Assembly (NCBI GenBank): GCA_964586015.1
Contig: CAZPHK010000003.1
Span: 358-64,357 of the forward strand
From: an uncultured Acidobacteriota bacterium
GTDB taxonomy: Bacteria; Acidobacteriota; UBA6911
Direction of reading: 5' to 3'
DNA: 64,000 bases
The position numbers and the translations under genes were made by a program. The notes beneath the pieces were generated by a model, which saw only the letters and a list, made by a program, of their open reading frames with translations, did not search any database and had not been told where the DNA came from. Positions 1-64,000 of this stretch are shown one piece after another; position 1 is the stretch's first letter, and each line of letters opens with the position of its first letter.

Positions 1-59
1 AGAGGGCATCCGGGGCCAAAGGGGTGGCTGAGGTCCACCAATTTCATATTGTCGCTCAT
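1..59 (-). CDS. N-terminal fragment of a cyclase/arylformamidase-like protein; the gene runs off the left edge
   Basis: Minus-strand ATG at 59 (second in-frame ATG at 47) preceded by GGAG. Reads MSDNMKLVDLSHPFGPGCP, like the MKxxDLSHP start of cyclase-family proteins. Only 19 codons are visible. Confidence 0.3.
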   Translation of the reverse strand, partial: MSDNMKLVDLSHPFGPGCP

Positions 60-81
60 TTCATAAACTCCAATCTTATCT

Positions 82-873
82 TTATCCGGCGACGGTGCCG
101 CCGTCCACATACAGGATTTGCCCGGTTACAAAATCAGACGCGGGAGAGGAAAGATAAACGGCAGCCCCGACGGAATCCTGAGTCAGCGCCGCCCTGCCCA
201 TGGGAATCCTGGACATGAAAATTTTGAACATCTGTTCGTTGTCCAAAACCTCCTGCGTCAACGGTGTCCAGAAAATACAGGGCGCGATCGAATTGACATT
301 GATGTTGTATTTCGCCCATTCGGTCGCTAACTGTTTGGTCAGCAGATTTACCGCGCCTTTACTGGTCCCGTAGGCGGCGTACCCGCTCGGATGCCCCGCA
401 AAGGCCCGTACGGACGAGATCGTGACGATTTTCCCCTTTTTCTTATCCTTGAAAATTTTTCCCACATGCTTGCAGCAGAGAAAGGTTCCCCGTACGTTTA
501 TGTCCATCACCTGCTGCCAGTCATCGATGGGAAATTCCTCTGCGGGAAAACGTTTTGCAATACCGGCGACGGTGACAAGGATATCCACGGTGCCGAACGC
601 CTTCAGTGTTTCCTTCACCAGGTTCTCTACATCCTCTTCAACAGAGACATCGCAGCAAATCGCCAGGGCTTTCCGGTCTAAAGCCTCGACGTCTCTGACA
701 ACCGGCCGGAGCGTCTCCAGTGTGCGGCCGGTTACCACAACATCGGCGCCATAAACCGCCAGTCCCTGTGCGATTGCCTGTCCCAGGGCTCCGGCGCCGC
801 CTGTCACGACGGCCACTTTGCTTGTGAGGTCGAACATGTTTCGAACGTAGTTCAGGTCAATGCGTGATTCCAT
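82..873 (-). CDS. Short-chain dehydrogenase/reductase (SDR) family oxidoreductase
   Basis: 263-aa ORF with Rossmann motif VTGGAGALGQAI and catalytic YAAYGTSKGAV (YxxxK). Confidence 0.9.
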   Translation of the reverse strand: MESRIDLNYVRNMFDLTSKVAVVTGGAGALGQAIAQGLAVYGADVVVTGRTLETLRPVVRDVEALDRKALAICCDVSVEEDVENLVKETLKAFGTVDILVTVAGIAKRFPAEEFPIDDWQQVMDINVRGTFLCCKHVGKIFKDKKKGKIVTISSVRAFAGHPSGYAAYGTSKGAVNLLTKQLATEWAKYNINVNSIAPCIFWTPLTQEVLDNEQMFKIFMSRIPMGRAALTQDSVGAAVYLSSPASDFVTGQILYVDGGTVAG

Positions 874-905
874 ATATTCACCGCCTTTCGCCGGATCGTT
901 CCAGC

Positions 906-1244
906 TTATTTGTATGTAATGATCACGAGCATGCTTGCAGGCCTGTTCGTATTGTTGACTATTGCCCTGGCTTCGTTGGGACCGACATACAATGAATCCC
1001 AGGACTTCAGCGCAAATGTTTCGTTCTCCGGAGTTGTTACCGTTACTTCCCCCTCAAGCACGAAATAAAGCTTTTCAGCCGGAGTCGCGTCCATCTCGGC
1101 ACCGCCGTTCGGCAGGAAATGGGAGAGACCCATCCAGAACTGCTGCGTTCCTGTTTCCTCTTTTCCATGCAGCTTCAACGCGGTCATATTGAAGTGTTTG
1201 GGCGGCGCATAGGGCTTCGCATCCAGAAATTCCACCTTTTTCAT
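906..1244 (-). CDS. Cupin domain protein
   Basis: 112-aa ORF of small beta-barrel type (GGAEMD...YFVLEGEVTV...GPNEARAI). Lies 32 nt upstream of the SDR gene on the same strand. Confidence 0.6.
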   Translation of the reverse strand: MKKVEFLDAKPYAPPKHFNMTALKLHGKEETGTQQFWMGLSHFLPNGGAEMDATPAEKLYFVLEGEVTVTTPENETFALKSWDSLYVGPNEARAIVNNTNRPASMLVIITYK

Positions 1245-1338
1245 CTTGTCTCCTTTCTTTGTTGCTGGAGCGTATCACATTATGGTATTAGAATACCACA
1301 ATGCGGTTTACGACACTTTCTCAAAAGGAGACCATGTG

Positions 1339-1722
1339 ATGAAATCGATAAAAGTCCTGCTTATTATGTCTGTCGCTCTTGTCTGCCTCGTTCCGGCATT
1401 CGCAGCCGACATTTCAGGCAAGTGGGAAGCCGTTATCACCACCCCGATCGGCGAGATGAACTACACTTTCGACTTTAAAGTTCAGGGTGAAAAACTGACG
1501 GGAACAGCCGTGATGTCCATGGGAGGAGAAGAATCCAGCAGATCCGCTTTAACGGAAGGCTCCGTGAAGGGTGATGAAATATCGTTTGTCGAAACGCTGA
1601 ATGTTCAGGGCCAGGAGCTCCGAAGCGAATATAAAGGCAAAGTCACAGGGGACAAGATTAGAGGTTCCCGAACGGTCGGCAGCTATCCGAGCGAGGATTT
1701 CGTCGCGAAACGCGTCAAATAG
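1339..1722 (+). CDS. Small secreted protein of unknown function
   Basis: ATG at 1339 follows AAGGAG (1325-1330). N-terminus MKSIKVLLIMSVALVCLVPAFA is a signal peptide. The longer track ORF from 1246 has no RBS. Confidence 0.55.
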   Translation: MKSIKVLLIMSVALVCLVPAFAADISGKWEAVITTPIGEMNYTFDFKVQGEKLTGTAVMSMGGEESSRSALTEGSVKGDEISFVETLNVQGQELRSEYKGKVTGDKIRGSRTVGSYPSEDFVAKRVK

Positions 1723-1796
1723 CATTTCGGATTCCAAGATCCGTCAGACGGATTCTGCGGCGAACAGACCGATTTCCTGAATCCTGGAGAGCAACC

Positions 1797-2732
1797 ATGG
1801 CCGACAAGCTGATTATCACTTCCGCGCTCACAGGCGCGATCACGATTCCAACACAGACGCCTCACCTGCCATTTACACCGGAACACCTCATCGCGGATGC
1901 CATCGCATGCAGCCGGGCCGGCGCCTCGGCCGTTCACGTGCATGCGCGCGATCCCGTGAACGGCCGCCCGCTTTCCGATCCCGATCTCTTCGAGCCGATT
2001 CTGAAAGGGATCAAGGCCGCGAGCAACGCAGTGGTCGGGATTACCACCGGCGGGGGCATGGGCATGTCCCCGCAGGACAGGCTGCGCGTGATCCCGCGAT
2101 ACCGCCCCGAACTGGCGTCGTTCAATCTCGGAAGCATCAACTTTTCCATACACCCGGTGGCAAAGAGATTCAAAGCCGGGGATTATAAGTACGATTGGGA
2201 ACAATCATACGTCGAAGGCACGAAGGATTTCATCTTTCGAAACACATTCGGCGATATGGAAACCTATTCCAGCACCTTCGCAGAGAACAACGTGCGTGCT
2301 GAATTTGAAGCCTATGATGTAGGGCATCTATACAATCTTCGGTTCCTGGTAAAGAACGGACTTGCGAAGCCTCCTTTATGGATTCAGTTTGTTCTGGGTG
2401 TCCTTGGCGGCCTGGCGGCGACCATCGAAGATCTTATAGTGATGAAGCAAACGGCCGACAGGCTCTTCGGAAGCGAGAATTACAAATGGTCGGTGATTGG
2501 CGTCGGTTATCCCGCCGAGATCAATCTTGCCGCGGTGGCGATCATGATGGGCGGCCATGTACGCGTAGGCCTCGAAGACAACATCTTCATCGGTAAAGGC
2601 AAGCACTGCACAAACGCGCAACTTGTCGAAAAGATCGTTCGGCTTGCGCGCGAGTTCGACCGGGATATCGCGACACCGGAGGACATGCGGGAAATTCTGG
2701 GGTTAAAAGGCGCGGGAGCGGTCGGATTCTGA
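1797..2732 (+). CDS. BKACE-family (DUF849) beta-keto acid cleavage enzyme, 3-keto-5-aminohexanoate cleavage enzyme-like
   Basis: 311 aa. N-terminus KLIITSALTGAITIPTQTPHLPFTPEHLIADAIACSRAGASAVHVHARDP is typical of the family. Confidence 0.8.
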   Translation: MADKLIITSALTGAITIPTQTPHLPFTPEHLIADAIACSRAGASAVHVHARDPVNGRPLSDPDLFEPILKGIKAASNAVVGITTGGGMGMSPQDRLRVIPRYRPELASFNLGSINFSIHPVAKRFKAGDYKYDWEQSYVEGTKDFIFRNTFGDMETYSSTFAENNVRAEFEAYDVGHLYNLRFLVKNGLAKPPLWIQFVLGVLGGLAATIEDLIVMKQTADRLFGSENYKWSVIGVGYPAEINLAAVAIMMGGHVRVGLEDNIFIGKGKHCTNAQLVEKIVRLAREFDRDIATPEDMREILGLKGAGAVGF

Positions 2733-2733
2733 T

Positions 2734-3402
2734 ATGAACGCGAATAAATTCATCAGCTGCGCCGAGGCTGTTGCGATGATCCCGGACGGAGCCTCAATCA
2801 TGATAGGAGGATTCATAGGTGTCGGGTCGCCTCATCGCATTATCGCCGAAATGGTTCGGCAGGGCCTGAAAAATCTTACGATCATCGCCAACGATACCGG
2901 CACGGAGAGTTTCGGGATCGGTCGGCTGGTTATGGCAAAGATGATCCGCAGGCTCGTTGCTTCTCATATCGGGTTGAATCCCGAAACGCAGCGGCAGGTG
3001 ATCGCGGGCGAGATAGAAGCGGAATTCTGCCCGCAGGGCACACTGGCAGAAAGAATTCGCGCCGGAGGTTTCGGGCTCGGCGGGATCCTGACTCCGACAG
3101 GCATGGGAACCGTAGTTGCAGAAGGCAAGCAGGTGATCGAAGTGGACGGGAGGCAATACCTGCTTGAAAAGCCTATAACGGCCGATTTTGCACTGATTGC
3201 GGCTCATCGTTCCGATTATCGAGGCAACCTGGAATATTCCCTGACCGCGCGCAATTTCAACACCGCTATGGCCACAGCCGCCCGGACCGTTATCGCGGAG
3301 CCGGAACATATCGTCCCGACCGGCGCCATTCCCCCGGATGCGGTTGCAACCCCGTTTGTTTGCGTGCATCACATCGTTGAGAGGGCCGGAACCAATGGAT
3401 AA
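2734..3402 (+). CDS. 3-oxoacid/acetate CoA-transferase subunit A
   Basis: 222 aa. DGASIMIGGFIGVGSP...LTIIANDTG resembles AtoD-type A subunits. Starts 1 nt after the BKACE stop. Confidence 0.85.
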   Translation: MNANKFISCAEAVAMIPDGASIMIGGFIGVGSPHRIIAEMVRQGLKNLTIIANDTGTESFGIGRLVMAKMIRRLVASHIGLNPETQRQVIAGEIEAEFCPQGTLAERIRAGGFGLGGILTPTGMGTVVAEGKQVIEVDGRQYLLEKPITADFALIAAHRSDYRGNLEYSLTARNFNTAMATAARTVIAEPEHIVPTGAIPPDAVATPFVCVHHIVERAGTNG

Positions 3403-4048
3403 TAAGGTGCTGATTGCGAAACGGGTGGCTCTTGAATTAAACAGCGGGAGCCTTGTAAATCTGGGCATCGGCCTGCCTACATTAGTTCCCAGGTATTTGC
3501 CTCCAGGCAGGGAAGTCTACTTCCAATCCGAAAACGGCATCATCGGCATGGCTCCGGTACCGGGAGCAGGAATGGAAGAACCCTCGCTCATCGATGCCGG
3601 CGGAAGCTTCGTCGGCGCCATTCCCGGCGCCGCCAGCATCGACAGCTGCCTTTCATTCGGCCTGATCCGCGGTGGTCATCTCGATTTGACCGTTCTCGGC
3701 GGCCTGGAAGTGGACGAGCAGGGGCGGCTGGCAAACTGGATGGTTCCGGGAAAGATGCTGCCGGGGATGGGCGGCGCTATGGATCTGGTAACCGGCGCCA
3801 AGCGCGTTATTGTCGCTATGTCCCATACAGCCAAAGGCAAACCGAAAATTGTAAAACAATGCTCTCTCCCTTTGACATCCGTGCGGCGAGTCAGCCTGAT
3901 TGTGACGGAAATGGCCGTGATCGAACCAACGGACGAGGGTCTGGTTCTCCGGGAGACAGCGCCGGGAGTAACCATAGAAGATATAGTAGCCGCGACGGAG
4001 GCCAGGCTAATTATTCCGACACACATTCCCGAAATGCCGTTAGAATAA
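3395..4048 (+). CDS. 3-oxoacid/acetate CoA-transferase subunit B
   Basis: Starts MDNKVLIAKRVALELNSGSLVNLGIGLPT. Carries the catalytic-Glu motif SENG. ATG at 3395 overlaps subunit A by 8 nt. Confidence 0.85.
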   Translation: MDNKVLIAKRVALELNSGSLVNLGIGLPTLVPRYLPPGREVYFQSENGIIGMAPVPGAGMEEPSLIDAGGSFVGAIPGAASIDSCLSFGLIRGGHLDLTVLGGLEVDEQGRLANWMVPGKMLPGMGGAMDLVTGAKRVIVAMSHTAKGKPKIVKQCSLPLTSVRRVSLIVTEMAVIEPTDEGLVLRETAPGVTIEDIVAATEARLIIPTHIPEMPLE

Positions 4049-4486
4049 GACTCCACAACAGTTCATTCCTGATCCCAAAGCTGCGGCAGGTCGTCGTCCA
4101 TGAATCTTCAACAAAAAGAGGAAGGGAGTCATTGAATGACCGGGGATAAAAACTGCTATTTCCTCTTGCGTCGATATGCTGCTAGCATCTATCCGGATCG
4201 GTTGTAGGATAGGGAATGAATCTCGTTTTCGTTCAAGTCGCTCGGTATTACAGTGCAGGCCGCTTTCATGAGAGCTTCGTCAATGATAGTCTGACCACTT
4301 AACGCGCCGGTCAACAGCAGCGTAGAGAATAAGAATGCAACGCGCTGTGGAATTCGGTATTCAGTCATGCTCATTTCCTAGGGCCTCTTCTCGGTCTGAT
4401 AAGTTTATGCAAATGCGTCGTCGCTCACGACATCGCCCAACAGCCGCCTTTATTTATAAAGTCTGCATTATTTAGAAAACTACATA

Positions 4487-5091
4487 GACTGGTTATAGTT
4501 CAAGATATATGAAGTGTAAAATTCTCAATGCGGGATAATTTTAGAACACTTCCATGCAGGAGAATAAAACTTTCTTCAATGGCCTCTGTAAGGAACTAAA
4601 GACAAAAGGGAAATTTCGGGCGTTTCATTAATATTTTGTTTATTGTGTAATAATGGAACATCGATTATTTGAGAAATCCTTTCGAGCTTTTCAATAAGGC
4701 GGGATGATATGACCGATTGCCCTTTCTGCACGCGAATCAACCGTTCGGACATCATCGCCGGCAATGAACTTGCCGCTGCATTTTACGACGGCTTCCCGGT
4801 GAGCCCGGGTCACACGCTGATTGTACCGCGCAGGCACGTGGCCGATTTTTTCGCCCTGACCGGCGAGGAGCAGGCGGCGATGTGGACGCTGGTCGCTGCC
4901 GTGCGGCGGATCCTCCAAGAAAAGCACGCGATCGACGGGTTCAATATCGGCATCAATATCGGCGAGGCGGGCGGCCAGACGATCGCGCATGCCCACCTGC
5001 ACGTCATCCCCCGATACGCGGGCGACGTCCCCGATCCGCGCGGCGGCATCCGATGCGTGATTGCAGCGAAAGCACGCTACTGGAAGGAGCC
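4487..5091 (+). repeat. Copy 1 of a perfect 605-bp direct repeat (leader + HIT gene)
   Basis: Identical to 9238-9842 (offset 4751). Every track ORF inside it recurs with an identical protein. Confidence 0.95.
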
Positions 5092-5095
5092 CTGA
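4709..5095 (+). CDS. HIT (histidine triad) family nucleotide hydrolase/transferase, copy 1
   Basis: 128 aa with histidine triad HAHLHVIP. N-terminal CPFC is typical of small HIT proteins. Confidence 0.9.
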   Translation: MTDCPFCTRINRSDIIAGNELAAAFYDGFPVSPGHTLIVPRRHVADFFALTGEEQAAMWTLVAAVRRILQEKHAIDGFNIGINIGEAGGQTIAHAHLHVIPRYAGDVPDPRGGIRCVIAAKARYWKEP

Positions 5096-5328
5096 CTGAA
5101 ACCACCTGCCCCCTGTGCGGGGAAGAAAGCCTGCAAACAATGCAGGGCACGTTCCGCTTCGATCCGCCACCCAACATTCCCGGCGGAACCATGATCATTC
5201 CGAATGCAACGTGGCAGCACTGCACTGCCTGCAACGAGGACATTATTCCATACGAGCTGGATCAGGCTATCGATCGCGAGCATGACAGACGGCTGGGACT
5301 ACCCGACCTCGAGAAGGGGCTTTCTTAA
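5053..5328 (+). CDS. YgiT/MqsA-type zinc-ribbon protein with no HTH domain
   Basis: CPLCG...(31 aa)...CTAC, followed by a short helical tail. Start is uncertain: ATG 5053 lies inside the HIT gene, or CTG 5092 overlaps the HIT stop at the position where copy 2 has ATG. Confidence 0.6.
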   Translation: MRDCSESTLLEGALTETTCPLCGEESLQTMQGTFRFDPPPNIPGGTMIIPNATWQHCTACNEDIIPYELDQAIDREHDRRLGLPDLEKGLS

Positions 5329-5424
5329 AACGCTTCACATTCTACTGCCGTTTCTCCGGATCCAGACTTTTATGAAAGATACTATAATGGGATATAGACG
5401 GTTGCAGACGGGGAAAACACTAAA

Positions 5425-5895
5425 ATGATTGAGTTTAAAACAGGCAATATTTTCTCTGAGGATGTTGAAGCCTTGGTTAATGCCGTCAATTGCGTCGGGG
5501 TTATGGGACGCGGAATTGCTCTCCAATTCAAAAAATTATGGCCTGCAAATTTTTCTGCCTATACTGCGGCATGCCACAGGAATGAAGTTCGGCCAGGACA
5601 AATGTTTGTTTTTGAAACAGCCCGCTTAACAAATCCGCGCTATATTATCAATTTTCCGACTAAACTCCACTGGCGTGATGCCTCACGTATTGAAGATATC
5701 GAGTCGGGGCTCGCCGCGCTCGTCGTAGAGATTCGAAAGCGGAATATTCAATCAATAGCGTTGCCGGCCATTGGCGCTGGTCTGGGCGGACTGTCATGGG
5801 ATGCAGTCCGCGCTCTTATCATGAAAGCGATGAAATCAGTCGCCGGAAGAAAAATTGTTGTTTACGGACCATACAGTGACAATGATTCACCCTAA
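5425..5895 (+). CDS. Macro domain protein (ADP-ribose binding / ADP-ribosyl hydrolase type)
   Basis: 156 aa. GNIFSEDVEALVNAVNCVGVMGRGIALQF and ALPAIGAGLGGL match macro-domain signature regions. Confidence 0.85.
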   Translation: MIEFKTGNIFSEDVEALVNAVNCVGVMGRGIALQFKKLWPANFSAYTAACHRNEVRPGQMFVFETARLTNPRYIINFPTKLHWRDASRIEDIESGLAALVVEIRKRNIQSIALPAIGAGLGGLSWDAVRALIMKAMKSVAGRKIVVYGPYSDNDSP

Positions 5896-5994
5896 AAGGT
5901 TTAAAACATCCGGTACGTGAAACGTAGAATAAGCCTCATATGACACCTGCAACCGAGCCAGGGAGGATTTGCCTCCATACCGATTTTTATTACA

Positions 5995-6023
5995 TTGACT
6001 ATTAATAGAATAGGTGTATAAAT
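5995..6023 (+). promoter_or_regulatory. Candidate sigma-70 promoter for the HD gene
   Basis: TTGACT (5995-6000), a 16-17 nt spacer, then TGTATAAAT (6015-6023). About 100 nt upstream of ATG 6127. Confidence 0.4.
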
Positions 6024-6126
6024 GGTGAATATAGATTGCAAAACAAAATTGCCAATTGATTTATAAGTTTCTCAGACAATGCTTCTTGTTATCAGATAAA
6101 TCAAAAGCTCGTGCGAAATCAGAACT

Positions 6127-7452
6127 ATGATCAAGAATATTCATGAAATCCGGGACCCGATACACGTTTTTGTAAGAATGGACACCGATGAGCGTAAGGT
6201 ATTGAATTCCCGGGCATTTCAGCGATTGCGGCACATCCACCAATTGGCCTTGTCTTACCTGGTATATCCCGGCGCCAGCCACAAACGATTCGAGCATTCA
6301 CTGGGTGTGATGGAATTATCCGGCAGAGTTTTTGATATTGTCACGCATCCGGATTCAGTCTCGGAACAAATACGAAAAATTTTGCCCGAAATTGCTATTG
6401 AAGACAAAAAGAGATATTGGAGGCGTGTAATTCGAATGGCGGCATTGTGCCATGACATCGGCCATCTGCCATTTTCACATGCAGCGGAGAAGCAGCTGCT
6501 TCCTGACGGGTGGGATCATGAACGGCTAACCAAAGAAATAATTCTTTGTGAGGAGATGCAAAAAATCTGGTCCGAAATGACTCCCCCTATTCGACCCGAA
6601 GATATTGTAAAACTGGCGGTAGGACCAAAATCCGCTGCCATGCCTTTTTCAAGTTGGGAGGCCATTCTTTCCGAAATCATTGTTGGGGATGCTTTCGGTG
6701 TCGACCGCATGGACTACCTGCTGCGGGATTCTCATCATATCGGAGTCAGTTATGGGAAATTCGATCATTATCGCCTGATCGACACACTCCGCATTCTTGT
6801 ATCTCCCTATGATGAAGAAAATGCAAGATTTTCCGAGCCAGTCCTCGGGGTTACGGAAGGCGGGATTCAATCCGCAGAAGCGTTGCTTCTGGCAAGATAT
6901 TTTATGTACTCCCAGGTTTATTTTCACCCCATCAGGAGAATTTATGATATTCATCTGATGGATTTTCTTAAGGACTATTTACCTGACGGCAAATTCTCAA
7001 CGGTAATTGATGATCATCTTCAAATTACAGACCATGAAATTATTGCATCTATGCTTGATGCGGCACGCAATTCCTCAAAAAGGGGTCATAAAACCGCAAA
7101 GAGAATTACGGATCGCCGGCATTTTCGTATTTTATACGAGCGTAATCCCGATGATATAAAGATCAATCCGGAAGCCGGGCAAGCAGTCTATGAGGCTTTG
7201 CTGGAGATATTCGGCGATGAAAACCTCAGACATGATAAAGATACACAGAAAGGCAGCGCTCATAACTTCCCGGTTCTCACTCGTGATGGTAGGATTGTTT
7301 CTTCCATGGAAATTTCGGAAGCATTGAATAATTTGCCTCTTATTGCAGTGGATTATGTGTTTATTGCGCCGGAACATAAAAAGGATGCTGAAGCATGGCT
7401 ACAAAAGAATCGTGAACGCATCATAGCGGCAAAATTTGAGGAGGAAGCATGA
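6127..7452 (+). CDS. HD-domain phosphohydrolase, SAMHD1-like dNTP triphosphohydrolase family (COG1078 type)
   Basis: 441 aa. Motifs HKRFEHSLGV, CHDIGHLPFSHAAE and FGVDRMDYLLRDSHHIGVSYG. Confidence 0.85.
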   Translation: MIKNIHEIRDPIHVFVRMDTDERKVLNSRAFQRLRHIHQLALSYLVYPGASHKRFEHSLGVMELSGRVFDIVTHPDSVSEQIRKILPEIAIEDKKRYWRRVIRMAALCHDIGHLPFSHAAEKQLLPDGWDHERLTKEIILCEEMQKIWSEMTPPIRPEDIVKLAVGPKSAAMPFSSWEAILSEIIVGDAFGVDRMDYLLRDSHHIGVSYGKFDHYRLIDTLRILVSPYDEENARFSEPVLGVTEGGIQSAEALLLARYFMYSQVYFHPIRRIYDIHLMDFLKDYLPDGKFSTVIDDHLQITDHEIIASMLDAARNSSKRGHKTAKRITDRRHFRILYERNPDDIKINPEAGQAVYEALLEIFGDENLRHDKDTQKGSAHNFPVLTRDGRIVSSMEISEALNNLPLIAVDYVFIAPEHKKDAEAWLQKNRERIIAAKFEEEA

Positions 7453-7994
7453 ACCGGCTAAAAAACTGCGTTTTGATACTGGAACTCTTAGAAAAGCTAA
7501 AGGATAAAGGAAGCTGGTGCGGAGAAACGCACATTCAGAAAGCTTCTTACTTTTTAAAAACGCTTGCAGATGTGCCTATGGATTTCGATTTCCTTCTGTA
7601 CAAACACGGGCCTTTTTCTTTTGAATTACGCGACGAATTAACGGCAATGCGAGCGGACGGATTGTTAAGCCTGCAGTCAAAATTTCCATACGGCCCGACG
7701 CTGGTTATCACGGACCAGGGCCGGGATCTTTTAAAAAAATTCCCGGTAACTTTAAAAAAATACAAAACCAACATTGATTTTGTTGCTGATAAATTGGGAA
7801 GCAGAGGAGTGGCCGATCTGGAAAAATTAGCGACCGCACTTTACGTCATAAAAGAGGAATCCTCCAGCACAACCAAGGAACAATACATAGCACGCATTAA
7901 CGAAATAAAACCACACGTCACTTTGCAGGAAGCTGAAAACGCCGTCGAAAAAGTTCAAAATATTATGGACGAATTCGTGACAGCTCAGGACTGA
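7449..7994 (+). CDS. Small partner protein of the HD gene; DUF4065/Panacea-like or YwgA-like (tentative)
   Basis: 181 aa with an ATGA overlap onto the HD stop. THIQKASYFL...FLLYKHGPFSFELRDEL resembles the KLQKLLYF...GP core of SocA/Panacea-type domains. This is recalled from memory, not searched. Confidence 0.6.
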   Translation: MNRLKNCVLILELLEKLKDKGSWCGETHIQKASYFLKTLADVPMDFDFLLYKHGPFSFELRDELTAMRADGLLSLQSKFPYGPTLVITDQGRDLLKKFPVTLKKYKTNIDFVADKLGSRGVADLEKLATALYVIKEESSSTTKEQYIARINEIKPHVTLQEAENAVEKVQNIMDEFVTAQD

Positions 7995-8099
7995 TACATT
8001 GAATGCAGTCAATCATCGCAGAATATCCTGCCCTGCAATGGAAAGCACCGAATGTCCGCGGATATAAAAAATTCGGGATAAGATATCCGTAGAAGATGT

Positions 8100-9083
8100 T
8101 CACCGCCGGAAGCAATGATCGCGGTGCCAGGACAGCGCCGCGGGATCGGGACGGCAGATCGGATTCGATGGTGCAACAATTCCTTCACCGTCGTACTCTT
8201 CGAGGTCGAACTTCTGCCTTTCGGCGCGGTGAACCGCGGGGCTGACCAAAGCTTCACTGGCATCCGAAATTGTGAACAGGCCGGCGTCGAAGGCCCAGTG
8301 GTGGCGCTTGCACAAGGAAATCGCGTTGCGAATGTCATCGGGTCCCCGGTCTGCCACAGGGATGATATGGGCTGCTTCCGCTTCGCTGAGCAGTGTATCC
8401 TGTTCCCTTAAAACGAACATGGAGCGGCACAGGCAGCAAATGCGGCCGTACTCCGCCGACACCAGAAGCTTGAATGCCCGGTCACGGGCTTCACGGCTGG
8501 AGATGTAGCGGCTTCTTTCCTCCGCGATCGTCATGGGGAGGATTAATCCGCTTCTCAGATAGGTCTCTTCAATTTGCTCGGGAGTCCCAACCCCGGCAAA
8601 GGGCTCTATTACCGCAGGCGTGCTTCCCGTGACGCGAAAACGGCGGCTCCCTGCATCAAATGAAGTAAGCAGGGCCGGTCCCAGTATGCGGTAGCGGGCG
8701 CCCTCCGGATGTCCCGATCCCCTGGAGGTCACGATGACCAGGAGGGGCTGTTTGTCCTCCATGCATGCGAACAGAGATCTGTTTACCGCTGAATCCAGCG
8801 CCCCTGATTTGGCTGCATATTCCATCAGCCAGCCGCCATCAGGGGACTGACTGAACTCATCGGAATATATTTCGGCATCGGCACCGACCGCGGACCTGCT
8901 CCAGACGGCAAATGCATACCGGCTGTCTTTGGGTTTGAAGATGCCTTCAATCAGCGGGTGAATCTGCGAAATCCCGGCTGAAGGAGCGTGACGATCCGTA
9001 TGGCGCAGAAAATCAGAGGTGACGTCAAGACCGGTATATTTCGATAAGGCAAATATTGCGCGCAGACGCTGTTCAGGCGTCAT
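8100..9083 (-). CDS. HNH (HNH_2-type) nuclease with an N-terminal putative modified-DNA-reading domain; possibly the 3' part of a TAG-interrupted gene
   Basis: 327 aa. C-terminal AAHIIPVADRGPDDIRNAISLCKRHHWAFDAGLF is an HNH motif. An in-frame 41-codon ORF (9093-9215) lies directly upstream, separated only by a TAG. Confidence 0.75.
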   Translation of the reverse strand: MTPEQRLRAIFALSKYTGLDVTSDFLRHTDRHAPSAGISQIHPLIEGIFKPKDSRYAFAVWSRSAVGADAEIYSDEFSQSPDGGWLMEYAAKSGALDSAVNRSLFACMEDKQPLLVIVTSRGSGHPEGARYRILGPALLTSFDAGSRRFRVTGSTPAVIEPFAGVGTPEQIEETYLRSGLILPMTIAEERSRYISSREARDRAFKLLVSAEYGRICCLCRSMFVLREQDTLLSEAEAAHIIPVADRGPDDIRNAISLCKRHHWAFDAGLFTISDASEALVSPAVHRAERQKFDLEEYDGEGIVAPSNPICRPDPAALSWHRDHCFRR

Positions 9084-9237
9084 GATTCTCTATCCCCGGA
9101 AATTGGTATCGGCATGCCAATCCAGCAGCTCCTTATTGGGTCTTTTGACCGGATCTTCAGAAGCAGGGAAATCAATCCATCCCCTGTCCGTGATGCCGAC
9201 ATAGGTTTTCAGCATTGGCTAATCCCACAAATTCTTC

Positions 9238-9842
9238 GACTGGTTATAGTTCAAGATATATGAAGTGTAAAATTCTCAATGCGGGATAATTTTAGAACAC
9301 TTCCATGCAGGAGAATAAAACTTTCTTCAATGGCCTCTGTAAGGAACTAAAGACAAAAGGGAAATTTCGGGCGTTTCATTAATATTTTGTTTATTGTGTA
9401 ATAATGGAACATCGATTATTTGAGAAATCCTTTCGAGCTTTTCAATAAGGCGGGATGATATGACCGATTGCCCTTTCTGCACGCGAATCAACCGTTCGGA
9501 CATCATCGCCGGCAATGAACTTGCCGCTGCATTTTACGACGGCTTCCCGGTGAGCCCGGGTCACACGCTGATTGTACCGCGCAGGCACGTGGCCGATTTT
9601 TTCGCCCTGACCGGCGAGGAGCAGGCGGCGATGTGGACGCTGGTCGCTGCCGTGCGGCGGATCCTCCAAGAAAAGCACGCGATCGACGGGTTCAATATCG
9701 GCATCAATATCGGCGAGGCGGGCGGCCAGACGATCGCGCATGCCCACCTGCACGTCATCCCCCGATACGCGGGCGACGTCCCCGATCCGCGCGGCGGCAT
9801 CCGATGCGTGATTGCAGCGAAAGCACGCTACTGGAAGGAGCC
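9238..9842 (+). repeat. Copy 2 of the perfect 605-bp direct repeat (leader + HIT gene)
   Basis: Identical to 4487-5091. Confidence 0.95.
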
Positions 9843-9846
9843 ATGA
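9460..9846 (+). CDS. HIT family nucleotide hydrolase/transferase, copy 2
   Basis: Protein identical to copy 1. The only difference is the last codon, CCA versus CCC, both Pro. Confidence 0.9.
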   Translation: MTDCPFCTRINRSDIIAGNELAAAFYDGFPVSPGHTLIVPRRHVADFFALTGEEQAAMWTLVAAVRRILQEKHAIDGFNIGINIGEAGGQTIAHAHLHVIPRYAGDVPDPRGGIRCVIAAKARYWKEP

Positions 9847-10943
9847 CCGTTTCAACCGGCACGGACGCGACTATTCGTTTCGCGGAAAAAATACTGGAGC
9901 TGCTCGAGGAAGGCAGATTCAGCACCACGTACAAACTTGCAGTGCTGCTGGCGCTGATGGATCTCTGTTTTGAAAAGAACGCCGCCGCCGGAATGGCGCC
10001 CGAAAGCGTGACCACGCGCCAGCTCGCGGAGAAGATCATCGAAATCTACTGGCCGCATACGGTCGACTATCATTCCACGGCAGCGGTACTGAAACAAAGT
10101 AGGGGAAAACAGGCGCAGATCCCGGCCGCGATCCTGCGGTTTCGGCGCGATCAGGCGCGCATTGCGACAGCGTCTCTGCACCGGGCAAAGGGTGCCAATC
10201 CTTTGGAATATGAGCGTCTGGTGCGATCTGTGGAATGGACCCTGGTCGAAATGCCGCTCCCGAGACTGCAAACGGTCGGCTTGAGTCGCGATCCCTTCAT
10301 TTATGAAATCAACTGGGACGAAACGGTGCGCCGGAGAGATCTGTACCATGACTTTGACAACCTCATCCGCTTCAAACCGGGCGCCGGGGATTGTTTAATT
10401 CAGCTCAACAGCCTGCTGCGCCCGCTTGTCCACAAGAAGTGGGCATCGATGGTCTCCCATATCAATAAGCTGCCGGAAAATCAGCTGGAGGATTTCCTGT
10501 TCGGGATCGACCGTTTATCCAGCGCGAGGATCCGGGAAAGCCTCTGGGAAATTCAGGGGAAGGACTGCTTTTACTGCGGGGAGCGCATTCCCGAACCGCG
10601 TCGTGGAGATGTGGATCACTTTATCCCCTGGTCGCGCTATCCCGATAACGGTCTGGAAAATCTGGTAGTGGCGCACAGGCGCTGCAACAGCGACAAGCGA
10701 GACTTTCTAGCCGCCACCGGGCATGTGGAACGATGGGGAGGACGGTTCTCTTCGGATCGGACCGGATCGACGGACCTGGCGGTGCTCGCCGAATCCGCAG
10801 GATGGGAGAGGGATCCCGTCAAAACCCGGGGCGCTGCGAGGGCACTCTATCTCCGCTTGCACGCCGATGCCCGGCTCTGGAGCGAAGGCAAGAGCTTTGT
10901 AACTCCCGACTTTCCCCGGCTGCATGCGGCACTGTGCGATTGA
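9843..10943 (+). CDS. HNH endonuclease with a large N-terminal domain of unknown function
   Basis: ATG 9843 overlaps the HIT stop (ATGA). C-terminal CFYCG...DVDHFIPWSRYPDNGLENLVVAHRRCNSDK is an HNH motif. The track ORF from 9633 is an out-of-frame overlap with the HIT gene. Confidence 0.8.
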   Translation: MTVSTGTDATIRFAEKILELLEEGRFSTTYKLAVLLALMDLCFEKNAAAGMAPESVTTRQLAEKIIEIYWPHTVDYHSTAAVLKQSRGKQAQIPAAILRFRRDQARIATASLHRAKGANPLEYERLVRSVEWTLVEMPLPRLQTVGLSRDPFIYEINWDETVRRRDLYHDFDNLIRFKPGAGDCLIQLNSLLRPLVHKKWASMVSHINKLPENQLEDFLFGIDRLSSARIRESLWEIQGKDCFYCGERIPEPRRGDVDHFIPWSRYPDNGLENLVVAHRRCNSDKRDFLAATGHVERWGGRFSSDRTGSTDLAVLAESAGWERDPVKTRGAARALYLRLHADARLWSEGKSFVTPDFPRLHAALCD

Positions 10944-11204
10944 AGGATATCCGTGTTCCTTCTTCGTACCGTGGTTCCGGGCCCGTCGGCTCCGGCGTAT
11001 TGATATTCTCAGAGTATAAAAGGGCGAATGGCGTCTTTGGGCCGAAGCTCGCAAACCTCCCGCTGTGAATTAGGATTCCCGGCCGGCCAATTCGTTAAAA
11101 CGTTGCGTTCGAATGCAACGCTTTCGGGGACGCAGAAGTGTTTTACGCCGTCAGCTGCCGGTGAACAGCCGGCGCGGCTGCAATTCATTCCAAAGGAGAA
11201 CTCC

Positions 11205-11987
11205 ATGCGCTATGAAGAATTTCGGGATCACCTGCAAATCGCTCTTCGGGATGCGGGGATTCTGCGGCAGAGTTATGTCACCACGAACGAGTCCATAGAC
11301 CTTAAAACCACGACACGTCACCTGGAAATCTACATTTCGGGACCATCGAATCCCGATACGGAACCGTTTTACGTGTCGGCGAAGATAGCGTTCGACTGGA
11401 ACCCCTTCGACTCCGCCCGCTCGTATACCTGCGAGGAAGACCTGCTCACGGAGCTGCTCGGCCGCGGGAAAACTCCGTCAAGGATTCGACCCCGGCATAC
11501 TCGCGTCGATCTCGTGCTGCGAGCGAACCTCCCCTGGGGTTCAACAGCTGCTGTCCCTGAACCCCGGATATTTGGTACCTGGGCAGCCTCTTTGCGGCAG
11601 GAGCTCGATGAAGTGTTCACGGAAAGCAGCTGGCGCCGCGGGCAACTCGCAGCCATACTTGGATCCCTGGAAGAAATCCACATCGATTCAAAGCCCGATT
11701 CCACCGGTCGTCTTTCGATCGAGGGCTTATCTATTAAAGGATTCCGCATGGTTCGCGTCCCGAGGATTTGGGACGACCCGGACCGGCGCGAAAAGGAAAA
11801 GGGCGCGGGAACGGAACTCGCCCGGCTCGCCAGAAAGTTCCGGTACTCGATGGAAGAATGGAATACGGCCATAATCGAACTTTCCAGATGGATACGATAT
11901 GCACCCCCCCCTGATGATGCGAAGCGGACAGCGCCTCCACCGAAGAGAAAGTCTCATGACGATGGCGGTCCGGAAACGATTCACTGA
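11205..11987 (+). CDS. Hypothetical protein
   Basis: ATG 11205 follows AAGGAG (11192-11197). 260 aa with no recognisable motif. Confidence 0.5.
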   Translation: MRYEEFRDHLQIALRDAGILRQSYVTTNESIDLKTTTRHLEIYISGPSNPDTEPFYVSAKIAFDWNPFDSARSYTCEEDLLTELLGRGKTPSRIRPRHTRVDLVLRANLPWGSTAAVPEPRIFGTWAASLRQELDEVFTESSWRRGQLAAILGSLEEIHIDSKPDSTGRLSIEGLSIKGFRMVRVPRIWDDPDRREKEKGAGTELARLARKFRYSMEEWNTAIIELSRWIRYAPPPDDAKRTAPPPKRKSHDDGGPETIH

Positions 11988-12163
11988 CGGAGACGGCTCT
12001 CTACGATTCAAGCCGCCGCCGTCAGACTGTTGCTGCAGGTAATAATTCATGATAAATGGTTGTATTTTGTAAGGATGAGGCTTGAGTTTATGGATGTATA
12101 ATCAGGCTTCTGCTGAAAGAGCCGGGAAAGGTCGAACGATTAAACGACAGGGAGTAAGAAATC

Positions 12164-13333
12164 ATGCATCGCTTTATCAAGAACAGATCCGCCATTGCGG
12201 TTTCCGTCGCGGCGGTTATGGCGCTGGCGACAGCCGCGGGAATATCCGCCTATAAGACGCACCAGGAAAAGGACTCCGGCCTTTTTTTCAAAACCTATCC
12301 GGATCTGGCCGGAACCGGGATGGACGGATGCGACGCGTGCCACGGCCGAATTTCCGGCCTCCCCCCGGGAGCCGCCGAAGGGAAAGCGGTGATTCTGAGC
12401 AGCTGCGATTCCTGCCACCGTATCACGGACTACGGCCGCAAGGCGGGAAACACGCTGAACGCTTACGGCCGCCGCTATCTGAATGCGGGAAGGGATGCGG
12501 CAGCCTTCGCGGCCATCGCGGCCCTTGATTCGGACGGCGACGGCTTCCGGAATGACGTCGAGCTCCAAGCCGGGACAAATCCCGGCGATCCGCAGAGCGC
12601 GCCCGATAAAAAGCCGGCGCCGTACGTCGAGGTGGCTTTGAGCGAACTGATTCAAAAGGGCGTTCCGGCGTACGATCAGGCAATCTTCGTAAATGTGACG
12701 AAATCAAAGGGTGGGGACAGCTATTCCGATCTGCGCGGATTCAAACTCATCGACGTGCTCGAGGCCGCGGGGTTGACGGAAGAGGCGACCAGCATCGATG
12801 TCATCAGCGTGGACGGGTACATGACGACCTTTTCCATCGAGCAGCTGCGCCGGTCCTACCCGCAGACGGCGCCGGTTATGGGACTGGACAAAGCAACCCT
12901 GGGAGAATGCGGCTGGGTCCGATACGACGCCGGGAACCTGAAGGAGGGAATCCCCCTCCCCGACGCCGACATTCTTCTGGCCTATGAAGAAAACGGAGAA
13001 CCGTACCCGCCCGCTTCCGTAAACGGCGAGGGGCGCCTGACGGGAAGCGGCCCGTTCCGCGTCGTCGCCCCTCAAATGAAAAATCCGGGGATCCCGGACC
13101 TTTCAAGCCGGGCATCGGACGACTGCGTGAAAAAACTGCCGGAAAAATTCCACTACAACAAAAATTACGAAAAGAACTCCGACTACTGCGTCAAAGCGGT
13201 CGTGGCGATCAGGGTGAATCCGATGCCGGCCGGCACGATGGACATTGACTGGCCGCGATATACGGCCAAAGCGATTGCGGAGAAAAGCGTTGTAATTTTC
13301 GGCGCGCTGAAATCGAAGCGGCCCGGGACATAG
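12164..13333 (+). CDS. Secreted di-haem c-type protein with a C-terminal molybdopterin-oxidoreductase-like (SUOX/YedY-fold) domain
   Basis: Signal peptide, two CXXCH motifs (CDACH, CDSCH), a DSDGDGFRND Ca-binding-like motif, and LLAYEENGEPYPP...GPFRVVAP resembling the Oxidored_molyb fold. Confidence 0.65.
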   Translation: MHRFIKNRSAIAVSVAAVMALATAAGISAYKTHQEKDSGLFFKTYPDLAGTGMDGCDACHGRISGLPPGAAEGKAVILSSCDSCHRITDYGRKAGNTLNAYGRRYLNAGRDAAAFAAIAALDSDGDGFRNDVELQAGTNPGDPQSAPDKKPAPYVEVALSELIQKGVPAYDQAIFVNVTKSKGGDSYSDLRGFKLIDVLEAAGLTEEATSIDVISVDGYMTTFSIEQLRRSYPQTAPVMGLDKATLGECGWVRYDAGNLKEGIPLPDADILLAYEENGEPYPPASVNGEGRLTGSGPFRVVAPQMKNPGIPDLSSRASDDCVKKLPEKFHYNKNYEKNSDYCVKAVVAIRVNPMPAGTMDIDWPRYTAKAIAEKSVVIFGALKSKRPGT

Positions 13334-13438
13334 CCCTACTTTGACGATTCTGCGGTGAAATTGACGCGCCGCCTTCAAATGAAGGAGCGATTTACGGCCC
13401 GGCGCCCGCCCTGATACGGAAAGAAATCCCACACGGCA

Positions 13439-14935
13439 TCAAACTCCGGCTTCGTCTCGCCAGAGATGAAGCGCCCGGCCGGGTGCGGGATCATCCCGGT
13501 AAGTGTCGAAAACTTCGCACAGCATGTCCGCCAGATACGCCATGCTGCCGATCGTCCGGGTCCTCGTTTCGGCATCGATAAGCCGCTTTATCTCGAGAAA
13601 ACGAAGCCACGCCGGGATCAGCTCAAAAAGGGCGGCCGTGCGGTGATACAGCTGGTTCATCATTTCCAGCTGGCGGGCAAGATAGTGTTCCAGCCTCTCC
13701 GGGTCCGGAACCAGCAGGTGTTCGTAGCGCCGGTATTTCCGTTTGGGCTTTCGCCGCCGCTTTTTCTTCCGGCCCATGTCCCGCTCGACGGATTCCAGCA
13801 GGCTTCCCCTGTATTCCAGCCCGCCGTTATGCCGTTCCACCAGGAACCGGTATAGTTCCCTCCTTCCGAGTTCCCCCTTGGCACAGGGTACGCCCTCGAC
13901 CCGGCCCAGATAGCCCAGGAATTCCAGGGTCAAATGATAAAGATTCAGCTCGCCGTCCGAATGACTGTCCCCTTCCTCAATCGCGTCTTCTTCATCTTCT
14001 TCATCCATGCCGTTCCGGGGGGGCGGAAGCTTGAAATCGTTCATCGTCCACTGCCTCCCGGTTCCGCCAGCGAGATTCGCGAGATTAGCGGCTATCTCCT
14101 TCTCATCCGTTTCCCCGTAAAACCTTAGCTGTTCCAGCAGCCCGGCATCCGGCCCGACCGTCCCGGGCGTCCGCTCCGCAAAGTTCAGGATTTCATAGAA
14201 CATGGCACGGATGCGGAAATCATCCACGCCCCATGGGACGATATTGTCCGAAGACTCCACATGCGGCCAGGCAATGCGCATGGAATCGACGAGAGCCTGC
14301 AACTGGCCGTGATATGCGGACATTTCTTCAGTCCGGTTGAAAAGGTCGATATCGCGGCCAGCCAGAAGGGCCTGCTCCTTGAGGAGATCCGGGAGATTCC
14401 CGTACCGGGCATCGGCCAGTGCATTTTCAATCCGCCATTTCACTAAAAAGGGCGCTTCCGCCGCATAGGTTTCGGGCAGGCGCAGGCGCAGATTTTCGAC
14501 CATCGCATCAAAGCGGTTTCGCTCTCCATGTTCGACGGTTTCGTCGAAGAGATCCTGCAGCATCTCATACGCCATGTCCCCGTCCATTAGCTCCGGATCG
14601 TCCAATGTCCGGCTGAAAATGCCGAACTTGTCCTCGTAATCGGCGGCCTCAAACTCCTCCAAAAGCTCCTCGAAGACTTCCAGCTGAGGTCCCTCTTCCC
14701 AATCCTCCGATTCAAGATCCTGATCGTCATCTTCCAGGGACGATTCCCAATCCTCTGCATCAGCTTCAAAATCCACGTCATCTTCCAGGGACGATTCCCA
14801 GTCCTCTGCATCGGCTTCAAGCTCGGCTATTTGGGCTTTCCTTATTTCTTCGTCTTTGGCAAGGCAGCATTTTTTATATTTCTTTCCGCTGCCGCAATGA
14901 CAGGGTTCGTTGCGCCCCGGCATCTTCCGATTCAT
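13439..14935 (-). CDS. SEC-C motif protein with an acidic tandem repeat
   Basis: PCHCGSGKKYKKCC near the N-terminus. The start at 14935 (MNRKMPGRNEPC) has an AAGGGA RBS and avoids overlap with the upstream gene. Confidence 0.7.
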   Translation of the reverse strand: MNRKMPGRNEPCHCGSGKKYKKCCLAKDEEIRKAQIAELEADAEDWESSLEDDVDFEADAEDWESSLEDDDQDLESEDWEEGPQLEVFEELLEEFEAADYEDKFGIFSRTLDDPELMDGDMAYEMLQDLFDETVEHGERNRFDAMVENLRLRLPETYAAEAPFLVKWRIENALADARYGNLPDLLKEQALLAGRDIDLFNRTEEMSAYHGQLQALVDSMRIAWPHVESSDNIVPWGVDDFRIRAMFYEILNFAERTPGTVGPDAGLLEQLRFYGETDEKEIAANLANLAGGTGRQWTMNDFKLPPPRNGMDEEDEEDAIEEGDSHSDGELNLYHLTLEFLGYLGRVEGVPCAKGELGRRELYRFLVERHNGGLEYRGSLLESVERDMGRKKKRRRKPKRKYRRYEHLLVPDPERLEHYLARQLEMMNQLYHRTAALFELIPAWLRFLEIKRLIDAETRTRTIGSMAYLADMLCEVFDTYRDDPAPGRALHLWRDEAGV

Positions 14936-14975
14936 ATTCCCTTTCTTCTGCAGGTCTGAGGGGATACGCTTTTTT

Positions 14976-15923
14976 TCATTTCGGGCTTTCAATAACCGGT
15001 ATTTCCCATAAAGGCTGGTGCTCTTCTTCACTCGTCAGGTAGAGCGTCTTTCCATCCGGACCGTAGCAGATGGATTCGCCCTGTTTGCGAGCCGGCGCTT
15101 TAATGATCCGGGGTTCTCGCGAGAATGCCCGGGCCCAGGTTTCGCCTTCCCCGCGGGAATATTCATACGCATCGCCGTATGTCAGGACGACGGCGCGATC
15201 ACCGTCCGGGGAGATATCCATCCCATTGGCATAGCTGACTTTGAGCCGGGCAATCGGTTTTGCGATATTCGGCTCTTTTGATTCTTTCGCCGGAAAGGGC
15301 ATGGAATAAACCGTACATTCTCCGACATCCTTGCTGACAAGATAGATCGTGGATTCGGCCGGGTCCACCGCCACTGCTTCACTATCAAGGGGCCCGTTTT
15401 CATACCGGAAGCGGATCTGAAAATCCGGTTCGACTTCAACGACCGGCGCTTCTTTCGCCGTGGAGTGGATGCCGATCGCGGGTTCCCTAATAATATACAG
15501 GACGTAGCTTTCGCGCTTTCTTGCATTGTCTCCTGTATCGGCGATCAGAACGTAATCCTCATTTCCGCGCCTGAACGATGCAATATCCTCCCAGTCGACG
15601 GCAGCCACCCCTCTGATATTGACCACGGCAAGGGTCCTGCCTTCCTTGTCGATCAGGAAAATGCGGGCGGAGTCCCCGGAATCATTGTGCGTCCAGAATG
15701 CATCTTTGTATCGAATGGACGCCGCGATGCCGCTGGATTCGTTTATGCGGGCATCCTCGAGCTGCGACAACTCCCTTGGCGGACCGTATTGCAGGGGCGG
15801 GACGGATTCGGCGCCTGTCCGCACCGAAACGGAACGCGCACAATTCGCCGACATCAGGCAGAGGGACAGCAGCACCGGGGCAAAAAAGACAGAAGCGGAA
15901 TTTATTTTTGATCGCATTCGCAT
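14976..15923 (-). CDS. Secreted beta-propeller-like protein of unknown function
   Basis: 315 aa with a signal peptide (VFFAPVLLSLCLMSANC). Recurrent SSG / DxGD / PDG strand motifs. Confidence 0.6.
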   Translation of the reverse strand: MRMRSKINSASVFFAPVLLSLCLMSANCARSVSVRTGAESVPPLQYGPPRELSQLEDARINESSGIAASIRYKDAFWTHNDSGDSARIFLIDKEGRTLAVVNIRGVAAVDWEDIASFRRGNEDYVLIADTGDNARKRESYVLYIIREPAIGIHSTAKEAPVVEVEPDFQIRFRYENGPLDSEAVAVDPAESTIYLVSKDVGECTVYSMPFPAKESKEPNIAKPIARLKVSYANGMDISPDGDRAVVLTYGDAYEYSRGEGETWARAFSREPRIIKAPARKQGESICYGPDGKTLYLTSEEEHQPLWEIPVIESPK

Positions 15924-16145
15924 CTCCGTATCTGAAAAAGGGCGCCCGAGCGGGAATTCAGTTTATACGCAACACACGGAAAAAATAAACAGAAAACAGG
16001 GACACCCGTTTTTCAATAAAAATGAGAAAGGGATCCCTGAACCGAATCCCTTTACAGCTGAAATTCAGTAGAGTATCCATTCTTTCCTCGCGACACTTTA
16101 ACGTCAAAACGCTATAATGTTTAAGTGTCCCAGGGAGATGGCGCT

Positions 16146-16379
16146 ATGGCGATGCAGGCGAAAAGATCAACCGTTTACCTGGAACCGGATCTTCATAAGG
16201 CTTTGAAACTGAAAGCTGTGGAAACCTCCCGATCCCTGTCCGACCTTGTAAATGAGGCGGTGCGGCAATCCCTTGCCGAAGATGCCGACGATTATGCCGC
16301 GTTTGAAGAGAGAGTATCGGAACCGCTGATTCCCTATAATGAAATGGTCAAACGGTTGAAGAAAGATGGCCGGCTATAA
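16146..16379 (+). CDS. CopG/RHH-type antitoxin
   Basis: STVYLEPDLHKALKLKAVETSRSLSDLVNEAVR is a ribbon-helix-helix. Overlaps the toxin gene by 14 nt. Confidence 0.75.
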   Translation: MAMQAKRSTVYLEPDLHKALKLKAVETSRSLSDLVNEAVRQSLAEDADDYAAFEERVSEPLIPYNEMVKRLKKDGRL

Positions 16380-16623
16380 AATCTTTTTCAAAAAATCCGT
16401 TGAAAAGGATCTTAAATCCGCACCGGCACGGGATCTCGAGAAAATTTTTGAGCGCATTTCAATGCTCGCCGAGAATCCCCGCCCTCCGGGCTGTGAACAA
16501 TTGACAGGCCGGGAAAGATATCGCATTCGCCAGGGTGCGTATCGCATTCTTTATACCATTCAGGACCACGAACTGACCGTCTGGATTATCAAAATCGCCC
16601 ATAGAAAAGACGCCTATCGCTGA
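16366..16623 (+). CDS. relE: RelE/ParE-family type II toxin
   Basis: 85 aa. RYRIRQGAYRILYTIQDHELTVWIIKIAHRKDAY matches the RelE/ParE C-terminal pattern. Confidence 0.8.
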   Translation: MAGYKIFFKKSVEKDLKSAPARDLEKIFERISMLAENPRPPGCEQLTGRERYRIRQGAYRILYTIQDHELTVWIIKIAHRKDAYR

Positions 16624-16791
16624 AAATAGAGCCCCGCCTATCCGCCGTTCGGTCCCGATCATTCCCTCACAGGATTGAGGCGGAAGATCACAGGACAAGA
16701 ACGTTCGCGCCTGCAGGACTTTTCTTTCAATCTTTCGGCTGGTATTCTTCTTTTAATTCACTTGATCCGCGTCCGAAGAAGGAGGCACAGC

Positions 16792-17757
16792 ATGGAAAAG
16801 AGACCGTTAGGCAATACCGGTTTTCATATTACCCCCATTGGATTGGGCGCATGGGCCATCGGCGGCGGCGGATGGACTTTTGCCTGGGGCCCCCAGGACG
16901 ACAGGGAATCAATCGCCACAATCCGCCACGCTGTGGACTGCGGCATCAACTGGATCGACACGGCGGCGGCTTACGGAACGGGCCATTCCGAGGAAATTGT
17001 AGCGCGCGCCGTCGCGGAAATTCCCGAGAGGCAGAAGCCTCTGATTTTTACCAAGTGCAGCCTCGTATGGGACGAGAAGCGGAACATCTCCCACAGCCTG
17101 CAGCCGGAATCGCTGCGCCGGGAAATCGAGGACAGTCTCCGCCGACTGCAGGCGGAAGCCGTCGATCTGTACCAGATCCATTGGCCCGCTTTCGGTCCCG
17201 ACGCCGGCAATCCCAAGGCCCCGGGGTTGGAAGAGGCATGGAGCACGCTTGCCGACATGAAAAAGGAAGGAAAGGTCCGGTTTATCGGCGTGTCCAATTT
17301 CAGCGTTCCGCAGATGGAGCGCATACGGTCCATTTCGCCCGTCAGCTCCCTGCAGCCTCCCTACTCCATCCTGTCGCGGGGCATCGAGGAGGAAATATTG
17401 CCCTACTGCAGGTCGCACAATATCGGCGTCATCGTGTATTCTCCCATGAAATCCGGATTGCTGACCGGAGCAATGACGCGCGAACGCGTCGCGAACTTTC
17501 CCCGGGACGACTGGCGCCGCAACAGCCCCGATTTTCAGGAACCCCGTCTGACGCAGAACCTGGAACTGGTGGAAAAACTTCGGGCCATCGGAGCCCGCCA
17601 CGGCCGGTCCCCGGCGGAGGTTGCCGTTGCCTGGACCTTGAACAATCCGGCAGTTACCGGAGCCATCGTCGGAGCGCGCCGTCCGGGCCAGGTTAACGGA
17701 TTCATCGGCGCAGCCGAATTCCGTTTGACTCCCGATGAAATCGAGGAAATCGGTTAA
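16792..17757 (+). CDS. Aldo/keto reductase
   Basis: ATG 16792 follows GAAGGAGG. MEKRPLGNTGFHITPIGLGAWAIGG and a later IDTAAAYG motif. Confidence 0.9.
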   Translation: MEKRPLGNTGFHITPIGLGAWAIGGGGWTFAWGPQDDRESIATIRHAVDCGINWIDTAAAYGTGHSEEIVARAVAEIPERQKPLIFTKCSLVWDEKRNISHSLQPESLRREIEDSLRRLQAEAVDLYQIHWPAFGPDAGNPKAPGLEEAWSTLADMKKEGKVRFIGVSNFSVPQMERIRSISPVSSLQPPYSILSRGIEEEILPYCRSHNIGVIVYSPMKSGLLTGAMTRERVANFPRDDWRRNSPDFQEPRLTQNLELVEKLRAIGARHGRSPAEVAVAWTLNNPAVTGAIVGARRPGQVNGFIGAAEFRLTPDEIEEIG

Positions 17758-17825
17758 TTGCGTATCTGCCCAAAATATTAAGAAAACCCCGAATCACAAG
17801 AAAATAATTTTCACTACATATTTTG

Positions 17826-17919
17826 CTTTCAACGTTTGTTGAAAGTGAGTATAATAATGAAACTTTTGCGGTTAAGTGATATTTTCATCGAAATTTCATC
17901 TTTCAACAATAGCTGAAAG
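17826..17919 (+). promoter_or_regulatory. Two copies of the palindrome CTTTCAAC-N4-GNTGAAAG (candidate operators) flanking a TATAAT box
   Basis: Palindromes at 17826-17845 and 17900-17919; TATAAT at 17851-17856. Immediately upstream of the wHTH gene at 17931. Confidence 0.4.
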
Positions 17920-17930
17920 GATTTCCAAGA

Positions 17931-19007
17931 ATGAAAGATTCCGATCTGCAGCTGAATATTCGGGAATTACTGTTCCAATGCCTGAAAGAAGTGCCGGCAG
18001 TGAATAATATTAATTACGGCGTTGGTGAAGCTGAATTCCCTGCAGATATAATCATGGAAGCGGCCACCGACCAGGGAACATTCCGGCTTAATGTTGGAAT
18101 CAGAAGCAACGGCCAGCCCCGCTATGCCAGGGAGGCGGTTGCCCTGTTGCGGATGCATTTGGGCCCGTCGACAGAAAACAGCTATCCGGTATTCGCCGCT
18201 CCCTTCATTTCTAAAGCGGCGGCGGAAATCTGCAGAGAGGCCGGAGCCGGGTACATGGATCTTGCGGGCAACTGCCGTCTCGCATTTAACGGCATCTATA
18301 TCGAGCGGCTGGGGCGGCCCAACCGTTTCGTTTCCAAACGTTCTCTGCGGTCCCTTTACGAAACGCGGTCTTCCCGCGTCCTGCGCGCGCTGCTGTTCGA
18401 TCCGAATCTGACGTGGAAACTGACGGACCTGAGCGAAGCCGCCGGAGTGAGCATCGGACAGGTTTTCAATGTGAAAAAAGCTCTGATCGACAGGGAATGG
18501 GCCGTTTTCGACAAAGACGGCCTGAAACCGACACAGCCGGAGCGGATACTCCTCGATTGGGGCAAACATTACTCCTGCAGCAAGAACACTCTTTTCTATT
18601 TTCGTTCACCCCAAAAACCGGAGGAACTGGAGAAAAGGCTGGCGGGCGCCTGTTCGGAAACGGGAAAACGCCATGCATTGACATCCTTTTCGGCATCGGC
18701 CCGTCTGGCATCGACCGGACGGCATACCGGAGTGTACGCCTATGTCGAGGATGATGTGAAACGCGCCGCCGGCATCCTGCAGCTCCAGCCCGCGGACTCC
18801 GATCCCAACATTGTTTTGATGCTTCCCCACGACGAAGGAGTGTTCTTTGGTATGCGGGAAACAGGGGGAATGAATGTGGTGTCTCCGATTCAGGCATACC
18901 TGGATCTTGTCGGGCTGGAGGGCAAAGGCGAAGCAGAGGCCGAAATTTTATTCCGTCAGGTGATTCAAAAAGGTTGGCAGCCCAACACCGAGCCGGCCCG
19001 GGAATAA
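17931..19007 (+). CDS. Hypothetical protein with a central winged-helix DNA-binding region
   Basis: 358 aa. SRVLRALLFDPNLTWKLTDLSEAAGVSIGQVFNVKKALIDREW looks like a wHTH. Confidence 0.6.
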   Translation: MKDSDLQLNIRELLFQCLKEVPAVNNINYGVGEAEFPADIIMEAATDQGTFRLNVGIRSNGQPRYAREAVALLRMHLGPSTENSYPVFAAPFISKAAAEICREAGAGYMDLAGNCRLAFNGIYIERLGRPNRFVSKRSLRSLYETRSSRVLRALLFDPNLTWKLTDLSEAAGVSIGQVFNVKKALIDREWAVFDKDGLKPTQPERILLDWGKHYSCSKNTLFYFRSPQKPEELEKRLAGACSETGKRHALTSFSASARLASTGRHTGVYAYVEDDVKRAAGILQLQPADSDPNIVLMLPHDEGVFFGMRETGGMNVVSPIQAYLDLVGLEGKGEAEAEILFRQVIQKGWQPNTEPARE

Positions 19008-19094
19008 CGTATTTCTTTTATGAATGGATCCTTAATTGATAATTATCTTTTTAGAGCGCACACTAACGATAACTGTCACTTTCAGGGTGAGGCG

Positions 19095-19811
19095 ATGAGA
19101 AAAGCCGCTCTTTTCTTAATAATGCTGTGTTGCGCTCTTACGGCTTTCGGAGAATTCAAGGCCAGACAAATTAAGGCAAAAAAACCCGGACAATTTCAGT
19201 GCAGAGCAACTGTTTCCGGAGTGACATATGCCGCAGACCTTCTGCTTGAGGGGAAGGATCAGGAGAAATATTTTCACGAAGCGCTCAGGCCGTTCAACTT
19301 AATTGCCGTCCGTTTGGCTGTTTTCAATGACGGGAAAGAAGAAGTTGTTCTGCCTCTGAATGATCTTCGTCTCCTCAGCGCGGAAGGCATTGAGTTTACC
19401 CGCCTAGATCCGGAAGCAGTTGCACAGGTGGTTTTAGGAGAGAACTCCATTAATGGTCCCGGAAAGGCCGGAGATTCCGGAGTTGGAATCGGGCGTGTAT
19501 CCGTTCCCAATTACGATCCCAGCAATCCCAGGAACCGCGGGATTCATCTGCCCAGGGGCCCGCTGGAAGGCCCCGATGTCGTGTTAAATCCAGGTGGAGG
19601 CGGGGGCATCGATAAAATTGAAAATGAAAGAAAACTGGCTGCAGTGGATTTCCGCAACAAAGCGCATACATCCGATCCCATTATATGCACCCTGAGCCGC
19701 GATCGATTTCTCTACTTTTCCATACCGGAAGAATCTGCAATAAAAGAGGGCATCGTCCTCATTCTGCCTGTCGGCAAGGGCATCCCGAAGGAAGTCATAC
19801 TCAAATTTTAA
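19095..19811 (+). CDS. Secreted hypothetical protein
   Basis: ATG 19095. Signal peptide MRKAALFLIMLCCALTAFG. Confidence 0.5.
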   Translation: MRKAALFLIMLCCALTAFGEFKARQIKAKKPGQFQCRATVSGVTYAADLLLEGKDQEKYFHEALRPFNLIAVRLAVFNDGKEEVVLPLNDLRLLSAEGIEFTRLDPEAVAQVVLGENSINGPGKAGDSGVGIGRVSVPNYDPSNPRNRGIHLPRGPLEGPDVVLNPGGGGGIDKIENERKLAAVDFRNKAHTSDPIICTLSRDRFLYFSIPEESAIKEGIVLILPVGKGIPKEVILKF

Positions 19812-19848
19812 CCGCTTATGTTAACCCGTATATTAAACCTACGGTTTC

Positions 19849-20712
19849 CTAATCCGTCGATCTTCGCACGCCCAGCATGACCGGCACCGGCCGGGGCGTC
19901 CCGCCTGAAGGGCTGTTGAGCGTCCGCACCGCTCCGCCGGGCGACAGGATCAGCATGATGCTGCTTCCGCCGCCATCCATGTTGATGGATTGAGTGCAGC
20001 CCTCGGACCGCAGGATTGCTGCAAGCTCGTACAGCGTTACGCCTTCGCTGAAACCGGGCCGGCGTCCGTCGACCACGACCAGCAGCAGCCACGTGCCGCT
20101 GTCGTCAAAGCCCAGCGCCGTGCGCGGATGCAGCGCGGTATCAGAAAGATCCGGGACGATCCGGGACTTCATTAGAAGCGGCGAGAACCAGTCGGACACA
20201 GCCGCTGTCGGCGATTTCCCGTCGGCCGGATTCCCGATGTGGGGTTGCCGCGCGGCATCCATCCAGAAAGGAGTTCGTCCGCTTTCAACCGGGCTGATTG
20301 TTTTTCCCTGCGACACCACCAGGCCATGGATATCCACCGGCTGTCCTTCATACCAGTGCGGGTAGGCCGAACTGTTTTCCCCTAATCCGGCAAATGCATT
20401 GGCATTGACGGCGGCCAGGGCACGATATTTTTCGAACAGCTGGAGGGGTTGTGTCAGCCGGCTCTCAGCGGGGCCGGGGCCGTCCGGATCGTCTCCGGGA
20501 AGTGCGATAACCTCCAATTCCTTGACATTGAGAGCGATTTTCAGGAAACAGATTTGCAGCGGCCGGGGATCCGTGCGGTTTTCCGTCCAGCAGACGAGCG
20601 CCCCGGGCCGTTCCGGGTACAGATCGAGGATCTCCCGGGCGTGGCTGTAGCAGCAAATCAGAAAAAAGACCGCAATACTCCCCGGAATCCACCGGGGTCT
20701 CCGCCTTATCAT
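19849..20712 (-). CDS. Phosphodiester glycosidase family protein (NAGPA-like)
   Basis: AAVNANAFAG...PRTALGFDDSG...VVVDGRRPGFSEGVTLYELA...INMDGGGSS. Start chosen at MIRRRPRW, which precedes a signal/TM segment. Confidence 0.75.
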   Translation of the reverse strand: MIRRRPRWIPGSIAVFFLICCYSHAREILDLYPERPGALVCWTENRTDPRPLQICFLKIALNVKELEVIALPGDDPDGPGPAESRLTQPLQLFEKYRALAAVNANAFAGLGENSSAYPHWYEGQPVDIHGLVVSQGKTISPVESGRTPFWMDAARQPHIGNPADGKSPTAAVSDWFSPLLMKSRIVPDLSDTALHPRTALGFDDSGTWLLLVVVDGRRPGFSEGVTLYELAAILRSEGCTQSINMDGGGSSIMLILSPGGAVRTLNSPSGGTPRPVPVMLGVRRSTD

Positions 20713-20956
20713 CCTTATATCGCCTCGATGCAGACAACAAAGTAAAATATAGACATCCAATTGGCAAGATTATAGGGACGGATGTATAGGCGCAGGAAAT
20801 TTATTCTTGGGGTATTTGATCCCCGGCTAGTTTTTCGATCGTTTTTGCCCATTCGATAACTAATTTTGTTAAAAAACGGTGCCAGTCACCAAAACTCCCA
20901 AATCTTCGAAAACCTATGCACATACTTGGTTTTGGGGAATTTGGAAGTGTTGGTAA

Positions 20957-21053
20957 AAAATGGTACCTGGTTATTAATTCACCAATTTCAATGGGGTTTT
21001 AACGCACTCACACACCCTGAAAAATTGGTGAATTAATAACCAGGTACCATTTT
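20957..21053 (-). terminator. Very long perfect hairpin (32-bp arms, 33-nt loop) followed by a T-run on the minus strand; probable terminator of the AOR operon
   Basis: Arms 20957-20988 and 21022-21053 are exact reverse complements. On the minus strand the hairpin begins 14 nt after the AOR stop and ends in TTTTTT. Confidence 0.5.
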
Positions 21054-21066
21054 AATTGCGGGGGAA

Positions 21067-23082
21067 TCAGGCAGCCCCCAGTTTCCCGCTCTTCGCCATC
21101 GTGTCCGCGACTCTCTTCAAACCGAAGTCCTCGAGGGTCTTTCGGGTCGGCCAGCCGTGTTCCTTGTCCCAGCCCTCCAGGGCATAGAAGTGGGTTTTGA
21201 AATCGTCCACGCCCTTCCGGTCCAGGTACATGTCCGAGGCCGGGTCGGAGCGCCACTTGCCGTTTTCGTAAATGGGCACCCCGCCGTAGATGGCAAAGCC
21301 CGATGCGCCCGGCCTGTACATGTACGGAAAGAAGTCTTCCGTCTGCCGGCTTCTTCCGTGCATCACGCGGATGGCGCGCGCCAGGGTCCAGATCTTCTGT
21401 CCCGTGCGCATGGTGTCGGCAAACGACTCCTTCTTTCCCGTGACGGCCTGGTAGTACCTGAGCTCCGCATCGGGAGTAACGCTGCCCAGTTCGGGCAGGA
21501 ACATTTCGCAGAACGCCATGGACTCATTCCAGAACGACGAATAGTGTCGGCTCCAGGCTACCTGTTTGGCCTTATATGGGGAATAGATACCGGTTTTCCA
21601 GGCCTCCTCTCCCTTCCACGCATAGTTGAACATCAGGATATCGTCGGTATACGGAATCGTCTTCTTCGAGAGCCTCTCCAGAGACTGCTCCAGAGTGCCC
21701 TCGCTGGGCTTGCCGACGGGCGCCATGAATCCATGCCAGGCGGGATCTCCCGCTCCGAGTATGTAGGAATACGCCCACTCCACCCACGGCATTGTCCAGT
21801 GGGTCGTAGCCCCCCATGCGGTCAGGCGCAGGGCGCAGCTGTCTCGATCGGGTTCCAGCCGTCCCCATTTTTCCGCGGCCCGGCACGTACCTTCGGCCAG
21901 AGCGTCGCCGATCCCGGTTCGGGTGGCGATTGCATCAAGCAAAGCCCGGCGAAAACTCAGCGTTCCCCATTGATCCATGGGCAGCGGCGCCGAGTCGACC
22001 TGCTTTCCGGGGCCCAGCAACCCTTCCTGTTTCAGGTACTGGAGATACCAGCCGAGGCCGGAATCCGTCGGCACCTTTCCTCTGAACAGCGCCGGCGCAC
22101 CCGGAATATCCAGAGAAAACATTTCGGCGTGGAAATGGGCCGACCAGCTGCTGAGGCCGTATTTAATCAATTCTTCGGCGGCCCGGTCCGCGGCTCCCGG
22201 TTCCCGGCTGCCGAGCCAGCCCTGGCAGGCGCACATGGTTTCACCGCCGTAATAGTTGCTTCTGCGCCGGTCGCCGCGCAGGCAGGGAGCGCAGGACGCC
22301 GCCCCGGGCTGAACCGGCATGAGATTTCCCTCCTGCATCTGGAGGAGCCGGGCATCCACGACACCCTTTGGATTCGCCACCTTCACGCCGCCGGTTCCGG
22401 TTACGCTGATGGCTTTCAGATTCTTGGCTCCGAAGACCGCCGCGTGGCCGCCGACCCGGGCACTGATCCCGCTGCCGTGAATCAGGGCGGCGAGTCTTGA
22501 CCTGGTTTCCCCGATGGGACCGATGCAGACGATCTGCGGGCGGGCGGTAGTAAAGGAGTCCCCGATTTGCTCCCATTCCTCGCCGAAGCGCGTTCTTCCG
22601 CTCACCATGGACGTGATCCGGGTCTGCGTATCCCAGGTGTCCAGACCCCAAAGTTCAGCGGCGTCTTCAATCTTCACCTGGTCGTTGATGATGTTGATCC
22701 ACACCGGCTTTTCGGCCCTGCCTTCCACCACGACTCCGTCCCAGCCGGCAAGCTTCAACGTGGTGGCGAACCGGCCGCCGAGATTGCCCCGCCAGAATTC
22801 GCAGGTGGGAAACGTTTCCGGAGACAGCCCGCAGATGCTGGTTCTTGTGGAACCGGGAACGCCGGTAGCCGCCAGAGGACCGGTCATGATGGGAAGGACA
22901 TTCCGGGGATCGTAGGGATCCTTAAGATCCCATTCGCCCGGAGCTACCGCCAGATCCCAGAAGATTGCCGTTCCTATTCCATAGCCGCCCCCGAATTCCT
23001 CGTATTTAGCGGTGTCGATGGTGCTGATGCTTTTATTCGAGAGGTTAATCCTCAGAATTTTTCCCGTATATCCGCCTGTCAT
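21067..23082 (-). CDS. aor: Aldehyde:ferredoxin oxidoreductase (AOR) family tungsto/molybdopterin enzyme
   Basis: 671 aa. The N-terminus GYTGKILRINLSNKSISTIDTAKYEEFGGGYGIGTAIFWD is typical of the AOR family. Confidence 0.9.
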   Translation of the reverse strand: MTGGYTGKILRINLSNKSISTIDTAKYEEFGGGYGIGTAIFWDLAVAPGEWDLKDPYDPRNVLPIMTGPLAATGVPGSTRTSICGLSPETFPTCEFWRGNLGGRFATTLKLAGWDGVVVEGRAEKPVWINIINDQVKIEDAAELWGLDTWDTQTRITSMVSGRTRFGEEWEQIGDSFTTARPQIVCIGPIGETRSRLAALIHGSGISARVGGHAAVFGAKNLKAISVTGTGGVKVANPKGVVDARLLQMQEGNLMPVQPGAASCAPCLRGDRRRSNYYGGETMCACQGWLGSREPGAADRAAEELIKYGLSSWSAHFHAEMFSLDIPGAPALFRGKVPTDSGLGWYLQYLKQEGLLGPGKQVDSAPLPMDQWGTLSFRRALLDAIATRTGIGDALAEGTCRAAEKWGRLEPDRDSCALRLTAWGATTHWTMPWVEWAYSYILGAGDPAWHGFMAPVGKPSEGTLEQSLERLSKKTIPYTDDILMFNYAWKGEEAWKTGIYSPYKAKQVAWSRHYSSFWNESMAFCEMFLPELGSVTPDAELRYYQAVTGKKESFADTMRTGQKIWTLARAIRVMHGRSRQTEDFFPYMYRPGASGFAIYGGVPIYENGKWRSDPASDMYLDRKGVDDFKTHFYALEGWDKEHGWPTRKTLEDFGLKRVADTMAKSGKLGAA

Positions 23083-23094
23083 GGTGCTCCCCCT

Positions 23095-23832
23095 TTATTC
23101 CTCAGATTGTTCCTTAAGGGACTCTAAAATAAATTTCGGTTTCTGCTTCGGCATCGCAGCCAGGCTCACGTCATAGCCCGATACGTCCGTCTGCGAAGGA
23201 GCTTTTTTCACGAGAGAAAGCGCTTTTGCCGGGCAGACGCTTACGCATGCCTGTTGTCCGTCCGGACCTCCCTCCCGGCTCCAGTAGGGCGAGTCGACGC
23301 ACAGGTCGCATTTTGTGGATTTGTTCTTTGCCGGGTCCCAGACCGTCCGGTGCGGTCTCTGCGGGCAGGAGCGGATGCATGTCCGGCATCCGATGCATTT
23401 TTCCTGGTCGATCCTGCGGACATTGCCGTTCGCCTCGTCTACATGGCAGGCGCCCGTGGGACAATTCTGCACACACAACGGTGTGACGCACTGCCGGCAT
23501 ACCGACATGACGATGTCATAGGGATACTTGGTAAAAGATGGAGCGTCGCGGATTATCTGTATGCGTGAAAGCGAGGGGTTCGCTTCCCCTTCATGGACCA
23601 TCGAGCAGGCAAACATGCAGCTCTGGCAGCCGAGGCACAGCCTGCTGTCATAGACGATGTAGCCTTCCGATGATTTGTATGAAACCTTTGCCGCCGGCGC
23701 CGGGGCCGCACCGGCCGGGGCCGGGGCAATTGCCGTCAGGGCGCCCGCCGCAATCGCGGTTCCGCCGCCGAGCAGAAAATCGCGCCGTAAAACTTTTTTC
23801 CTGTTGTCTTCGCCTTTTTTAGATCTGGACAT
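23095..23832 (-). CDS. 4Fe-4S dicluster ferredoxin-like subunit with a twin-arginine (Tat) signal
   Basis: RRDFLLGGGTAIAAGALTAIAPAPAGA. Several CxxCxxCxxxCP clusters (CLGCQSCMFAC, CIGCRTCIRSCP). Lies 12 nt upstream of aor. Confidence 0.85.
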   Translation of the reverse strand: MSRSKKGEDNRKKVLRRDFLLGGGTAIAAGALTAIAPAPAGAAPAPAAKVSYKSSEGYIVYDSRLCLGCQSCMFACSMVHEGEANPSLSRIQIIRDAPSFTKYPYDIVMSVCRQCVTPLCVQNCPTGACHVDEANGNVRRIDQEKCIGCRTCIRSCPQRPHRTVWDPAKNKSTKCDLCVDSPYWSREGGPDGQQACVSVCPAKALSLVKKAPSQTDVSGYDVSLAAMPKQKPKFILESLKEQSEE

Positions 23833-24112
23833 GGTGGGATCTCCTTCTTATCGCTGTCTCTTTAGATTAAACCATATTCCGCAAGAATCATTATAAAAAT
23901 TGAAGGCCGCCGGGATTTGTATCCATTTAAAACGGGTCGACAACTTTTGGACGGCAATGTTGTCCGGGCCGTCGTTGTTGAAACCTTGTGAGAAATGCGG
24001 ATTCAAGCATTCATCTTGAAATTTGGAGCGTTGGGGATAAACTGATTGCTGTGTTTTTATGAATTTTGCGGCTTCGGCCGCAAAGTTCAGTGTCAGGTAA
24101 GGAGTCGGACCA

Positions 24113-25324
24113 TTGAAAAGTCAGGCGGAAACTCCAGGATCGAACTGGTTGAAGCGTTTGTTGAATTACACTTTTCTGATCGCCGCCGTCGCTGTCGCAA
24201 CCTGGTTTTTTCTTGAAAGCAAACAAGAGGCGGCGCCGGCGCCGGACGGAGGCGGGCCGTCTGCAAAGATGCAGATGGAAGTCCCCCTTGTACGGGTTCA
24301 GGAAGTTATTGAAAAGAAAATCACACCCACAAGGGAATATATCGGGCGGGTGGAAGCCATCAATTCCGTGGACCTGGTTGCCCGGGTATCCGGATATCTG
24401 GAGTCCATTCAATTTATCGAAGGCCGTCATGTAAAAGCCGGGGACCTGATGTTCACCATTGAAAAAGACAGGTTCCAGGCCGAAATAGAATCCCGCAAAG
24501 GCACCGTTTCCCAGATCGAAGCCAACATTGTCGAAGCCGAAAAGTACCTGCGGCGACTGCAGTCGGCAAGCCGGGAAAGCGTTCCCGAAAAAGACATTGA
24601 AGCCGCACAGAGAAACGTGGACTTCTACAGGGCCCAGCTTGTTTCGGCCAAAGCCAACCTGGATCTGGCCGAATTGGATCTGGAATACACCACCGTCCTG
24701 GCGCCCATGTCGGGCCGGGTGACGAAAAAAAATTATTCCGTCGGCGACTACGTCGGAGCGAACACCGGCACCATTGTTTCAATCGTCCAGTTCGATCCGA
24801 TCCGGGTGGTATGCTCCCTGAGTGAAGTCGAGTACCTGAACCTGATGGAGCAGTCCGGATCCTCTCCTGAAAAAATATTCCGGCCGGCATTGCGTCTGCC
24901 CAACGGCAAAGTATACCCGGGTAAAGGCAGTTGGGATTTTGCCGACACGGCCATAGACCATTCCACCGGGACAATTTCCCTCAGATCGAGATACTCCAAT
25001 CCCGAAGGCCTGCTGATACCGGGAGGCTACGTAACCGTCGTCCTTACCTCAACCAAAGGGGAGACCCTCCCCCTGGTTCCACAGGCGGCCGTGAACGAAA
25101 ATAAGGAAGGCAGCTTCGTCTACGTAGTGGGAGAAGACAATATCGCCGAGATGCGCCCCATCAAGAAAGGTTCGGTTCTCGGGACGGACTGGATTGTTGA
25201 AGACGGAATCCATGCCGGCGAAACCGTAATCGTCGAAGGCGTTCAAAAAGTGAGTCCCGGACAGCCTGTCAAAATACAGAACAACGGCGTGGATACGACT
25301 CCGGCAGCAGAAGGGAAGTCCTAG
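24113..25324 (+). CDS. RND efflux pump periplasmic adaptor (MFP)
   Basis: TTG start after AAGGAG. An N-terminal TM segment followed by barrel-sandwich/coiled-coil hairpin sequence typical of the HlyD/AcrA family. Confidence 0.85.
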   Translation: MKSQAETPGSNWLKRLLNYTFLIAAVAVATWFFLESKQEAAPAPDGGGPSAKMQMEVPLVRVQEVIEKKITPTREYIGRVEAINSVDLVARVSGYLESIQFIEGRHVKAGDLMFTIEKDRFQAEIESRKGTVSQIEANIVEAEKYLRRLQSASRESVPEKDIEAAQRNVDFYRAQLVSAKANLDLAELDLEYTTVLAPMSGRVTKKNYSVGDYVGANTGTIVSIVQFDPIRVVCSLSEVEYLNLMEQSGSSPEKIFRPALRLPNGKVYPGKGSWDFADTAIDHSTGTISLRSRYSNPEGLLIPGGYVTVVLTSTKGETLPLVPQAAVNENKEGSFVYVVGEDNIAEMRPIKKGSVLGTDWIVEDGIHAGETVIVEGVQKVSPGQPVKIQNNGVDTTPAAEGKS

Positions 25325-25433
25325 CGTTCCGTCTCCGTTGAACGGGGGACGGGAAATCCCGTTTCAGAACAGCCCCGGAAATTCTTTTATACTTTCAGAG
25401 GGCCTGAAACCGTACTTTTAGGTTTATACATAT

Positions 25434-28400
25434 ATGTTTTCCGCGCATTTCATCCAGCGTCCCCGCCTTGCCATGGTTGTATCCGTCATCATTCTTCTGG
25501 CGGGGCTTGTTGCCGTATTCAATCTTCCGATCCTTCAGTACCCGGACGTAACCCCTCCAACCGTGAGCGTCAGCGCTTCCTATCCGGGGGCCAGCGCCCA
25601 GGTCGTTTCCGATGCCGTCGCCGCCCCGATTGAAGAGGCGGTCAACGGGGTTGAAGGCATGATTTACATGTCTTCATCGTCATCGGACGGCGGGTACAGC
25701 CTGTCGGTGACTTTCGACGTCGGAATAGACATTGATATTGCCATGGTCAAGGTACAGAACCGGGTGCAGCGGGCCTACAACATATTGCCGGCCGAGGTAA
25801 AACAACAGGCGGTCCGGGTTTCGTCCCGATCCGGCGACATTCTTGGATTTTATTCCTTTTATTCCCCCAACCAGACACATGACCAGCTTTTTATCGGCAC
25901 CTACCTGGACGACAAGGTAAAGGACGTGATCGCCCGCGTGGAGGGAATGAGCGATGTCGGCATCATGGGACCGAGCAAATTCAGCATGCGGATCTGGCTG
26001 GATCCGGACAAAATGGCGGCATACGGGATCAGCACCGACGAGGTTTCCTCCGCCATTGCCACCCAGAACATCCAGGCGGCGGCCGGTTCGATCGGGGCCG
26101 TGCCCACCTACGACTCGCAGCAGCTGCAGTTCAGCATACGGGCGACAGGGCGCATGGAGAAGGCCGACGAATTTGAAAACATCGTCATCCACACGAACGA
26201 CGACGGGGGAATTCTGAGGCTTAAGGACATTGCCCGGATCGAGCTGGGCGCGGAGAGCTATTCCGCCGGCGCTTCCTTCAACGGCCAGCCGGCCATCGGT
26301 TTTCGACTGACCCAGCTTCCCGAGGCCAACGCCCTGGAAACCGTTTCACGGGCGAATGCGGAGCTGGAAAGACTGTCCCAATACTTTCCGGAAGACTTCG
26401 AGTACAAGGCCGTCTACGACCCGACCATGTTCATCCGCACCGCCCTTACCGAGATTGTTTATACGCTTCTGCTGACTTTCGCGCTGGTCGTGCTGGTCGT
26501 CTACGTCTTCCTTCAGGACTGGAGGGCGACCCTTATTCCGGCATGCGCCATCCCCGTGTCGCTGATAGGAGCTTTTGCCGTCCTGCTGGCGCTGGGGTAC
26601 AGCATCAATACCCTGACGCTTTTCGCCCTTGTCCTGGCCATCGGGATCGTGGTCGACGACGCGATTGTGGTCGTGGAAAACGTGCAGCGGATCATCGAAA
26701 CCGAACATCTTCCTCCAAAAGAAGCTACCTATAAAGCGATGAAGCAGGTATTCAGCGCCGTTATCGCCACAACCCTGGTGCTGCTGGCAATTTTCATCCC
26801 CATAGGCTTCATCTCCGGAATCGTCGGAAGGATCTACCAGCAGTTCGCCGTAACCATCTCCACCGCCGTGTCGATATCCACACTGAACGCTCTGACCCTC
26901 AGCCCGGCTCTCTGTTCCATCCTGTTGAGGCCTCACAGAAAAAAGAGGTTTTCCTTTTTCGGATGGTTTAACTGGAGCCTCGACAGGGTCCGGAATCTCT
27001 ATGTTTTCTGTGCCACATGGCTGGTGCGCCACAAGCCGGTCTCCGCAGGCATTTTCCTGATCGTCGCTTCGGCGGCGTGGTTTCTGTTTTCCGGGCATCC
27101 GACCAGTTTTCTGCCCAGCGAAGACCAGGGTGTGGTTTTCTGCGATGTTCAACTGCCGGAAAATGCAACCCAGGCCCGAACCAGTGAAGTGATGAAGGAA
27201 TTCTACGAAAAAACCCACAAAATTCCGGGCATCCGGAGAATGATGACCATCGTGGGTTTCAGCCAGTTGGGCGGCGGAGGCGACAACAGCGGGATGGCTT
27301 TCTTACTGTTGGATCCATGGGACGAACGAAAGACGCCCGAACTTCAGATAGATTCCATCATCGGCAAACTCAGCGAGGTCGCTGCCACCATTCCGGGAGC
27401 GCAGATCCGGCCTTTCAACCAGCCCCCCATCCGGGGCCTCGGCTCCACAAGCGGTATGGATTTCCGCCTCCAGGCCGCCATGGGACAATCCTCGGACGAA
27501 CTCGCCGAAGCGCTGGATCTCCTGGTCGCAGAGGCGAACCGGGATCCCCGCATCGGAAGGGCCTTCAGCACTTATCGCTCCAGCACGCCCCAACTCTACC
27601 TGAATGTCGATCGCGAGAAAGCGGAATTGCTGGATATTCCCATCAGCAGGATATTCTCCACTCTGCAGACCATTATGGGCTCCCGCTATATCAACGATTT
27701 CAACCTGCACAGCCGGGTTTACCAGGTGAAAGTTCAGGCGGATTTTCCCTATCGAAGCAAGCTGGAAGATATTCTCGACGTATACGTGCAGAACAACAAG
27801 GGGGAGATGGTTCCTTTGACCACCCTTATTTCCGTCACCACCATTCTGGCGCCGCAATCGATTGAGCGGTACAACATGTACCCCGCAGTCCGGGTGAACG
27901 CGGATGTTGCGCCGGGATTCAGTTCCAGCCAGGGAATGGACGGCATGGACAGCGCCATGAAGAAAGCGGTGCCCGAGGGTTTCCAGTATGAATGGACCGG
28001 GATGAGCTACCAGGAAAGGGAAAACGAGGGGCAGGTTTCCATCCTGATCGTCATGGCACTGATTTTCGGCTTCCTGTTCCTGGTCGGACAGTACGAAAGC
28101 TGGACCATCCCCGTTCCTGTTATGCTTTCCATTGCAGTCGCAGCCCTTGGAGCCATGATCGCGCTGGACATCACCGGGATACCTCTCAGCATTTATGCCC
28201 AGCTGGGGCTTATTCTCCTGGTGGGGCTCGCCAGCAAAAACGCGATCCTGATTGTCGAGTTTGCCAAAACCGAGCGGGAACACGGACATTCCATCGTTGA
28301 ATCCGCCGCCAAGGCTTCCAGGATACGGTACCGCGCGGTTCTGATGACCGCCTTTTCCTTCGTCCTCGGGGTTCTGCCGATGGTCCTGGCAACCGGCGCC

Positions 28401-28598
28401 GGCGCCGTCGGCAGACGCCATATCGGGACAACCGTTTTCGGGGGGATGGTGGCCGCCGTGGTCTTCGGGGTGGTGCTGACGCCTTCACTCTGGGCCATCT
28501 TCCAGACAGGGCGGGAGAGAGTGAAAACCTTCCTGCATATGAGGACTACGGTCGGGATTCTGGAGGATGAACCGGCCCTGCCGGAAGAAAATGAATAG
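25434..28598 (+). CDS. RND (HAE1/AcrB-type) efflux permease
   Basis: 1054 aa. MFSAHFIQRPRLAMVVSVIILLAG...; 12-TM architecture with two large loops. Confidence 0.95.
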   Translation: MFSAHFIQRPRLAMVVSVIILLAGLVAVFNLPILQYPDVTPPTVSVSASYPGASAQVVSDAVAAPIEEAVNGVEGMIYMSSSSSDGGYSLSVTFDVGIDIDIAMVKVQNRVQRAYNILPAEVKQQAVRVSSRSGDILGFYSFYSPNQTHDQLFIGTYLDDKVKDVIARVEGMSDVGIMGPSKFSMRIWLDPDKMAAYGISTDEVSSAIATQNIQAAAGSIGAVPTYDSQQLQFSIRATGRMEKADEFENIVIHTNDDGGILRLKDIARIELGAESYSAGASFNGQPAIGFRLTQLPEANALETVSRANAELERLSQYFPEDFEYKAVYDPTMFIRTALTEIVYTLLLTFALVVLVVYVFLQDWRATLIPACAIPVSLIGAFAVLLALGYSINTLTLFALVLAIGIVVDDAIVVVENVQRIIETEHLPPKEATYKAMKQVFSAVIATTLVLLAIFIPIGFISGIVGRIYQQFAVTISTAVSISTLNALTLSPALCSILLRPHRKKRFSFFGWFNWSLDRVRNLYVFCATWLVRHKPVSAGIFLIVASAAWFLFSGHPTSFLPSEDQGVVFCDVQLPENATQARTSEVMKEFYEKTHKIPGIRRMMTIVGFSQLGGGGDNSGMAFLLLDPWDERKTPELQIDSIIGKLSEVAATIPGAQIRPFNQPPIRGLGSTSGMDFRLQAAMGQSSDELAEALDLLVAEANRDPRIGRAFSTYRSSTPQLYLNVDREKAELLDIPISRIFSTLQTIMGSRYINDFNLHSRVYQVKVQADFPYRSKLEDILDVYVQNNKGEMVPLTTLISVTTILAPQSIERYNMYPAVRVNADVAPGFSSSQGMDGMDSAMKKAVPEGFQYEWTGMSYQERENEGQVSILIVMALIFGFLFLVGQYESWTIPVPVMLSIAVAALGAMIALDITGIPLSIYAQLGLILLVGLASKNAILIVEFAKTEREHGHSIVESAAKASRIRYRAVLMTAFSFVLGVLPMVLATGAGAVGRRHIGTTVFGGMVAAVVFGVVLTPSLWAIFQTGRERVKTFLHMRTTVGILEDEPALPEENE

Positions 28599-28604
28599 GA
28601 TGCA

Positions 28605-28738
28605 GGGGCGAACCTTGTATTCGCCCTTTGATTGAAGATTGCAGATTGCAGATTGTGGTTGTGGTTGATTTGGAATCGGATCCTGATTGTTTTTTGTTGT
28701 AACGTTATTGGCTGTAGGGGCGAACCTTGTGTTCGCCC
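28605..28738 (+). repeat. Two copies of the GGGGCGAAC-CTTGT-GTTCGCCC hairpin repeat, separated by short tandem heptamer/hexamer repeats
   Basis: Hairpins at 28605-28626 and 28717-28738. Between them lies agattgc-agattgc-agattgt-ggttgt-ggttga. Confidence 0.85.
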
Positions 28739-28809
28739 TTCGATCGAACAGAAGTCGGATAAGGAGTTTGGTTTTTAATTTGCAATTTTTAATCTTGAAT
28801 TTATTTTCC

Positions 28810-30261
28810 ATGAAAAATATCCGTAAAACCGTTGTCTTTGCTGCCGTCACCCTCCTTCTGTCTATTTTTGCAGGCTGTAAAGCGGTCGGGCCTGATTATA
28901 AGCCGGTTCAGGTCGCCGTACCGTCCGAATGGCCCTCTATCGAAACCTCTGCGGAAGAAAAAAAACAGACGGTAGATACGGAAGCGCTGGCGCAATGGTG
29001 GACGACACTGGAGGATCCGGTCCTCAGCAGTCTTGTCGAAAGGGCCGTTTCCAACAACAAAGACCTTAAAATCGCGTTGACGCGGATCCGTCAATCCCGG
29101 GCGGTACTGGGAGTCGCCGACAAGCAGCTCGATCCCTCCGTAAGCGGATCCGCCCTTTATCGAAGAAGCCAGTCCGGAATTCCCACCGCCGACAATTCGG
29201 ATCCGGCGCTCTTCACATCCGGAAGCGATTATTATGACGCCGGTTTCGACGCCTCCTGGGAAATCGATCTTTTCGGGAAAAAACACCGCGGCATCGAAGC
29301 CGCCGCCGCCGACCTGGAAGCGTCCGAAGAAGGGTATCGAAGCGTGCTGGTCAGCCTGGCCTCGGAAACGGCCAGCGACTACGTAAGGCTGCGGACTCTT
29401 CAAAAACAGCTTGAGATTGTTCAACGGAACCTGGAATTGCAGGAGAAGGTCCTGTCGGTCCTTGAAGATCAGGCAAAAGCGGGACTGATTACTTACCTCA
29501 GAGTCCGGCAATCCAGGTACAATATTGAAACCACCCGATCGCGTATTCCCGGCTACAGGATAAGCATCGAAGAAACCCTGAACACCCTGGCCATCCTGCT
29601 CGGAAAGATGCCCGGAGACCTCCACAAAGAGCTTTCAAATCCCTCTCCCCTACCGGTCCCCGGCGTCGAAATCGCCGTCGGCATTCCCGCGGACATCCTG
29701 CGCCGCAGGCCCGATATCCGGAATGCCGAAAGGGCGGTGGCGGCACAGACCGCCAGAATCGGCGCAGCGACCGCCGATCTTTACCCCACTTTCAGCCTGA
29801 GCGGGTTCCTGGGAATGACCGCCGCTTCTACCGACGCTTTTTTCTCCGATAACAGCCCGACAGTCAGCATCGGACCGTTTATCAGCGTTCCCATCTTCAA
29901 CCGCGGCAAGATCCGGGACCAGATTGAAATTCAAAACGCCATTCAGGAACGCACACTGATCGAATACGAAAATACCGTGCTGGATGCCATCAAGGAGGTC
30001 CGGGACGCCATTATCGCCTACGGAGAAGAACAGAAGCGCTACAGGATATTGGAGCAGGGCGCGGCGGAAGCCCGGGCCGCTCTCAATATCGCAGACGAAC
30101 AGTTTCGTTCCGGACTGGTGAACTTCCTGGACGTTCTGGATGCCCAGCGTTCCCTCCTTTCCTTTGAGGAAACACAGATCGGGAGCCGGGGAACCATTAC
30201 CCAGGACCTCATAAAGCTCTATAAAGCCCTGGGCGGCGGATGGAATCCTGAAGGCAGCTAA
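28810..30261 (+). CDS. RND efflux outer-membrane factor lipoprotein (NodT family)
   Basis: ATG 28810. Lipobox LSIFAGC. The remainder is OMF-like. Confidence 0.9.
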   Translation: MKNIRKTVVFAAVTLLLSIFAGCKAVGPDYKPVQVAVPSEWPSIETSAEEKKQTVDTEALAQWWTTLEDPVLSSLVERAVSNNKDLKIALTRIRQSRAVLGVADKQLDPSVSGSALYRRSQSGIPTADNSDPALFTSGSDYYDAGFDASWEIDLFGKKHRGIEAAAADLEASEEGYRSVLVSLASETASDYVRLRTLQKQLEIVQRNLELQEKVLSVLEDQAKAGLITYLRVRQSRYNIETTRSRIPGYRISIEETLNTLAILLGKMPGDLHKELSNPSPLPVPGVEIAVGIPADILRRRPDIRNAERAVAAQTARIGAATADLYPTFSLSGFLGMTAASTDAFFSDNSPTVSIGPFISVPIFNRGKIRDQIEIQNAIQERTLIEYENTVLDAIKEVRDAIIAYGEEQKRYRILEQGAAEARAALNIADEQFRSGLVNFLDVLDAQRSLLSFEETQIGSRGTITQDLIKLYKALGGGWNPEGS

Positions 30262-30270
30262 AATGCAGGT

Positions 30271-30389
30271 TTACCCCGTTTTTCTCGCGGGGTTCCAGCC
30301 GCTTCGCTTGTACGAGGCAGTGCAGAGGGCTGTGGATAAATAACTTTCTGTACCGCCGCAGTAGAAACCTCGTGAGAAAAGCGGGTTAA
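30271..30389 (+). repeat. About 120-bp element with 26-nt imperfect terminal inverted repeats
   Basis: ttaccccgtttttctcgcggggttcc (30271-30296) pairs with gaaacctcgtgagaaaagcgggttaa (30364-30389). Related to 52607-52788 and to a half-site at 23980-24006. Confidence 0.7.
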
Positions 30390-30471
30390 GGATTTCAACA
30401 CCCAAAATGCATTCTGTAGTACAATCCCCCTAATGGAACGGCACAAAAACACCCTATCGTGAGGCGACAAC

Positions 30472-32769
30472 ATGGCGGATCTTGATGGAAGCAACGGATT
30501 GAGAAAAGAATTTATAGCTGTCGGTCGAGCCAATGTCCCCGGCAGGCTATCGTATTCCATGGCCACAGGGATGGCCAAATACGGCGGCGATGCCGCGATA
30601 CCCGGCATGCTCCACGCCAAATATCTCAGAAGCCCCTACGGCCGGGTCAAAATAAAGAGTATGGACGTCAGCAAAGCGAAGGCGCTGCCGGGCGTAGTTG
30701 AAATCGTGACCTGGGACGATCCGGAAGCCCAGGAAATATCCAGTCGTGGAGCAAGGGAGCCGCTGATTCCCCGTGATGCCGAAACCGAAAACCAGGAGGT
30801 AGGCGCGATTGTTGTTGCCGAAACACCGGAAGTTTTAGATGAAGCGCTCCGAATGATTGAAGTGGAATGGGAGGTGCTGCCGACCATTGTGGATGCGCTG
30901 GACGGACTCAAGCCCGGCGCCCCGGCCATAAAATTTCCCCCCGGAAAGCCATCCAGTGCATCGACAGGGGACGTCGAGGCCGCTTTCAGGGAAGCGGACC
31001 ACGTCGTCGAATTCGACTGGGCGCAACCCCGCAGGGCATCGCACCCGCCGAATCCGAATGTGAGCGTCGCATGGTGGGCGCAGGATCCCTGGGGAACTCC
31101 GGGCGATACTCTCTATATTGAGGGCATATGCCCCACATGGGGCTCTTTTGAACTGCGCCCCATGTACAATGTCACGTACGACAAGCTTTTTCGCAAAACC
31201 CTGTTCCAGGGAGGCAGATACTGCGACTGGTTCCACCGCCGTTCCCAGATGGTGACGCCTTTTCTGGCCAAAAGGACGGGCCGGCCTGTCCGGTGCGTGA
31301 ATGAAAGAACTCACGAGTACTATCCCGGAGGCCAGCAGCGCGACGCGCACGTAAAATTAGGGTTCAATAACGATGGACTGATTACGGCAGCCGAAGAGAG
31401 CGTCGTCAACGATTCCGGCTCTCCGCGCGAACGGGCGTTCGGTTGGGGCGGATCGATCGCGTTCAGTCCTTTCAACACCACCCGGTGCGTCAACATAAAG
31501 AGCAATTCCCAATCCGTTTTCACCAATTCGGGCTTTACCATGGGCAGCCAGACTTCTCCCTACGACTGGGACGCCATGACGATTGCCGAACAGCATGTGG
31601 CTGAAAAACTCGGCATGGACGTTCTGGATGTCGCGCTCAAAAATGTCCACGGACCTTCGTCCCAGCAGGATCCCGGCATTCCCCCCAGCCTGCAGATGTG
31701 CATAGACAAGGGCAGGGAGGCCATGAACTGGCAGTGGCACCGGGCGGGAACAAAGAAACTGCCGGACGGAAGGCTGCACGGGCTGGGCTTCCGGTACGCC
31801 ATGTCGCCCCGGCACGCCCAGCAGCCCTACACCGCGACTGTGACGGTCCAGGCGGACAGCAAGGTGTACGTTCCGCTGAAGGGTCCCTGGATGGGAGCGT
31901 ATGCCGCGGAGTCCTGCGCCCTGGTTGTCGCCGAGGAAATGGGCGCCCGTGTCGAAGACGTTATTCTAAGCTACGATGAAAAGTTTATTTTCACTCCCGT
32001 CGGGGGAGGAAGCGACGGCACGACGGCATCCGCCTGGGTCATGAAAGAGGCGGCCGTGAAATGCAAAAAGCTGCTTCTGGAACTGGCGGCCAAATCCAGC
32101 GCGTTCAATCCCGGCCCGAGGGCTTTCGGAAGCTCTACAACCAGCGGGCCCAAAATCAGCCCGGAGGATCTCGATACGAAGGACACCATGGTCTATCTGA
32201 AATCGGATCCGAGCAAGGCATTTCCCTTCGGGAAGTTCATCGGCGACGAAGGATTCGGCGATCACGACCTGGATATCACCGCAACCCACTTCGGAAGACC
32301 GCCGGAGACAACCTGGCACAGGGGCGGACACATTCTCGATGTCATGAACGCCAGCTTCTGCGAAGTCGCCGTGGACCCGGAAACCGGGGAGACGGAAGTG
32401 ACCAGGTACCTGGTCGTCTGCGATCCGGGCAAGGTTCTGAGAATGACCTCGTTTGAAGGCCAGCTGCACCAGGCAATGTTCTTCAGTCACGGAGGATTGA
32501 TGGAGGAGTTCATTTACGACAAGAAAACGGGTGTAAAACTCAACACGAACATGTGGGAGTACAAAAAGCCCACAATGATGGATCTGGGACCGATCGACAC
32601 TTACGCGGTGGAAACCCGATCGGGCAACGCCTGCTACGGCGCGTCGGGCATCAGCCACTGTATGGCCTCACTGCTCCTTCCCGTCTGCGCCGTCGCGAAT
32701 GCCACAGGTCACTGGATCAAACCGCCCGTCACCCCGGACAAGGTGCTGAAAGCCCTGGGCAAGGTTTAG
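30472..32769 (+). CDS. Xanthine dehydrogenase / aldehyde oxidase family molybdopterin-binding subunit (orphan)
   Basis: 765 aa. N-terminal a/b-hammerhead region GMLHAKYLRSPYGRVKIKSMDVSKAKALPGV. Paralogue of 59084-61543. Confidence 0.85.
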   Translation: MADLDGSNGLRKEFIAVGRANVPGRLSYSMATGMAKYGGDAAIPGMLHAKYLRSPYGRVKIKSMDVSKAKALPGVVEIVTWDDPEAQEISSRGAREPLIPRDAETENQEVGAIVVAETPEVLDEALRMIEVEWEVLPTIVDALDGLKPGAPAIKFPPGKPSSASTGDVEAAFREADHVVEFDWAQPRRASHPPNPNVSVAWWAQDPWGTPGDTLYIEGICPTWGSFELRPMYNVTYDKLFRKTLFQGGRYCDWFHRRSQMVTPFLAKRTGRPVRCVNERTHEYYPGGQQRDAHVKLGFNNDGLITAAEESVVNDSGSPRERAFGWGGSIAFSPFNTTRCVNIKSNSQSVFTNSGFTMGSQTSPYDWDAMTIAEQHVAEKLGMDVLDVALKNVHGPSSQQDPGIPPSLQMCIDKGREAMNWQWHRAGTKKLPDGRLHGLGFRYAMSPRHAQQPYTATVTVQADSKVYVPLKGPWMGAYAAESCALVVAEEMGARVEDVILSYDEKFIFTPVGGGSDGTTASAWVMKEAAVKCKKLLLELAAKSSAFNPGPRAFGSSTTSGPKISPEDLDTKDTMVYLKSDPSKAFPFGKFIGDEGFGDHDLDITATHFGRPPETTWHRGGHILDVMNASFCEVAVDPETGETEVTRYLVVCDPGKVLRMTSFEGQLHQAMFFSHGGLMEEFIYDKKTGVKLNTNMWEYKKPTMMDLGPIDTYAVETRSGNACYGASGISHCMASLLLPVCAVANATGHWIKPPVTPDKVLKALGKV

Positions 32770-32795
32770 ATCCGCGTAAATACCGACAAATTGCA

Positions 32796-32824
32796 GGGGC
32801 GAACCTTGTGTTCGCCCTTTTTTT
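32796..32824 (+). terminator. Intrinsic terminator built from the GGGGCGAAC hairpin repeat plus T7
   Basis: ggggcgaaccttgtgttcgccc followed by ttttttt, 27 nt after the stop at 32769. Confidence 0.65.
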
Positions 32825-32855
32825 ATTATTGGATTCTGCCAGGTGCGTTGAGGAC

Positions 32856-32890
32856 CTTATTGCAAGTCCGGAGAATTCGCGGGTCGAGAT
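32856..32890 (+). repeat. R2 repeat, copy a (short)
   Basis: cttattgcaagtccggagaattcgcgggtcgag aligns with the 5' part of 34854 and 36600. Confidence 0.6.
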
Positions 32891-33123
32891 TTCTCACTCT
32901 CAAAGATTCTGTTTGTGCGCGATAGCGGTGCCGGGAAATCTTGTCGTCGTCCGTCGTTCTCCAATTGTGCAGTGATAGCAACTTTGTCTGTTATCTCTTG
33001 CTTTTCCCATAAATACCCCTCTTTAAAGAAAATCTACGAACGGAAGCGATTCAGAATTTTAGTGAGCATTTTAAGGCTAATATATTTTAATAAATTAAAT
33101 TGATAGTTTTTAACATTGTATGA

Positions 33124-33164
33124 TATTTTACATAAATACTCTTTAAGAGTATTTATGTAAAATA
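33124..33164 (+). promoter_or_regulatory. 41-bp perfect palindrome (20-bp arms, 1-nt centre); candidate AbiEi operator overlapping a putative promoter
   Basis: tattttacataaatactctt-t-aagagtatttatgtaaaata ends 10 nt before the abiEi ATG. TTAACA-N17-TAAATA at 33110-33138 overlaps the left arm. Confidence 0.55.
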
Positions 33165-33174
33165 GAGTACAACT

Positions 33175-33969
33175 ATGAAAAAAAAGCTTGGGAAACTCGA
33201 AACACAGTTTTTTGCCTACACTCAGATGCGCAGGCTGAGAACCGTTCGGAATGGCGACCTGACATCTTCCTTGCTTCGTTTAACTCCCGACCAGGAACGC
33301 AAACTTCTAAGCAGACTTTCCCGCGGAGGCCTGATTGCAAGGGTGCGACCGGGATTATACCTTGTGCCTCCACAATTGCCTCTAGGCGGAGCATGGACAC
33401 CAAGCGAAGCACTGGCGCTCAATACGCTGATGGAGGATCGAAGCGGGCGCTATCAAATCTGCGGGCCCAATGCTTTCAACCGCTATGGACTCGTCGATCA
33501 AATCCCTAACCGTGTATACGTTTATAACAACAGGATTTCCGGAGTGCGCAAGATTGGATCCGTTGTCCTGGCGCTAATCAAAGTTGCCGACAAAAGATTA
33601 GGTGCAGCCGAAACGGCAACTCTGGATAGGGAAACAGTCCTCTACTCATCTTTAGTGAGGACACTATTAGATGCTGTATACGACTGGTCAAGGTTCGACA
33701 GCCTCCCTCGCGGTTACAATTGGATCCGCCGTGAAATCAGGACAAAACGAATAAATGTTAAGGAACTTGTCGAAGTAACCCTGCACTATGGAGACACGGG
33801 AACCATACGACGGGTTGGAGCCTTGCTCGAGAACGAAGGAGTTGACATAGCAGAGCTTGGCAAACTGATGCGAGCTCTTAAACCTTCCTCCAGCCTGATC
33901 CCGTGGATTCCGGGAAGACCTAAACGTGGAACGGTAAACCGTCAATGGGGTGTCGTCATTAATGAATAA
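33175..33969 (+). CDS. abiEi: AbiEi-family type IV antitoxin / transcriptional regulator
   Basis: 264 aa. N-terminal wHTH-like LTPDQERKLLSRLSRGGLIARVRPGLYLVPP. Overlaps the nucleotidyltransferase toxin gene. Confidence 0.8.
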   Translation: MKKKLGKLETQFFAYTQMRRLRTVRNGDLTSSLLRLTPDQERKLLSRLSRGGLIARVRPGLYLVPPQLPLGGAWTPSEALALNTLMEDRSGRYQICGPNAFNRYGLVDQIPNRVYVYNNRISGVRKIGSVVLALIKVADKRLGAAETATLDRETVLYSSLVRTLLDAVYDWSRFDSLPRGYNWIRREIRTKRINVKELVEVTLHYGDTGTIRRVGALLENEGVDIAELGKLMRALKPSSSLIPWIPGRPKRGTVNRQWGVVINE

Positions 33970-34849
33970 GTCTCTTTGGAATACGGAGAAAATCCTTGAT
34001 GACCCGGACTTTTTTCTGTCAGCGATAAATTTTACGGCACATAGAACAGCTTTTGCGGCCCGTCTTATCGAAAAAGATTATTTCTGTAGCGTAGTACTGG
34101 AATACCTGTCATCCGCCGGTAAGTATCTTGTTTTCAAAGGCGGTACATGCCTTGCAAAAGTGCATGCAGGATTTTACCGGTTGAGCGAAGATCTGGATTT
34201 TGTCATTTCCACCCCGATTAATTCCAGGAGGGAAGAACGGAGAAAACAGGTACATGCATTGAAGCGTATTGTGGCGGAAATGCCCGATCAACTGTCCTGT
34301 CTGCAGTTGATCCAACCGCTGACAGGAGCAAACAATTCAACTCAATATATTTCAGTATTTACTTATAGATCCCTGATAAGCGGACAGTCGGAAAATATTA
34401 AAATTGAAATTGGATTACGCGAACCCCTGTTGACAGCAGTACAGACGTACCCGTCAAACACAATTTTACTGAATCCGGTATCAGACCAGCCGCTGCTGAA
34501 TCCGGTATCGTTGTGTTGTATCTCCAGATTTGAAGCATTTGCCGAAAAATTCAGAGCTGCATTGACTCGCCGGGATGTTGCCATTCGGGATTTCTTTGAT
34601 ATCGATTACGCTGCGCAAAAACTTGAAATCCCCATTGAAGACAGGAAATTTATAAAACTGGTTAAACAAAAAATTTCAGTCCCTGGAAACTTCCCCGTGG
34701 ATACTTCACAATCACGTCTGGACATCCTCCGCCAGCAACTCAATACACAACTAAAGCCGGTATTGCGTGAGACGGACTTCGTTGAATTTGACCTGGAGCG
34801 TTCCATCCGAACAGTGTTGAAAATGGCTGGGAAAGTCATTGAAACATAA
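33962..34849 (+). CDS. abiEii: AbiEii/AbiGii-family nucleotidyltransferase toxin
   Basis: FKGGTCLAKVHAGFYRLSEDLDFV is the family signature. ATG 33962 overlaps abiEi by 8 nt; an alternative GTG lies at 33950. Confidence 0.8.
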   Translation: MNKSLWNTEKILDDPDFFLSAINFTAHRTAFAARLIEKDYFCSVVLEYLSSAGKYLVFKGGTCLAKVHAGFYRLSEDLDFVISTPINSRREERRKQVHALKRIVAEMPDQLSCLQLIQPLTGANNSTQYISVFTYRSLISGQSENIKIEIGLREPLLTAVQTYPSNTILLNPVSDQPLLNPVSLCCISRFEAFAEKFRAALTRRDVAIRDFFDIDYAAQKLEIPIEDRKFIKLVKQKISVPGNFPVDTSQSRLDILRQQLNTQLKPVLRETDFVEFDLERSIRTVLKMAGKVIET

Positions 34850-34853
34850 AAGC

Positions 34854-34977
34854 CTTATCGGAAATCCGGAGAATTCGCGGATCGGGAGGCGTCCCTGAAA
34901 AAGGTCTTTTATTCCACCTGGCGCGGCCGCTGGCCGCGACAAAGTTTTGGTAAGCTGATGAAGCGGCCGCGCGCTTT
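34854..34977 (+). repeat. R2 repeat, copy b
   Basis: About 68 nt aligns well with 36600-36667. Contains the 10-bp GC-only inverted repeat gcgcggccgc (34921-34930) / gcggccgcgc (34963-34972). Confidence 0.7.
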
Positions 34978-35128
34978 CAGCTCTCAGCACAAAAGAAATA
35001 CATCGATCAGGTGATTGATATCATATAACTTAAAAACTTGTTTGCATTTTGCAAAGAAGTCACGGAGAAAGAACCTACCCGCATCGATTCTCCTATAAAG
35101 TAACTATCATGTTTCGGCGGCCCCGGGG

Positions 35129-36223
35129 CTAACGGCGCGTCAGCAGCGGCGACAGGCAAAAATTGGAAGCGGTTGTCTTGATGGTGACGGTCTTGCGCTT
35201 CCTGCCGTCCAGGCCGATCGAGTATATCTTCCAGTCGCCATAGTCATTGGAACAAAACATGACTCTTTTGCCGTCCGGTGTGAAAACGGCATTCGCAATG
35301 CTTCGCAAACCTGCTGCCGCCTTGAGCAGTACTTGCTTTTTCCCGTCCGGGTCGATGAGGCGAGCCGTAGACGCTGACTGCAGCAGCAACATGCTGCCGT
35401 CCGGCGACCACAGGACGTAGGAAGCCGGCCTGTAATCCACGCATTTTTTTCCCGTGCCGTCGGCGGCGATGACGAAAACGCCGGAATTCCCGACATCTTC
35501 ATCGATCTTTTTGTATGCGATGTACGCGATGGCTTTTCCGTCGGGAGACCAGGCGGGACGGAAATCAATCGTCGCGCCGTCCGTCAATCGTTCACTTTTC
35601 CTGCCATCGGGACTGATAAGATAAATTCCACAGTACTCTCCAATTCCGAAGCCGACTGCCAGGCGAGCGCCGTCAGGCGACCAGGAGGCGGAGCAATTCC
35701 GCCCTGAACCCGGCAAACGGTTTATGGCGCCGCTTTGCGTGTCGAGCACGTACACATAAGCCAGCGGGCGGGCGGCTCCGGTCAGCACTTCCGGCGAATT
35801 CCGGTCGGGGCTTTCGTATGCGGAAATGAAAAACAGCCGCCGGCTGTCAGGCGCCCAGCCAAAGTCGATGACGGGAAAATCAAGGAGTCGTTTCTGGTTC
35901 CCGCCTGTCGCATCCATGACATACAGCAAATACTCGTCAATCATGCGGTATTTCTCCAGAACAGCTTTGTCCTGGCTGCGTGCGTTGTAGAAGGCGATTT
36001 TCTTTCCATCAGGAGACCAGGATGCAAACCGGACTTGCGCCGTCCTGTCGGCGACGAGAATTTCCGAGCCGGTAGTGTCGGAGTTTATTGAGAAAATTCC
36101 GTACTCCCCTGTCTTGCTGGACACGAATGCAACTTTATAGCCGTCGGCGCCTCCGGGAGGCTGCGAACATCCCGCGCAAAGAAGAAAGCAGAGAAGTGCA
36201 ATCCAAATTCCAGATTTGTTCAC
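35129..36223 (-). CDS. TolB-like PD40 (WD40-like) beta-propeller lipoprotein
   Basis: Lipobox LLCAGC. Repeated SWSPDG / AWSPDG / LWSPDG / FTPDG motifs. Confidence 0.8.
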   Translation of the reverse strand: MNKSGIWIALLCFLLCAGCSQPPGGADGYKVAFVSSKTGEYGIFSINSDTTGSEILVADRTAQVRFASWSPDGKKIAFYNARSQDKAVLEKYRMIDEYLLYVMDATGGNQKRLLDFPVIDFGWAPDSRRLFFISAYESPDRNSPEVLTGAARPLAYVYVLDTQSGAINRLPGSGRNCSASWSPDGARLAVGFGIGEYCGIYLISPDGRKSERLTDGATIDFRPAWSPDGKAIAYIAYKKIDEDVGNSGVFVIAADGTGKKCVDYRPASYVLWSPDGSMLLLQSASTARLIDPDGKKQVLLKAAAGLRSIANAVFTPDGKRVMFCSNDYGDWKIYSIGLDGRKRKTVTIKTTASNFCLSPLLTRR

Positions 36224-36449
36224 TGTCGCTCCTTTCTGTCACCAGATATCTGATTATCCAATATTCATGCATCAGGAAGAAAAATGCCAGCGCGAAAACA
36301 GAGCGCATCTCCCTAGTATTTTCTGTGAACTTTTAATTCGGCGTCGCTTGTCTTTACGATGCATTTCAGTATTTTTACGTCATTATTTTCGGCGTCCGCG
36401 TATGCGGCAGCGCCTGTATCATCCATCCGAAGCATTGACAGGACACTCT

Positions 36450-36578
36450 TTCTATTTCTAATCCAAAGTCCGATCCTGCAATGGGCTGAAGCCGGTTGTA
36501 AAAGTAAATTTGAGCAATTTCTTCGCATTTTTCTTCCTAACCTGCAGTAAAATGCTTTTGAAAATCGACATGAATTCC
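36450..36578 (+). repeat. R1 repeat, copy a (about 129 bp)
   Basis: About 87 % identical to 38721-38848 by my hand alignment (16 mismatches plus 1 indel). Confidence 0.8.
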
Positions 36579-36599
36579 AGAAAATTAACTTAAAAGTGT

Positions 36600-36705
36600 C
36601 TTATCGGAAGTCCGGAGAATTCGCGGATGGAGAGGCATCTCTTAAAAAGCTCCTATTCCACCTGTCGTCGTCAAATCCGACGTATGATTCCCGGCGACGC
36701 GCTTT
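36600..36705 (+). repeat. R2 repeat, copy c
   Basis: cttatcggaagtccggagaattcgcggatggagaggc... aligns with 34854 and 32856. Confidence 0.7.
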
Positions 36706-36766
36706 TTGGCCGAACTTTGTTTTCCGTAATTCACCGGATTCCGACAACATAAAGAAAGCGGGTGAA

Positions 36767-38692
36767 ATGATTCGCCTCCTAAGTCGCTGTTTTCTTATAC
36801 AGATATTTTCCCTGTGTTTTGTGTCGCTTGGGATGGCCGGTGAAGAAGCCTGGATCGAAGTAAAAAGCCCTCATTTTCGTGTGATCAGCAATGCAAAGGA
36901 GAAACAGGCCAGGCAGACGGCAAAAATGTTTGAGCAATACCGGCTTCTCATTCAAACCGCCATGGTGAACTGCAAGGTCGATCCGCCGATCCCACTGACT
37001 GTTTTCGCGGCAAAAAATGAAAAAAGCTTCAAGACCCTTCTCGCCGAAGAGCAGCAGGAAAAAGGGTCGGCCAAAAGAACCGGATGGTTCCTGCCCGGAC
37101 CGGAACACCAACTAGTTGCCCTTCGAATTGATGCGCCTAAAGACGACACCTTACACGTGATCTTTCATGAATATGTCCATCTGGTTACCAATTTGACCTA
37201 TGGGGAGCTGCCTCTGTGGCTGCAGGAGGGTCTGGCGGAGTTTTTTGCCTATTCGGAACTTTCCGATAATCTTTCCTATCTGGGCAAAGTAAAATACGGA
37301 GTAATCGATTATCTGAGGTCACAACCTCTGATTCCGCTGCAGACGCTCCTATCGGTAAAACGCGATTCGCCCTATTATCGCGAACAGGACAAGACAACCG
37401 CTTTCTACAGCAACTCCTGGGCTCTTGTACATTATCTGATAATCGGAGACCGCAACCAGCGCCAGAACAAACTGATGAGTTACATAGGTATGATCCTCAA
37501 CGGAGTCCCCGAAATGGAAGCAGCGACCCGTGCTTTCGGAGATTTGAACCGATTGGAAAAAGACCTGGCCCAGTATATTCACCTTCCGACAACGGCGTAT
37601 TTCGAAGTGCCGGCGACTCTCTCCGTCGATGAAGACCAGTATGAGGTTCGTCCTCTGTCACTTGCCGAATCGCTCGCATTGCGGGGCGAACTGCTCGCCT
37701 TCTACAAAAAAACGGATAGAGCCCGGGCGATGCTGGAAGAGGCATTGCTGGCAGATCCCCGGAATGCGCTTGCCAATGAAGCGATGGGGCAGCTCTTCTT
37801 AAGACTCAACGACCATGCACAGGCGGGGAAATATTTCCTTGCGGCAGCGGATTTGGATTCAAAAAGCTGCACGGCCAATTATTTTGCAGCACGTACCATA
37901 AATCTGCAAAACGGCGATTCCGACACAGCGGAGAAATACCTGCGTCGAGCCCTCGAGCTTAATCCTGAATTTTCTCCGGCCCTCGGAGAACTTTCCATAT
38001 TACTGCGCAAAAAAGGCAGTTACCCGGAAGCTCTTGCGTGCGCCAGGAAGCTGGAATCGATGCAGCCCGGAATTCTGATTCACAAGATCCACGTCGCAAA
38101 CATAATGGCGGACATGGGAAAGATCGATGATGCCTATGAGTATGGCCGGCGCGTTAGTGCGATTGCCCGGGACGAAAACGATCGAAAACTGGCGGCATCC
38201 TTTATGACCTGGATAACAAATGTCCGGGATCAGCGTTTGCTGATGAAGCGCATGCAGGAAACTGAAAGCGAGAGGATGAGGATGAGGAAGCAAAGGGAGC
38301 CGGAATTGTTGGTCAAGAAACCGTATCCGGGACCTGAATCCGATGAAGAATTCGAACAGGCGGGCGACCGGCCGGCAGTGAATCGCCGGGAAGAAATCGA
38401 GAAGCTCGCTTCGGTCGAACGGGGACCATCCGTCAGAATAGAAGGGATTATCAAATCCGTAACCTGTGAGGCTCCGGAGATACTGGACGTTACATTGGAT
38501 TCCAACGGTGTATCCAAAATTTTGTATTCGGACCATTACTCTGCAATAAGGATTCACTCCGCTGCAGCGGCCTTACAAAAAGATTTTCAGCCGTGTCGTG
38601 ATTTGGAGGGCAGGCATGTGGAAATTGAATATCAGATAATTTCCAGCAAATACTTCTCCGGATACATCGAATCAATAACCGTTCAAAAATAG
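36767..38692 (+). CDS. Secreted putative zinc metallopeptidase (HExxH) with C-terminal TPR repeats
   Basis: Start at MIRLLSRCFLIQIFSLCFVSLGMA (signal peptide). HVIFHEYVHLV motif. TPR-like repeats around ALELNPEFSPALGEL. Confidence 0.7.
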   Translation: MIRLLSRCFLIQIFSLCFVSLGMAGEEAWIEVKSPHFRVISNAKEKQARQTAKMFEQYRLLIQTAMVNCKVDPPIPLTVFAAKNEKSFKTLLAEEQQEKGSAKRTGWFLPGPEHQLVALRIDAPKDDTLHVIFHEYVHLVTNLTYGELPLWLQEGLAEFFAYSELSDNLSYLGKVKYGVIDYLRSQPLIPLQTLLSVKRDSPYYREQDKTTAFYSNSWALVHYLIIGDRNQRQNKLMSYIGMILNGVPEMEAATRAFGDLNRLEKDLAQYIHLPTTAYFEVPATLSVDEDQYEVRPLSLAESLALRGELLAFYKKTDRARAMLEEALLADPRNALANEAMGQLFLRLNDHAQAGKYFLAAADLDSKSCTANYFAARTINLQNGDSDTAEKYLRRALELNPEFSPALGELSILLRKKGSYPEALACARKLESMQPGILIHKIHVANIMADMGKIDDAYEYGRRVSAIARDENDRKLAASFMTWITNVRDQRLLMKRMQETESERMRMRKQREPELLVKKPYPGPESDEEFEQAGDRPAVNRREEIEKLASVERGPSVRIEGIIKSVTCEAPEILDVTLDSNGVSKILYSDHYSAIRIHSAAAALQKDFQPCRDLEGRHVEIEYQIISSKYFSGYIESITVQK

Positions 38693-38720
38693 AACTCCGT
38701 CGCCGGCACCGGGCCGCCCC

Positions 38721-38848
38721 TTCTATTCTAACCCAAAGTCGGATCCTGCAATGGGCTGAAGCCGGTTGAAAAGGTAAATGTGAGCAAATTCTTCGCGTTT
38801 TCCTTCCTGATCCGGAGAAAAATGCCTTTGAAAATCAACATTAATTCC
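38721..38848 (+). repeat. R1 repeat, copy b
   Basis: See 36450-36578. Same orientation, offset 2270 nt. Confidence 0.8.
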
Positions 38849-39019
38849 TGACGTTGAAACAGGCAGGAAACGCAGGCGGCGAAGTCGCAAACGCGGCTCC
38901 CCTGAAAATCGTAATCGGCCTCAACTGGTTTGAAGAACTGAAGCAACGGGTGCCCGTGGAATGACTCCCGGCGGTGCCTCTCTGTCATGGACGGGGTGGG
39001 GGACCGGGTTCTCAGGGCC

Positions 39020-40459
39020 TCAGGAATCCGATGTGCCCGGCTCAGGATTACGGGGATTTACGGAGGCCACTTTATCGGTCAACAGGCTGACGCGGAATTC
39101 GGTGCGGCCGGGACGGGAATCGAAAGAAATGTCCCCGTGGTACCGGCGCAGCAGGCGCCAGGTAATGTCCAGGCCCAGGCCGGTCCCCTTTCCCTGCGGC
39201 TTGGTCGTGAAAAAGGGATCGTAGATTCTGGGCGCGATATCCGGGGGAATTCCCGGGCCGTCGTCCTCCACTCGTACCACGATCCGGTCCAGCTCCCGGC
39301 GGGCGCTGACGGCGACATGACCGGATTCGGTGAGGGCGTCGAGCGCGTTGTCGATCAGGTTCAGCCAGACCTGATTGAGTTCGCCGCCGGTGGCGTAAGC
39401 CCTGGGAAGGTTCGGCTCGATGTCCAGCGTAACGGAGGCGTTTTTGGAGCGCGCCCTGGATGCCAGTATCAGGACCGTATCGCGCAATCCCTTTTCGACA
39501 TCCACGGATTCGGGCCCGGACAGCCTGTCCATGTAAGTGAAATTCTTGATTGCCGACACCATCTCATGGATCCGTTTTGCCGCCCTCTCGATATCCGCCG
39601 CAAGCACATGTGCCGTGCAGCCGGTGTCGAGCCAGTGGAGGGCCGCATCAAGGATTCTGCCGGGTATGGCGTCTGCAAGGGCGTCGAGGGATTCAATCGT
39701 GACGGCAGTCTCGGCCAGCGCCGGGGCATGGCCCGGATCGGAATTGTGGCGCTTGAGCCAACCGGTGATTTCATCCTCGCGATCCGCCCGTTCGATGGGG
39801 GAAAGGACCCCGCCGGCCGGCTTCGCCCGGCAGAGAGAGAGCGCGCGCGCGATAGCAGCCGCCGTCGCGCCTGAGATACCAGCTGCTCCGAGCGCGCGCG
39901 AAGCCGAGTCCATTCGGGCAAGGGCTTCCGGAAGCAGCTTGGCGTTGCGAAGCGCCGCAGAGGCGGGATTGTTGAGTTCGTGGGCCAGTCCAGCGGCCAG
40001 CTTTCCCAGAGAAACCATTTTCTCATCCTGCAGGTCGCTGGTGTTGAAGGCGCGCGCGCGGTCCAGCATGATGTGGACCGTATGGGCGGTGAATACGGGG
40101 CATCTGTGAATCAGCTCCGGAAATTCCGATTCGTGCAGACTCAGGACCCGGGTCGTTTCTTCCACGTAGGTGTCGCCCGGAGGGCCGGTCATCCTGGAAT
40201 AGGGCAGCAGACCGTCGACATCGCCGGTGCGCCATTCCATTACCCGGCGCGGCCCGGCACCGCGGTCGACATAGATGGCGATATGGCCTGAGAGAATGAC
40301 CCAGAGCGTCTCGATACGCCTCCCCTTCGGCGCCACAACGCTCCCGGCTTCCCATGTATCAGGGCGGCTGTGCTCCGCCAGCCATTCAAGCTCCGTGCGG
40401 GGAATCTTCAGCGAAGCGAACAGTGCGTCAAGACGATCGACAAGATCAGCTTTTTCCAT
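39020..40459 (-). CDS. Sensor histidine kinase with an N-terminal cyclic-nucleotide-binding domain
   Basis: cNMP-like beta-barrel (LWVILSGHIAIYVDRG...). HisKA LAAGLAHELNNPASA. HATPase GTGLGLDI. Confidence 0.85.
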   Translation of the reverse strand: MEKADLVDRLDALFASLKIPRTELEWLAEHSRPDTWEAGSVVAPKGRRIETLWVILSGHIAIYVDRGAGPRRVMEWRTGDVDGLLPYSRMTGPPGDTYVEETTRVLSLHESEFPELIHRCPVFTAHTVHIMLDRARAFNTSDLQDEKMVSLGKLAAGLAHELNNPASAALRNAKLLPEALARMDSASRALGAAGISGATAAAIARALSLCRAKPAGGVLSPIERADREDEITGWLKRHNSDPGHAPALAETAVTIESLDALADAIPGRILDAALHWLDTGCTAHVLAADIERAAKRIHEMVSAIKNFTYMDRLSGPESVDVEKGLRDTVLILASRARSKNASVTLDIEPNLPRAYATGGELNQVWLNLIDNALDALTESGHVAVSARRELDRIVVRVEDDGPGIPPDIAPRIYDPFFTTKPQGKGTGLGLDITWRLLRRYHGDISFDSRPGRTEFRVSLLTDKVASVNPRNPEPGTSDS

Positions 40460-40507
40460 GTTTCATCTCCCGTTCGGGAACATCTCCGAGAGAAATACCC
40501 GCCGGGG

Positions 40508-42167
40508 TCAAACGGTCTGCAGGTATTGATGAATTATGCCGATGGTGGCGGATCCTTCACCCACGGCTGCCGCAACACGCTTGCCGGAGTCGTGCCGCAC
40601 ATCCCCGGCCGCAAAAATCCCCGGTACGCTCGTCTCGTAAAGAAACGGATCGCGGTCGGCCGTCCAGCCGGCCGGCCGTTTCCCGTCCACAATGAGGTCC
40701 CGTCCGGTCAGGATGAATCCTCCCGCGTCGCGGGCGACGAGATCGGACAGGATGTCCGTCCGCGGCATCATCCCTATAAAGATAAAGACCGCTTCGGCCG
40801 GAACTTTCCGGGTCTGGCCGGTGGATGTATCGGAAAGTTCGATGGCTTCGAGCCGGTCCGTTCCCTTGACGGATGAGATCACCGTGTGCGTACGCACCTC
40901 GATATTCGCCGTCTCCGATATCCGGTCCACAAGGTATTGCGACATTGCGTGGAGACCCGAACCGCGCACGAGTATCGTGACTTTGCGGGCATAGCGGGAA
41001 AAGAAAACGGCTCCCTGGCCCGCCGAATTGGCTCCGCCCACGATGAAGACATCCCCTCCCCTACAGTTTGCTGCTTCGGTCATGGCGGCGCCGTAGTAGA
41101 TTCCGGCTCCCACCAAAGGATCGATTCCCGGAAGGTCGAGATGCCGGACAGCCATGCCGGCGGTGTAAAGGACGGCGTAACAGCTTAATTCATTGCCGTC
41201 GGCCAGCCGGACTGTTCGGTATGGGTCCTTTCTGAAGATGCCGACCACCTCCTGGGGGGACAGGATCTCCGTCCCGAAACGCCGTGCCTGCGTGGATGCG
41301 CGGCGTGCCAGATCGCCGCCGCTGATGCCGCCCGGAAAGCCGAGGTAATTTTCGATCCGCGAGCTGGTCCTGGCCTGACCACCCGGCGCGGCGCGTTCGA
41401 CGAGAACGGTCCGGAGCCCCTCGGATGCGGCATAAACGGCGCCGGCAAGCCCGGCCGGGCCCCCCCCCGACAATCACGAGGTCGTAGAAAGGAAGCTGCG
41501 CCCGCATCTGCATGCCGACCCGGTCGGCCAGTTCGCGGGTTTCGGGCTGCACAAGCGATTCGCCGCCGGGCAGGAACACGATCGGCAGCCGGGGAGCGCC
41601 GGGGGAGACCCTGGCGACAAGTTCCCGGGCTGCGGCATCGTTGTCGATATCAAGCCATTGGTAGGGGATCTGGTGCCCGGCCAGGAAGTCGCGGATGACG
41701 TAGCTCCCGGGGGAAAGCACTGTCCCGGCCACACGAATGCCGTCGTATTCCGGACGGGCGCGGGCGAACCAGTCCGACAGCAGGTCGTCGAGTACGGGGT
41801 AGAGACGCTCGCTGGGCGGCTCCCACGGCTTCAACAGGTAATGGTCCAGGTCGATGTCGTTGATCGCCGTGATGGCCGTATCCGTGTCCGCATATGCCGT
41901 CAGCAGGACGCGTCGCGCGTCCGGATAGAGTTTCAGGGCTTCAGCCAGAAACTGGGTGCCCGTCATTCCGGGCATCCGCTGGTCGACGACGAACAGTGCG
42001 ACCGCCGTCCCGCGCTTTTTGAGCTGTTTGGTTGTTTCGAGAGCCAGCTCGCCGGAGGAGGCCTTCATCACGCGATAGAGTTCGCTGTAATGCTGGCGCA
42101 GGTCCCGCTCAATGGAATTGAGAACTTCGGGTTCATCATCGATGGTAAGGATTACGGGTTTCGCCAT
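40508..42167 (-). pseudogene. Fused response regulator / thioredoxin-reductase-like flavoprotein, frameshifted at a G9 homopolymer
   Basis: The receiver (ILTIDDEPEVL...VVDQRMPGMTG) runs into ...DLVIVGGGP and then changes frame at 41460-41468. Deleting one G restores [17 protein letters not shown] and a single 552-aa ORF. Confidence 0.8.
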
Positions 42168-42266
42168 GGAGTATCCTCTGCAAAGGAACTGCATGAAAGA
42201 GATTCGGTATCCTTTGAAAGTAGATTACGATCTGATTATCCTCAGCCTGCCACGGAGGCATGATGT

Positions 42267-42434
42267 TTATATCTCCGTTGATCGTTGTGCAGTTATGATT
42301 GGCGTCGATCCATATGTTGCGGGCCCGGAAACGACATCTGCCGAGATCGGGATCTTTTTAAGTGCATTCACGGTTTCGTTCAGCACTTTCAGGTCGATGC
42401 CGTTTACGAAATCAGCCTTTGTCGGCGCAGCCAT
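42267..42434 (-). pseudogene. Remnant of an OsmC-family gene (N-terminal 55 codons, then a frameshift)
   Basis: Minus-strand ATG 42434 after AAGGAA. MAAPTKADFVNGIDLKVLNETVNALKKIP resembles OsmC-like N-termini. The expected FRARN.W...HN continues in another frame (CRFRARNIWIDANHNCTTING) and runs into the next gene. Confidence 0.3.
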
Positions 42435-42711
42435 TGTGTTTTCCTTTTGTCCTATGCGGTTACAATGAAAGGGTATGTTTCATTGTTGATATTAATTTTC
42501 ATTATATTGAGCCTGTAAATATGCATCAATGACGGAAAATACTCATTCGGGATTGAGTATAAGTGCGGTGCCCGGCTTCCGGATACCGTCGACTTTCGAC
42601 CGCTTTCCTGAAGACGATAATAAATCCTCCTCCCGGGCCGTCATAACACGTAACTATTTTCCGGATCCTAATTGGACTCGAACAGGAGAAGCGACGGAAG
42701 AAACCGGGGAA

Positions 42712-43026
42712 ATGGACTCCCGACAAAGGGAAGCGGCGAAGTCGCACGCGATTGCCTGGAAAAAGCTTTTCAACGAGTATCTCCGGGATGCCAAAGGGAA
42801 ATCGAAAAAGGAAATCGGGGACCTGCTCTGCATCAGCGTCCGCGCTGTAGAGCGGCACCACGCGAATAGGATGAACAGGCTGAATACCCGGAAACGGCTG
42901 AACTTGTGCGGTATGCCCTTCGCAAACATTACATTTGATCCAAAGTTTCTGTGGCAGTCACCGAAACTTCCGCCAATCCAAAATCGATCCATTTATGGGT
43001 TTCGTCTCATTCTCCGTGTACAATAA
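42712..43026 (+). CDS. Small LuxR/GerE-type HTH protein (tentative)
   Basis: SKKEIGDLLCISVRAVERHHANRMNRLN fits the LuxR-type HTH pattern. Start is uncertain and the context is poor. Confidence 0.3.
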   Translation: MDSRQREAAKSHAIAWKKLFNEYLRDAKGKSKKEIGDLLCISVRAVERHHANRMNRLNTRKRLNLCGMPFANITFDPKFLWQSPKLPPIQNRSIYGFRLILRVQ

Positions 43027-43300
43027 AGCATTTGAGTGCGGAAAGGTGAAAGTGTTATGCGAAGGTTCAGCCTCCATTCCGAAGTTGAGGATTGAAGAAA
43101 TGCCGTTCTCTTTTTGGCTCAACAGGTTGCCCATAATAAATCCAACTCTGGCGAAGTTGCATGGGCTCCTTTTAATTCATTGAGACTTAATGAGATCAAA
43201 ATCCTCAGAAAAACCATTATCGGAATTGAGGTTCGGTTCCCGGAAAGCCCGGGGGATTCGCGGGTAACGTATAAAGAAAATTAATCAGGAGTCTTTAAGT

Positions 43301-44659
43301 TTGAAGAAAACAAAAACCGAAATGGAAAAGCAGTTCCTTGAGACAATTCTCGGTTCCGTAGCCGATGGAGTTTTTACAGTCGATCAGCAATGGCACATTA
43401 CATCCTTTAACAGGGCGGCCGAACGTATTACGGGAATTTCCGCTTCGGAGGCTATCGGTAAAAAATGCCACGACGTATTCCACGCAGACGTATGCGAACG
43501 GAGATGTGCGCTTAAAAGGACCTTGAAATCGGGTCGCGAGATCATTGACGCTCCTGCAAGAATTCTCAACAGCAAGGGCCGTTCCGTTCCCATCAGTTTG
43601 AGCACCGCCCTACTGAAAGACTCGAACGGCGATCTGTTGGGTGCAGTAGAAACATTTCGCGATCTTTCAGCGCTTGAACAGCTTCGACGGGAAATATCAC
43701 AGCAGTACACTTTCGAAGACATCGTAGGCAAAAGTAAGGGTATGCGAAAAATCTTCGCAATCCTCCCCGATATTGCCGAGAGTGATGCAACGGTCTTAAT
43801 TGAAGGACCCAGCGGTTCCGGTAAGGAACTCCTGGCAAAGGCCATCCACAGCTTCAGTCTCAGGCGGCGAAAACCTCTCGTTGCCGTCAACTGTGGCGCC
43901 CTGCCGGAATCCCTGTTTGAATCAGAACTGTTCGGCTATGCACAGGGAGCGTTCACAGATGCCAAGCACAACAAAGCCGGTCGACTGGCCCTGGCCGAGG
44001 GGGGCACGCTGTTTCTGGATGAAGTTTCCGAACTGTCGCCCGCCACCCAGGTCAAACTGCTTCGTGTATTGCAGGAACGCGAATACGAACCGCTGGGCTC
44101 CGTCAAGTCGGTTCGAATCAACGTACGTGTGGTTGCAGCGACAAATTCCCGCCTCGCTGGACTGGTCAGTAACGGCAGGTTTCGGGACGACCTGTATTTC
44201 CGTCTCGCCGTTGTGCGTCTCTCCGTACCATCCCTCAATGAAAGAAGAGTGGACATCCCTTACCTTGTGGAGCACTTCATCGAAAAGTTCAATGCGAAAC
44301 GGGGCAAGAATATCTCGGGATTAACACCCGAATGCATGAGTATGATCATGCGCCATGAATTTACAGGCAACGTAAGAGAACTGGAAAATCTTATCGAGTA
44401 CGCCTTTGTGCTCTGCCACGACAGGGAGATCGATACATGCCATCTCCCCGAGGACTTTCAGAATCTCCCCCTGCAGATCGACGAATCCGCGCCGGACGAA
44501 AACCTGTCGCGACTCAAATGGGCGGAAGCCGATGTTATTCATTCTGCGCTGCAGCGGAACAACTACGATATCGGACAAACAGCGCACGACCTGAAGGTAA
44601 GCCGGACAACGCTCTGGCGCAAGATGAAACGTTACTCCATTGAAAACCCCCGCACATGA
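43301..44659 (+). CDS. Sigma-54-dependent transcriptional activator (PAS - AAA+ - Fis HTH)
   Basis: TTG start 9 nt after AGGAG. Walker A GPSGSGKE, ESELFGY, GAFTDA loop, and C-terminal HTH QTAHDLKVSRTTLWRKMK. Confidence 0.9.
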   Translation: MKKTKTEMEKQFLETILGSVADGVFTVDQQWHITSFNRAAERITGISASEAIGKKCHDVFHADVCERRCALKRTLKSGREIIDAPARILNSKGRSVPISLSTALLKDSNGDLLGAVETFRDLSALEQLRREISQQYTFEDIVGKSKGMRKIFAILPDIAESDATVLIEGPSGSGKELLAKAIHSFSLRRRKPLVAVNCGALPESLFESELFGYAQGAFTDAKHNKAGRLALAEGGTLFLDEVSELSPATQVKLLRVLQEREYEPLGSVKSVRINVRVVAATNSRLAGLVSNGRFRDDLYFRLAVVRLSVPSLNERRVDIPYLVEHFIEKFNAKRGKNISGLTPECMSMIMRHEFTGNVRELENLIEYAFVLCHDREIDTCHLPEDFQNLPLQIDESAPDENLSRLKWAEADVIHSALQRNNYDIGQTAHDLKVSRTTLWRKMKRYSIENPRT

Positions 44660-44758
44660 ATTCACTTACGTGTCCATGAACAACATCCTCGTTTTACCTA
44701 ATACATCTGCATGAGAATCACGATCCGGAACATTGAGTTGCAAAACTGAAACAATGAA

Positions 44759-44787
44759 ACAATGGAGGTTTCATTGTTGTTATAAGC
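44759..44787 (+). promoter_or_regulatory. Candidate enhancer (UAS) for the sigma-54 activator
   Basis: Perfect 11-bp inverted repeat AACAATGAAAC-N7-GTTTCATTGTT, about 75 nt upstream of the -24 element. Confidence 0.45.
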
Positions 44788-44859
44788 CTCCAGGTAGGCC
44801 TGTGGCATTGATTTTCTCTATCTGTCCTGATGACAATAATTTACAGTTTTTGATCATAT

Positions 44860-44875
44860 TGGCACTGATCTTGCA
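44860..44875 (+). promoter_or_regulatory. Sigma-54 (-24/-12) promoter
   Basis: TGGCAC-tgatc-TTGCA is an exact consensus match. Lies 28 nt upstream of ATG 44903. Confidence 0.8.
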
Positions 44876-44902
44876 TAGACTTAGGACGGAGGAAAACCGT
44901 AC

Positions 44903-45280
44903 ATGAAAGTGGCTATACCACATCATGGCGAGGATGTAACACCCTATTTCGAATACACAGGCGGGATTACGATTTACGAGATCCATAAAAACAGGGTCGT
45001 TGCCCAAACCGATTTTACCCTCAGAAGCAGAGAGAAACTGGACCGTGTCCGTCTCCTGAGGGACCAGGGCGTATCGGTCCTGATCTGCAGTGGAATCCAG
45101 GCTGCCCACGAGGACCTGCTGACGGCTTCCGGCATTCAGGTTATTCCCTGGGTTTCAGGAAAGACTAACGAAGTGCTGCATCTTTTTCTGGAGAATGCGT
45201 TGGCTCCTGGTTCGGCTGACTGTGAGTCACAGGATGAAGGAAACACTAAAGAATCAAACGAAGGGATCACCGATTCATGA
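44903..45280 (+). CDS. NifB/NifX-family (dinitrogenase FeMo-cofactor-binding fold) protein
   Basis: 125 aa. MKVAIPHHGEDVTPYFEYTGGITIYEI...VSVLICSGIQAAHEDLLTASGIQVI. Confidence 0.7.
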   Translation: MKVAIPHHGEDVTPYFEYTGGITIYEIHKNRVVAQTDFTLRSREKLDRVRLLRDQGVSVLICSGIQAAHEDLLTASGIQVIPWVSGKTNEVLHLFLENALAPGSADCESQDEGNTKESNEGITDS

Positions 45281-45318
45281 CGCCATCAACAGGCCAATCC
45301 AATAAGAGGAACCGGTAA

Positions 45319-46584
45319 ATGAACTGCAAAGACAGTTGGGATTGGCAACCGGACCGGAAAGTTGTAGCCGACCTGTCCCGGCTTCGCAGCAGTTATTCCG
45401 GAATCGAAGAATTCGCCGCCAGTCCGGACGGCCAGGTGCTGGCCGCCCTGGTTAAAACGGAAGACGACCGGTTTGCCGTTTGGGCGGACGGTCAGGAGTG
45501 GCCGGATAAATTCGAACTGGCCTGGTGCCTGAGATTCTCACCGTCGGGCAGGTTGATCGTGCTGGTCAGGATCGACGATGAATGGACCGTTGCGGCGGAC
45601 GGCAAATCCTGGCAGGAACGCTTCGAATACGCCTGGGACCCACTGTTTGGGAACGACGGACTGGTAGTCGGCATAAAATACAAACGGGCGAACCAGTACG
45701 GCATCGCCATAGAAGACAAGGTCTGGGAAAAAGGGTTCGCCGGTCTGCGTGATTACTGCCTGAGCCCTGACGGTTTGAGGGCCGCAGCGACCGTCCAGGT
45801 CAAGGCTTTGCCTGAAGCGGATATATTCGGCTTCTTCGAAGGAGTCTGGTCTGTTGCGGTCGACGGCAAAGCCTGGGACAAGCAGTACATTAACGCCTGG
45901 AATCCTGTTTTTAATGCGGACGGCGATACGGTGGCCGCCGAGGTCCGGACGGACATCTGCGATTATACCATCGCCCGGGACAACGAACCCTGGGACTCGC
46001 GGTACGGCTGCGTCTGGGCGCCGGTTTTTCATCCCCATGACAATTCCGTAATTGCAGCGGTCCGGAATCAGGGCAGCTGGATGTTATACCGGAACAACGA
46101 GCCGTTCTGGCAAGGGCGCTACAACCAGATGTGGAACCAGCGCTTGAGCCGCGACGGTTCGAGAGTCGCCGCCATTGTCTCCCCGGATTACGGCAAATGG
46201 ACGATTGCGGTGGACGACAGGCCCTGGCCGAAGCTTTTTTCAGACATGGTACTTGCGCCGGTATTTTCAACGGATGGACAGCGGGTGGCTGCGGTGGTGA
46301 AAGATGGGGGGCGCTGGACGGTAGCGGTGGATGGAGTACCGCTCAAAGAGAGCTTCGATATGATCTGGGATCCGGTGTTCAGCCCCTGCGGGCAGCAGGT
46401 GCTGGCTGTGGCGGAGAACAGCGGCCGATTCGTGATTCTGGCCAACGGCCGGAAATATCCTAAAACATTTCAGAAGCTGTGGAATCCGGTGTTCAGTCCG
46501 GACGGCAGAAATGTGTTGTTGAAGTATATAGAGGATGACAAGTGCTGCCGTCAGGTCGTTCCGGTTGAAGAACTGCTCGGCTGA
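45319..46584 (+). CDS. Tryptophan-rich repeat (beta-propeller-like) protein, TmcD-like (tentative)
   Basis: 421 aa with 22 Trp. About 8-9 repeats of W-x-[VI]-A-V-D-G-x-x-W-x(3)-F-x(3)-W-x-P-V-F-S-x-D-G. Confidence 0.7.
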   Translation: MNCKDSWDWQPDRKVVADLSRLRSSYSGIEEFAASPDGQVLAALVKTEDDRFAVWADGQEWPDKFELAWCLRFSPSGRLIVLVRIDDEWTVAADGKSWQERFEYAWDPLFGNDGLVVGIKYKRANQYGIAIEDKVWEKGFAGLRDYCLSPDGLRAAATVQVKALPEADIFGFFEGVWSVAVDGKAWDKQYINAWNPVFNADGDTVAAEVRTDICDYTIARDNEPWDSRYGCVWAPVFHPHDNSVIAAVRNQGSWMLYRNNEPFWQGRYNQMWNQRLSRDGSRVAAIVSPDYGKWTIAVDDRPWPKLFSDMVLAPVFSTDGQRVAAVVKDGGRWTVAVDGVPLKESFDMIWDPVFSPCGQQVLAVAENSGRFVILANGRKYPKTFQKLWNPVFSPDGRNVLLKYIEDDKCCRQVVPVEELLG

Positions 46585-46621
46585 TAACAATTTTTGATCT
46601 GACTGCAGGCGGGAGCATAGC

Positions 46622-47269
46622 GTGTACGATTTTTCAAAAGGACCGCTGGTTTGGATAGCCTTCGGGATCTTCCTGATCGGAAGTATTTACCGGATCATCA
46701 TGGTCGTAAAGCTTTCCAAAAAGGACAAGGTGGTCCTGCCCTATATGAACTGGAAATACGGCTTGCGCTCGATTTTGCACTGGATTACCCCATTCGGCGC
46801 CCGCAACATGAGGCTGCGGCCGGCTTTCACCGTAATGACCTATCTGTTCCATCTCTCCCTGCTGCTGGTGCCGATTTTTACGCTGGGCCACGCTATCCTG
46901 TGGCGGGAATCGTGGGGCATCGACTGGTGGGCGCTGCCCAACCTTCTGAGCAAGCTCATGACCTTCATCGTCATCATAGCCGGGGTGATATTTGTGCTCA
47001 GAAGAATCGCCGACCCGACCGTTCGGTTCGTGACCTCGGCCGGCGACATTGTTCTGGTCGTTGTGGTGCTGGCCCCGTTTGTGACCGGTTTGATGGCCTA
47101 CTACCAGCTCGTCGCGTATCAAGCGATCCTTATCATACATATCTGGACCGGCGCCCTGTGGCTGGCCATTATACCGTTTACCCGAATCGCGCATATGCTT
47201 TACTTCGCCCTTACCAGGGCTTATATGGGGTGTGAATTCGGTTACGTTCGTCATTCGAAAGACTGGTAG
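46622..47269 (+). CDS. hmcE: Integral-membrane cytochrome b-type subunit (NarI/HmcE/TmcC/DsrM family)
   Basis: GTG start after GGGAG. 215 aa with about 5 TM helices carrying conserved His residues. Confidence 0.7.
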   Translation: MYDFSKGPLVWIAFGIFLIGSIYRIIMVVKLSKKDKVVLPYMNWKYGLRSILHWITPFGARNMRLRPAFTVMTYLFHLSLLLVPIFTLGHAILWRESWGIDWWALPNLLSKLMTFIVIIAGVIFVLRRIADPTVRFVTSAGDIVLVVVVLAPFVTGLMAYYQLVAYQAILIIHIWTGALWLAIIPFTRIAHMLYFALTRAYMGCEFGYVRHSKDW

Positions 47270-47272
47270 ATT

Positions 47273-48601
47273 ATGAGAGAAACCCCGGAGAGCCGGGTTG
47301 TAGATCCCGGGCTGGATGAAACCATCAAGAAACTGACTCCCGAGAAGATCCAGTCCGTGGTCGAGCACGTATTGACGAAAGAGAACGCGGCACGGCTGAA
47401 AGTCTATTCGGATACCTGCGTTCACTGCGGTTTATGCGCTGAAGCCTGTCAAACCTACATCTCCCGGGACAAGGATCCTTATTTCTCTCCGGTGGGCAAA
47501 GTAAAAAATACCTTGTGGGAACTGGTGAAGAACAAGGGTCGGGTCCCGCCCGAGTCGATCCGGGACATGTCGAGAATCGTGTTCACCGAATGCGCCGTCT
47601 GCCGGCGCTGCAGCATGTACTGCCCGTTCGGAATCGACATCGCCTATTTGTTATTGGTCGTCCGGCGGATCTGCAGCCTGCTTGGCGTGGTGCCGGCGTA
47701 CCTTCAGGATACCACCAACAGTCACGCAGCAACCATGAACCAGATGTGGGTTCAGCAGGACGAATGGATCGACACCCTCCAGTGGCAGGAGGAAGAAGCC
47801 CAGGCGGAGATACCCGCGTGCCGGATCCCCCTGGAGAAGGAAGGAGCCGAGGTGATGTACTCGGTTATCGCACCGGAGCCCAAAATTCTGGCCCAGCTGC
47901 TGGGCAATATGTCCCAGATTATGACGGTGGCCGGGATTGATTGGACCATGCCGGCTACCGACGGGTGGGACAACAGCAACATGGCGATGTATTCCGGCGA
48001 TTTCGAAGTCATGGGTCGGGTGGAACGTCTCCACTGGGAAACGGCGGCACGGCTCAAGGTCAAAAAAATCGTTATGGGTGAGTGCGGGCACGCCTTCCGC
48101 GGCGCTGTTTACGACGGCCCCCGCTGGCTGGGTTGGAAATTTCCGCCCATTCCGATGGTCCACGCCATCGAGTTTTACTACGATCTGCTTAAAAGCGGCC
48201 GCATCAAGGTCCGTGAAAAATACAAGAAGTCCGTCACCGTCCAGGACCCCTGTAACACCGTCAGGGGCCGCGGACTGGGAAACAAGCTCCGATACGTGGT
48301 CAACGAACTGTGCGAGAGCTTTATTGACGTGAATCCGCGCCTGGAGCACAACTACTGCTGCATGGCCGGCGGCGGCACCATAAACTGCGGCCCGCCCTGG
48401 AAGCGGTCCCGAATGATTTCGAATCGGGTCAAAGCGGAACAGATTGAAGCCACCGGCGCTGATGTGGTGATCACACCCTGCCACAACTGCCACAGCGGCA
48501 TAGAGGATATCGTCGGTTTCTACAAACTGAAAAAACATGTGAAATTTATCAGCGAGATTATGGTCGAGGTGATGGAAATCCCTGACTCCTTAAAGGCTTG
48601 A
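47273..48601 (+). CDS. hmcF: Cytoplasmic Fe-S protein of the HdrD/HmcF/TmcB/DsrK family
   Basis: CVHCGLCAEAC and CAVCRRCSMYCPFG ferredoxin motifs. CCG-type Cys motifs (NYCCMAGGG, ITPCHNCHSG). Confidence 0.8.
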   Translation: MRETPESRVVDPGLDETIKKLTPEKIQSVVEHVLTKENAARLKVYSDTCVHCGLCAEACQTYISRDKDPYFSPVGKVKNTLWELVKNKGRVPPESIRDMSRIVFTECAVCRRCSMYCPFGIDIAYLLLVVRRICSLLGVVPAYLQDTTNSHAATMNQMWVQQDEWIDTLQWQEEEAQAEIPACRIPLEKEGAEVMYSVIAPEPKILAQLLGNMSQIMTVAGIDWTMPATDGWDNSNMAMYSGDFEVMGRVERLHWETAARLKVKKIVMGECGHAFRGAVYDGPRWLGWKFPPIPMVHAIEFYYDLLKSGRIKVREKYKKSVTVQDPCNTVRGRGLGNKLRYVVNELCESFIDVNPRLEHNYCCMAGGGTINCGPPWKRSRMISNRVKAEQIEATGADVVITPCHNCHSGIEDIVGFYKLKKHVKFISEIMVEVMEIPDSLKA

Positions 48602-48620
48602 GGTCACGGGAGCACGTATT

Positions 48621-50207
48621 ATGTTCAGTCAAGCTAAAATAAAATGCCTGGTGCCGGCAATGCTGCTGTTTACTCTGACGGCCGCTTGCCTGTTGGGATC
48701 ATTCGGCTGCAGCCAGGGGAAGGGTGCGGAAAGCTCGTCCCGGCCCGATTTGATCACTATGGACGGCTTGGCATCCTTCCGTCCGCTGGAACGTCCCGCG
48801 GTCCAGTTTCCGCACGATCTGCACACAAATAATCTGGCCAGGCAGAACCAGGACTGCAGCGTCTGTCATCCCGCCCGTGAAGACGGTCTTCCATCCCCGT
48901 TGTTCATGAGGCTCGAGGATACGGACCGGGAAGAGCTCGAAGAGCTGTATCATACTAACTGTATCGACTGTCATTCCAAACCCGGTCTCGAGGGCAGAGA
49001 TTCCGGGCCGGTGGAGTGCGGCCAATGCCACCGCCGCGACCCGGTTTACACCTCATCCCGGCTGCCGTTCGGCTTCGATAAATCGCTGCACTACCGGCAC
49101 ATCGAAGCCAACGAAAACAAATGTGAAAACTGCCATCATGTGTACGATGAGGAATCCGAACAACTGGTCTATAAGGAAGGCACCGAGAGCTCATGCCGGG
49201 ACTGTCACCACAGCCGGACCGAGGAAAACCGGATATCATTTCGCCAGGCCGCCCATCAGCAATGTATCGGCTGTCATTATGAACTGAGCCGGCAGCAGCC
49301 GGTTCAGGCCGCCGGCCCTGTAGACTGCGCCGGCTGTCATGACCGCAGCCGCCAGCTGGCGATTAAGGTGATCGAGAATCCTCCCCGGCTTGAGCGAAAC
49401 CAGCCCGACTTCGTTTTGCTGAGTACGGCTGAAGACGACCTGGCCGCCAGTAAGCTCAACACCGTTCCGTTCCCCCATGCTGCCCACGAAGGTTTTACCG
49501 AGACCTGCCGGGTCTGCCATCATGAGACCCTGTCAGCCTGCAAAGAGTGCCACACCCTGGCCGGCAGCGATAAGAGCAGCGGCGTCACCCTCCAGGAGGC
49601 CATGCACGAACCGACGTCCGGTCACAGCTGCATCGGCTGCCATCAGGAGCAAGAGACAAATTCCGGCTGCGCCGGCTGTCATGGGCTCATGGCGCAGGAC
49701 CGCCTGTCGGAACGTACCTGCGCCATCTGCCACGCCGGACCCTCTCCGGATACTCTGGCCTCGGTTCGGTCGAACTATCATTCTCTGGACGATTTCCGGC
49801 CGAGTGCGGCTGATGTCGCCCTCAGTTTCACGGCCGACGAGATTCCTGAAAGTGTCACAATCGGAATCCTGTCGAAAGAATACCCGGCCGTCGAGATGCC
49901 CCATAAAAAAATCATCGATGTCCTGACAGAACACATTAACAGCAGCAAGTTGGCCCGGTATTTTCACGGCCGTCAAGATGTTATGTGTGAGGGCTGCCAC
50001 CACAACGGCTCGATCGGCCGGGAGCCGGCCCTGTGCTCCAACTGCCACGGCCGGCCGTTCGATGAACGGAATTTGTTCAAACCGGGCCTGTACGGCGCCT
50101 ATCACCGGTCGTGCATCGGCTGTCACAACAGCATGGGAATGGAAGAACTGGCGGAATGCATCACCTGCCATCCCAACAAGATTGAAACCGCAAGAGCGAG
50201 TCATTGA
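48621..50207 (+). CDS. hmcA: Sixteen-haem high-molecular-weight cytochrome c (HmcA-like)
   Basis: 528 aa. Signal peptide with a possible lipobox. I counted exactly 16 CXXCH motifs in the translation. Confidence 0.85.
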
Positions 50208-50235
50208 TTCGCCGGGAAGAGCGAAGGAGCTTCCG

Positions 50236-51285
50236 ATGAGCACCTCACGTCGAAATTTTCTCAAGTGGGCAACCGCTGCGGGCGCCGCCCTGACCGTGCC
50301 GAAAACCGGCCGGGCCCATGAGCATTTTACCGGTTATCCCGACAGTCATGGAGTCCTCCATGACACCACACTGTGCATCGGCTGCAGGAGATGCGAGGAA
50401 GCCTGCAACCGCGTGAACAACCTGCCGGCTCCGGACAAACCGTTCGACGATCCCGCGGTACTCGAAACTAAACGGCGAACCGACGACAGGGCCTTCACCG
50501 TCGTCAACCAATATCCGGTCAGTATCGGCGCCGAATCGCCCGTCTTTCGCAAACAGCAGTGCAACCACTGCCAGGAACCGGCCTGCGCCTCGGCCTGTTT
50601 TGTCGGCGCCTTCACCAAAACTCCCGAAGGTCCGGTAGTGTACGATGCTTCAGTCTGTGTCGGCTGCCGTTATTGCATCATCGCCTGTCCTTTCAATGTG
50701 CCGGCCTTCGAATACGGAAAAGTCCTGGAACCCAAGGTGATGAAGTGCACCATGTGCCATCCCCGGCTGCTCGAGGGCAAGCTGCCCGGTTGCGTGGAGG
50801 CCTGCCCACAGGAGGCCTTGACATACGGCAAGCGTACCGACCTGATAACGATCGCGCGCGAGCGGATCCGCAAATACCCGGAACGCTATATCGATCACAT
50901 CTACGGTGAGGATGAGGTTGGCGGCACCAACTGGCTGTATATCACAGGCGCTCCCTTCGAGGAACTCGATCTCCGGACGGACCTGGGCGTGACGCCGGCT
51001 CCTGAATTGACCTCGGGCGCCCTGTCGCTGGTACCGGCAATCGTGGGAGTCTGGCCGGCGCTTTTAGGGGGGATTTACCTCATATCCCGGCGGAACGAGA
51101 AAAGCGCGTCACGGGACAAAGAAGAGGCCGTCCGGACGGCGGTTGACGCCACTCAGGCGGCAGCCAACGAAGCGATGAAAAAGGCCAGGGAGAAAGCCGA
51201 TCAGGACAAGGAAAAAGCCGTGGAACTCGCCGTGAAAAAGGCCCTGGAAGCGGCAGCCAAGGAGAAGGGTAAGGAGGAACTATAG
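50236..51285 (+). CDS. hmcB: Tat-exported 4Fe-4S protein with a C-terminal TM anchor (HmcB-like)
   Basis: ATG 50236 after [23 protein letters not shown] Tat signal. Four Cys clusters. The upstream part of the track ORF overlaps hmcA and is rejected. Confidence 0.85.
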
Positions 51286-52457
51286 TGTCCGGCCCCGGGA
51301 ACAGCATCAAAGAATCACCGTTTAGCCGTTTCAACATTGTAGCGGGGATTATCGTAATCCTGGGCCTTTTCCTGACGTATCTTCGATTTACCCGGGGATT
51401 GGGCGGTGTCACCAACCTGGACAATAACAGCCCGTGGGGCATCTGGATCGGGTTCGATTTATTGTGCGGGGTCGCTCTGGCCGCCGGAGGATATACCACC
51501 GCGGCGGCAGTCGAAATATTCGGCTTGAAGAAATACCACGCTGCGCTGAGGCCGGCGATTCTGACCGGGTTCCTGGGCTATTCCATGGTCGTGCTGGCCC
51601 TGGTCTACGATGTGGGCCGGCCCTGGCGGCTGCCCTATCCGTTCTTTGTCAGGCAGGGGGTCACTTCAGTGATGTTCGAAGTAGGCGCCTGTGTGCTGCT
51701 GTATCTGACCGTGCTGTTTCTCGAATTTTCACCGATGGCCCTCGAATGGCTGGGCTACAAAAAACTCCGTCGTCTGGTGCTGCGCCTTTCCCTGCTGCTT
51801 ACCATTTTGGGAGTGGTTCTGTCCACCATGCACCAGTCTTCGCTCGGCGCGCTGTTTTTGATAGCACCGTCAAAACTGCACCCCTTATGGTATTCACCGT
51901 ATCTGCCCGTCTTTTTCTTCGTGTCCAGCATCGCCGCAGGCCTGTCGATGGTTATTTTTGAGGGCACTCTGGCCCACCGGCATTTTCACCATAAAATGGA
52001 CGAACAGCATCTCCAGACATCCGACCGGGTGGTTCTAGGATTCGGCAAAGGCGCCTCAATAGTGCTGGCCGCATATTTCGCCATAAAGATTTTCGGGGTG
52101 GCGCTGGGCAACAACTGGCATTACCTGGGCACCGGATACGGGCTGTGGTTCCTGGTGGAAATTTTTGGATTCGTGTTGCTGCCCTGCTTTCTTTATGCAG
52201 TCGGCGTGCGTGATCGGAACGTGAAGCTGATCCGTGTTACGGCTGGATGGACCGTGCTGGGGATCATCGTCAATCGCCTGAATATCGCCTGGCTCTGTTT
52301 CAACTGGCAGCTGCCCTGGTCGGAGCGATATGTCCCTCACTGGATGGAAATAGGCGTTTCCCTGTTTGTCATCACCTTTGGCCTGGTAATTTATCGTTTT
52401 ATCGTCACACGGATGCCGGTATTTTACGAACACCCGGAATACCGGGAAACTCACTAG
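51285..52457 (+). CDS. hmcC: NrfD/PsrC-family integral membrane subunit (HmcC-like)
   Basis: GTG 51285 after AAGGAGGA, overlapping the hmcB stop by 1 nt. 390 aa, polytopic. Confidence 0.8.
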   Translation: MSGPGNSIKESPFSRFNIVAGIIVILGLFLTYLRFTRGLGGVTNLDNNSPWGIWIGFDLLCGVALAAGGYTTAAAVEIFGLKKYHAALRPAILTGFLGYSMVVLALVYDVGRPWRLPYPFFVRQGVTSVMFEVGACVLLYLTVLFLEFSPMALEWLGYKKLRRLVLRLSLLLTILGVVLSTMHQSSLGALFLIAPSKLHPLWYSPYLPVFFFVSSIAAGLSMVIFEGTLAHRHFHHKMDEQHLQTSDRVVLGFGKGASIVLAAYFAIKIFGVALGNNWHYLGTGYGLWFLVEIFGFVLLPCFLYAVGVRDRNVKLIRVTAGWTVLGIIVNRLNIAWLCFNWQLPWSERYVPHWMEIGVSLFVITFGLVIYRFIVTRMPVFYEHPEYRETH

Positions 52458-52472
52458 GAGGAAAGCAGAATA

Positions 52473-52610
52473 GTGAGCGAGCATATCCATACACTTCAAG
52501 AGTTCATGCTGCAGACGAAGGGAATCCTCTACCTGCTGGCGATCTGTTATTTCGTTGGATTCATATGGTTCTGGAAATTTCTCCACGGCCGGAACAGGAA
52601 TGATGATTAA
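52473..52610 (+). CDS. 45-aa single-TM protein (candidate HmcD-like small subunit); below the ORF-track cut-off
   Basis: GTG 52473 lies 10 nt after AGGAGGA (52456-52462). VSEHIHTLQEFMLQTKGILYLLAICYFVGFIWFWKFLHGRNRNDD. Starts 15 nt after the hmcC stop. Confidence 0.5.
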   Translation: MSEHIHTLQEFMLQTKGILYLLAICYFVGFIWFWKFLHGRNRNDD

Positions 52611-52788
52611 CCCGCATTTTTCAAGAGGTTTCGTAGCGAGGCGGCGTATATGTGTATGGATGCAAGGCTTGCGAACGAGGGCCCCGGAGGCGTACTTTAA
52701 GTACGTCGAGGAGCCCGAGGAAGCGTAACGCAGCAGACATGCCCAGATACGTCGCCGCAGCAGAAACTTTGTGAGAAATGCGGGTTAA
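52607..52788 (+). repeat. About 180-bp element with 26-nt (extendable) imperfect terminal inverted repeats
   Basis: ttaacccgcatttttcaagaggtttc (52607-52632) pairs with gaaactttgtgagaaatgcgggttaa (52763-52788). Internal palindrome cgtact-tta-agtacg. Confidence 0.7.
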
Positions 52789-52885
52789 CCCGGTCAAGGT
52801 CCGGAACCCCCGTCGAAATTTGCTGCTCGTTGAAATTGTTGTTGTTGCCAGGATACTTTAGCTCCTCTATACTTGCTCCGGCCAG

Positions 52886-53293
52886 ATGACTAAGAAAATC
52901 CTGATAATTGACGACGAGCCGGATATTGTTCTTTACCTCAAGGTCCTGCTCGAGAATTCCGGCTACTCGGTTGTCACTGCTTCGAACGGGCAGGAAGGCA
53001 TCGAGCTGGCCCGGACCGAAGCGCCCGACCTGGTCTGTCTGGACATCATGATGCCGCGAAAAACCGGCGTCGCCCTGTACCAGGAAATCAAGATGGATCC
53101 CAAACTGAAGAAACTCCCCTGCATCATCATCAGCGCTTACGAAAGCGCCTATAGCTTCAAGGGGCAAGCCTTCAGACGCCTGGTCCAGGACAGAACCATT
53201 CCGGAACCGCTTAAGTTTTTTGAAAAACCGATCGACGCAAACGTATTTCTTGAATTCATCAATGGCTATCTGAACAAAGCGAAGAAGAAATGA
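52886..53293 (+). CDS. Stand-alone response-regulator receiver (CheY-like)
   Basis: KILIIDDEPDIV...DLVCLDIMMPRKTG. Confidence 0.85.
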   Translation: MTKKILIIDDEPDIVLYLKVLLENSGYSVVTASNGQEGIELARTEAPDLVCLDIMMPRKTGVALYQEIKMDPKLKKLPCIIISAYESAYSFKGQAFRRLVQDRTIPEPLKFFEKPIDANVFLEFINGYLNKAKKK

Positions 53294-54762
53294 AACCGAA
53301 GCAACGCCTCGTAGACTGGCCGAAAAAAGCCCTGTTCGACCAGATACCCCTGGAAATCATCGTCATCAACAAAGAATTCGAAATCGTTGATGCCAACATA
53401 CAGGCCAAGAAAACGTACCCCGGCTGGCGGCACAGGAAGTGTTACGAGCTTTACAAAAATAAGAAGCGAAAATGTCCCGGCTGCGCCGCCCTGAAAACAT
53501 TTAAAGACGGCAAAACACGGGTGGATTACCGCGACAACATTGACAGCCACGGCAACACCCATCACAAGATGGTAACCGTCTCCGCTTACGAGGATACGGA
53601 TGGGAAAATTCCATACGTCATCGAGATGGCTGTCGACATCACCGAACAGGTAACTCTCGAACGGGAATACCGCCTGCTGTTCGATAACGTTCCCTGCTAT
53701 GTCTCGGTGATCGACAGGAATTTCCTGGTAGTGGACAGTAACGCCCTGTTCAGGAACACTTTCTCCAAAAAGGAGGCCCGTTACTGTTACCAGATGTACA
53801 AGGGAAGAAACAAAGTTTGTGCGAACTGCTCTGCCACCAAGGCGTTCAAAACCGGCAAGCCCTGTACTTCTCTCCAGGTCGGCCTGGACAATGCGGGAAA
53901 TAAAACCCACTATATGGTCACAGCCGCCCCGCTTAAAATCAACGGGGGTACAGTCGACCGGGTGATTGAGATTTCGCTGGATGTTTCGGAGTTGATCCTG
54001 CTCCAGGAAAAGATCAAGCAGATTAAGAAGGAAAAGCTGGAAGTCGAGAGGTTCGCCGCGGTGGGACAAACGGTGGCCGGGCTGGCCCACGGGATCAAGA
54101 ATATCCTGATGGGGCTGGAAGGTGGAATGTACATCGTCAATTCAGGGCTTCAGAGAGATGACAATGACCTGGTCACGAGAGGCTGGACCATTCTTCAGAG
54201 CAACATTGCCAAGATCTCTTCGGTGGTCAAGGAGTACCTGCAGTTCGCCCGCGGCTCTGAAATCCAGGTGAATCTGGCGGATCCGGTCGCTATCGCCCGG
54301 GAAGTGGTCGACCTGTTCAGGGACCTGGCCAAACAGTCGGGCATTCAGCTGAAGGCTGATCTGCAGGAAAACATCCGGCCGGCGCCTCTCGATCCCGAGG
54401 GTATTCACACCTGTCTGTCCAACCTGGTTTCGAATGCGATCGACGCCTGCAATTTCAGCGAAAAGAAAAGGAAAAAAATCGAGTTGTCATGCTATGAAAA
54501 GGACCGTACGATAACATATGAAGTCAAGGACAACGGGACAGGAATGGATTACGAGGTGAAGAAAAGAATATTCTCGAATTTCTTTACTACCAAAGCATCA
54601 GGACAGGGAACCGGACTTGGACTTCTCGTCAGCCGCCGGATTGTATATGATCATGGCGGTCAGATCACCTTTGAATCCACTCTGCGGAGAGGATCCCTGT
54701 TTAAAATTGAATTGCCTAGAAAGCGTTTGCCCAAAATACGGACGTCGGAGAAGACGGAATAA
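53290..54762 (+). CDS. Sensor histidine kinase with two Cys-motif PAS-like domains
   Basis: ATGA overlap with the receiver. CYELYKNKKRKCPGCAALKTF and CYQMYKGRNKVCANCSATKAF. HisKA AGLAHGIKN. HATPase GTGLGLLVS. Confidence 0.85.
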   Translation: MKPKQRLVDWPKKALFDQIPLEIIVINKEFEIVDANIQAKKTYPGWRHRKCYELYKNKKRKCPGCAALKTFKDGKTRVDYRDNIDSHGNTHHKMVTVSAYEDTDGKIPYVIEMAVDITEQVTLEREYRLLFDNVPCYVSVIDRNFLVVDSNALFRNTFSKKEARYCYQMYKGRNKVCANCSATKAFKTGKPCTSLQVGLDNAGNKTHYMVTAAPLKINGGTVDRVIEISLDVSELILLQEKIKQIKKEKLEVERFAAVGQTVAGLAHGIKNILMGLEGGMYIVNSGLQRDDNDLVTRGWTILQSNIAKISSVVKEYLQFARGSEIQVNLADPVAIAREVVDLFRDLAKQSGIQLKADLQENIRPAPLDPEGIHTCLSNLVSNAIDACNFSEKKRKKIELSCYEKDRTITYEVKDNGTGMDYEVKKRIFSNFFTTKASGQGTGLGLLVSRRIVYDHGGQITFESTLRRGSLFKIELPRKRLPKIRTSEKTE

Positions 54763-54774
54763 CAGGGAGGCTCT

Positions 54775-55311
54775 ATGGTTGTCAATGTCGGAAAATTGGT
54801 ACTGGTCATCGATGATGAGCCGGATCTCCGGCTCTTTATCAAGACTGTCCTGGAGGATGCCGGTTTTGAGGTAGCGGTGGCCGGCAACGGCAAGGAAGCC
54901 CTGGAACGAATGACCGAGAAAAAACCGGATGTGATATCACTGGATCTGGTCATGCCGAAAATGTCCGGATTGAAATTCTACAAGTACATTCAGAAGAACA
55001 AGGACCGGTCCGGGATTCCGGTTATTGTCGTAACCGCCCACGCCAGGGACGAAATGGGCAAAACCGATCTCGAAAAGATCAAGGCGGCCAAACCCGAGGC
55101 CGGCACGATGTTCATCGTCGACAAGCCGATCGATCCGCCCGCTTACGTCAATACAGTCCGGCGGGCCCTAAGCATGTCCGAAATCGAACCGGAAGGAAGC
55201 GGCGAGGAAGACGTCCTCAAAGTCAAGTTGAAGGAAAAGATAAAGTCTGCAGATAAGAAGAAGCTGGAAGACGCCCTAAAAATCCTGGATCAGGAGGCTG
55301 AAGGAGGATAG
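54775..55311 (+). CDS. Response-regulator receiver with a charged C-terminal tail
   Basis: LVLVIDDEPDLR...DVISLDLVMPKMSG. Confidence 0.85.
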   Translation: MVVNVGKLVLVIDDEPDLRLFIKTVLEDAGFEVAVAGNGKEALERMTEKKPDVISLDLVMPKMSGLKFYKYIQKNKDRSGIPVIVVTAHARDEMGKTDLEKIKAAKPEAGTMFIVDKPIDPPAYVNTVRRALSMSEIEPEGSGEEDVLKVKLKEKIKSADKKKLEDALKILDQEAEGG

Positions 55312-55316
55312 TAGCA

Positions 55317-55706
55317 TTGAAGAAGATACTCATCGTGGATGACGAAGAAGATATTCTGGCATATCTCGGAACGTTTTTTCAGAATAACGGCTATCAGACA
55401 TGCACGGCCGGTGACGGACAGGAGGCGCTCGAGAAAACCAGAGCGGAAAATCCCGACCTGGTGACCCTGGATATCGTCATGCCCAAGAAGTCAGGGATTC
55501 GTTACTACCGGGAGATGAAAGACGATCCTCATCTCAAGAAGATTCCCATTATCATTATCACGGCTATTACCGGCTGGGGATACGATAAGGAAGGGTTCCA
55601 CAAATTCATAAAATCGAGCAAACAGGTGCCGCCGCCGGAGGGATTTCTGTCGAAACCGATAGATCCCGATGAGCTTCTGAAACTCGTTAAAAAATATCTC
55701 GATTAA
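55317..55706 (+). CDS. Stand-alone response-regulator receiver
   Basis: TTG start 8 nt after GAAGGAGGA. KILIVDDEEDIL...DLVTLDIVMPKKSG. Confidence 0.8.
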   Translation: MKKILIVDDEEDILAYLGTFFQNNGYQTCTAGDGQEALEKTRAENPDLVTLDIVMPKKSGIRYYREMKDDPHLKKIPIIIITAITGWGYDKEGFHKFIKSSKQVPPPEGFLSKPIDPDELLKLVKKYLD

Positions 55707-55720
55707 AGAAAGAGGTAAAA

Positions 55721-55788
55721 GGGCGAACACAAGGTTCGCGCTCATTTGGTGACGAGGCCGGAACAAGGGCGAAAAAAAGGTTCGCCCC
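55721..55788 (+). repeat. 68-nt double-hairpin repeat unit, copy 1
   Basis: gggcgaacacaaggttcgcgc - tcatttggtgacgaggccggaaca - agggcgaaaaaaaggttcgcccc. Matches 58896-58963. Confidence 0.8.
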
Positions 55789-55967
55789 TACGAGTCCGCG
55801 TTTCTCACAGCCGGGGCGTTTTGCCCCCCAATCACTCGCTATTGCCTCCAACCGGCTATAAAAAAACATTCCGCATGTAATTATTAATGTTTCCGCACCC
55901 GATGTGATAGGCTTATGTCAAAATCGTAATTCTTATGAATTGAATCCATTCCGGAGAGAGGGGCGCA

Positions 55968-58754
55968 ATGAGCAGAGTCCTGTGCCTGTCCGTAATGCTT
56001 GTTTTAATGGCCGTCGAATCGGTACATTCTCAGGAAAGCTGCCCGGCGCCGTCCTTTGCGCTGCCGACGGACGCATCGAACATTATGAGCGAGCAGCAGG
56101 AAAATGATTTCGGCGATGCCTTCGCGGAACAGATTCAGAGGGAGTTTCTGGTCATAGAAGACGAGATAACGGAAAATATCCGCAGGATCGGGCGGAGGCT
56201 CCTGGAGCAGGCCCCGACGTCTGGTCTGCATTTCCAATTCTATCTCGTAGAATATCCACGATTGAACGCCTTCAGTCTGCCCGGAGGGCGCATTTATATC
56301 CCCAGAAAAATGGTTGCCGCCTGTGAGAATGAAGACGAGCTCGCCGGGGTGATCGGCCATGAGATCGGCCATCTTCTTATGCGGCACCAGGCCATCGACC
56401 TCACTTACATGCTCCGGAAGGTTCTGGAGATTTCCTCGGTCGGGGACCGCAACGACGTGTTTGCCGTATACAACCGGCTTCTGGACAATACGGCGCGAAA
56501 TCCCAAGGCTCTGAAAGCCGTCTCCCGCGAGAATGAAGAGCAGGAAATCGCAGCCGATCGCATTTCAGTGTACCTTGTCAAGAAGGCCGGGTATTCGCCC
56601 GAAGCCTTCATAACATTCTGGGATCGGGTACTGGAGGTAGAAGGGGAAACGGGTAACATTCTAAGCGACTTTTTCAGGACCACAAAGCCGGAACAGAAAC
56701 GCCTCAGGGAAATGCAGCGCGTCGCCGAGCAGCTGCCGGACGCCTGCGCCGGTCCGAGGCCCGCAGCGACTGCCGAAGAATTTGAAAAATGGAAAACCGC
56801 CGTCATGGCATACTCCGGTCTTGGACACCGGGAGTCCCTGCCCGCCGCCGAGAGGAAACTGCCGTTGAAGCCGCGATTGAGAGGCAACATCACGCATATG
56901 CGTTTCAGCCGCGACGGCAAATACCTTCTGGCGCAGGATTCATCGAGCATCTTCGTGCTTTCGCGCGAACCCTTCAAGATTCTGTTTCGAATCGATGCCC
57001 GGAATGCCCGTCCCGCGCAGTTCACACCCGATTCCGAATTTGTGGTTTTCAATACAAGCAGCCTGCGCGTTGAAAAATGGAACGTTGCCGGGCAACAAAG
57101 AAAAGATGTTCAGGAAATGGCTTTGATGTATGACTGCCTCGATGACAGACTTTCCCCGGACGGCCGCCATCTTGCCTGCTTTGATTCGGACAGTAAATTG
57201 GACCTGCTCAGGGTTTCGGACGGGGCAAAGATTTTTCAATGGGATTTCTCGGATTCGGCGTATTCCCCTACTGTTGCCCGACTGCTTATTCTCCTGAAAG
57301 TCCGTTCCTGCAAGCTGGAGTTCAGCCCCGATGGACGTTATTTCATAGGATCGGGGGATTTTGGATTCAACCAGAAAGTCGCCTATGATTTTCTTGAAAA
57401 CAAGAAGGTTAAATTACCGGGTTCCATCAAGGACAGGCTTTACCGGTCTTTTGGATTCATGAGCGATAACCGCTTTGTCGGGATTAAGAGCCATGAGGAA
57501 GAAAATGCAGCCGTAATCCGTTTTCCCTCCGGCGAGGTGCTGCATAAAATGCCGGTAGGCCTGGCGAGTATATCCACGACGACACGTGGCGACTATTTAA
57601 TCATACGGCCGGTCCAGAAATACCCTGCAGGCATCATGGATCTGACACAAAACAAGATCGTGCTGGGCAGCAAACAGGAAGCCATCGATTTCTACGATAA
57701 AGAATTCGCCTCAGAGCAAACAGACGGAGTTCTTTCTCTCTTTAATATAGACAAAGATGAAGCTGTCGGAAGGGCCGAATTGCCCGAGAGCCCGTTGCCC
57801 CAGCCGATGGCGGCTTCCCTTTCAGCCGACCAGAACTGGCTCGCTGTATCCGAAAGGAGCCGCGGTGCAATCTGGGATTTACGTACGGGATCGCGGACCT
57901 TTCTGGCCCGGAATTTCCAGGCGGCTTACTTTGCTCCCGACAACACGCTTATCGTGGATTTTCCCGAATCGGGTGAAGAAAAACGAATGATATTGCGAAT
58001 CAATCCCGCGGGACCGAGTGTTGTCTCAAGCGCCCGGATTGAAGATGACCGGAGCATCAGGCAGCAAGGGCTGTATCTTATCGAGCAGAAAGAACCGGAG
58101 AAATCAAGGAATCACGCCAGGACCCTGTTGTCGGTCATAAATGCCGCGACAGGACGGGAGCTCTGGAATCGGGATTATCCGAAAGATTTCCCATGGATGG
58201 GCTTTAATTCCGACGAAAATAAGGCCATTTTTCTATGGCACGCCACGTCGGATTTCGTCAAGGATGAAAGCAGGAACGATCCTGTTTTAAAGAAGAAGAT
58301 TAAATCAAAAAAAGAAAGGCAGGGAGACTACTATATTAAAGTCCTTCAGGCATCCACGGGAAAGGTACTCAATACCGTATATGTGGAGACCGGCAGAGGA
58401 TCTTTCCGTCTTCTTTATGCCGAGCTTGCCGGCGATTATTTAATTCTTCACGACAATCAGAACCGACTGCTGATTTACTCCATATCGAGCGGGGAGCGCC
58501 TCGGCCAGGTATTCGGATTCAACGGCAGCCTTTCCCCGACAACGCCGCTGCTTGCGGTAGAGAACAAGCCCGGAATCCTGACCGTCTACTCTCTCCCTGC
58601 CATGCAGGAATTCACGAAGCTGAAGTTCACCCGCCCGTGTGTCTTTGTCAAATTCAGCCGGGACGGAAAACGGCTGTTTGTATTGACGGACGACCAGATG
58701 ACATATCTGTTCCGCACCGAACTCCTGTCGGCCGGCGTTGAAGGCACGGATTGA
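55968..58754 (+). CDS. Secreted M48-family Zn-metallopeptidase fused to a long beta-propeller-like region
   Basis: Signal peptide. HEIGHLLMRH (HExxH) within an M48-like block. About 650 further residues carry PDG/SPDG repeat motifs. Confidence 0.8.
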   Translation: MSRVLCLSVMLVLMAVESVHSQESCPAPSFALPTDASNIMSEQQENDFGDAFAEQIQREFLVIEDEITENIRRIGRRLLEQAPTSGLHFQFYLVEYPRLNAFSLPGGRIYIPRKMVAACENEDELAGVIGHEIGHLLMRHQAIDLTYMLRKVLEISSVGDRNDVFAVYNRLLDNTARNPKALKAVSRENEEQEIAADRISVYLVKKAGYSPEAFITFWDRVLEVEGETGNILSDFFRTTKPEQKRLREMQRVAEQLPDACAGPRPAATAEEFEKWKTAVMAYSGLGHRESLPAAERKLPLKPRLRGNITHMRFSRDGKYLLAQDSSSIFVLSREPFKILFRIDARNARPAQFTPDSEFVVFNTSSLRVEKWNVAGQQRKDVQEMALMYDCLDDRLSPDGRHLACFDSDSKLDLLRVSDGAKIFQWDFSDSAYSPTVARLLILLKVRSCKLEFSPDGRYFIGSGDFGFNQKVAYDFLENKKVKLPGSIKDRLYRSFGFMSDNRFVGIKSHEEENAAVIRFPSGEVLHKMPVGLASISTTTRGDYLIIRPVQKYPAGIMDLTQNKIVLGSKQEAIDFYDKEFASEQTDGVLSLFNIDKDEAVGRAELPESPLPQPMAASLSADQNWLAVSERSRGAIWDLRTGSRTFLARNFQAAYFAPDNTLIVDFPESGEEKRMILRINPAGPSVVSSARIEDDRSIRQQGLYLIEQKEPEKSRNHARTLLSVINAATGRELWNRDYPKDFPWMGFNSDENKAIFLWHATSDFVKDESRNDPVLKKKIKSKKERQGDYYIKVLQASTGKVLNTVYVETGRGSFRLLYAELAGDYLILHDNQNRLLIYSISSGERLGQVFGFNGSLSPTTPLLAVENKPGILTVYSLPAMQEFTKLKFTRPCVFVKFSRDGKRLFVLTDDQMTYLFRTELLSAGVEGTD

Positions 58755-58895
58755 GCTGAATAAATTCTGGAAAATCCTATGCCTCTGAACTTAAAGAAAG
58801 AGGTAAAAGGGCGAACCCGAGTTTCGCATGAGATGAATCCGGAATACCCTGAAAAATATGAAAACGATAAGCTAAATGACTTGCCTGCGAAAGTC

Positions 58896-58963
58896 GGGCG
58901 AACACCAGGGTTCCCGCTCATTCGGTGACGAGGCCGGAACAGGGGCGAACAAAAGGTTCGCGC
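58896..58963 (+). repeat. 68-nt double-hairpin repeat unit, copy 2
   Basis: gggcgaacaccagggttcccgc - tcattcggtgacgaggccggaaca - ggggcgaacaaaaggttcgcgc. Confidence 0.8.
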
Positions 58964-59047
58964 TTTAAAAAACAGTCGGCAGTCGATAGTATGCAGTGCC
59001 CTATCTAGGATTTCGGATATGATGAAAAGAGGGTTGAGTGGGTTGTA

Positions 59048-59075
59048 GGGGCGAACCTTGTGTTCGCCCTTTTTT
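59048..59075 (+). terminator. GGGGCGAAC hairpin repeat plus T6 (intrinsic terminator-like)
   Basis: ggggcgaaccttgtgttcgccc followed by tttttt. Lies between convergent genes. Confidence 0.55.
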
Positions 59076-59083
59076 CATGCGTA

Positions 59084-61543
59084 TTAGATCTTCCCGAGGG
59101 CTTTGAGGACTTTATCGGGCGTTAATGGATAATCCAAAGCCCATTTGCCGGTCGCGTTGAAGATCGCACCGGCGGTGATTCCCGACATGGAGGCCCCGCT
59201 GTCCTCGCCGACGCCGCAGGCCCCATAAGACGAATAGCCGAGGTGGCTTTCGTTTATGACGCATTCGACCGGCGGGTAATCGTTCATCGTTCCGATGTGA
59301 TAGCCGATGTTGTCGAAATTCAGCCCGACGCCCGTCGCAGGGCAATAGACTTTCTCTTCAGTTGCGCTTCTTCCCAGTCCCATAATCGCCCCGCCATACT
59401 GCTGGGCTTCCGCCCCACGCCGGTTGAAAAGATGCCCGACGTCGTTGACGCACACCAGGTTGGTGACGAGGACTTCTCCCGTTTCCGTATCCACCTCGAC
59501 TTCCATGAAATGCGCCTGTCGGCTCATGATGTACATATCGCGGTGCGGCTTTCCGTCGAGGGTTAATCCGCCGACATTCGGTACTGTAGGATGGATGATC
59601 GCCGGATCGTCGCCCCAGAAAGGTGTCGCCACATCTCCAACGGATTTTCTGTTGGCGGGATTCGCCTTTTCGAAAATGAAGCCGTCTTTGACATCGAGAT
59701 CTTCCGGCTTTTTCCCAGGGAACTGAGCCGGGCCGGGGCCCATCATGCCCGTACTCGGACGCACGGCATAATCGAGAATTTTCTGTTTCAGCATCCTGGC
59801 GGCCGTTATCAGCTGGGGCGTATTCTGGCTGATTCCCATGGAACCACCCGGCACCCAGAAATGGAAGGTGTTGGCGTCCGACCGCTGCTGCTGCAGGACA
59901 ATTTCCTCGTATGGCATTCCGGCTTCCGTCGCCACGCAATGACGGATGGCCGATTCGGTATCCATTCCGAAATCGGCCCGAAGGCCCTGGATCGTCACTT
60001 TCCCCTCGCGCAGTATCAGGCAGGCGAACTGCCTTCCTGAAATCCAGCTCCACTCGTTGATGGAAACAAATCCGAGCCCGTGCATTCTTCCATTGGGCAG
60101 TTTTACCGTGCCCGGAGCATGCCATTTCCCGTCCCAGTCAATCGCTTTCTTACCTTTTTCCATGCACTCCCGGAGACTCTGCCTTTGGGGGAATCCGTTT
60201 TCTTTCTGATACTTTGTAACCCAATCCCAATAGTGCCCATGGCAGCCGTCGTTCGTGAGCGCCACTTCCGTCGGATCCAGGCCGAATTCAGCCGCCACCA
60301 TATCGAACATCACATTATGCGGTACGCAGCAATGCGCGCCATGCCGGAAGCAAATATGATGTCCCTGGTTGATCAGGGCCCATTCCTGTTTATTGCGCAA
60401 ATTCGGTATGCCTGTGGATGCATGTGTTTTTTCTATGTGCTCTTCGCCGAAAGATCCCGTGACATACCATTCGCAGGCGGTAATGGTTCCGTCTTTCCTG
60501 GCGCCCACCCTGCATCGGTACGTGCCGGCATCGTCGCCGATTAAATAGAAATTGCTCTCATCATACAGCAGTTTCACCGGCCGGTTTTTAGCTCTTCTGG
60601 CCAGAATGGCGGCCATTCTTATAAATGCCGTTGAATATCCCAACCATGCGATGCCGCCGTACCACGCTCCCTGATAGGGCACCGTCACGGTAATTTTGTT
60701 GTGCTCGCAGATCGGAGCGAGCGGCTTGTCCCGACCCGTTTCTTCAGAATCCGGATCGAACTTCGGTATCGGCTGCGAAAGCAGCGAGATCCATGACAAA
60801 CCGCCTCTCAGAGTACTCGGGCTGCTCAGCACCGGCTGCATATGGGCCGTATGGTGGGGCCATATGTCGAGAAAATCCCCCCTCCACTGTGCCACGCAGG
60901 CCATAGCCTCAACACCCGCCGTGGTGTTTGGCGCCCTTGTGAGTGTGTATTCAATAACCTTGTCCGCTTCGGCAAAACCCTTCTCGACATCTCCATATTC
61001 TATCGTTCTGGCCGCAAGGGTATTCGGATCTTTGGCATTTTCAAAGCGCCGGACTTCCGGCATGATTCTGGGCGCGTCCGGCTTCAGGGATTCTTCCATG
61101 TCCAGGATAAACGGTAATTCTTCCCATTCGATTTCAATCATTCGGAGCGCCCGGTCGCAAATCTCCTCACTGTCGGCCACTACGGCAACGCCCATCGGGT
61201 GCTGATAGTGATCGCTTGTGCGGGGAAGGGCTAGGATATTGTATGCGGCGGCGCAATATCCGCCCGTGGAATTCTCAAACTCGATATCGGGATCATCAAA
61301 CTTCAGGACATCCCGAACCCCTGTAAGCGCTTCCGCCCTGCTCGTGTCCATGCTCTTGATCCTGGCATGCGAATAGGGTGAGGTAAGAATCTTTGCATAC
61401 AGCATTCCTGGAAGATCCACATCCCGCGTGAAAACCGCCTGGCCCGAAAGCTTGTCGTGGGCATCCTGGCGTAATTTGCTGTTATCGACGGGCACAACCC
61501 CCTCAGGCGCTTCCCATGTCCAGGGCTTAAATTCTTCCGGCAT
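59084..61543 (-). CDS. Xanthine dehydrogenase / aldehyde oxidase family molybdopterin-binding subunit (orphan, paralogue 2)
   Basis: 819 aa. GMLYAKILTSPYSHARIKSMDTSRAEALTGV. The C-terminal TPDKVLKALGKI is shared with the 30472 gene. Confidence 0.85.
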   Translation of the reverse strand: MPEEFKPWTWEAPEGVVPVDNSKLRQDAHDKLSGQAVFTRDVDLPGMLYAKILTSPYSHARIKSMDTSRAEALTGVRDVLKFDDPDIEFENSTGGYCAAAYNILALPRTSDHYQHPMGVAVVADSEEICDRALRMIEIEWEELPFILDMEESLKPDAPRIMPEVRRFENAKDPNTLAARTIEYGDVEKGFAEADKVIEYTLTRAPNTTAGVEAMACVAQWRGDFLDIWPHHTAHMQPVLSSPSTLRGGLSWISLLSQPIPKFDPDSEETGRDKPLAPICEHNKITVTVPYQGAWYGGIAWLGYSTAFIRMAAILARRAKNRPVKLLYDESNFYLIGDDAGTYRCRVGARKDGTITACEWYVTGSFGEEHIEKTHASTGIPNLRNKQEWALINQGHHICFRHGAHCCVPHNVMFDMVAAEFGLDPTEVALTNDGCHGHYWDWVTKYQKENGFPQRQSLRECMEKGKKAIDWDGKWHAPGTVKLPNGRMHGLGFVSINEWSWISGRQFACLILREGKVTIQGLRADFGMDTESAIRHCVATEAGMPYEEIVLQQQRSDANTFHFWVPGGSMGISQNTPQLITAARMLKQKILDYAVRPSTGMMGPGPAQFPGKKPEDLDVKDGFIFEKANPANRKSVGDVATPFWGDDPAIIHPTVPNVGGLTLDGKPHRDMYIMSRQAHFMEVEVDTETGEVLVTNLVCVNDVGHLFNRRGAEAQQYGGAIMGLGRSATEEKVYCPATGVGLNFDNIGYHIGTMNDYPPVECVINESHLGYSSYGACGVGEDSGASMSGITAGAIFNATGKWALDYPLTPDKVLKALGKI

Positions 61544-61790
61544 CTCGGTCCTCCCACCCGGAACCTTTGTTTCCGGAGCTTATAAACAGAGGGCTTGGAG
61601 TGTAATCCCGACAAACGGATCCTAAGTCACGGCATTGAAACACCCGGGCCCGGAAATTAAGGTAATTCTTAACATAGCTGGAGGGCAAGTTTAACACCTA
61701 TTTCCCGCCGACGAACACATTAAAAGCCGCCCTTAAATAAATTTCATGAGGACTATGATATAGTGCGGGTAACAGGGGAGGGCACGCGTT

Positions 61791-62873
61791 ATGAACAGCA
61801 AGTACGGACATCTCATAAAACCTCTGAGCATCGGCGCGATGAGCTGGGAGGATGCTGAAAAGACGCCGGGACAGCCGGGCCCATTGATGATCGGGCCGGG
61901 GAATGCGGGCCGGGAAATCCGGCTCAACGGCCGGGATCACCTGGAGGGTTTGAACCTGAATTTCTCCTGGGGAGTCCATACCGGCTTGGGCGACTGGCAC
62001 GCCGGCCTGGATCCGCACGTCCATCCCTATCCGGAGTGTCTCCTTTTCGTAGGCCTGGATACGGCCAATGTCAAATACCTGGGCGCCGAAATCAGCTGCT
62101 GCCTGGGTTCCGAACTCGAAACCTACACATTTAACGAACCGACCGTCATTGTTGTTCCGGCCGGCCTGCCTCACGGCCCGATTACGACAAACCGGATGTA
62201 CAGTCCCAGGGGGTTCGGGTTCTGGGCCGTCGAGCTGAACGCCGTCACCGAAATGACCTGGATGGGAAAAGGGATCGCAAACCTGACCGCCGAACAGCTG
62301 AAAAATGTTCCGGAGGGCATGCAGTTTGCCCCGGTGGAGAAAATCCTGAAAAACGGACCTGCAGAGCCGACCGGGAAATATGCCCGCCTGGTGAAGCCGC
62401 TGAAATCATTCGTCCTGGTGGAGCGCAGGAAAATAAATCCGGACCGGCTCATGCAGATTCAGGCGGGCCGTCAGGAAGATCCAAAACGGCCTGATGGAAA
62501 ACCGGGGCCGGGCAGTCCCGACCATCTGGCCTGGATGTGCGGTTCCGACCTCGAGGGGATGGATGCCAATATCCTCTGGGGATTCTGCAGCGGGCCCGGC
62601 ATCGGGCGCCGGGGAGCCGGAGCGCACGTGCATCCGACGGATGAAGTCCTGGTCTACCTGGGCATGGACCCGGAGAATCCCGACGCCCTCGGTGCGGAAA
62701 TCGAGGTGGATATGGGGAAAGAACATGAAAGACACTTTATCGACAAGCCCGCGGCCCTTGTATGTCCCGCAGGGACACCCCATATGCCCCAGGTGACCCG
62801 ATGGGTCGACAAACCCTTTGCGTTTTTCGCGGTCACCCTTTCCGGCGCACATGAAGCGGAGGTTATAGATTAA
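61791..62873 (+). CDS. Bicupin metalloprotein of unknown function
   Basis: Two cupin halves, each with HVHPxxE and PxGxPH motifs (DPHVHPYPECLLFVG...PAGLPHGP and AHVHPTDEVLVYLG...PAGTPHMP). Confidence 0.7.
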   Translation: MNSKYGHLIKPLSIGAMSWEDAEKTPGQPGPLMIGPGNAGREIRLNGRDHLEGLNLNFSWGVHTGLGDWHAGLDPHVHPYPECLLFVGLDTANVKYLGAEISCCLGSELETYTFNEPTVIVVPAGLPHGPITTNRMYSPRGFGFWAVELNAVTEMTWMGKGIANLTAEQLKNVPEGMQFAPVEKILKNGPAEPTGKYARLVKPLKSFVLVERRKINPDRLMQIQAGRQEDPKRPDGKPGPGSPDHLAWMCGSDLEGMDANILWGFCSGPGIGRRGAGAHVHPTDEVLVYLGMDPENPDALGAEIEVDMGKEHERHFIDKPAALVCPAGTPHMPQVTRWVDKPFAFFAVTLSGAHEAEVID

Positions 62874-62900
62874 GCGGTAAAAAGACTGTAGAAGAATGTA

Positions 62901-62921
62901 GGGGCGAATCCTGTGTTCGCC
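62901..62921 (+). repeat. Degenerate copy of the GGGGCGAAC hairpin repeat
   Basis: ggggcgaatcctgtgttcgcc, 28 nt after the bicupin stop. Confidence 0.6.
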
Positions 62922-63057
62922 TTATAAAAAAATGTTGCATGTTGCACGTTTACGCGTTGCACGTTAAAAACAAAAAGATCGTTGAAAGTTCAAACATGGG
63001 GCGTAATTTTCAATTTTCTATTTTGAATTTTGATTTTTTTATAGAGGGACATTAGAA

Positions 63058-64000
63058 ATGGCAACCGGAAAATATCAGCATCTGTTCAAGCCTCTGAAAA
63101 TGGCCGAAATACCCGGACAGGAACAGTTTTTCAAAAACACGGGCAACGCGGACGTCAATCGCTGGCTCAACGGGCGGGACCACCTGGAAGGAGTGGAGCT
63201 CAATTTTTCCTGGGGATTCTACACCGGTCTGGGCGACTGGCATCCCGGCATGGATCCCCACGCCCACCCATACCCGGAGTGCCTGGTGTTTGTCGGGCTC
63301 GATCCGGACAGGCCCGGCTATCTTGGAGCCAAACTCCAATACTGCCTGGGCAAGGAACTGGAAATCCATACATTCGACAAACCTACATGTGTCGTTGCCC
63401 CCGGAGGTTTTCTTCACTGCCCCTCGGTAACCCTGGATGTGGACAGTCCGATCGGCTACAGCTTCTTCATCATATCCCTGGGGGCCGACCCGACGACCCG
63501 CTGGATGGGAGACGGCATATCCGAGGAACAGTTGGAACGCATGCGCCCCGATCCCGACCGCGAGGTCAGGGTTCCCATGAACTCCTCTTTCGGGACGAAA
63601 AGAATCCGTATCGCGGAGGACACGGTGACCCACGGCGACGTCAACGCCCACTACATCAAATCTCTTATCCCCAATACGATGACCGCGCGTCCCCTGGGGA
63701 AAGATGAAAAAGCTTTGTATGGAGAAATGGCCGGGGACGGTCGGCAACCGGGGCCGGGATTGTCGCAAAACGCCGTCTGGATGTTCGGTCGCGACCTGGA
63801 AGGCATGGATTTGAATTTCTGCTGGGCCATTCACACCCAACCCGGACTCTGGATGCGCGGACCGGGACGCGGCGCCCACGTGCACCCCTACGATGAAGTC
63901 CTGGTGTTCGCCGGAACCGAACCTGCCGACATCGACTACCTGGGAGCGGAGATCCAGATCGATATGGGATCGGAACATGAAAGATACATCATTAATCAAC
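63058..64000 (+). CDS. Bicupin metalloprotein, paralogue of 61791-62873; 3' end beyond the window
   Basis: My own translation from ATG 63058 (after AGAGGGA) is open to the window edge: MATGKYQHLFKPL...NFSWGFYTGLGDWHPGMDPHAHPYPECLVFVGLD. It aligns with the upstream paralogue. It is absent from the ORF track, presumably because it has no stop. Confidence 0.75.
   Translation, partial: MATGKYQHLFKPLKMAEIPGQEQFFKNTGNADVNRWLNGRDHLEGVELNFSWGFYTGLGDWHPGMDPHAHPYPECLVFVGLDPDRPGYLGAKLQYCLGKELEIHTFDKPTCVVAPGGFLHCPSVTLDVDSPIGYSFFIISLGADPTTRWMGDGISEEQLERMRPDPDREVRVPMNSSFGTKRIRIAEDTVTHGDVNAHYIKSLIPNTMTARPLGKDEKALYGEMAGDGRQPGPGLSQNAVWMFGRDLEGMDLNFCWAIHTQPGLWMRGPGRGAHVHPYDEVLVFAGTEPADIDYLGAEIQIDMGSEHERYIINQ

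Follow-up and report, generated by a model that had tools for sequence, protein, structure and literature searches.

Duplication of the head of a HIT-HNH operon within a strain-variable defense island

The window, by which is meant the entire stretch of DNA analyzed (64,000 nt, from an uncultured Acidobacteria-like bacterium), contains two identical segments in direct orientation. A base-by-base comparison of positions 4487-5091 with 9238-9842 reveals no mismatches over 605 nt, the offset being 4751 nt, and thus the match is beyond chance. When the window is aligned against itself with BLAST, the pair appears as 4487-5096 versus 9238-9847 (610 nt, 99.84% identity), and no further near-perfect repeat is found within the 64 kb, the runner-up being 132 nt at 86% identity. 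Each copy is formed by a leader of 222 nt (33.8% GC) followed by an identical ORF encoding a 128-aa HIT protein (63.3% GC), the sole gene located within the repeat by Pfam. The features of the repeats and of the genes around them are as follows.

4487-5091, plus strand: repeat copy 1 (R1), the derived copy, identical to 9238-9842; its joint with the left flank occurs in three ENA assemblies, and its right joint (5091/5092) in this window alone
4487-4532 (also 9238-9283), plus strand: first 46 nt of the repeat (r1), native flank of the HNH_2 gene carried along, as judged by comparison with contig L086
4654-4707 (also 9405-9458), plus strand: what is left of a small upstream ORF of the cassette, with no start codon and ending in DYLRNPFELFNKAG before the stop codon
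4709-5095, plus strand: HIT gene copy 1, 128 aa (PF01230, E = 6e-23)
5092-5328, plus strand: Zn-ribbon ORF with two CxxC pairs (one homologue, P0122)
5425-5895, plus strand: gene with a macro domain, similar to the N-terminal half of DarG (Pfam Macro, E = 6e-26)
6127-7452, plus strand: HD/HD_assoc_2 phosphohydrolase gene, 441 aa (Pfam; weak PADLOC match to dGTPase)
7449-7994, plus strand: gene of 181 aa, similar to the C-terminal half of DarG (PADLOC DarG profile positions 166-321, E = 2e-12)
8100-9083, minus strand: HNH_2 endonuclease gene, 327 aa, divergent from copy 2 (Pfam PF13391, E = 3.8e-12)
9238-9842, plus strand: repeat copy 2 (R2), the source in its ancestral context, spanned by contig L001, continuous on the left with the HNH_2 flank (L086) and on the right with HNH366 (L002)
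9460-9846, plus strand: HIT gene copy 2, encoding the same protein as 4709-5095
9843-10943, plus strand: HNH366, a 366-aa nuclease and the native partner of HIT (Pfam HNH_4, E = 1.7e-10)

The left edge of the repeat is marked by an A at 4486 versus a C at 9237, and farther upstream the two sequences match at random level only. On the right, the first mismatch is a C at 5092 versus an A at 9843, such that GAGCC-CTGAC is aligned with GAGCC-ATGAC. The four nucleotides that follow the mismatch (TGAC) are identical, as are five of the next seven. In both copies the HIT stop codon overlaps the start position of the following gene. An earlier note on this DNA had described the identity of the two segments, the unrelatedness of their upstream regions, the CTGA versus ATGA edge, and the five matches in seven, all of which were borne out by the base-by-base comparison; its description of a duplicated leader and HIT gene ending at a stop/start junction likewise corresponds to a true duplication. 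There are no inverted repeats of at least 40 nt within positions 1-20000, the ends of the repeat (GACTGG... and ...GGAGCC) show no complementarity, and no duplication is seen in the flanks (CTACATA and CTGACTG). An insertion sequence, MITE, or transposon is ruled out, given the lack of inverted repeats, a target-site duplication, and a transposase, and the presence of just two copies in 64 kb. An integron-type gene cassette is also ruled out, as there is no recombinase among the island ORFs and the leader is without significant secondary structure (z = +0.25) or an Rfam match.

On the basis of its sequence, the 128-aa protein is assigned to the HIT superfamily, with the PF01230 domain delineated by residues 11 to 104 and the histidine triad present as HAHLHVI. 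His 94, His 96, and His 98 are invariant across 40 homologues, and the family as a whole yields 4,940 matches at E ≤ 1e-10. The gene product is a small HIT-family nucleotide hydrolase/transferase. The last codons of HIT also supply the following gene with its ribosome-binding site, AAGGAG.

HIT and the 366-aa HNH protein constitute a conserved two-gene operon, their translation being coupled by an ATGA stop/start overlap. In the metagenome contig L002, a HIT gene (86% aa identity) is followed by an HNH gene whose product, P0137, is 85% identical to HNH366, and the junction between them reads GAGCCATGACC. The cassette common to this contig and the window is delineated as follows.

9434-10959, plus strand: HIT-HNH366 cassette shared with the unrelated genomic context of L002 (BLASTN, L002 positions 6086-7611; 83.9% nt identity, flanks unrelated)

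The remnant ORF at 4654-4707 aligns with the C-terminus of a 63-aa ORF that precedes HIT in L002 and ends in DFLQERYELFKKAG. Among 81 HIT loci of other species, the gene after HIT is of the HNH366 type in 22, and 15 of these 22 have an [A/G/T]TGA stop/start overlap. Fused HIT-HNH proteins are on record (P0249 and P0140), and the same pair of genes is found on an Aromatoleum plasmid. In HNH366 itself, the HNH core is of the Cas9 type, whereas the N-terminal region is helical and has no known match; the AF2 model of the protein displays a pLDDT of 83, and matches in the PDB are confined to the HNH core.

Across phyla, the partners of HIT include HNH366 (22 loci) and a MazG-like-PLD-helicase set (nine loci), together with singletons that by sequence inspection are McrB-like, DUF262-like, or of the HNH_2 type. 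The partner type follows the HIT clades, and these several families represent clade-level modularity over deep time rather than switching within a genome. The suggestion that HIT might recur in related genomes with variable partners holds at the level of clades and fails for the genes between the two copies: a Zn-ribbon, macro, HD, or DarG-C-like gene lies beside HIT in none of the 81 other loci.

The block between the copies begins with the rare Zn-ribbon ORF, in which CTG now occupies 5092-5094, the place of the ancestral start codon. The NCBI record for the protein (P0121, 91 aa) begins at an ATG at 5053, inside HIT, and the protein is on record from the source contig alone. Its sole homologue, P0122, shows 63% identity, has no HIT gene upstream, and has a start, MSPDICPLCGE, that aligns with (L)TETTCPLCGE. 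The macro gene matches positions 1-148 of the 329 in the PADLOC DarG profile (E = 4e-72). The HD gene is internally deleted (6765-7431) in the strain contig L085, which retains the 181-aa gene at 96% identity. The start of the latter overlaps the HD stop codon (ATGA), and its product possibly contains an antitoxin-type domain. Orthologues of the HNH_2 gene in L086 and L089 show 90-95% nt identity and have different neighbors. No recombinase, replication, or mobilization gene was found in the 4.75-kb unit with Pfam and PADLOC.

The region from 4090 to 11017, which contains HNH nucleases, the DarG-like macro domain, the HD hydrolase, and the HIT-HNH pair, varies between close strains, whereas the CoA-transferase on its flank and the genes downstream are conserved. 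It begins ∼41 nt past the stop codon of CoA-transferase B. Neither an integrase nor a tRNA or mobile-element backbone was detected; there is no tRNA in the 64 kb and no Pfam recombinase among the island ORFs. Two segments are defined by the strain comparison.

4090-4486, no strand assigned: left flank of copy 1 (L), the first segment of the variable island; contigs L087 and L092 share the window only as far as 4089
4653-10081, no strand assigned: 5,429-nt segment missing from a natural "allele b," with the joint 4652/10082 in L088, L091, and L093

The latter three contigs, from three independent ENA assemblies, share 4090-4652 at 97-99% identity and run through the joint of L with the repeat. 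The missing segment takes in the remainder of R1 together with the in-between block, all of R2, and 239 nt from the 5' end of HNH366. One of the three, L093, extends to window position 11757, thus linking L on one contig to the region downstream of HNH366. The assembly ERZ27283387 gives rise to both L087 and L093. The path from the in-between block through the repeat into HNH366 is covered by a single contig, L001 (Logan SRR9700623; window 9200-10110, two SNPs). Other assemblies thereby lend indirect support to three of the four joints. The joint of the repeat with the Zn-ribbon gene (5091/5092), which has the unique sequence …GGAGCCCTGACTG…, was seen only in this window and not in other data, two JGI metagenome scans included. 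In L086, which lacks HIT-HNH366, homology to the HNH_2 flank is unbroken across 9238 to 9283 and then jumps to approximately window position 11018; in L086 and L089, the interval that follows HNH_2, up to the next gene, is different. The island is rich in deletions at short homologies, examples being the joints 4652/10082 (1-nt homology) and 6764/7432 (8 nt, imperfect) and an indel of 50 nt.

The repeat is a genuine segmental duplication within this strain-variable defense island. Comparative sequence data identify copy 2 as the original and copy 1 as a derived, partial copy. The right side of copy 2 is ancestral because the HIT-HNH junction is kept in L002 and the 22 loci, and its left side because the HNH_2 flank of L086 continues without interruption through 9238 to 9283 although the cassette is absent. 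Conversely, P0122 starts at the residue aligned with position 5092 and lacks an upstream HIT, and the in-between genes never lie near HIT, which marks copy 1 as the derived one. Copy 1 is the operon head only, namely 46 nt of HNH_2 flank, the AT-rich leader, HIT, and the ribosome-binding site, and it is fused to the unrelated Zn-ribbon gene exactly at the start-codon position of that gene. This copied head may affect the expression of the Zn-ribbon, macro, and HD genes.

Taken together, the arrangement was probably generated by illegitimate recombination in the strain-variable island, with duplication of the head of the HIT-HNH366 operon. The right joint would have formed in short homology at the 5' ends of the two downstream genes (ATGAC, of which TGAC is still common). 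The shared sequence after the mismatch is TGAC, 4 nt, and an original ATG start of the Zn-ribbon gene, like that of its homologue, would extend it to ATGAC. A joint within ATGAC predicts an A at 5092; given that a C is found there, an additional substitution exactly at the start codon must be assumed. Two routes can be envisaged. In the first, tandem duplication of the 4,751-nt unit running from the Zn-ribbon gene through HNH_2 and the repeat would create a sole new joint, between the end of the repeat and the start of the Zn-ribbon gene, and deletion of the upstream copy of the gene block would then produce the joint of L with the repeat. This route needs two events, and neither an intermediate with block and repeat in tandem nor a direct adjacency of L to the block was found. 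In the second, a replication template switch would insert the repeat at the Zn-ribbon start in a single step. Once the 605-nt direct repeats were in place, the 4.75-kb unit could be deleted or amplified through RecA-dependent recombination between them, and the island would continue to lose segments through short-homology deletions.

The two copies would be either very young or held identical by gene conversion, both of which had been proposed earlier. Conversion is a live explanation, whereas a very recent origin is doubtful: strains sharing the joint of L with the repeat diverge from the window by 0.6-2.5%, and given that divergence the Poisson probability of no differences in 605 nt ranges from 0.03 to 1e-7. 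If these strains descend from a duplicated ancestor, the conflict would require gene conversion.

An unlikely alternative to duplication by illegitimate recombination is a Campbell-type event, in which a 4,751-nt circle of the repeat and the genes from Zn-ribbon to HNH_2 recombined through the repeat with a chromosome carrying L, the repeat, and HNH366, or in which circle and chromosome were threaded together by the assembler. In an assembly graph, the passages from L into the repeat, from the block into the repeat, and from the repeat into either the block or HNH366 look alike whether the circle is integrated or exists alongside a deleted chromosome, and of these joints that from the repeat into the block alone lacks independent support. 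Strains that link L to HNH366 and the downstream region without the block do exist. The 4.75-kb unit, however, has no recombinase, replication, or mobilization gene, and the repeat begins with 46 nt of HNH_2 flank, so a chromosome joining L to the repeat needs an earlier rearrangement and thus more events. The loop-out foreseen in the earlier note is correct as to its 4,751-nt geometry and the existence of block-less strains, but the latter carry the 4652/10082 joint rather than an intact repeat between L and HNH366, the product expected of simple repeat-by-repeat recombination.

It is quite unlikely that the Zn-ribbon block was originally led by a separate, diverged HIT gene overlapping it through ATGA, and that this gene and its leader were overwritten from copy 2 by gene conversion. 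The identity stops exactly at the shared stop/start overlap, as if the homology of two HIT-led operons ended there, HIT has several partner families elsewhere, and conversion is required anyway for the absence of differences in 605 nt. A conversion tract, however, needs homology at its left end, and the sequences upstream of 4487 and 9238 are unrelated. In addition, the tract holds the 46 nt of HNH_2 flank and the leader belonging to the copy 2 locus, and both the sole Zn-ribbon homologue and the survey of 81 HIT loci speak against such a paralogue.

The leader and HIT might instead anchor an exchange of partners, either programmed or recurrent, placing different effector cassettes behind one regulatory and enzymatic head by analogy with orphan toxin cassettes and shufflons. 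HIT homologues do lie upstream of, or are fused to, different defense-type partners across phyla, and the repeat stops exactly past the ribosome-binding site, making it a complete expression head. This reading, raised in the earlier note, is nevertheless highly improbable. Direct repeats can only delete or amplify, not swap, and there is no inverted copy or island recombinase. The tracking of partner type with HIT clades indicates rare exchange over long times, the left end of the repeat is an arbitrary neighboring flank rather than a cassette site, and the Zn-ribbon start codon is damaged (CTG). Neither P0122 nor any of the 81 loci places the in-between genes beside HIT.

Equally improbable is an assembly artifact, that is, a chimeric path through k-mers common to coexisting strains with no two-copy genome behind it. 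The contig does derive from a metagenome assembly, related samples contain several strains side by side (as in ERZ27283387), short reads resolve a 605-nt exact repeat poorly, and the unbroken passage of L001 through the repeat suggests just one copy in the sample concerned, a point that depends on how Logan contigs are built. Independent assemblies, however, reproduce two of the three types of joint, L is physically linked to HNH366 and the downstream region, the unique sequence of the joint with the Zn-ribbon gene must exist in the reads, and the 64 kb contain no other suspicious repeat.

With respect to known systems, the macro and 181-aa genes resemble the N- and C-terminal halves of DarG, respectively, a likeness that concerns the block between the repeats and not the repeat. 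Whereas DarTG has a single DarG, the halves here are separate genes with the HD gene between them, and DarT has no PADLOC profile match among the scanned island ORFs; a DarTG system is ruled out. Thoeris type II includes an accessory HIT protein, ThsC (PMC8565338; PADLOC). The HIT protein of the repeat is likewise a small family member found with defense-type genes and weakly matches the ThsC profile (E = 1.5e-11), but the match reflects general HIT homology and the conserved partner is an HNH nuclease. Thoeris type II is ruled out, with neither ThsA nor ThsB detected by PADLOC among eight island proteins. The region shares with defense islands and hotspots its gene content and the fast turnover of cassettes among strains, although here the segments appear to turn over by illegitimate deletion and duplication, not by the insertion of elements.

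In the orphan toxin/immunity cassettes of Rhs and CDI systems, a conserved upstream stretch allows the downstream module to be swapped by homologous recombination. The locus likewise has a conserved 5' segment repeated before different downstream modules, so recombination would be possible. The repeated unit, however, is a whole gene with its promoter rather than part of a large toxin gene, of which the 3' part is concerned in Rhs/CDI; there are two copies only, and these are direct and flank the alternative module, such that recombination would delete rather than swap it.

A close parallel is the classical model of bacterial duplication-amplification, in which illegitimate duplication at short homology is followed by deletion or amplification between the direct repeats. 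Common to both are identical direct copies a few kilobases apart, one of them in its ancestral context, a new joint that may lie at 4-5 nt of homology, and deletion derivatives in the population. The locus differs in that the operon head alone is doubled, for which a second deletion or a template switch would be needed, and in that the joint coincides to the base with the stop/start overlap, such that a complete promoter-gene-ribosome-binding-site head is grafted onto another gene. The locus is a clear, if ordinary, example of an operon reshuffled through duplication and deletion rather than a new kind of element.

A base-by-base comparison of the window at an offset of 4751 nucleotides reveals two segments, 4487-5091 (copy 1) and 9238-9842 (copy 2), that are equal at 605 of 605 positions. 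Their left flanks bear no relation to one another. At the right end the first difference is the C at 5092 versus the A at 9843; the next four nucleotides, TGAC, are again shared, and thereafter the similarity is gone. When the window was compared with itself by BLAST, the pair was recovered as 610 nucleotides at 99.84% identity, and no other near-perfect repeat was found within the 64 kb. By these two comparisons, the description of a 605-bp repeat in the earlier note proved correct in all details. Diverged direct repeats, probably paralogous gene segments, lie elsewhere in the window at 36450-36581 and 38721-38851 (86%) and at 61921-62143 and 63164-63386 (73%). Additionally, two 45-nt copies that are 96% alike and spaced by 51 nt (14725-14820) encode repeated acidic DAEDWESSLEDD segments within the minus-strand open reading frame 13439-15031, in which a SEC-C-type motif can be recognized by eye.

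Each copy of the repeat contains a 222-nt AT-rich leader (33.8% GC) followed by an open reading frame for a 128-residue histidine-triad (HIT) protein (63.3% GC; PF01230, E = 6e-23; triad HAHLHVI). The last HIT codons (TGG AAG GAG CCA) harbor an AAGGAG ribosome-binding site that serves whichever gene comes next, and thus the repeat constitutes a complete expression head, namely a promoter region, the HIT gene, and a ribosome-binding site. Promoter and terminator scans of the leader gave background levels only. Within the leader, at 4654-4707 and 9405-9458, lies a start-less remnant (…DYLRNPFELFNKAG, then a stop) of a small open reading frame that precedes the HIT gene in L002, a JGI metagenome contig. 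The repeat is not a mobile element, given that it has neither terminal inverted repeats, target duplications, a transposase, nor extra copies. Likewise, the leader is not a riboswitch or structured RNA, for there was no match in Rfam and the fold z-score of +0.25 was not significant. The genes following the two copies are as follows.

Genes downstream of the two copies of the repeat
5092-5328, Zn-ribbon open reading frame, the first gene after copy 1
5425-5895, macro-domain gene, matching the N-terminal half of DarG in PADLOC (E = 4e-72)
6127-7452, HD/HD_assoc_2 gene, in the block following copy 1
7449-7994, 181-residue protein gene, matching the C-terminal half of DarG in PADLOC (E = 2e-12)
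8100-9083, minus strand, HNH_2 nuclease gene
9843-10943, HNH366, a 366-residue HNH_4 nuclease gene after copy 2, whose ATG start codon shares the sequence ATGA with the HIT stop codon

A DarG-like antitoxin is seemingly split in this block, with the macro gene providing the N-terminal half, the separate 181-residue protein the C-terminal half, and the HD gene lying between them. No DarT was found beside these genes (5425-5895 and 7449-7994). The HD and 181-residue protein genes overlap by ATGA and may represent a toxin-antitoxin-like pair.

Comparisons with other contigs show that copy 2 is the original. In L002 a HIT protein of 86% identity is followed by an HNH protein of 85% identity across the same GAGCCATGACC junction; the nucleotide homology (84%) is limited to 9434-10959, and the flanks are unrelated. 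L086, a Logan contig from a strain lacking the cassette, carries the HNH_2 gene and its flank unbroken across 9238 to 9283, with the same level of divergence from the window on either side of 9238, and beyond 9283 continues into the sequence adjoining 11018. It follows that the repeat opens with 46 nucleotides of native HNH_2 flank, and the remainder is the cassette's own leader, with the small-reading-frame remnant, plus the HIT gene. Both joints of copy 2 are confirmed by another Logan contig, L001, which spans 9200-10110 with two SNPs.

Copy 1, by the same kind of evidence, is derived. Among 5.8 billion clusters only one further member of the Zn-ribbon family was found, P0122, at 63% identity. 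Its first residues, MSPDICPLCGE, align residue by residue with (L)TETTCPLCGE of the window protein, and thus the ancestral start codon was at 5092-5094, which today reads CTG. The protein in the NCBI record from the source contig (P0121, 91 residues) starts instead at an in-frame ATG at 5053, within the HIT gene. The C at 5092, the sole difference in 610 nucleotides, is synonymous in the HIT gene and abolishes the Zn-ribbon ATG; it could be accidental, a fault introduced when the joint formed, or a result of selection lowering Zn-ribbon translation. A HIT gene is absent upstream of P0122 on the contigs that encode it, which rules out HIT as the native partner of the Zn-ribbon family. An association of HIT with the macro, HD, or DarG-C-like genes elsewhere is similarly ruled out, inasmuch as homologs of these proteins, of the Zn-ribbon, and of the 319-residue protein encoded farther downstream were found near HIT in 0 of 81 other loci. 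Taken together, these observations indicate that the adjacency of the HIT and Zn-ribbon genes is unique to this lineage.

Related strains provide a view of how the island varies. Contigs L087 and L092 match the window through the CoA-transferase genes but no farther than position 4089, which places the left edge of the island there. Three contigs from separate ENA assemblies (L088, L091, and L093) run from the CoA-transferase genes through the left flank (4090-4486), across the joint at 4486/4487, and up to 4652 with 97-99% identity, and then jump to 10082 within HNH366; L093 reaches 11757. This form, hereafter allele b, lacks 4653-10081 (5,429 nt), its breakpoint lies 1 nt ahead of the remnant at 4654-4707, and what remains encodes a truncated HNH protein (P0154). 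It shows that the 4486/4487 joint is real and that the left flank and the region downstream of HNH366 belong to one chromosome. One allele b strain (L088, 2260-2309) has a 50-nt insertion in the left flank at window position 4116.

The slot between the HNH_2 gene and the 319-residue reading frame (9084-11017) is also variable. In the window it is filled by HIT-HNH366, in L086 by 129 nt of another gene, and in L089 and L090 by 612 nt that include a fragment of an AAA_14 gene. In L085 (Logan SRR13394437, a related strain), the HD gene has lost 6765-7431 from its interior through a deletion at an imperfect 8-nt homology, such that 3102-3943 of the contig corresponds to 6607-6764 joined to 7432-8123; the DarG-C-like gene is retained at 96% identity, and the upstream context, an MFS transporter, differs from that of the window. 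Comparison of the locus in related genomes, a check proposed at the outset, yielded both the left joint of the duplicated form and a deleted form, but not the joint at 5091/5092, of which no second instance turned up in other data, JGI metagenome pattern scans included. Read-level proof of that joint and of the two-copy state is the main uncertainty remaining.

Since the passages from the block into the repeat and from the repeat into HNH366 are both ancestral, the two new joints are 4486/4487 and 5091/5092. By one route, the 4,751-nt unit (the Zn-ribbon to HNH_2 block plus the repeat) would have duplicated in tandem and so given exactly one new joint, that from the repeat end to the block start, and it would fall inside the homology common to both start regions (ATGAC, if the Zn-ribbon gene once began with ATG as does that for P0122). 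A later deletion of the upstream copy of the block, together with anything between it and the left flank, would then give rise to 4486/4487. Alternatively, a single template-switch insertion of the repeat would lead to the same end product. The position of the joint on the stop/start overlap has two possible causes: microhomology of the overlapping signals, or selection keeping both reading frames intact. The feature amounts to an operon head copied by segmental duplication within a defense island; its polarity is clear, and population variants of it exist.

The allele b strains differ from the window by 0.6-2.5% in the left flank, the first 166 nucleotides of the repeat, and the downstream region, and they have the 4486/4487 joint in common with it. 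Were these strains the descendants of an ancestor with the duplication, the two copies should by now differ at 4-15 positions, yet they do not differ at all (Poisson P = 0.03 to 1e-7). Under that descent, the identity of the copies points to gene conversion between them and away from a very recent duplication. However, the sequence in which these changes took place is uncertain, in that allele b is one step either from the window arrangement or from an undocumented single-copy form in which the left flank, the repeat, and the HNH366 side are contiguous. The interpretation in the earlier note is supported in part. Of its two explanations, a very recent duplication or gene conversion, it is the latter that is favored if the allele b strains do stem from a duplicated ancestor. 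Its further suggestion, that HIT is a recombination anchor at which downstream partners are exchanged, is not supported. By established bacterial genetics, two 605-nt direct repeats on either side of 4.1 kb would allow homologous recombination to delete or amplify the unit but cannot swap partners, and the island contains neither a recombinase nor an inverted copy of the repeat; tRNA and integrase anchors were likewise not found for it. Moreover, in a neighbor-joining tree the partner type tracks the HIT clades, and thus partner change is a rare, deep evolutionary process.

Two partners of HIT are recurrent, namely HNH366 and a MazG-like-PLD-ResIII helicase of ~1,000 residues. When one genome per species was scanned, an HNH366 homolog was seen to lie directly downstream of HIT in 22 of 81 HIT loci, with an [A/G/T]TGA overlap in 15 of the 22. 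The helicase partner occurs in nine loci, in three of which it is fused to HIT. Representative loci are provided below.

Loci pairing HIT with its recurrent partners
Window, 9434-10959, HIT-HNH366 module
L002, 6086-7611, HIT-HNH366 module
L094, 3684-5056, HIT-HNH366 module
L050, 693-3773, HIT with the MazG-like-PLD-ResIII partner
L012, L028, and L059, HIT fused to that partner, with C-terminal extensions of 929-1201 residues

The HIT-HNH366 pair is a conserved, translationally coupled two-gene module. It also occurs on plasmid 2 of Aromatoleum aromaticum EbN1, and the HNH366 homologs number at least 1,215, including the HIT-HNH fusions P0249 (489 residues) and P0140. The AF2 model of HNH366 (pLDDT 83, pTM 0.82) displays a helical N-terminal region of ~220 residues and a Cas9-type HNH core. 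For the N-terminal region Pfam gave nothing, a sequence search of the PDB returned the HNH core only, and a possible sulfur-binding or winged-helix type was not obtained; Foldseek with the model likewise retrieved only Cas9-type HNH domains (E >= 0.018). A viral origin is ruled out by the near absence of the family from viral contigs, with one weak match among 2.9 million.

HNH366 homologs are found in defense contexts. On the Acinetobacter plasmid NZ_CP090068.1 (L096, 3391-4987), for example, the gene that precedes and overlaps the homolog is not HIT but a class I SAM methyltransferase, and a WYL regulator and a BREX system follow the homolog immediately downstream. HIT-HNH366 is a reasonable candidate for a defense module. 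We consider it rather improbable that selection, not accident, put the repeat before the Zn-ribbon/macro/HD block as a movable unit of expression and control comprising promoter, HIT enzyme, and ribosome-binding site. According to this unlikely scenario, several nucleotide- or DNA-targeting effectors would need the HIT function, for example in removing a nucleotide signal or in protecting the cell from the nuclease it carries, gene conversion would keep the heads identical, the overlapping NTGA stop/start codons would be natural splice points for operon shuffling between defense modules, and HIT plus HNH366 would be an undescribed, widespread two-gene defense system.

The locus offers a well-documented view, in nature, of a defense-island operon being rebuilt: a head consisting of a promoter and first gene was copied and joined with single-base precision to another gene where stop and start codons overlap, and the ancestral, duplicated, and deleted forms can all be found in environmental assemblies. 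It also brings to light a conserved pair of HIT and HNH nuclease genes that could be tested as a defense system. Neither of these upsets current understanding; the inferred mechanism is classical duplication plus deletion. A full-text literature search returned no description of such a system, which is apparently unnamed; its only mention of a HIT protein in this setting was that in PADLOC of ThsC, the HIT protein of Thoeris type II.

Follow-up and report, generated by a model that had tools for sequence, protein, structure and literature searches.

Type IV restriction enzymes of the GmrSD type combine a DUF262 NTPase with a DUF1524 His-Me nuclease, which are either paired or fused. Type III CRISPR ring nucleases and the type VII toxin-antitoxin pair HepT/MntA provide signal-degrading off-switches and enzymatic antitoxins, and fused toxin-antitoxin proteins, such as CapRel, also exist. 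What part dinucleoside-polyphosphate and nucleoside-monophosphate (NMP)-adduct chemistry plays in bacterial signalling has long been an open question. To our knowledge, Fhit-type HIT enzymes have no characterised role in prokaryotic immunity, and we know of no described type IV enzyme with a HIT partner. For ThsC, the HIT protein of the PADLOC system 'Thoeris type II', the authors hypothesised that it makes or degrades a nucleotide signal (PMC8565338). A full-text literature search for HIT together with HNH, defence or type IV returned this PADLOC remark only, and no description of the gene pair reported here.

The pair is located at 9434-10959 of the 64,000-nucleotide stretch of DNA that we analysed (the window), and consists of a gene for a HIT enzyme directly followed by one for a predicted HNH nuclease. 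Comparative sequence analysis supports the view that this HIT-HNH pair is a real, conserved, horizontally mobile and previously undescribed module. Thoeris was rejected as an assignment, with neither ThsA (SIR2 or Macro/SLOG) nor ThsB (TIR) encoded in the window or by conserved neighbours, as were Septu (PtuAB) and retron-HNH systems, no PtuA ATPase or reverse transcriptase being present in the window or in the conserved neighbourhood of 80 loci.

Anatomy of the HIT-nuclease gene pair

The pair comprises the following features:

9434-10959, forward strand: proposed mobile unit, with the HIT and nuclease genes, 26 bp upstream and 16 bp downstream; the sole stretch shared with locus L164
9460-9846, forward strand: HIT copy 2, a 128-aa Fhit-branch histidine-triad enzyme (Pfam HIT, E=5.9e-23)
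9843-10943, forward strand: nuclease ORF of 366 aa with an N-domain, an HNH domain and a helical region at the C-terminus; its ATG and the HIT stop overlap (ATGA)
9843-10532, forward strand: N-domain, nuclease residues 1-230, mostly helical, with a conserved T-x-Y-K helix (STTYKLAVLLALMDL)
10566-10712, forward strand: HNH_4 (Cas9-type) domain, residues 242-290, with C242, C245, D258-H259, N273, C281-N282 and K285
10713-10940, forward strand: C-terminal helical region, residues 291-366, with invariant W298, R301, A332, R333, Y336, R338, W346 and F352

HIT copy 2 ends in GAG CCA TGA, and the ATG of the nuclease ORF at 9843 overlaps this stop codon, just as the initial annotation had read the two frames. 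The HIT protein carries HAHLHVIPRY and the C-terminal motif of its subfamily, DPRGGIRxVI..YW. Its triad region, GGQTIAHAHLHVIPRYAGD, has the form HxHxHxx with a preceding GQT and the Fhit-type continuation PRxxGD, which places it in the Fhit branch. In agreement with this, the nearest solved structures in a PDB sequence search were HIT proteins, Ap4A phosphorylase and Fhit. No aprataxin chain was present among the 44 PDB matches at E<=1e-3, and the aprataxin branch was rejected for want of such a match; the zinc-finger ORF described below stands behind HIT copy 1 only and is not conserved elsewhere.

The 366-aa protein is, by its sequence, a predicted nuclease of the HNH_4/Cas9 type. Its HNH domain matched Pfam HNH_4 (E=1.7e-10) and the HNH domains of Cas9 in the PDB (3e-7), and the latter were also the only matches when the full AlphaFold2 model (pLDDT 83, pTM 0.85) was searched with Foldseek. 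The HNH (His-Me finger) zinc and catalytic motif CxxC...DH...N...CN is present, and its residues are invariant in the homologues. Likewise, H94, H96 and H98 of the HIT enzyme are invariant and the HxHxH triad was retained in all 67 of the 67 paired HIT proteins, showing that both enzymes are under catalytic selection. More than 1215 nuclease homologues were found, with conservation over the full length. It had previously been noted that a complete HNH motif occupies the last ~90 residues. The motif is indeed complete, but it is located at residues 242-290, and a conserved C-terminal region of 76 residues, which was modelled with high confidence, comes after it.

The N-terminal part that could not be placed in a family extends over ~230 rather than ~270 residues. 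We carried out the remote-homology searches and structure prediction that had been suggested for this part, and these returned neither a family nor a fold. Specifically, there was no Pfam, NCBIfam or PADLOC match for the whole protein and 17 N-domain sequences, no PDB match in a profile search, and a best E of 1.6 and 1.3 when a model of the N-domain alone was compared by Foldseek with the PDB and BFVD, respectively. A MukE-like tandem winged-helix fold was dropped as too poor a match (TM ~0.25). The resemblance of the STTYKLAVLLALMDL helix to readers of modified DNA, which had been suggested earlier, was not backed by any of the sequence or fold searches. Even so, the N-domain has the T-x-Y-K helix as its hallmark, and the helix is seen again in other HNH proteins that are linked to HIT. 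Homology to the T-x-Y-K N-termini of the HIT partners at L095 and L127 was rejected, since the profile comparison was not significant, and the same applies to a group of HNH proteins encoded upstream of HIT, for which significance was limited to the HNH region.

A profile search with the N-domain gathered 1844 clusters at 50% identity. The domain is modular: in one protein (P0317) it is joined to a NOV_C REase-like domain instead of HNH, and in another (P0274) an S24 LexA-like domain is added to the N-domain-HNH protein. Since this large family (>1800 clusters at 50% identity) has no detectable relatives, it is a candidate for a new sensing or targeting fold.

Conservation, coupling and mobility of the pair

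The nuclease is encoded by 539 species-representative genomes, which corresponds to ~0.3% of the species representatives, and its distribution is sporadic. At 55 of the 80 nuclease loci that were fetched, a HIT gene lies directly upstream on the same strand, and at three more it is convergent and immediately downstream; no third gene is conserved beside the pair across the 80 loci. Approached from the HIT side in metagenomes, this nuclease was encoded directly downstream in 33 of 71 loci, and a differently built HNH_4 protein directly upstream in at least eight more. The initial annotation had named a lack of conserved HIT-HNH co-occurrence as the outcome that would speak against a module. The adjacency was found to be kept across phyla, and the claim survived.

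The two genes are tightly coupled. A 4-nt NTGA overlap was present in 50 of 88 pairs and a 1-nt overlap in six, while nearly all others were 10 nt or less apart. Furthermore, HIT and nuclease have been fused in frame independently in several lineages (P0113, P0271 and P0291, with read-through ORFs in L070 and L132), and the fusions retain both active sites.

This arrangement would also suit a toxin-antitoxin-like pair, in which an HNH toxin is neutralised by HIT, either through binding or through a type VII-like (de-)modification, until this neutralisation ceases upon infection or plasmid loss. As in classic type II pairs, the gene of the putative antitoxin precedes the other and shares 4 nt with it; the unit is also small, mobile and found on plasmids, and CapRel sets a precedent for the fusions. 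However, no HIT gene was found within 6 kb at ~16 of the 80 nuclease loci (~20%), and these nucleases keep their catalytic motifs, from which it follows that HIT is not always needed in cis. Together with the loci where HIT is downstream or convergent, they argue against a strict antitoxin-first logic. A simple binding antitoxin, moreover, would not need an invariant catalytic triad, and HIT also accompanies type IV-like nucleases, which should not be toxic to their own cell. We therefore regard a toxin-antitoxin function as improbable.

The closest relative, L164, shares the window stretch 9434-10959 alone, at 84% DNA identity, and its flanks are unrelated, which indicates that the pair moves as a unit. 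A conjugative Aromatoleum plasmid carries an IS-flanked copy of the pair, and the distances among HIT and among nuclease proteins were correlated (Mantel r=0.42, a value reached by 0 of 999 permutations). The pair had no match among 50,697 phage genomes.

HIT copies, partners and genomic neighbourhood

The HIT gene occurs twice in the window, within an exact direct repeat, and a probable restriction gene lies between the copies:

4487-5091, forward strand: repeat copy 1, with the same leader as copy 2 and HIT copy 1 (gene 4709-5095)
5092-5328, forward strand: YgiT/MqsA-type zinc-finger ORF behind HIT copy 1 (TIGR03831, E=5.6e-4, 20.1 bits against a cut-off of 20.2)
8100-9083, reverse strand: HNH_2 endonuclease (Pfam HNH_2, 3.8e-12; NCBIfam NF045808, 8.4e-21, below the cut-off)
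9238-9842, forward strand: repeat copy 2, with a 222-bp AT-rich leader and HIT; junction confirmed by L081

The repeats span 605 bp at an offset of 4751 and are 100% identical. They contain the 222 bp upstream of HIT and run through the HIT gene as far as the second base of the final codon (Pro); the identity stops at the third base, where copy 1 reads CCC TGA and copy 2 CCA TGA, and the two HIT proteins are identical. The leader matched no Rfam family and showed no significant fold (z-score -0.08). An independent assembly (L081) reproduced the junctions of copy 2 from the left flank through the repeat into the nuclease at 99.8% identity. The junctions of copy 1 were seen in the window alone, and look-ups of the exact macro, HNH_2 and nuclease proteins of the window returned no record.

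The identical HIT had earlier been described as paired, in copy 1, with a different partner. An identical HIT indeed precedes another gene there. It is, however, not clearly a second functional pair, because copy 1 has CTG at the position of the ATG of copy 2, which leaves the zinc-finger ORF without a canonical start codon, and because the low-GC DarG-like cluster behind this ORF is of separate origin. No homologue of the zinc-finger ORF was found in 160 related loci. The window was rejected as a DarTG locus since the partner genes are absent.

Near-identical copies of HIT and leader precede different cargo genes both in the window and at L012; a Myxococcota genome shows this pattern independently of the window. 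Such tandem copies suggest a route by which effectors might be exchanged within defence islands. Conceivably, leader and HIT could form a portable 'adaptor' cassette, of which near-identical copies within a genome serve as recombination anchors for swapping nuclease or effector cargo, with HIT coupling the effectors to one common alarm nucleotide (e.g. Ap4A/Ap3A, or an NMP adduct). We consider this idea doubtful. If it were true, bacterial immunity would have a layer of regulation through HIT that has so far gone unnoticed, and the T-x-Y-K N-domain would be a new sensor fold.

The same observations bear on the possibility that there is no functional link, either because a selfish homing-type HNH gene inserts beside HIT, or because HIT and leader are merely an expression and recombination platform for incoming genes. 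The near-identical HIT and leader before different cargo would fit this, as would the breakpoint between the copies, which falls exactly at the downstream start codon, and the equal similarity of HIT genes with and without the nuclease. Yet HIT and nuclease travel jointly into unrelated contexts and diverge in a correlated manner, the in-frame fusions preserve both active sites, the other HIT partners are not homing endonucleases, and homing HNH genes abound in phage genomes, where the pair had no match. Altogether, the lack of a functional link is very unlikely.

In addition to this nuclease, the same HIT subfamily adjoins SRA-HNH, HNH_2, PLD-helicase and MTES_1575-helicase proteins. The proposal that one HIT can be reused with different effectors is thereby supported at the level of the subfamily, which is combined with several nuclease partners; the sensor or antitoxin role of HIT and the gating nucleotide signal that belonged to this proposal are putative. 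About a third of the loci of the subfamily have no nuclease partner, and some of these adjoin def, ptsI or ppa, which suggests that the HIT enzyme may have a general cellular substrate. HIT similarity was 51% between different partners versus 53% for the same partner, which fits a generic helper as well as a specific regulator.

As a restriction helper, HIT would act in parallel with the nuclease on a phage- or cleavage-related nucleotide substrate. It could, for example, destroy a nucleotide-linked donor for phage DNA modification, strip adducts from DNA ends so that nicks stay unsealed, or detoxify unusual nucleotides released by degradation. Supporting this idea, the subfamily accompanies the unrelated type IV-like nucleases listed above, which need no gating, the HIT sequences do not separate by partner, HIT may lie upstream or downstream of the nuclease or convergent to it, and type IV-like enzymes are frequent among the neighbours. 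The tight translational coupling and repeated fusion, on the other hand, suggest a physical and stoichiometric relation; a role at DNA ends would have to do without aprataxin-type similarity in HIT, and the data name no specific substrate. A helper role therefore appears rather unlikely. One variant, in which HIT desulphurises nucleoside phosphorothioates released by phosphorothioate (PT)-dependent nucleases, was rejected, since the N-domain does not resemble an SBD and PT specificity is absent from most partners.

The window around the pair is a mosaic-GC islet between housekeeping genes. The C-terminus of the HNH_2 endonuclease at 8100-9083 resembles phosphorothioate-DNA restriction enzymes, and this gene is probably an associated restriction gene rather than a core part of the module. 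At other loci, too, no gene type adjoins the module more often than HNH_2, which accounts for 9 of the 137 immediate neighbours (L001, L002, L012 and others). PADLOC models were matched (E<=1e-8) by at least ~24 of the 137 immediate neighbours, to which this count applies; they include HNH_2, type I and II MTases, type IV REase, JetA (Wadjet), ZacA, PD-T4-6 and AbiEii. A SauUSI-like PLD-helicase-DUF3427 protein is encoded at 9 of the 80 loci, and BREX adjoins the pair on an A. baumannii plasmid. Housekeeping genes, too, are numerous among the immediate neighbours. An ORF at 11028/11205-11987 of the window had no family match and no homologue in the related loci.

Genes of the DNA-damage type were also observed as neighbours, namely SRAP, which adjoins the pair on the Aromatoleum plasmid, IrrE/M78 and, at L004, a SprT-like gene that shares an operon with HIT. 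These recurring links, together with the S24 LexA-like fusion in P0274, could point to a DNA-repair or housekeeping pair, in which an aprataxin-like adduct remover works with a nuclease for damaged ends or DNA-protein crosslinks. Against this stand the sporadic distribution (~0.3% of species representatives), the variable, IS-flanked and plasmid-borne context, the restriction and defence genes among the neighbours, and the position of HIT outside the aprataxin branch. We consider a repair function highly improbable.

Proposed function and relation to known systems

We propose that 9434-10959 represents a self-contained and mobile restriction-like module of two genes that serves in defence, with an active HIT enzyme controlling or assisting the nuclease via a nucleotide ligand or adduct, and we put the chances of this being right at about even. 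Here, we infer that the module acts in defence, that its substrate is DNA, what kind of compound HIT acts on and which way control runs. The effector would be the downstream protein, which would cut DNA with an HNH active site of the Cas9 type and whose N-domain of ~230 residues presumably selects the target or takes up the input for activation. The upstream HIT would be catalytically active and held in a fixed proportion to the nuclease by translational coupling or, in some lineages, within one polypeptide. Most likely, it would hydrolyse or transfer a compound containing a nucleoside monophosphate, candidates being a dinucleoside-polyphosphate-type alarmone (Ap3A/Ap4A) or an NMP adduct. In this manner HIT may set when the nuclease is allowed to cut, for instance by holding down the level of an activating ligand until the cell is infected. 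If the module is a defence system, it would add Fhit-type HIT proteins to the enzyme classes of prokaryotic immunity and would tie immunity to dinucleoside-polyphosphate or NMP-adduct chemistry. With a size of only 1.5 kb, clear catalytic residues and natural fusions, the module is experimentally easy.

Like the McrA-type type IV HNH enzymes (EcoKMcrA, ScoMcrA/SprMcrA), the nuclease is a single chain with an N-terminal non-catalytic domain followed by HNH, and the module resides in restriction neighbourhoods, near HNH_2 and SauUSI-like type IV enzymes. The JGI auto-annotation labels the nuclease family 'McrA'. In contrast to McrA-type enzymes, the HNH of the module is of the Cas9/HNH_4 type and a HIT partner is present that looks obligate. 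Moreover, neither by sequence nor by fold does the N-domain match SRA, the sulphur-binding domain (SBD), the EcoKMcrA N-domain or any other solved structure, and searches by Pfam, NCBIfam, PDB sequence and Foldseek recognised none of these modified-DNA readers in it. With Septu PtuB and the retron-associated HNH proteins the module shares an HNH_4-type nuclease, here as a putative defence effector, and these gave the best PADLOC and NCBIfam matches outside Cas9 (34 bits, HNH domain only), whereas the two flanking parts, N-domain and C-terminal region, bear no relation to them.

ThsC was the single PADLOC match of HIT (42 bits) and is a HIT-family enzyme that belongs to a defence system, as the HIT of the module would. 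The similarity is, however, at the general HIT level and excludes the C-terminal DPRGGIR motif of the module, and ThsC itself is uncharacterised. Type II toxin-antitoxin systems resemble the module in gene order and in the 4-nt overlap, but differ from it in view of the HIT-less loci and reversed orders. The nucleotide-handling part of the module is a HIT hydrolase/transferase and not a ParB-like NTPase, without sequence relation to GmrSD, but as in GmrSD, nucleotide-handling and His-Me-finger nuclease functions come as a pair or fusion. Compared with ring nucleases and HepT/MntA, the HIT fold is unrelated, and the module has no signal synthase or recognisable ligand-binding domain (CARF, SAVED). 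The analogy would lie in the arrangement, with a nuclease whose activity may be set, via a ligand or adduct, by a small nucleotide-processing enzyme that is encoded beside it or fused to it.

HIT gene duplication and the nuclease pair in the window

The second of two HIT genes in the window overlaps an ORF for a large HNH nuclease. The genes of this region that concern us here are the following.

5092-5328: zinc-finger ORF of the YgiT/MqsA N-terminal type
5425-5895: macro domain gene (NCBIfam DarG, 6e-73, model positions 1-151)
6127-7452: gene for an HD/HD_assoc_2 protein
7449-7994: gene for a DarG C-terminal-like protein, with an ATGA overlap with the HD gene
8100-9083, minus strand: HNH_2 endonuclease, 327 aa, first 190 residues without family assignment
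9460-9846, plus strand: HIT gene copy 2, 128 aa, 3′ end GAG CCA TGA (Pfam HIT, 5.9e-23)
9843-10943, plus strand: nuclease ORF, 366 aa, start ATG overlapping the HIT stop
11028-11987, plus strand: ORF of 260-319 aa, depending on start choice
13439-15031, minus strand: protein of 530 aa, SEC-C-type motif CHCGSGKKYKKCC, acidic repeats

The initial annotation described the overlapping pair correctly overall, three details aside. The HNH motif, placed there in the last ~90 residues, lies at 242-290 (the only Pfam match to the protein is HNH_4/HNH, residues 242-287), and the unassigned N-terminal part comprises about 230 residues, not ~270.

Base-by-base comparison at an offset of 4751 revealed an exact 605-bp repeat (4487-5091 and 9238-9842), made up of an AT-rich leader of 222 bp and the HIT gene as far as base 2 of the final (Pro) codon. 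Identity is lost at the next base, the third of this codon: copy 1 reads CCC TGA, copy 2 CCA TGA. In place of the ATG that opens the nuclease ORF behind copy 2, copy 1 accordingly shows CTG. As initially annotated, a different ORF does follow copy 1, the zinc-finger ORF, but this partner lacks a canonical start codon: its CTG overlaps the HIT stop as CTGA at the position of the copy-2 ATG. Either termination-reinitiation starts its translation at a non-canonical codon, or the gene is decaying. In L081, an independently assembled sequence, 38 bp from the left flank of copy 2, the whole repeat and the nuclease start are present at 99.8% identity. Since this match crosses the copy-2 junctions, copy 2 is real; the independent support concerns copy 2 only and not copy 1.

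The surrounding ~4100-12000 region forms an islet of mosaic GC content (42-62%), bounded by CoA-transferase and respiratory-type genes. Within it, a split DarG-like antitoxin (5425-7994) appears as three genes, with which no DarT toxin gene was seen. Its GC content of 42-46%, versus 56-62% for the HIT-nuclease pair, indicates that it was acquired separately. The ORF at 11028-11987 had no family match and no homologue among related loci.

Conservation of the pair and its proteins

Homologues of the nuclease number more than 1215 and are conserved from end to end, with identities of about 50%. With each species represented by one genome, a scan yielded 539 loci, distributed over Acidobacteriota, Gemmatimonadota, Myxococcota, Actinomycetota, Methylomirabilota, Planctomycetota, Elusimicrobia and Proteobacteria. 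The HIT-HNH adjacency survey proposed in the initial annotation was thus carried out, and the pairing recurs: a HIT homologue in the same orientation immediately precedes the nuclease gene in 55 of 80 fetched loci. In three others it was convergent and immediately downstream, in two it lay about 0.8 kb upstream, and in about 16 no HIT gene was present within 6 kb. In L004 (7239-8143, minus strand), a SprT-like metalloprotease gene and, after it, HIT form a convergent operon directly behind the nuclease; the convergent position of HIT is shared by L054 and L068. When searched from the HIT side, this nuclease followed HIT directly in 33 of the 71 metagenome loci whose sequence extended far enough beyond HIT.

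Among 88 pairs, the junction was a 4-nt NTGA overlap in 50 and a 1-nt overlap in six; nearly all others were at most 10 nt apart, and two were read-through fusions. Separate protein clusters contain genuine HIT-N-domain-HNH fusions (P0113, P0271 and P0291; partial in P0298 and P0385). Clustering of all neighbouring ORFs gave no third conserved gene. The divergence of HIT correlated with that of the nuclease (Mantel r=0.42, reached by 0 of 999 permutations).

The HIT protein carries GGQTIAHAHLHVIPRYAGD. Its histidine triad is kept in 67/67 paired HITs, and the subfamily has an additional conserved C-terminal motif, DVxDPRGG[IV]RWVIPxKAxYW. Among solved structures, the nearest relatives of the HIT protein are HIT proteins of bacteria and archaea, Ap4A phosphorylase and Fhit; aprataxin did not come up in this comparison. 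The nuclease HNH is of the Cas9 type, with invariant C242, C245, D258, H259, N273, C281, N282 and K285, and AF2 models the protein with confidence (pLDDT 83, pTM 0.85).

Residues 1-230, the N-domain, were unmatched in Pfam, NCBIfam, PADLOC, PDB sequences and Foldseek against PDB and BFVD. A profile search retrieved 1844 clusters (50% identity), most of them N-domain plus HNH. In P0317, a NOV_C (restriction-endonuclease-like) domain replaces HNH behind an extra ~105-residue N-terminal extension, while P0274 carries a C-terminal S24 LexA-like peptidase after HNH. The N-domain thus behaves as a separable module ahead of nuclease domains. The helix singled out in the initial annotation, T-x-Y-K, proved to be the hallmark of this domain (67/67 paired nucleases); no tool tied it to a modification reader.

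Mobility, neighbours and partner exchange

The closest relative (L164) shares only 9434-10959 with the window, at 84% DNA identity and in a completely different context, which defines a 1.5-kb mobile unit. The nuclease family is present on 14 plasmids or chromids, including Aromatoleum aromaticum EbN1 plasmid 2, where the pair is IS-flanked with a 4-nt overlap. The HIT gene of this copy from a cultured strain (L162, 5684-7056), annotated with 106 aa only and aligning from query residue 22, directly follows an IS21 element and may be 5′-truncated; SRAP (SOS-response-associated peptidase) and H-NS genes follow the nuclease. No family member was found in 50,697 phage records. Conceivably, the link could be merely coincidental or the nuclease a homing endonuclease, but the co-mobility of both genes, the fusions retaining both active sites and the absence from phages argue against this.

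HNH_2 restriction-type nucleases were the commonest immediate neighbours (9/137; PADLOC 'HNH' PDLC04132); the gene at 8100-9083 in the window belongs to this group, and further examples are in L001, L002 and L012. In its C-terminus, the window HNH_2 endonuclease is similar to restriction enzymes for phosphorothioate DNA (NF045808, 8.4e-21, below cut-off), and its PDB sequence search gave no match. No more than 5 kb from the nuclease, 9/80 loci (L013, L034, L037, L039, L040, L052, L060, L064 and L076) encode a ~1030-aa PLD-helicase-DUF3427 protein with a SauUSI-like type IV restriction architecture, which directly adjoins the nuclease in the HIT-less L034 and L040. Other neighbours were type I and II methyltransferases, a type IV REase, JetA, ZacA, PD-T4-6, AbiEii, PDC-S01/S41 and capP-like genes; many of the remainder were housekeeping genes. 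On the A. baumannii plasmid pPUMA0052_1 (L163, 5775-6987), a HIT-less family member of 339 aa is encoded immediately upstream of the BREX locus BrxR(WYL)-BrxA-BrxB-BrxC; a 66-aa ORF without known family precedes and overlaps it.

The HIT subfamily also occurs without the N-domain-HNH nuclease. In at least eight such loci, the gene directly upstream of HIT encodes an HNH_4 protein of different build (about 350 aa). Its N-terminus has an invariant Y-K in a T/S-Y-K-F/Y-A-L helix, and its significant homology to the N-domain-HNH family is confined to the HNH region. Further partners were SRA-HNH (L093), HNH_2 (L095, L127), PLD-helicase (L131) and MTES_1575-helicase (L130) proteins; some loci adjoin def, ptsI or ppa and have no nuclease. 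HITs with different partners were 51% similar versus 53% for the same partner, and nearest neighbours agreed in partner in 43 of 72 cases (24±4.5 by chance), indicating that partners were exchanged often. A strict antitoxin role for HIT is countered by the occurrence of partners resembling type IV enzymes, by the HIT-less nuclease loci and by the reversed and convergent gene orders.

The duplicated leader-HIT arrangement is repeated in an unrelated genome, a Myxococcota MAG (L012, JAWLBL010000005.1, 1-8300), in three tandem copies of 96-98% DNA identity, spaced 2966 and 2595 nt, the first disrupted ahead of the His triad. Different genes follow each copy: an unknown protein and a metallo-beta-lactamase-fold protein after one, a protein with an IrrE-like domain after another, and the N-domain-HNH nuclease followed by HNH_2 and SIR2-kinase proteins after the third. 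This suggests that HIT copies serve as recombination anchors. Some neighbours or fusions (S24, SprT, SRAP and IrrE) hint at a DNA-repair role for the pair, yet such a role fits poorly with the sporadic, mobile and restriction-associated distribution.

A candidate restriction-like defence module

The best-supported reading is that the HIT-nuclease pair is an undescribed restriction-like defence module, the mechanism of which we infer in full. The N-domain-HNH protein would be the effector, co-produced with a Fhit-branch HIT protein that is predicted to be enzymatically active and may control or assist the nuclease by way of a small nucleotide-type molecule or an adduct. The gating by a nucleotide signal or adduct proposed in the initial annotation is one form of this.

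The pair is not represented by any model in PADLOC-DB v2, which returned ThsC only (42 bits) for HIT and matched the nuclease solely via the HNH domain. Searches of the literature for such a pair brought up only the hypothesis that ThsC, the HIT protein of PADLOC 'Thoeris type II', makes or degrades a nucleotide signal (PMC8565338). Many candidate systems are already known; for this one, the comparative evidence is strong and the pair is easily tested. We rate it as belonging to a known kind, the nuclease-based defence and restriction modules, with the enzymatic partner and the orphan N-domain as its unusual features.
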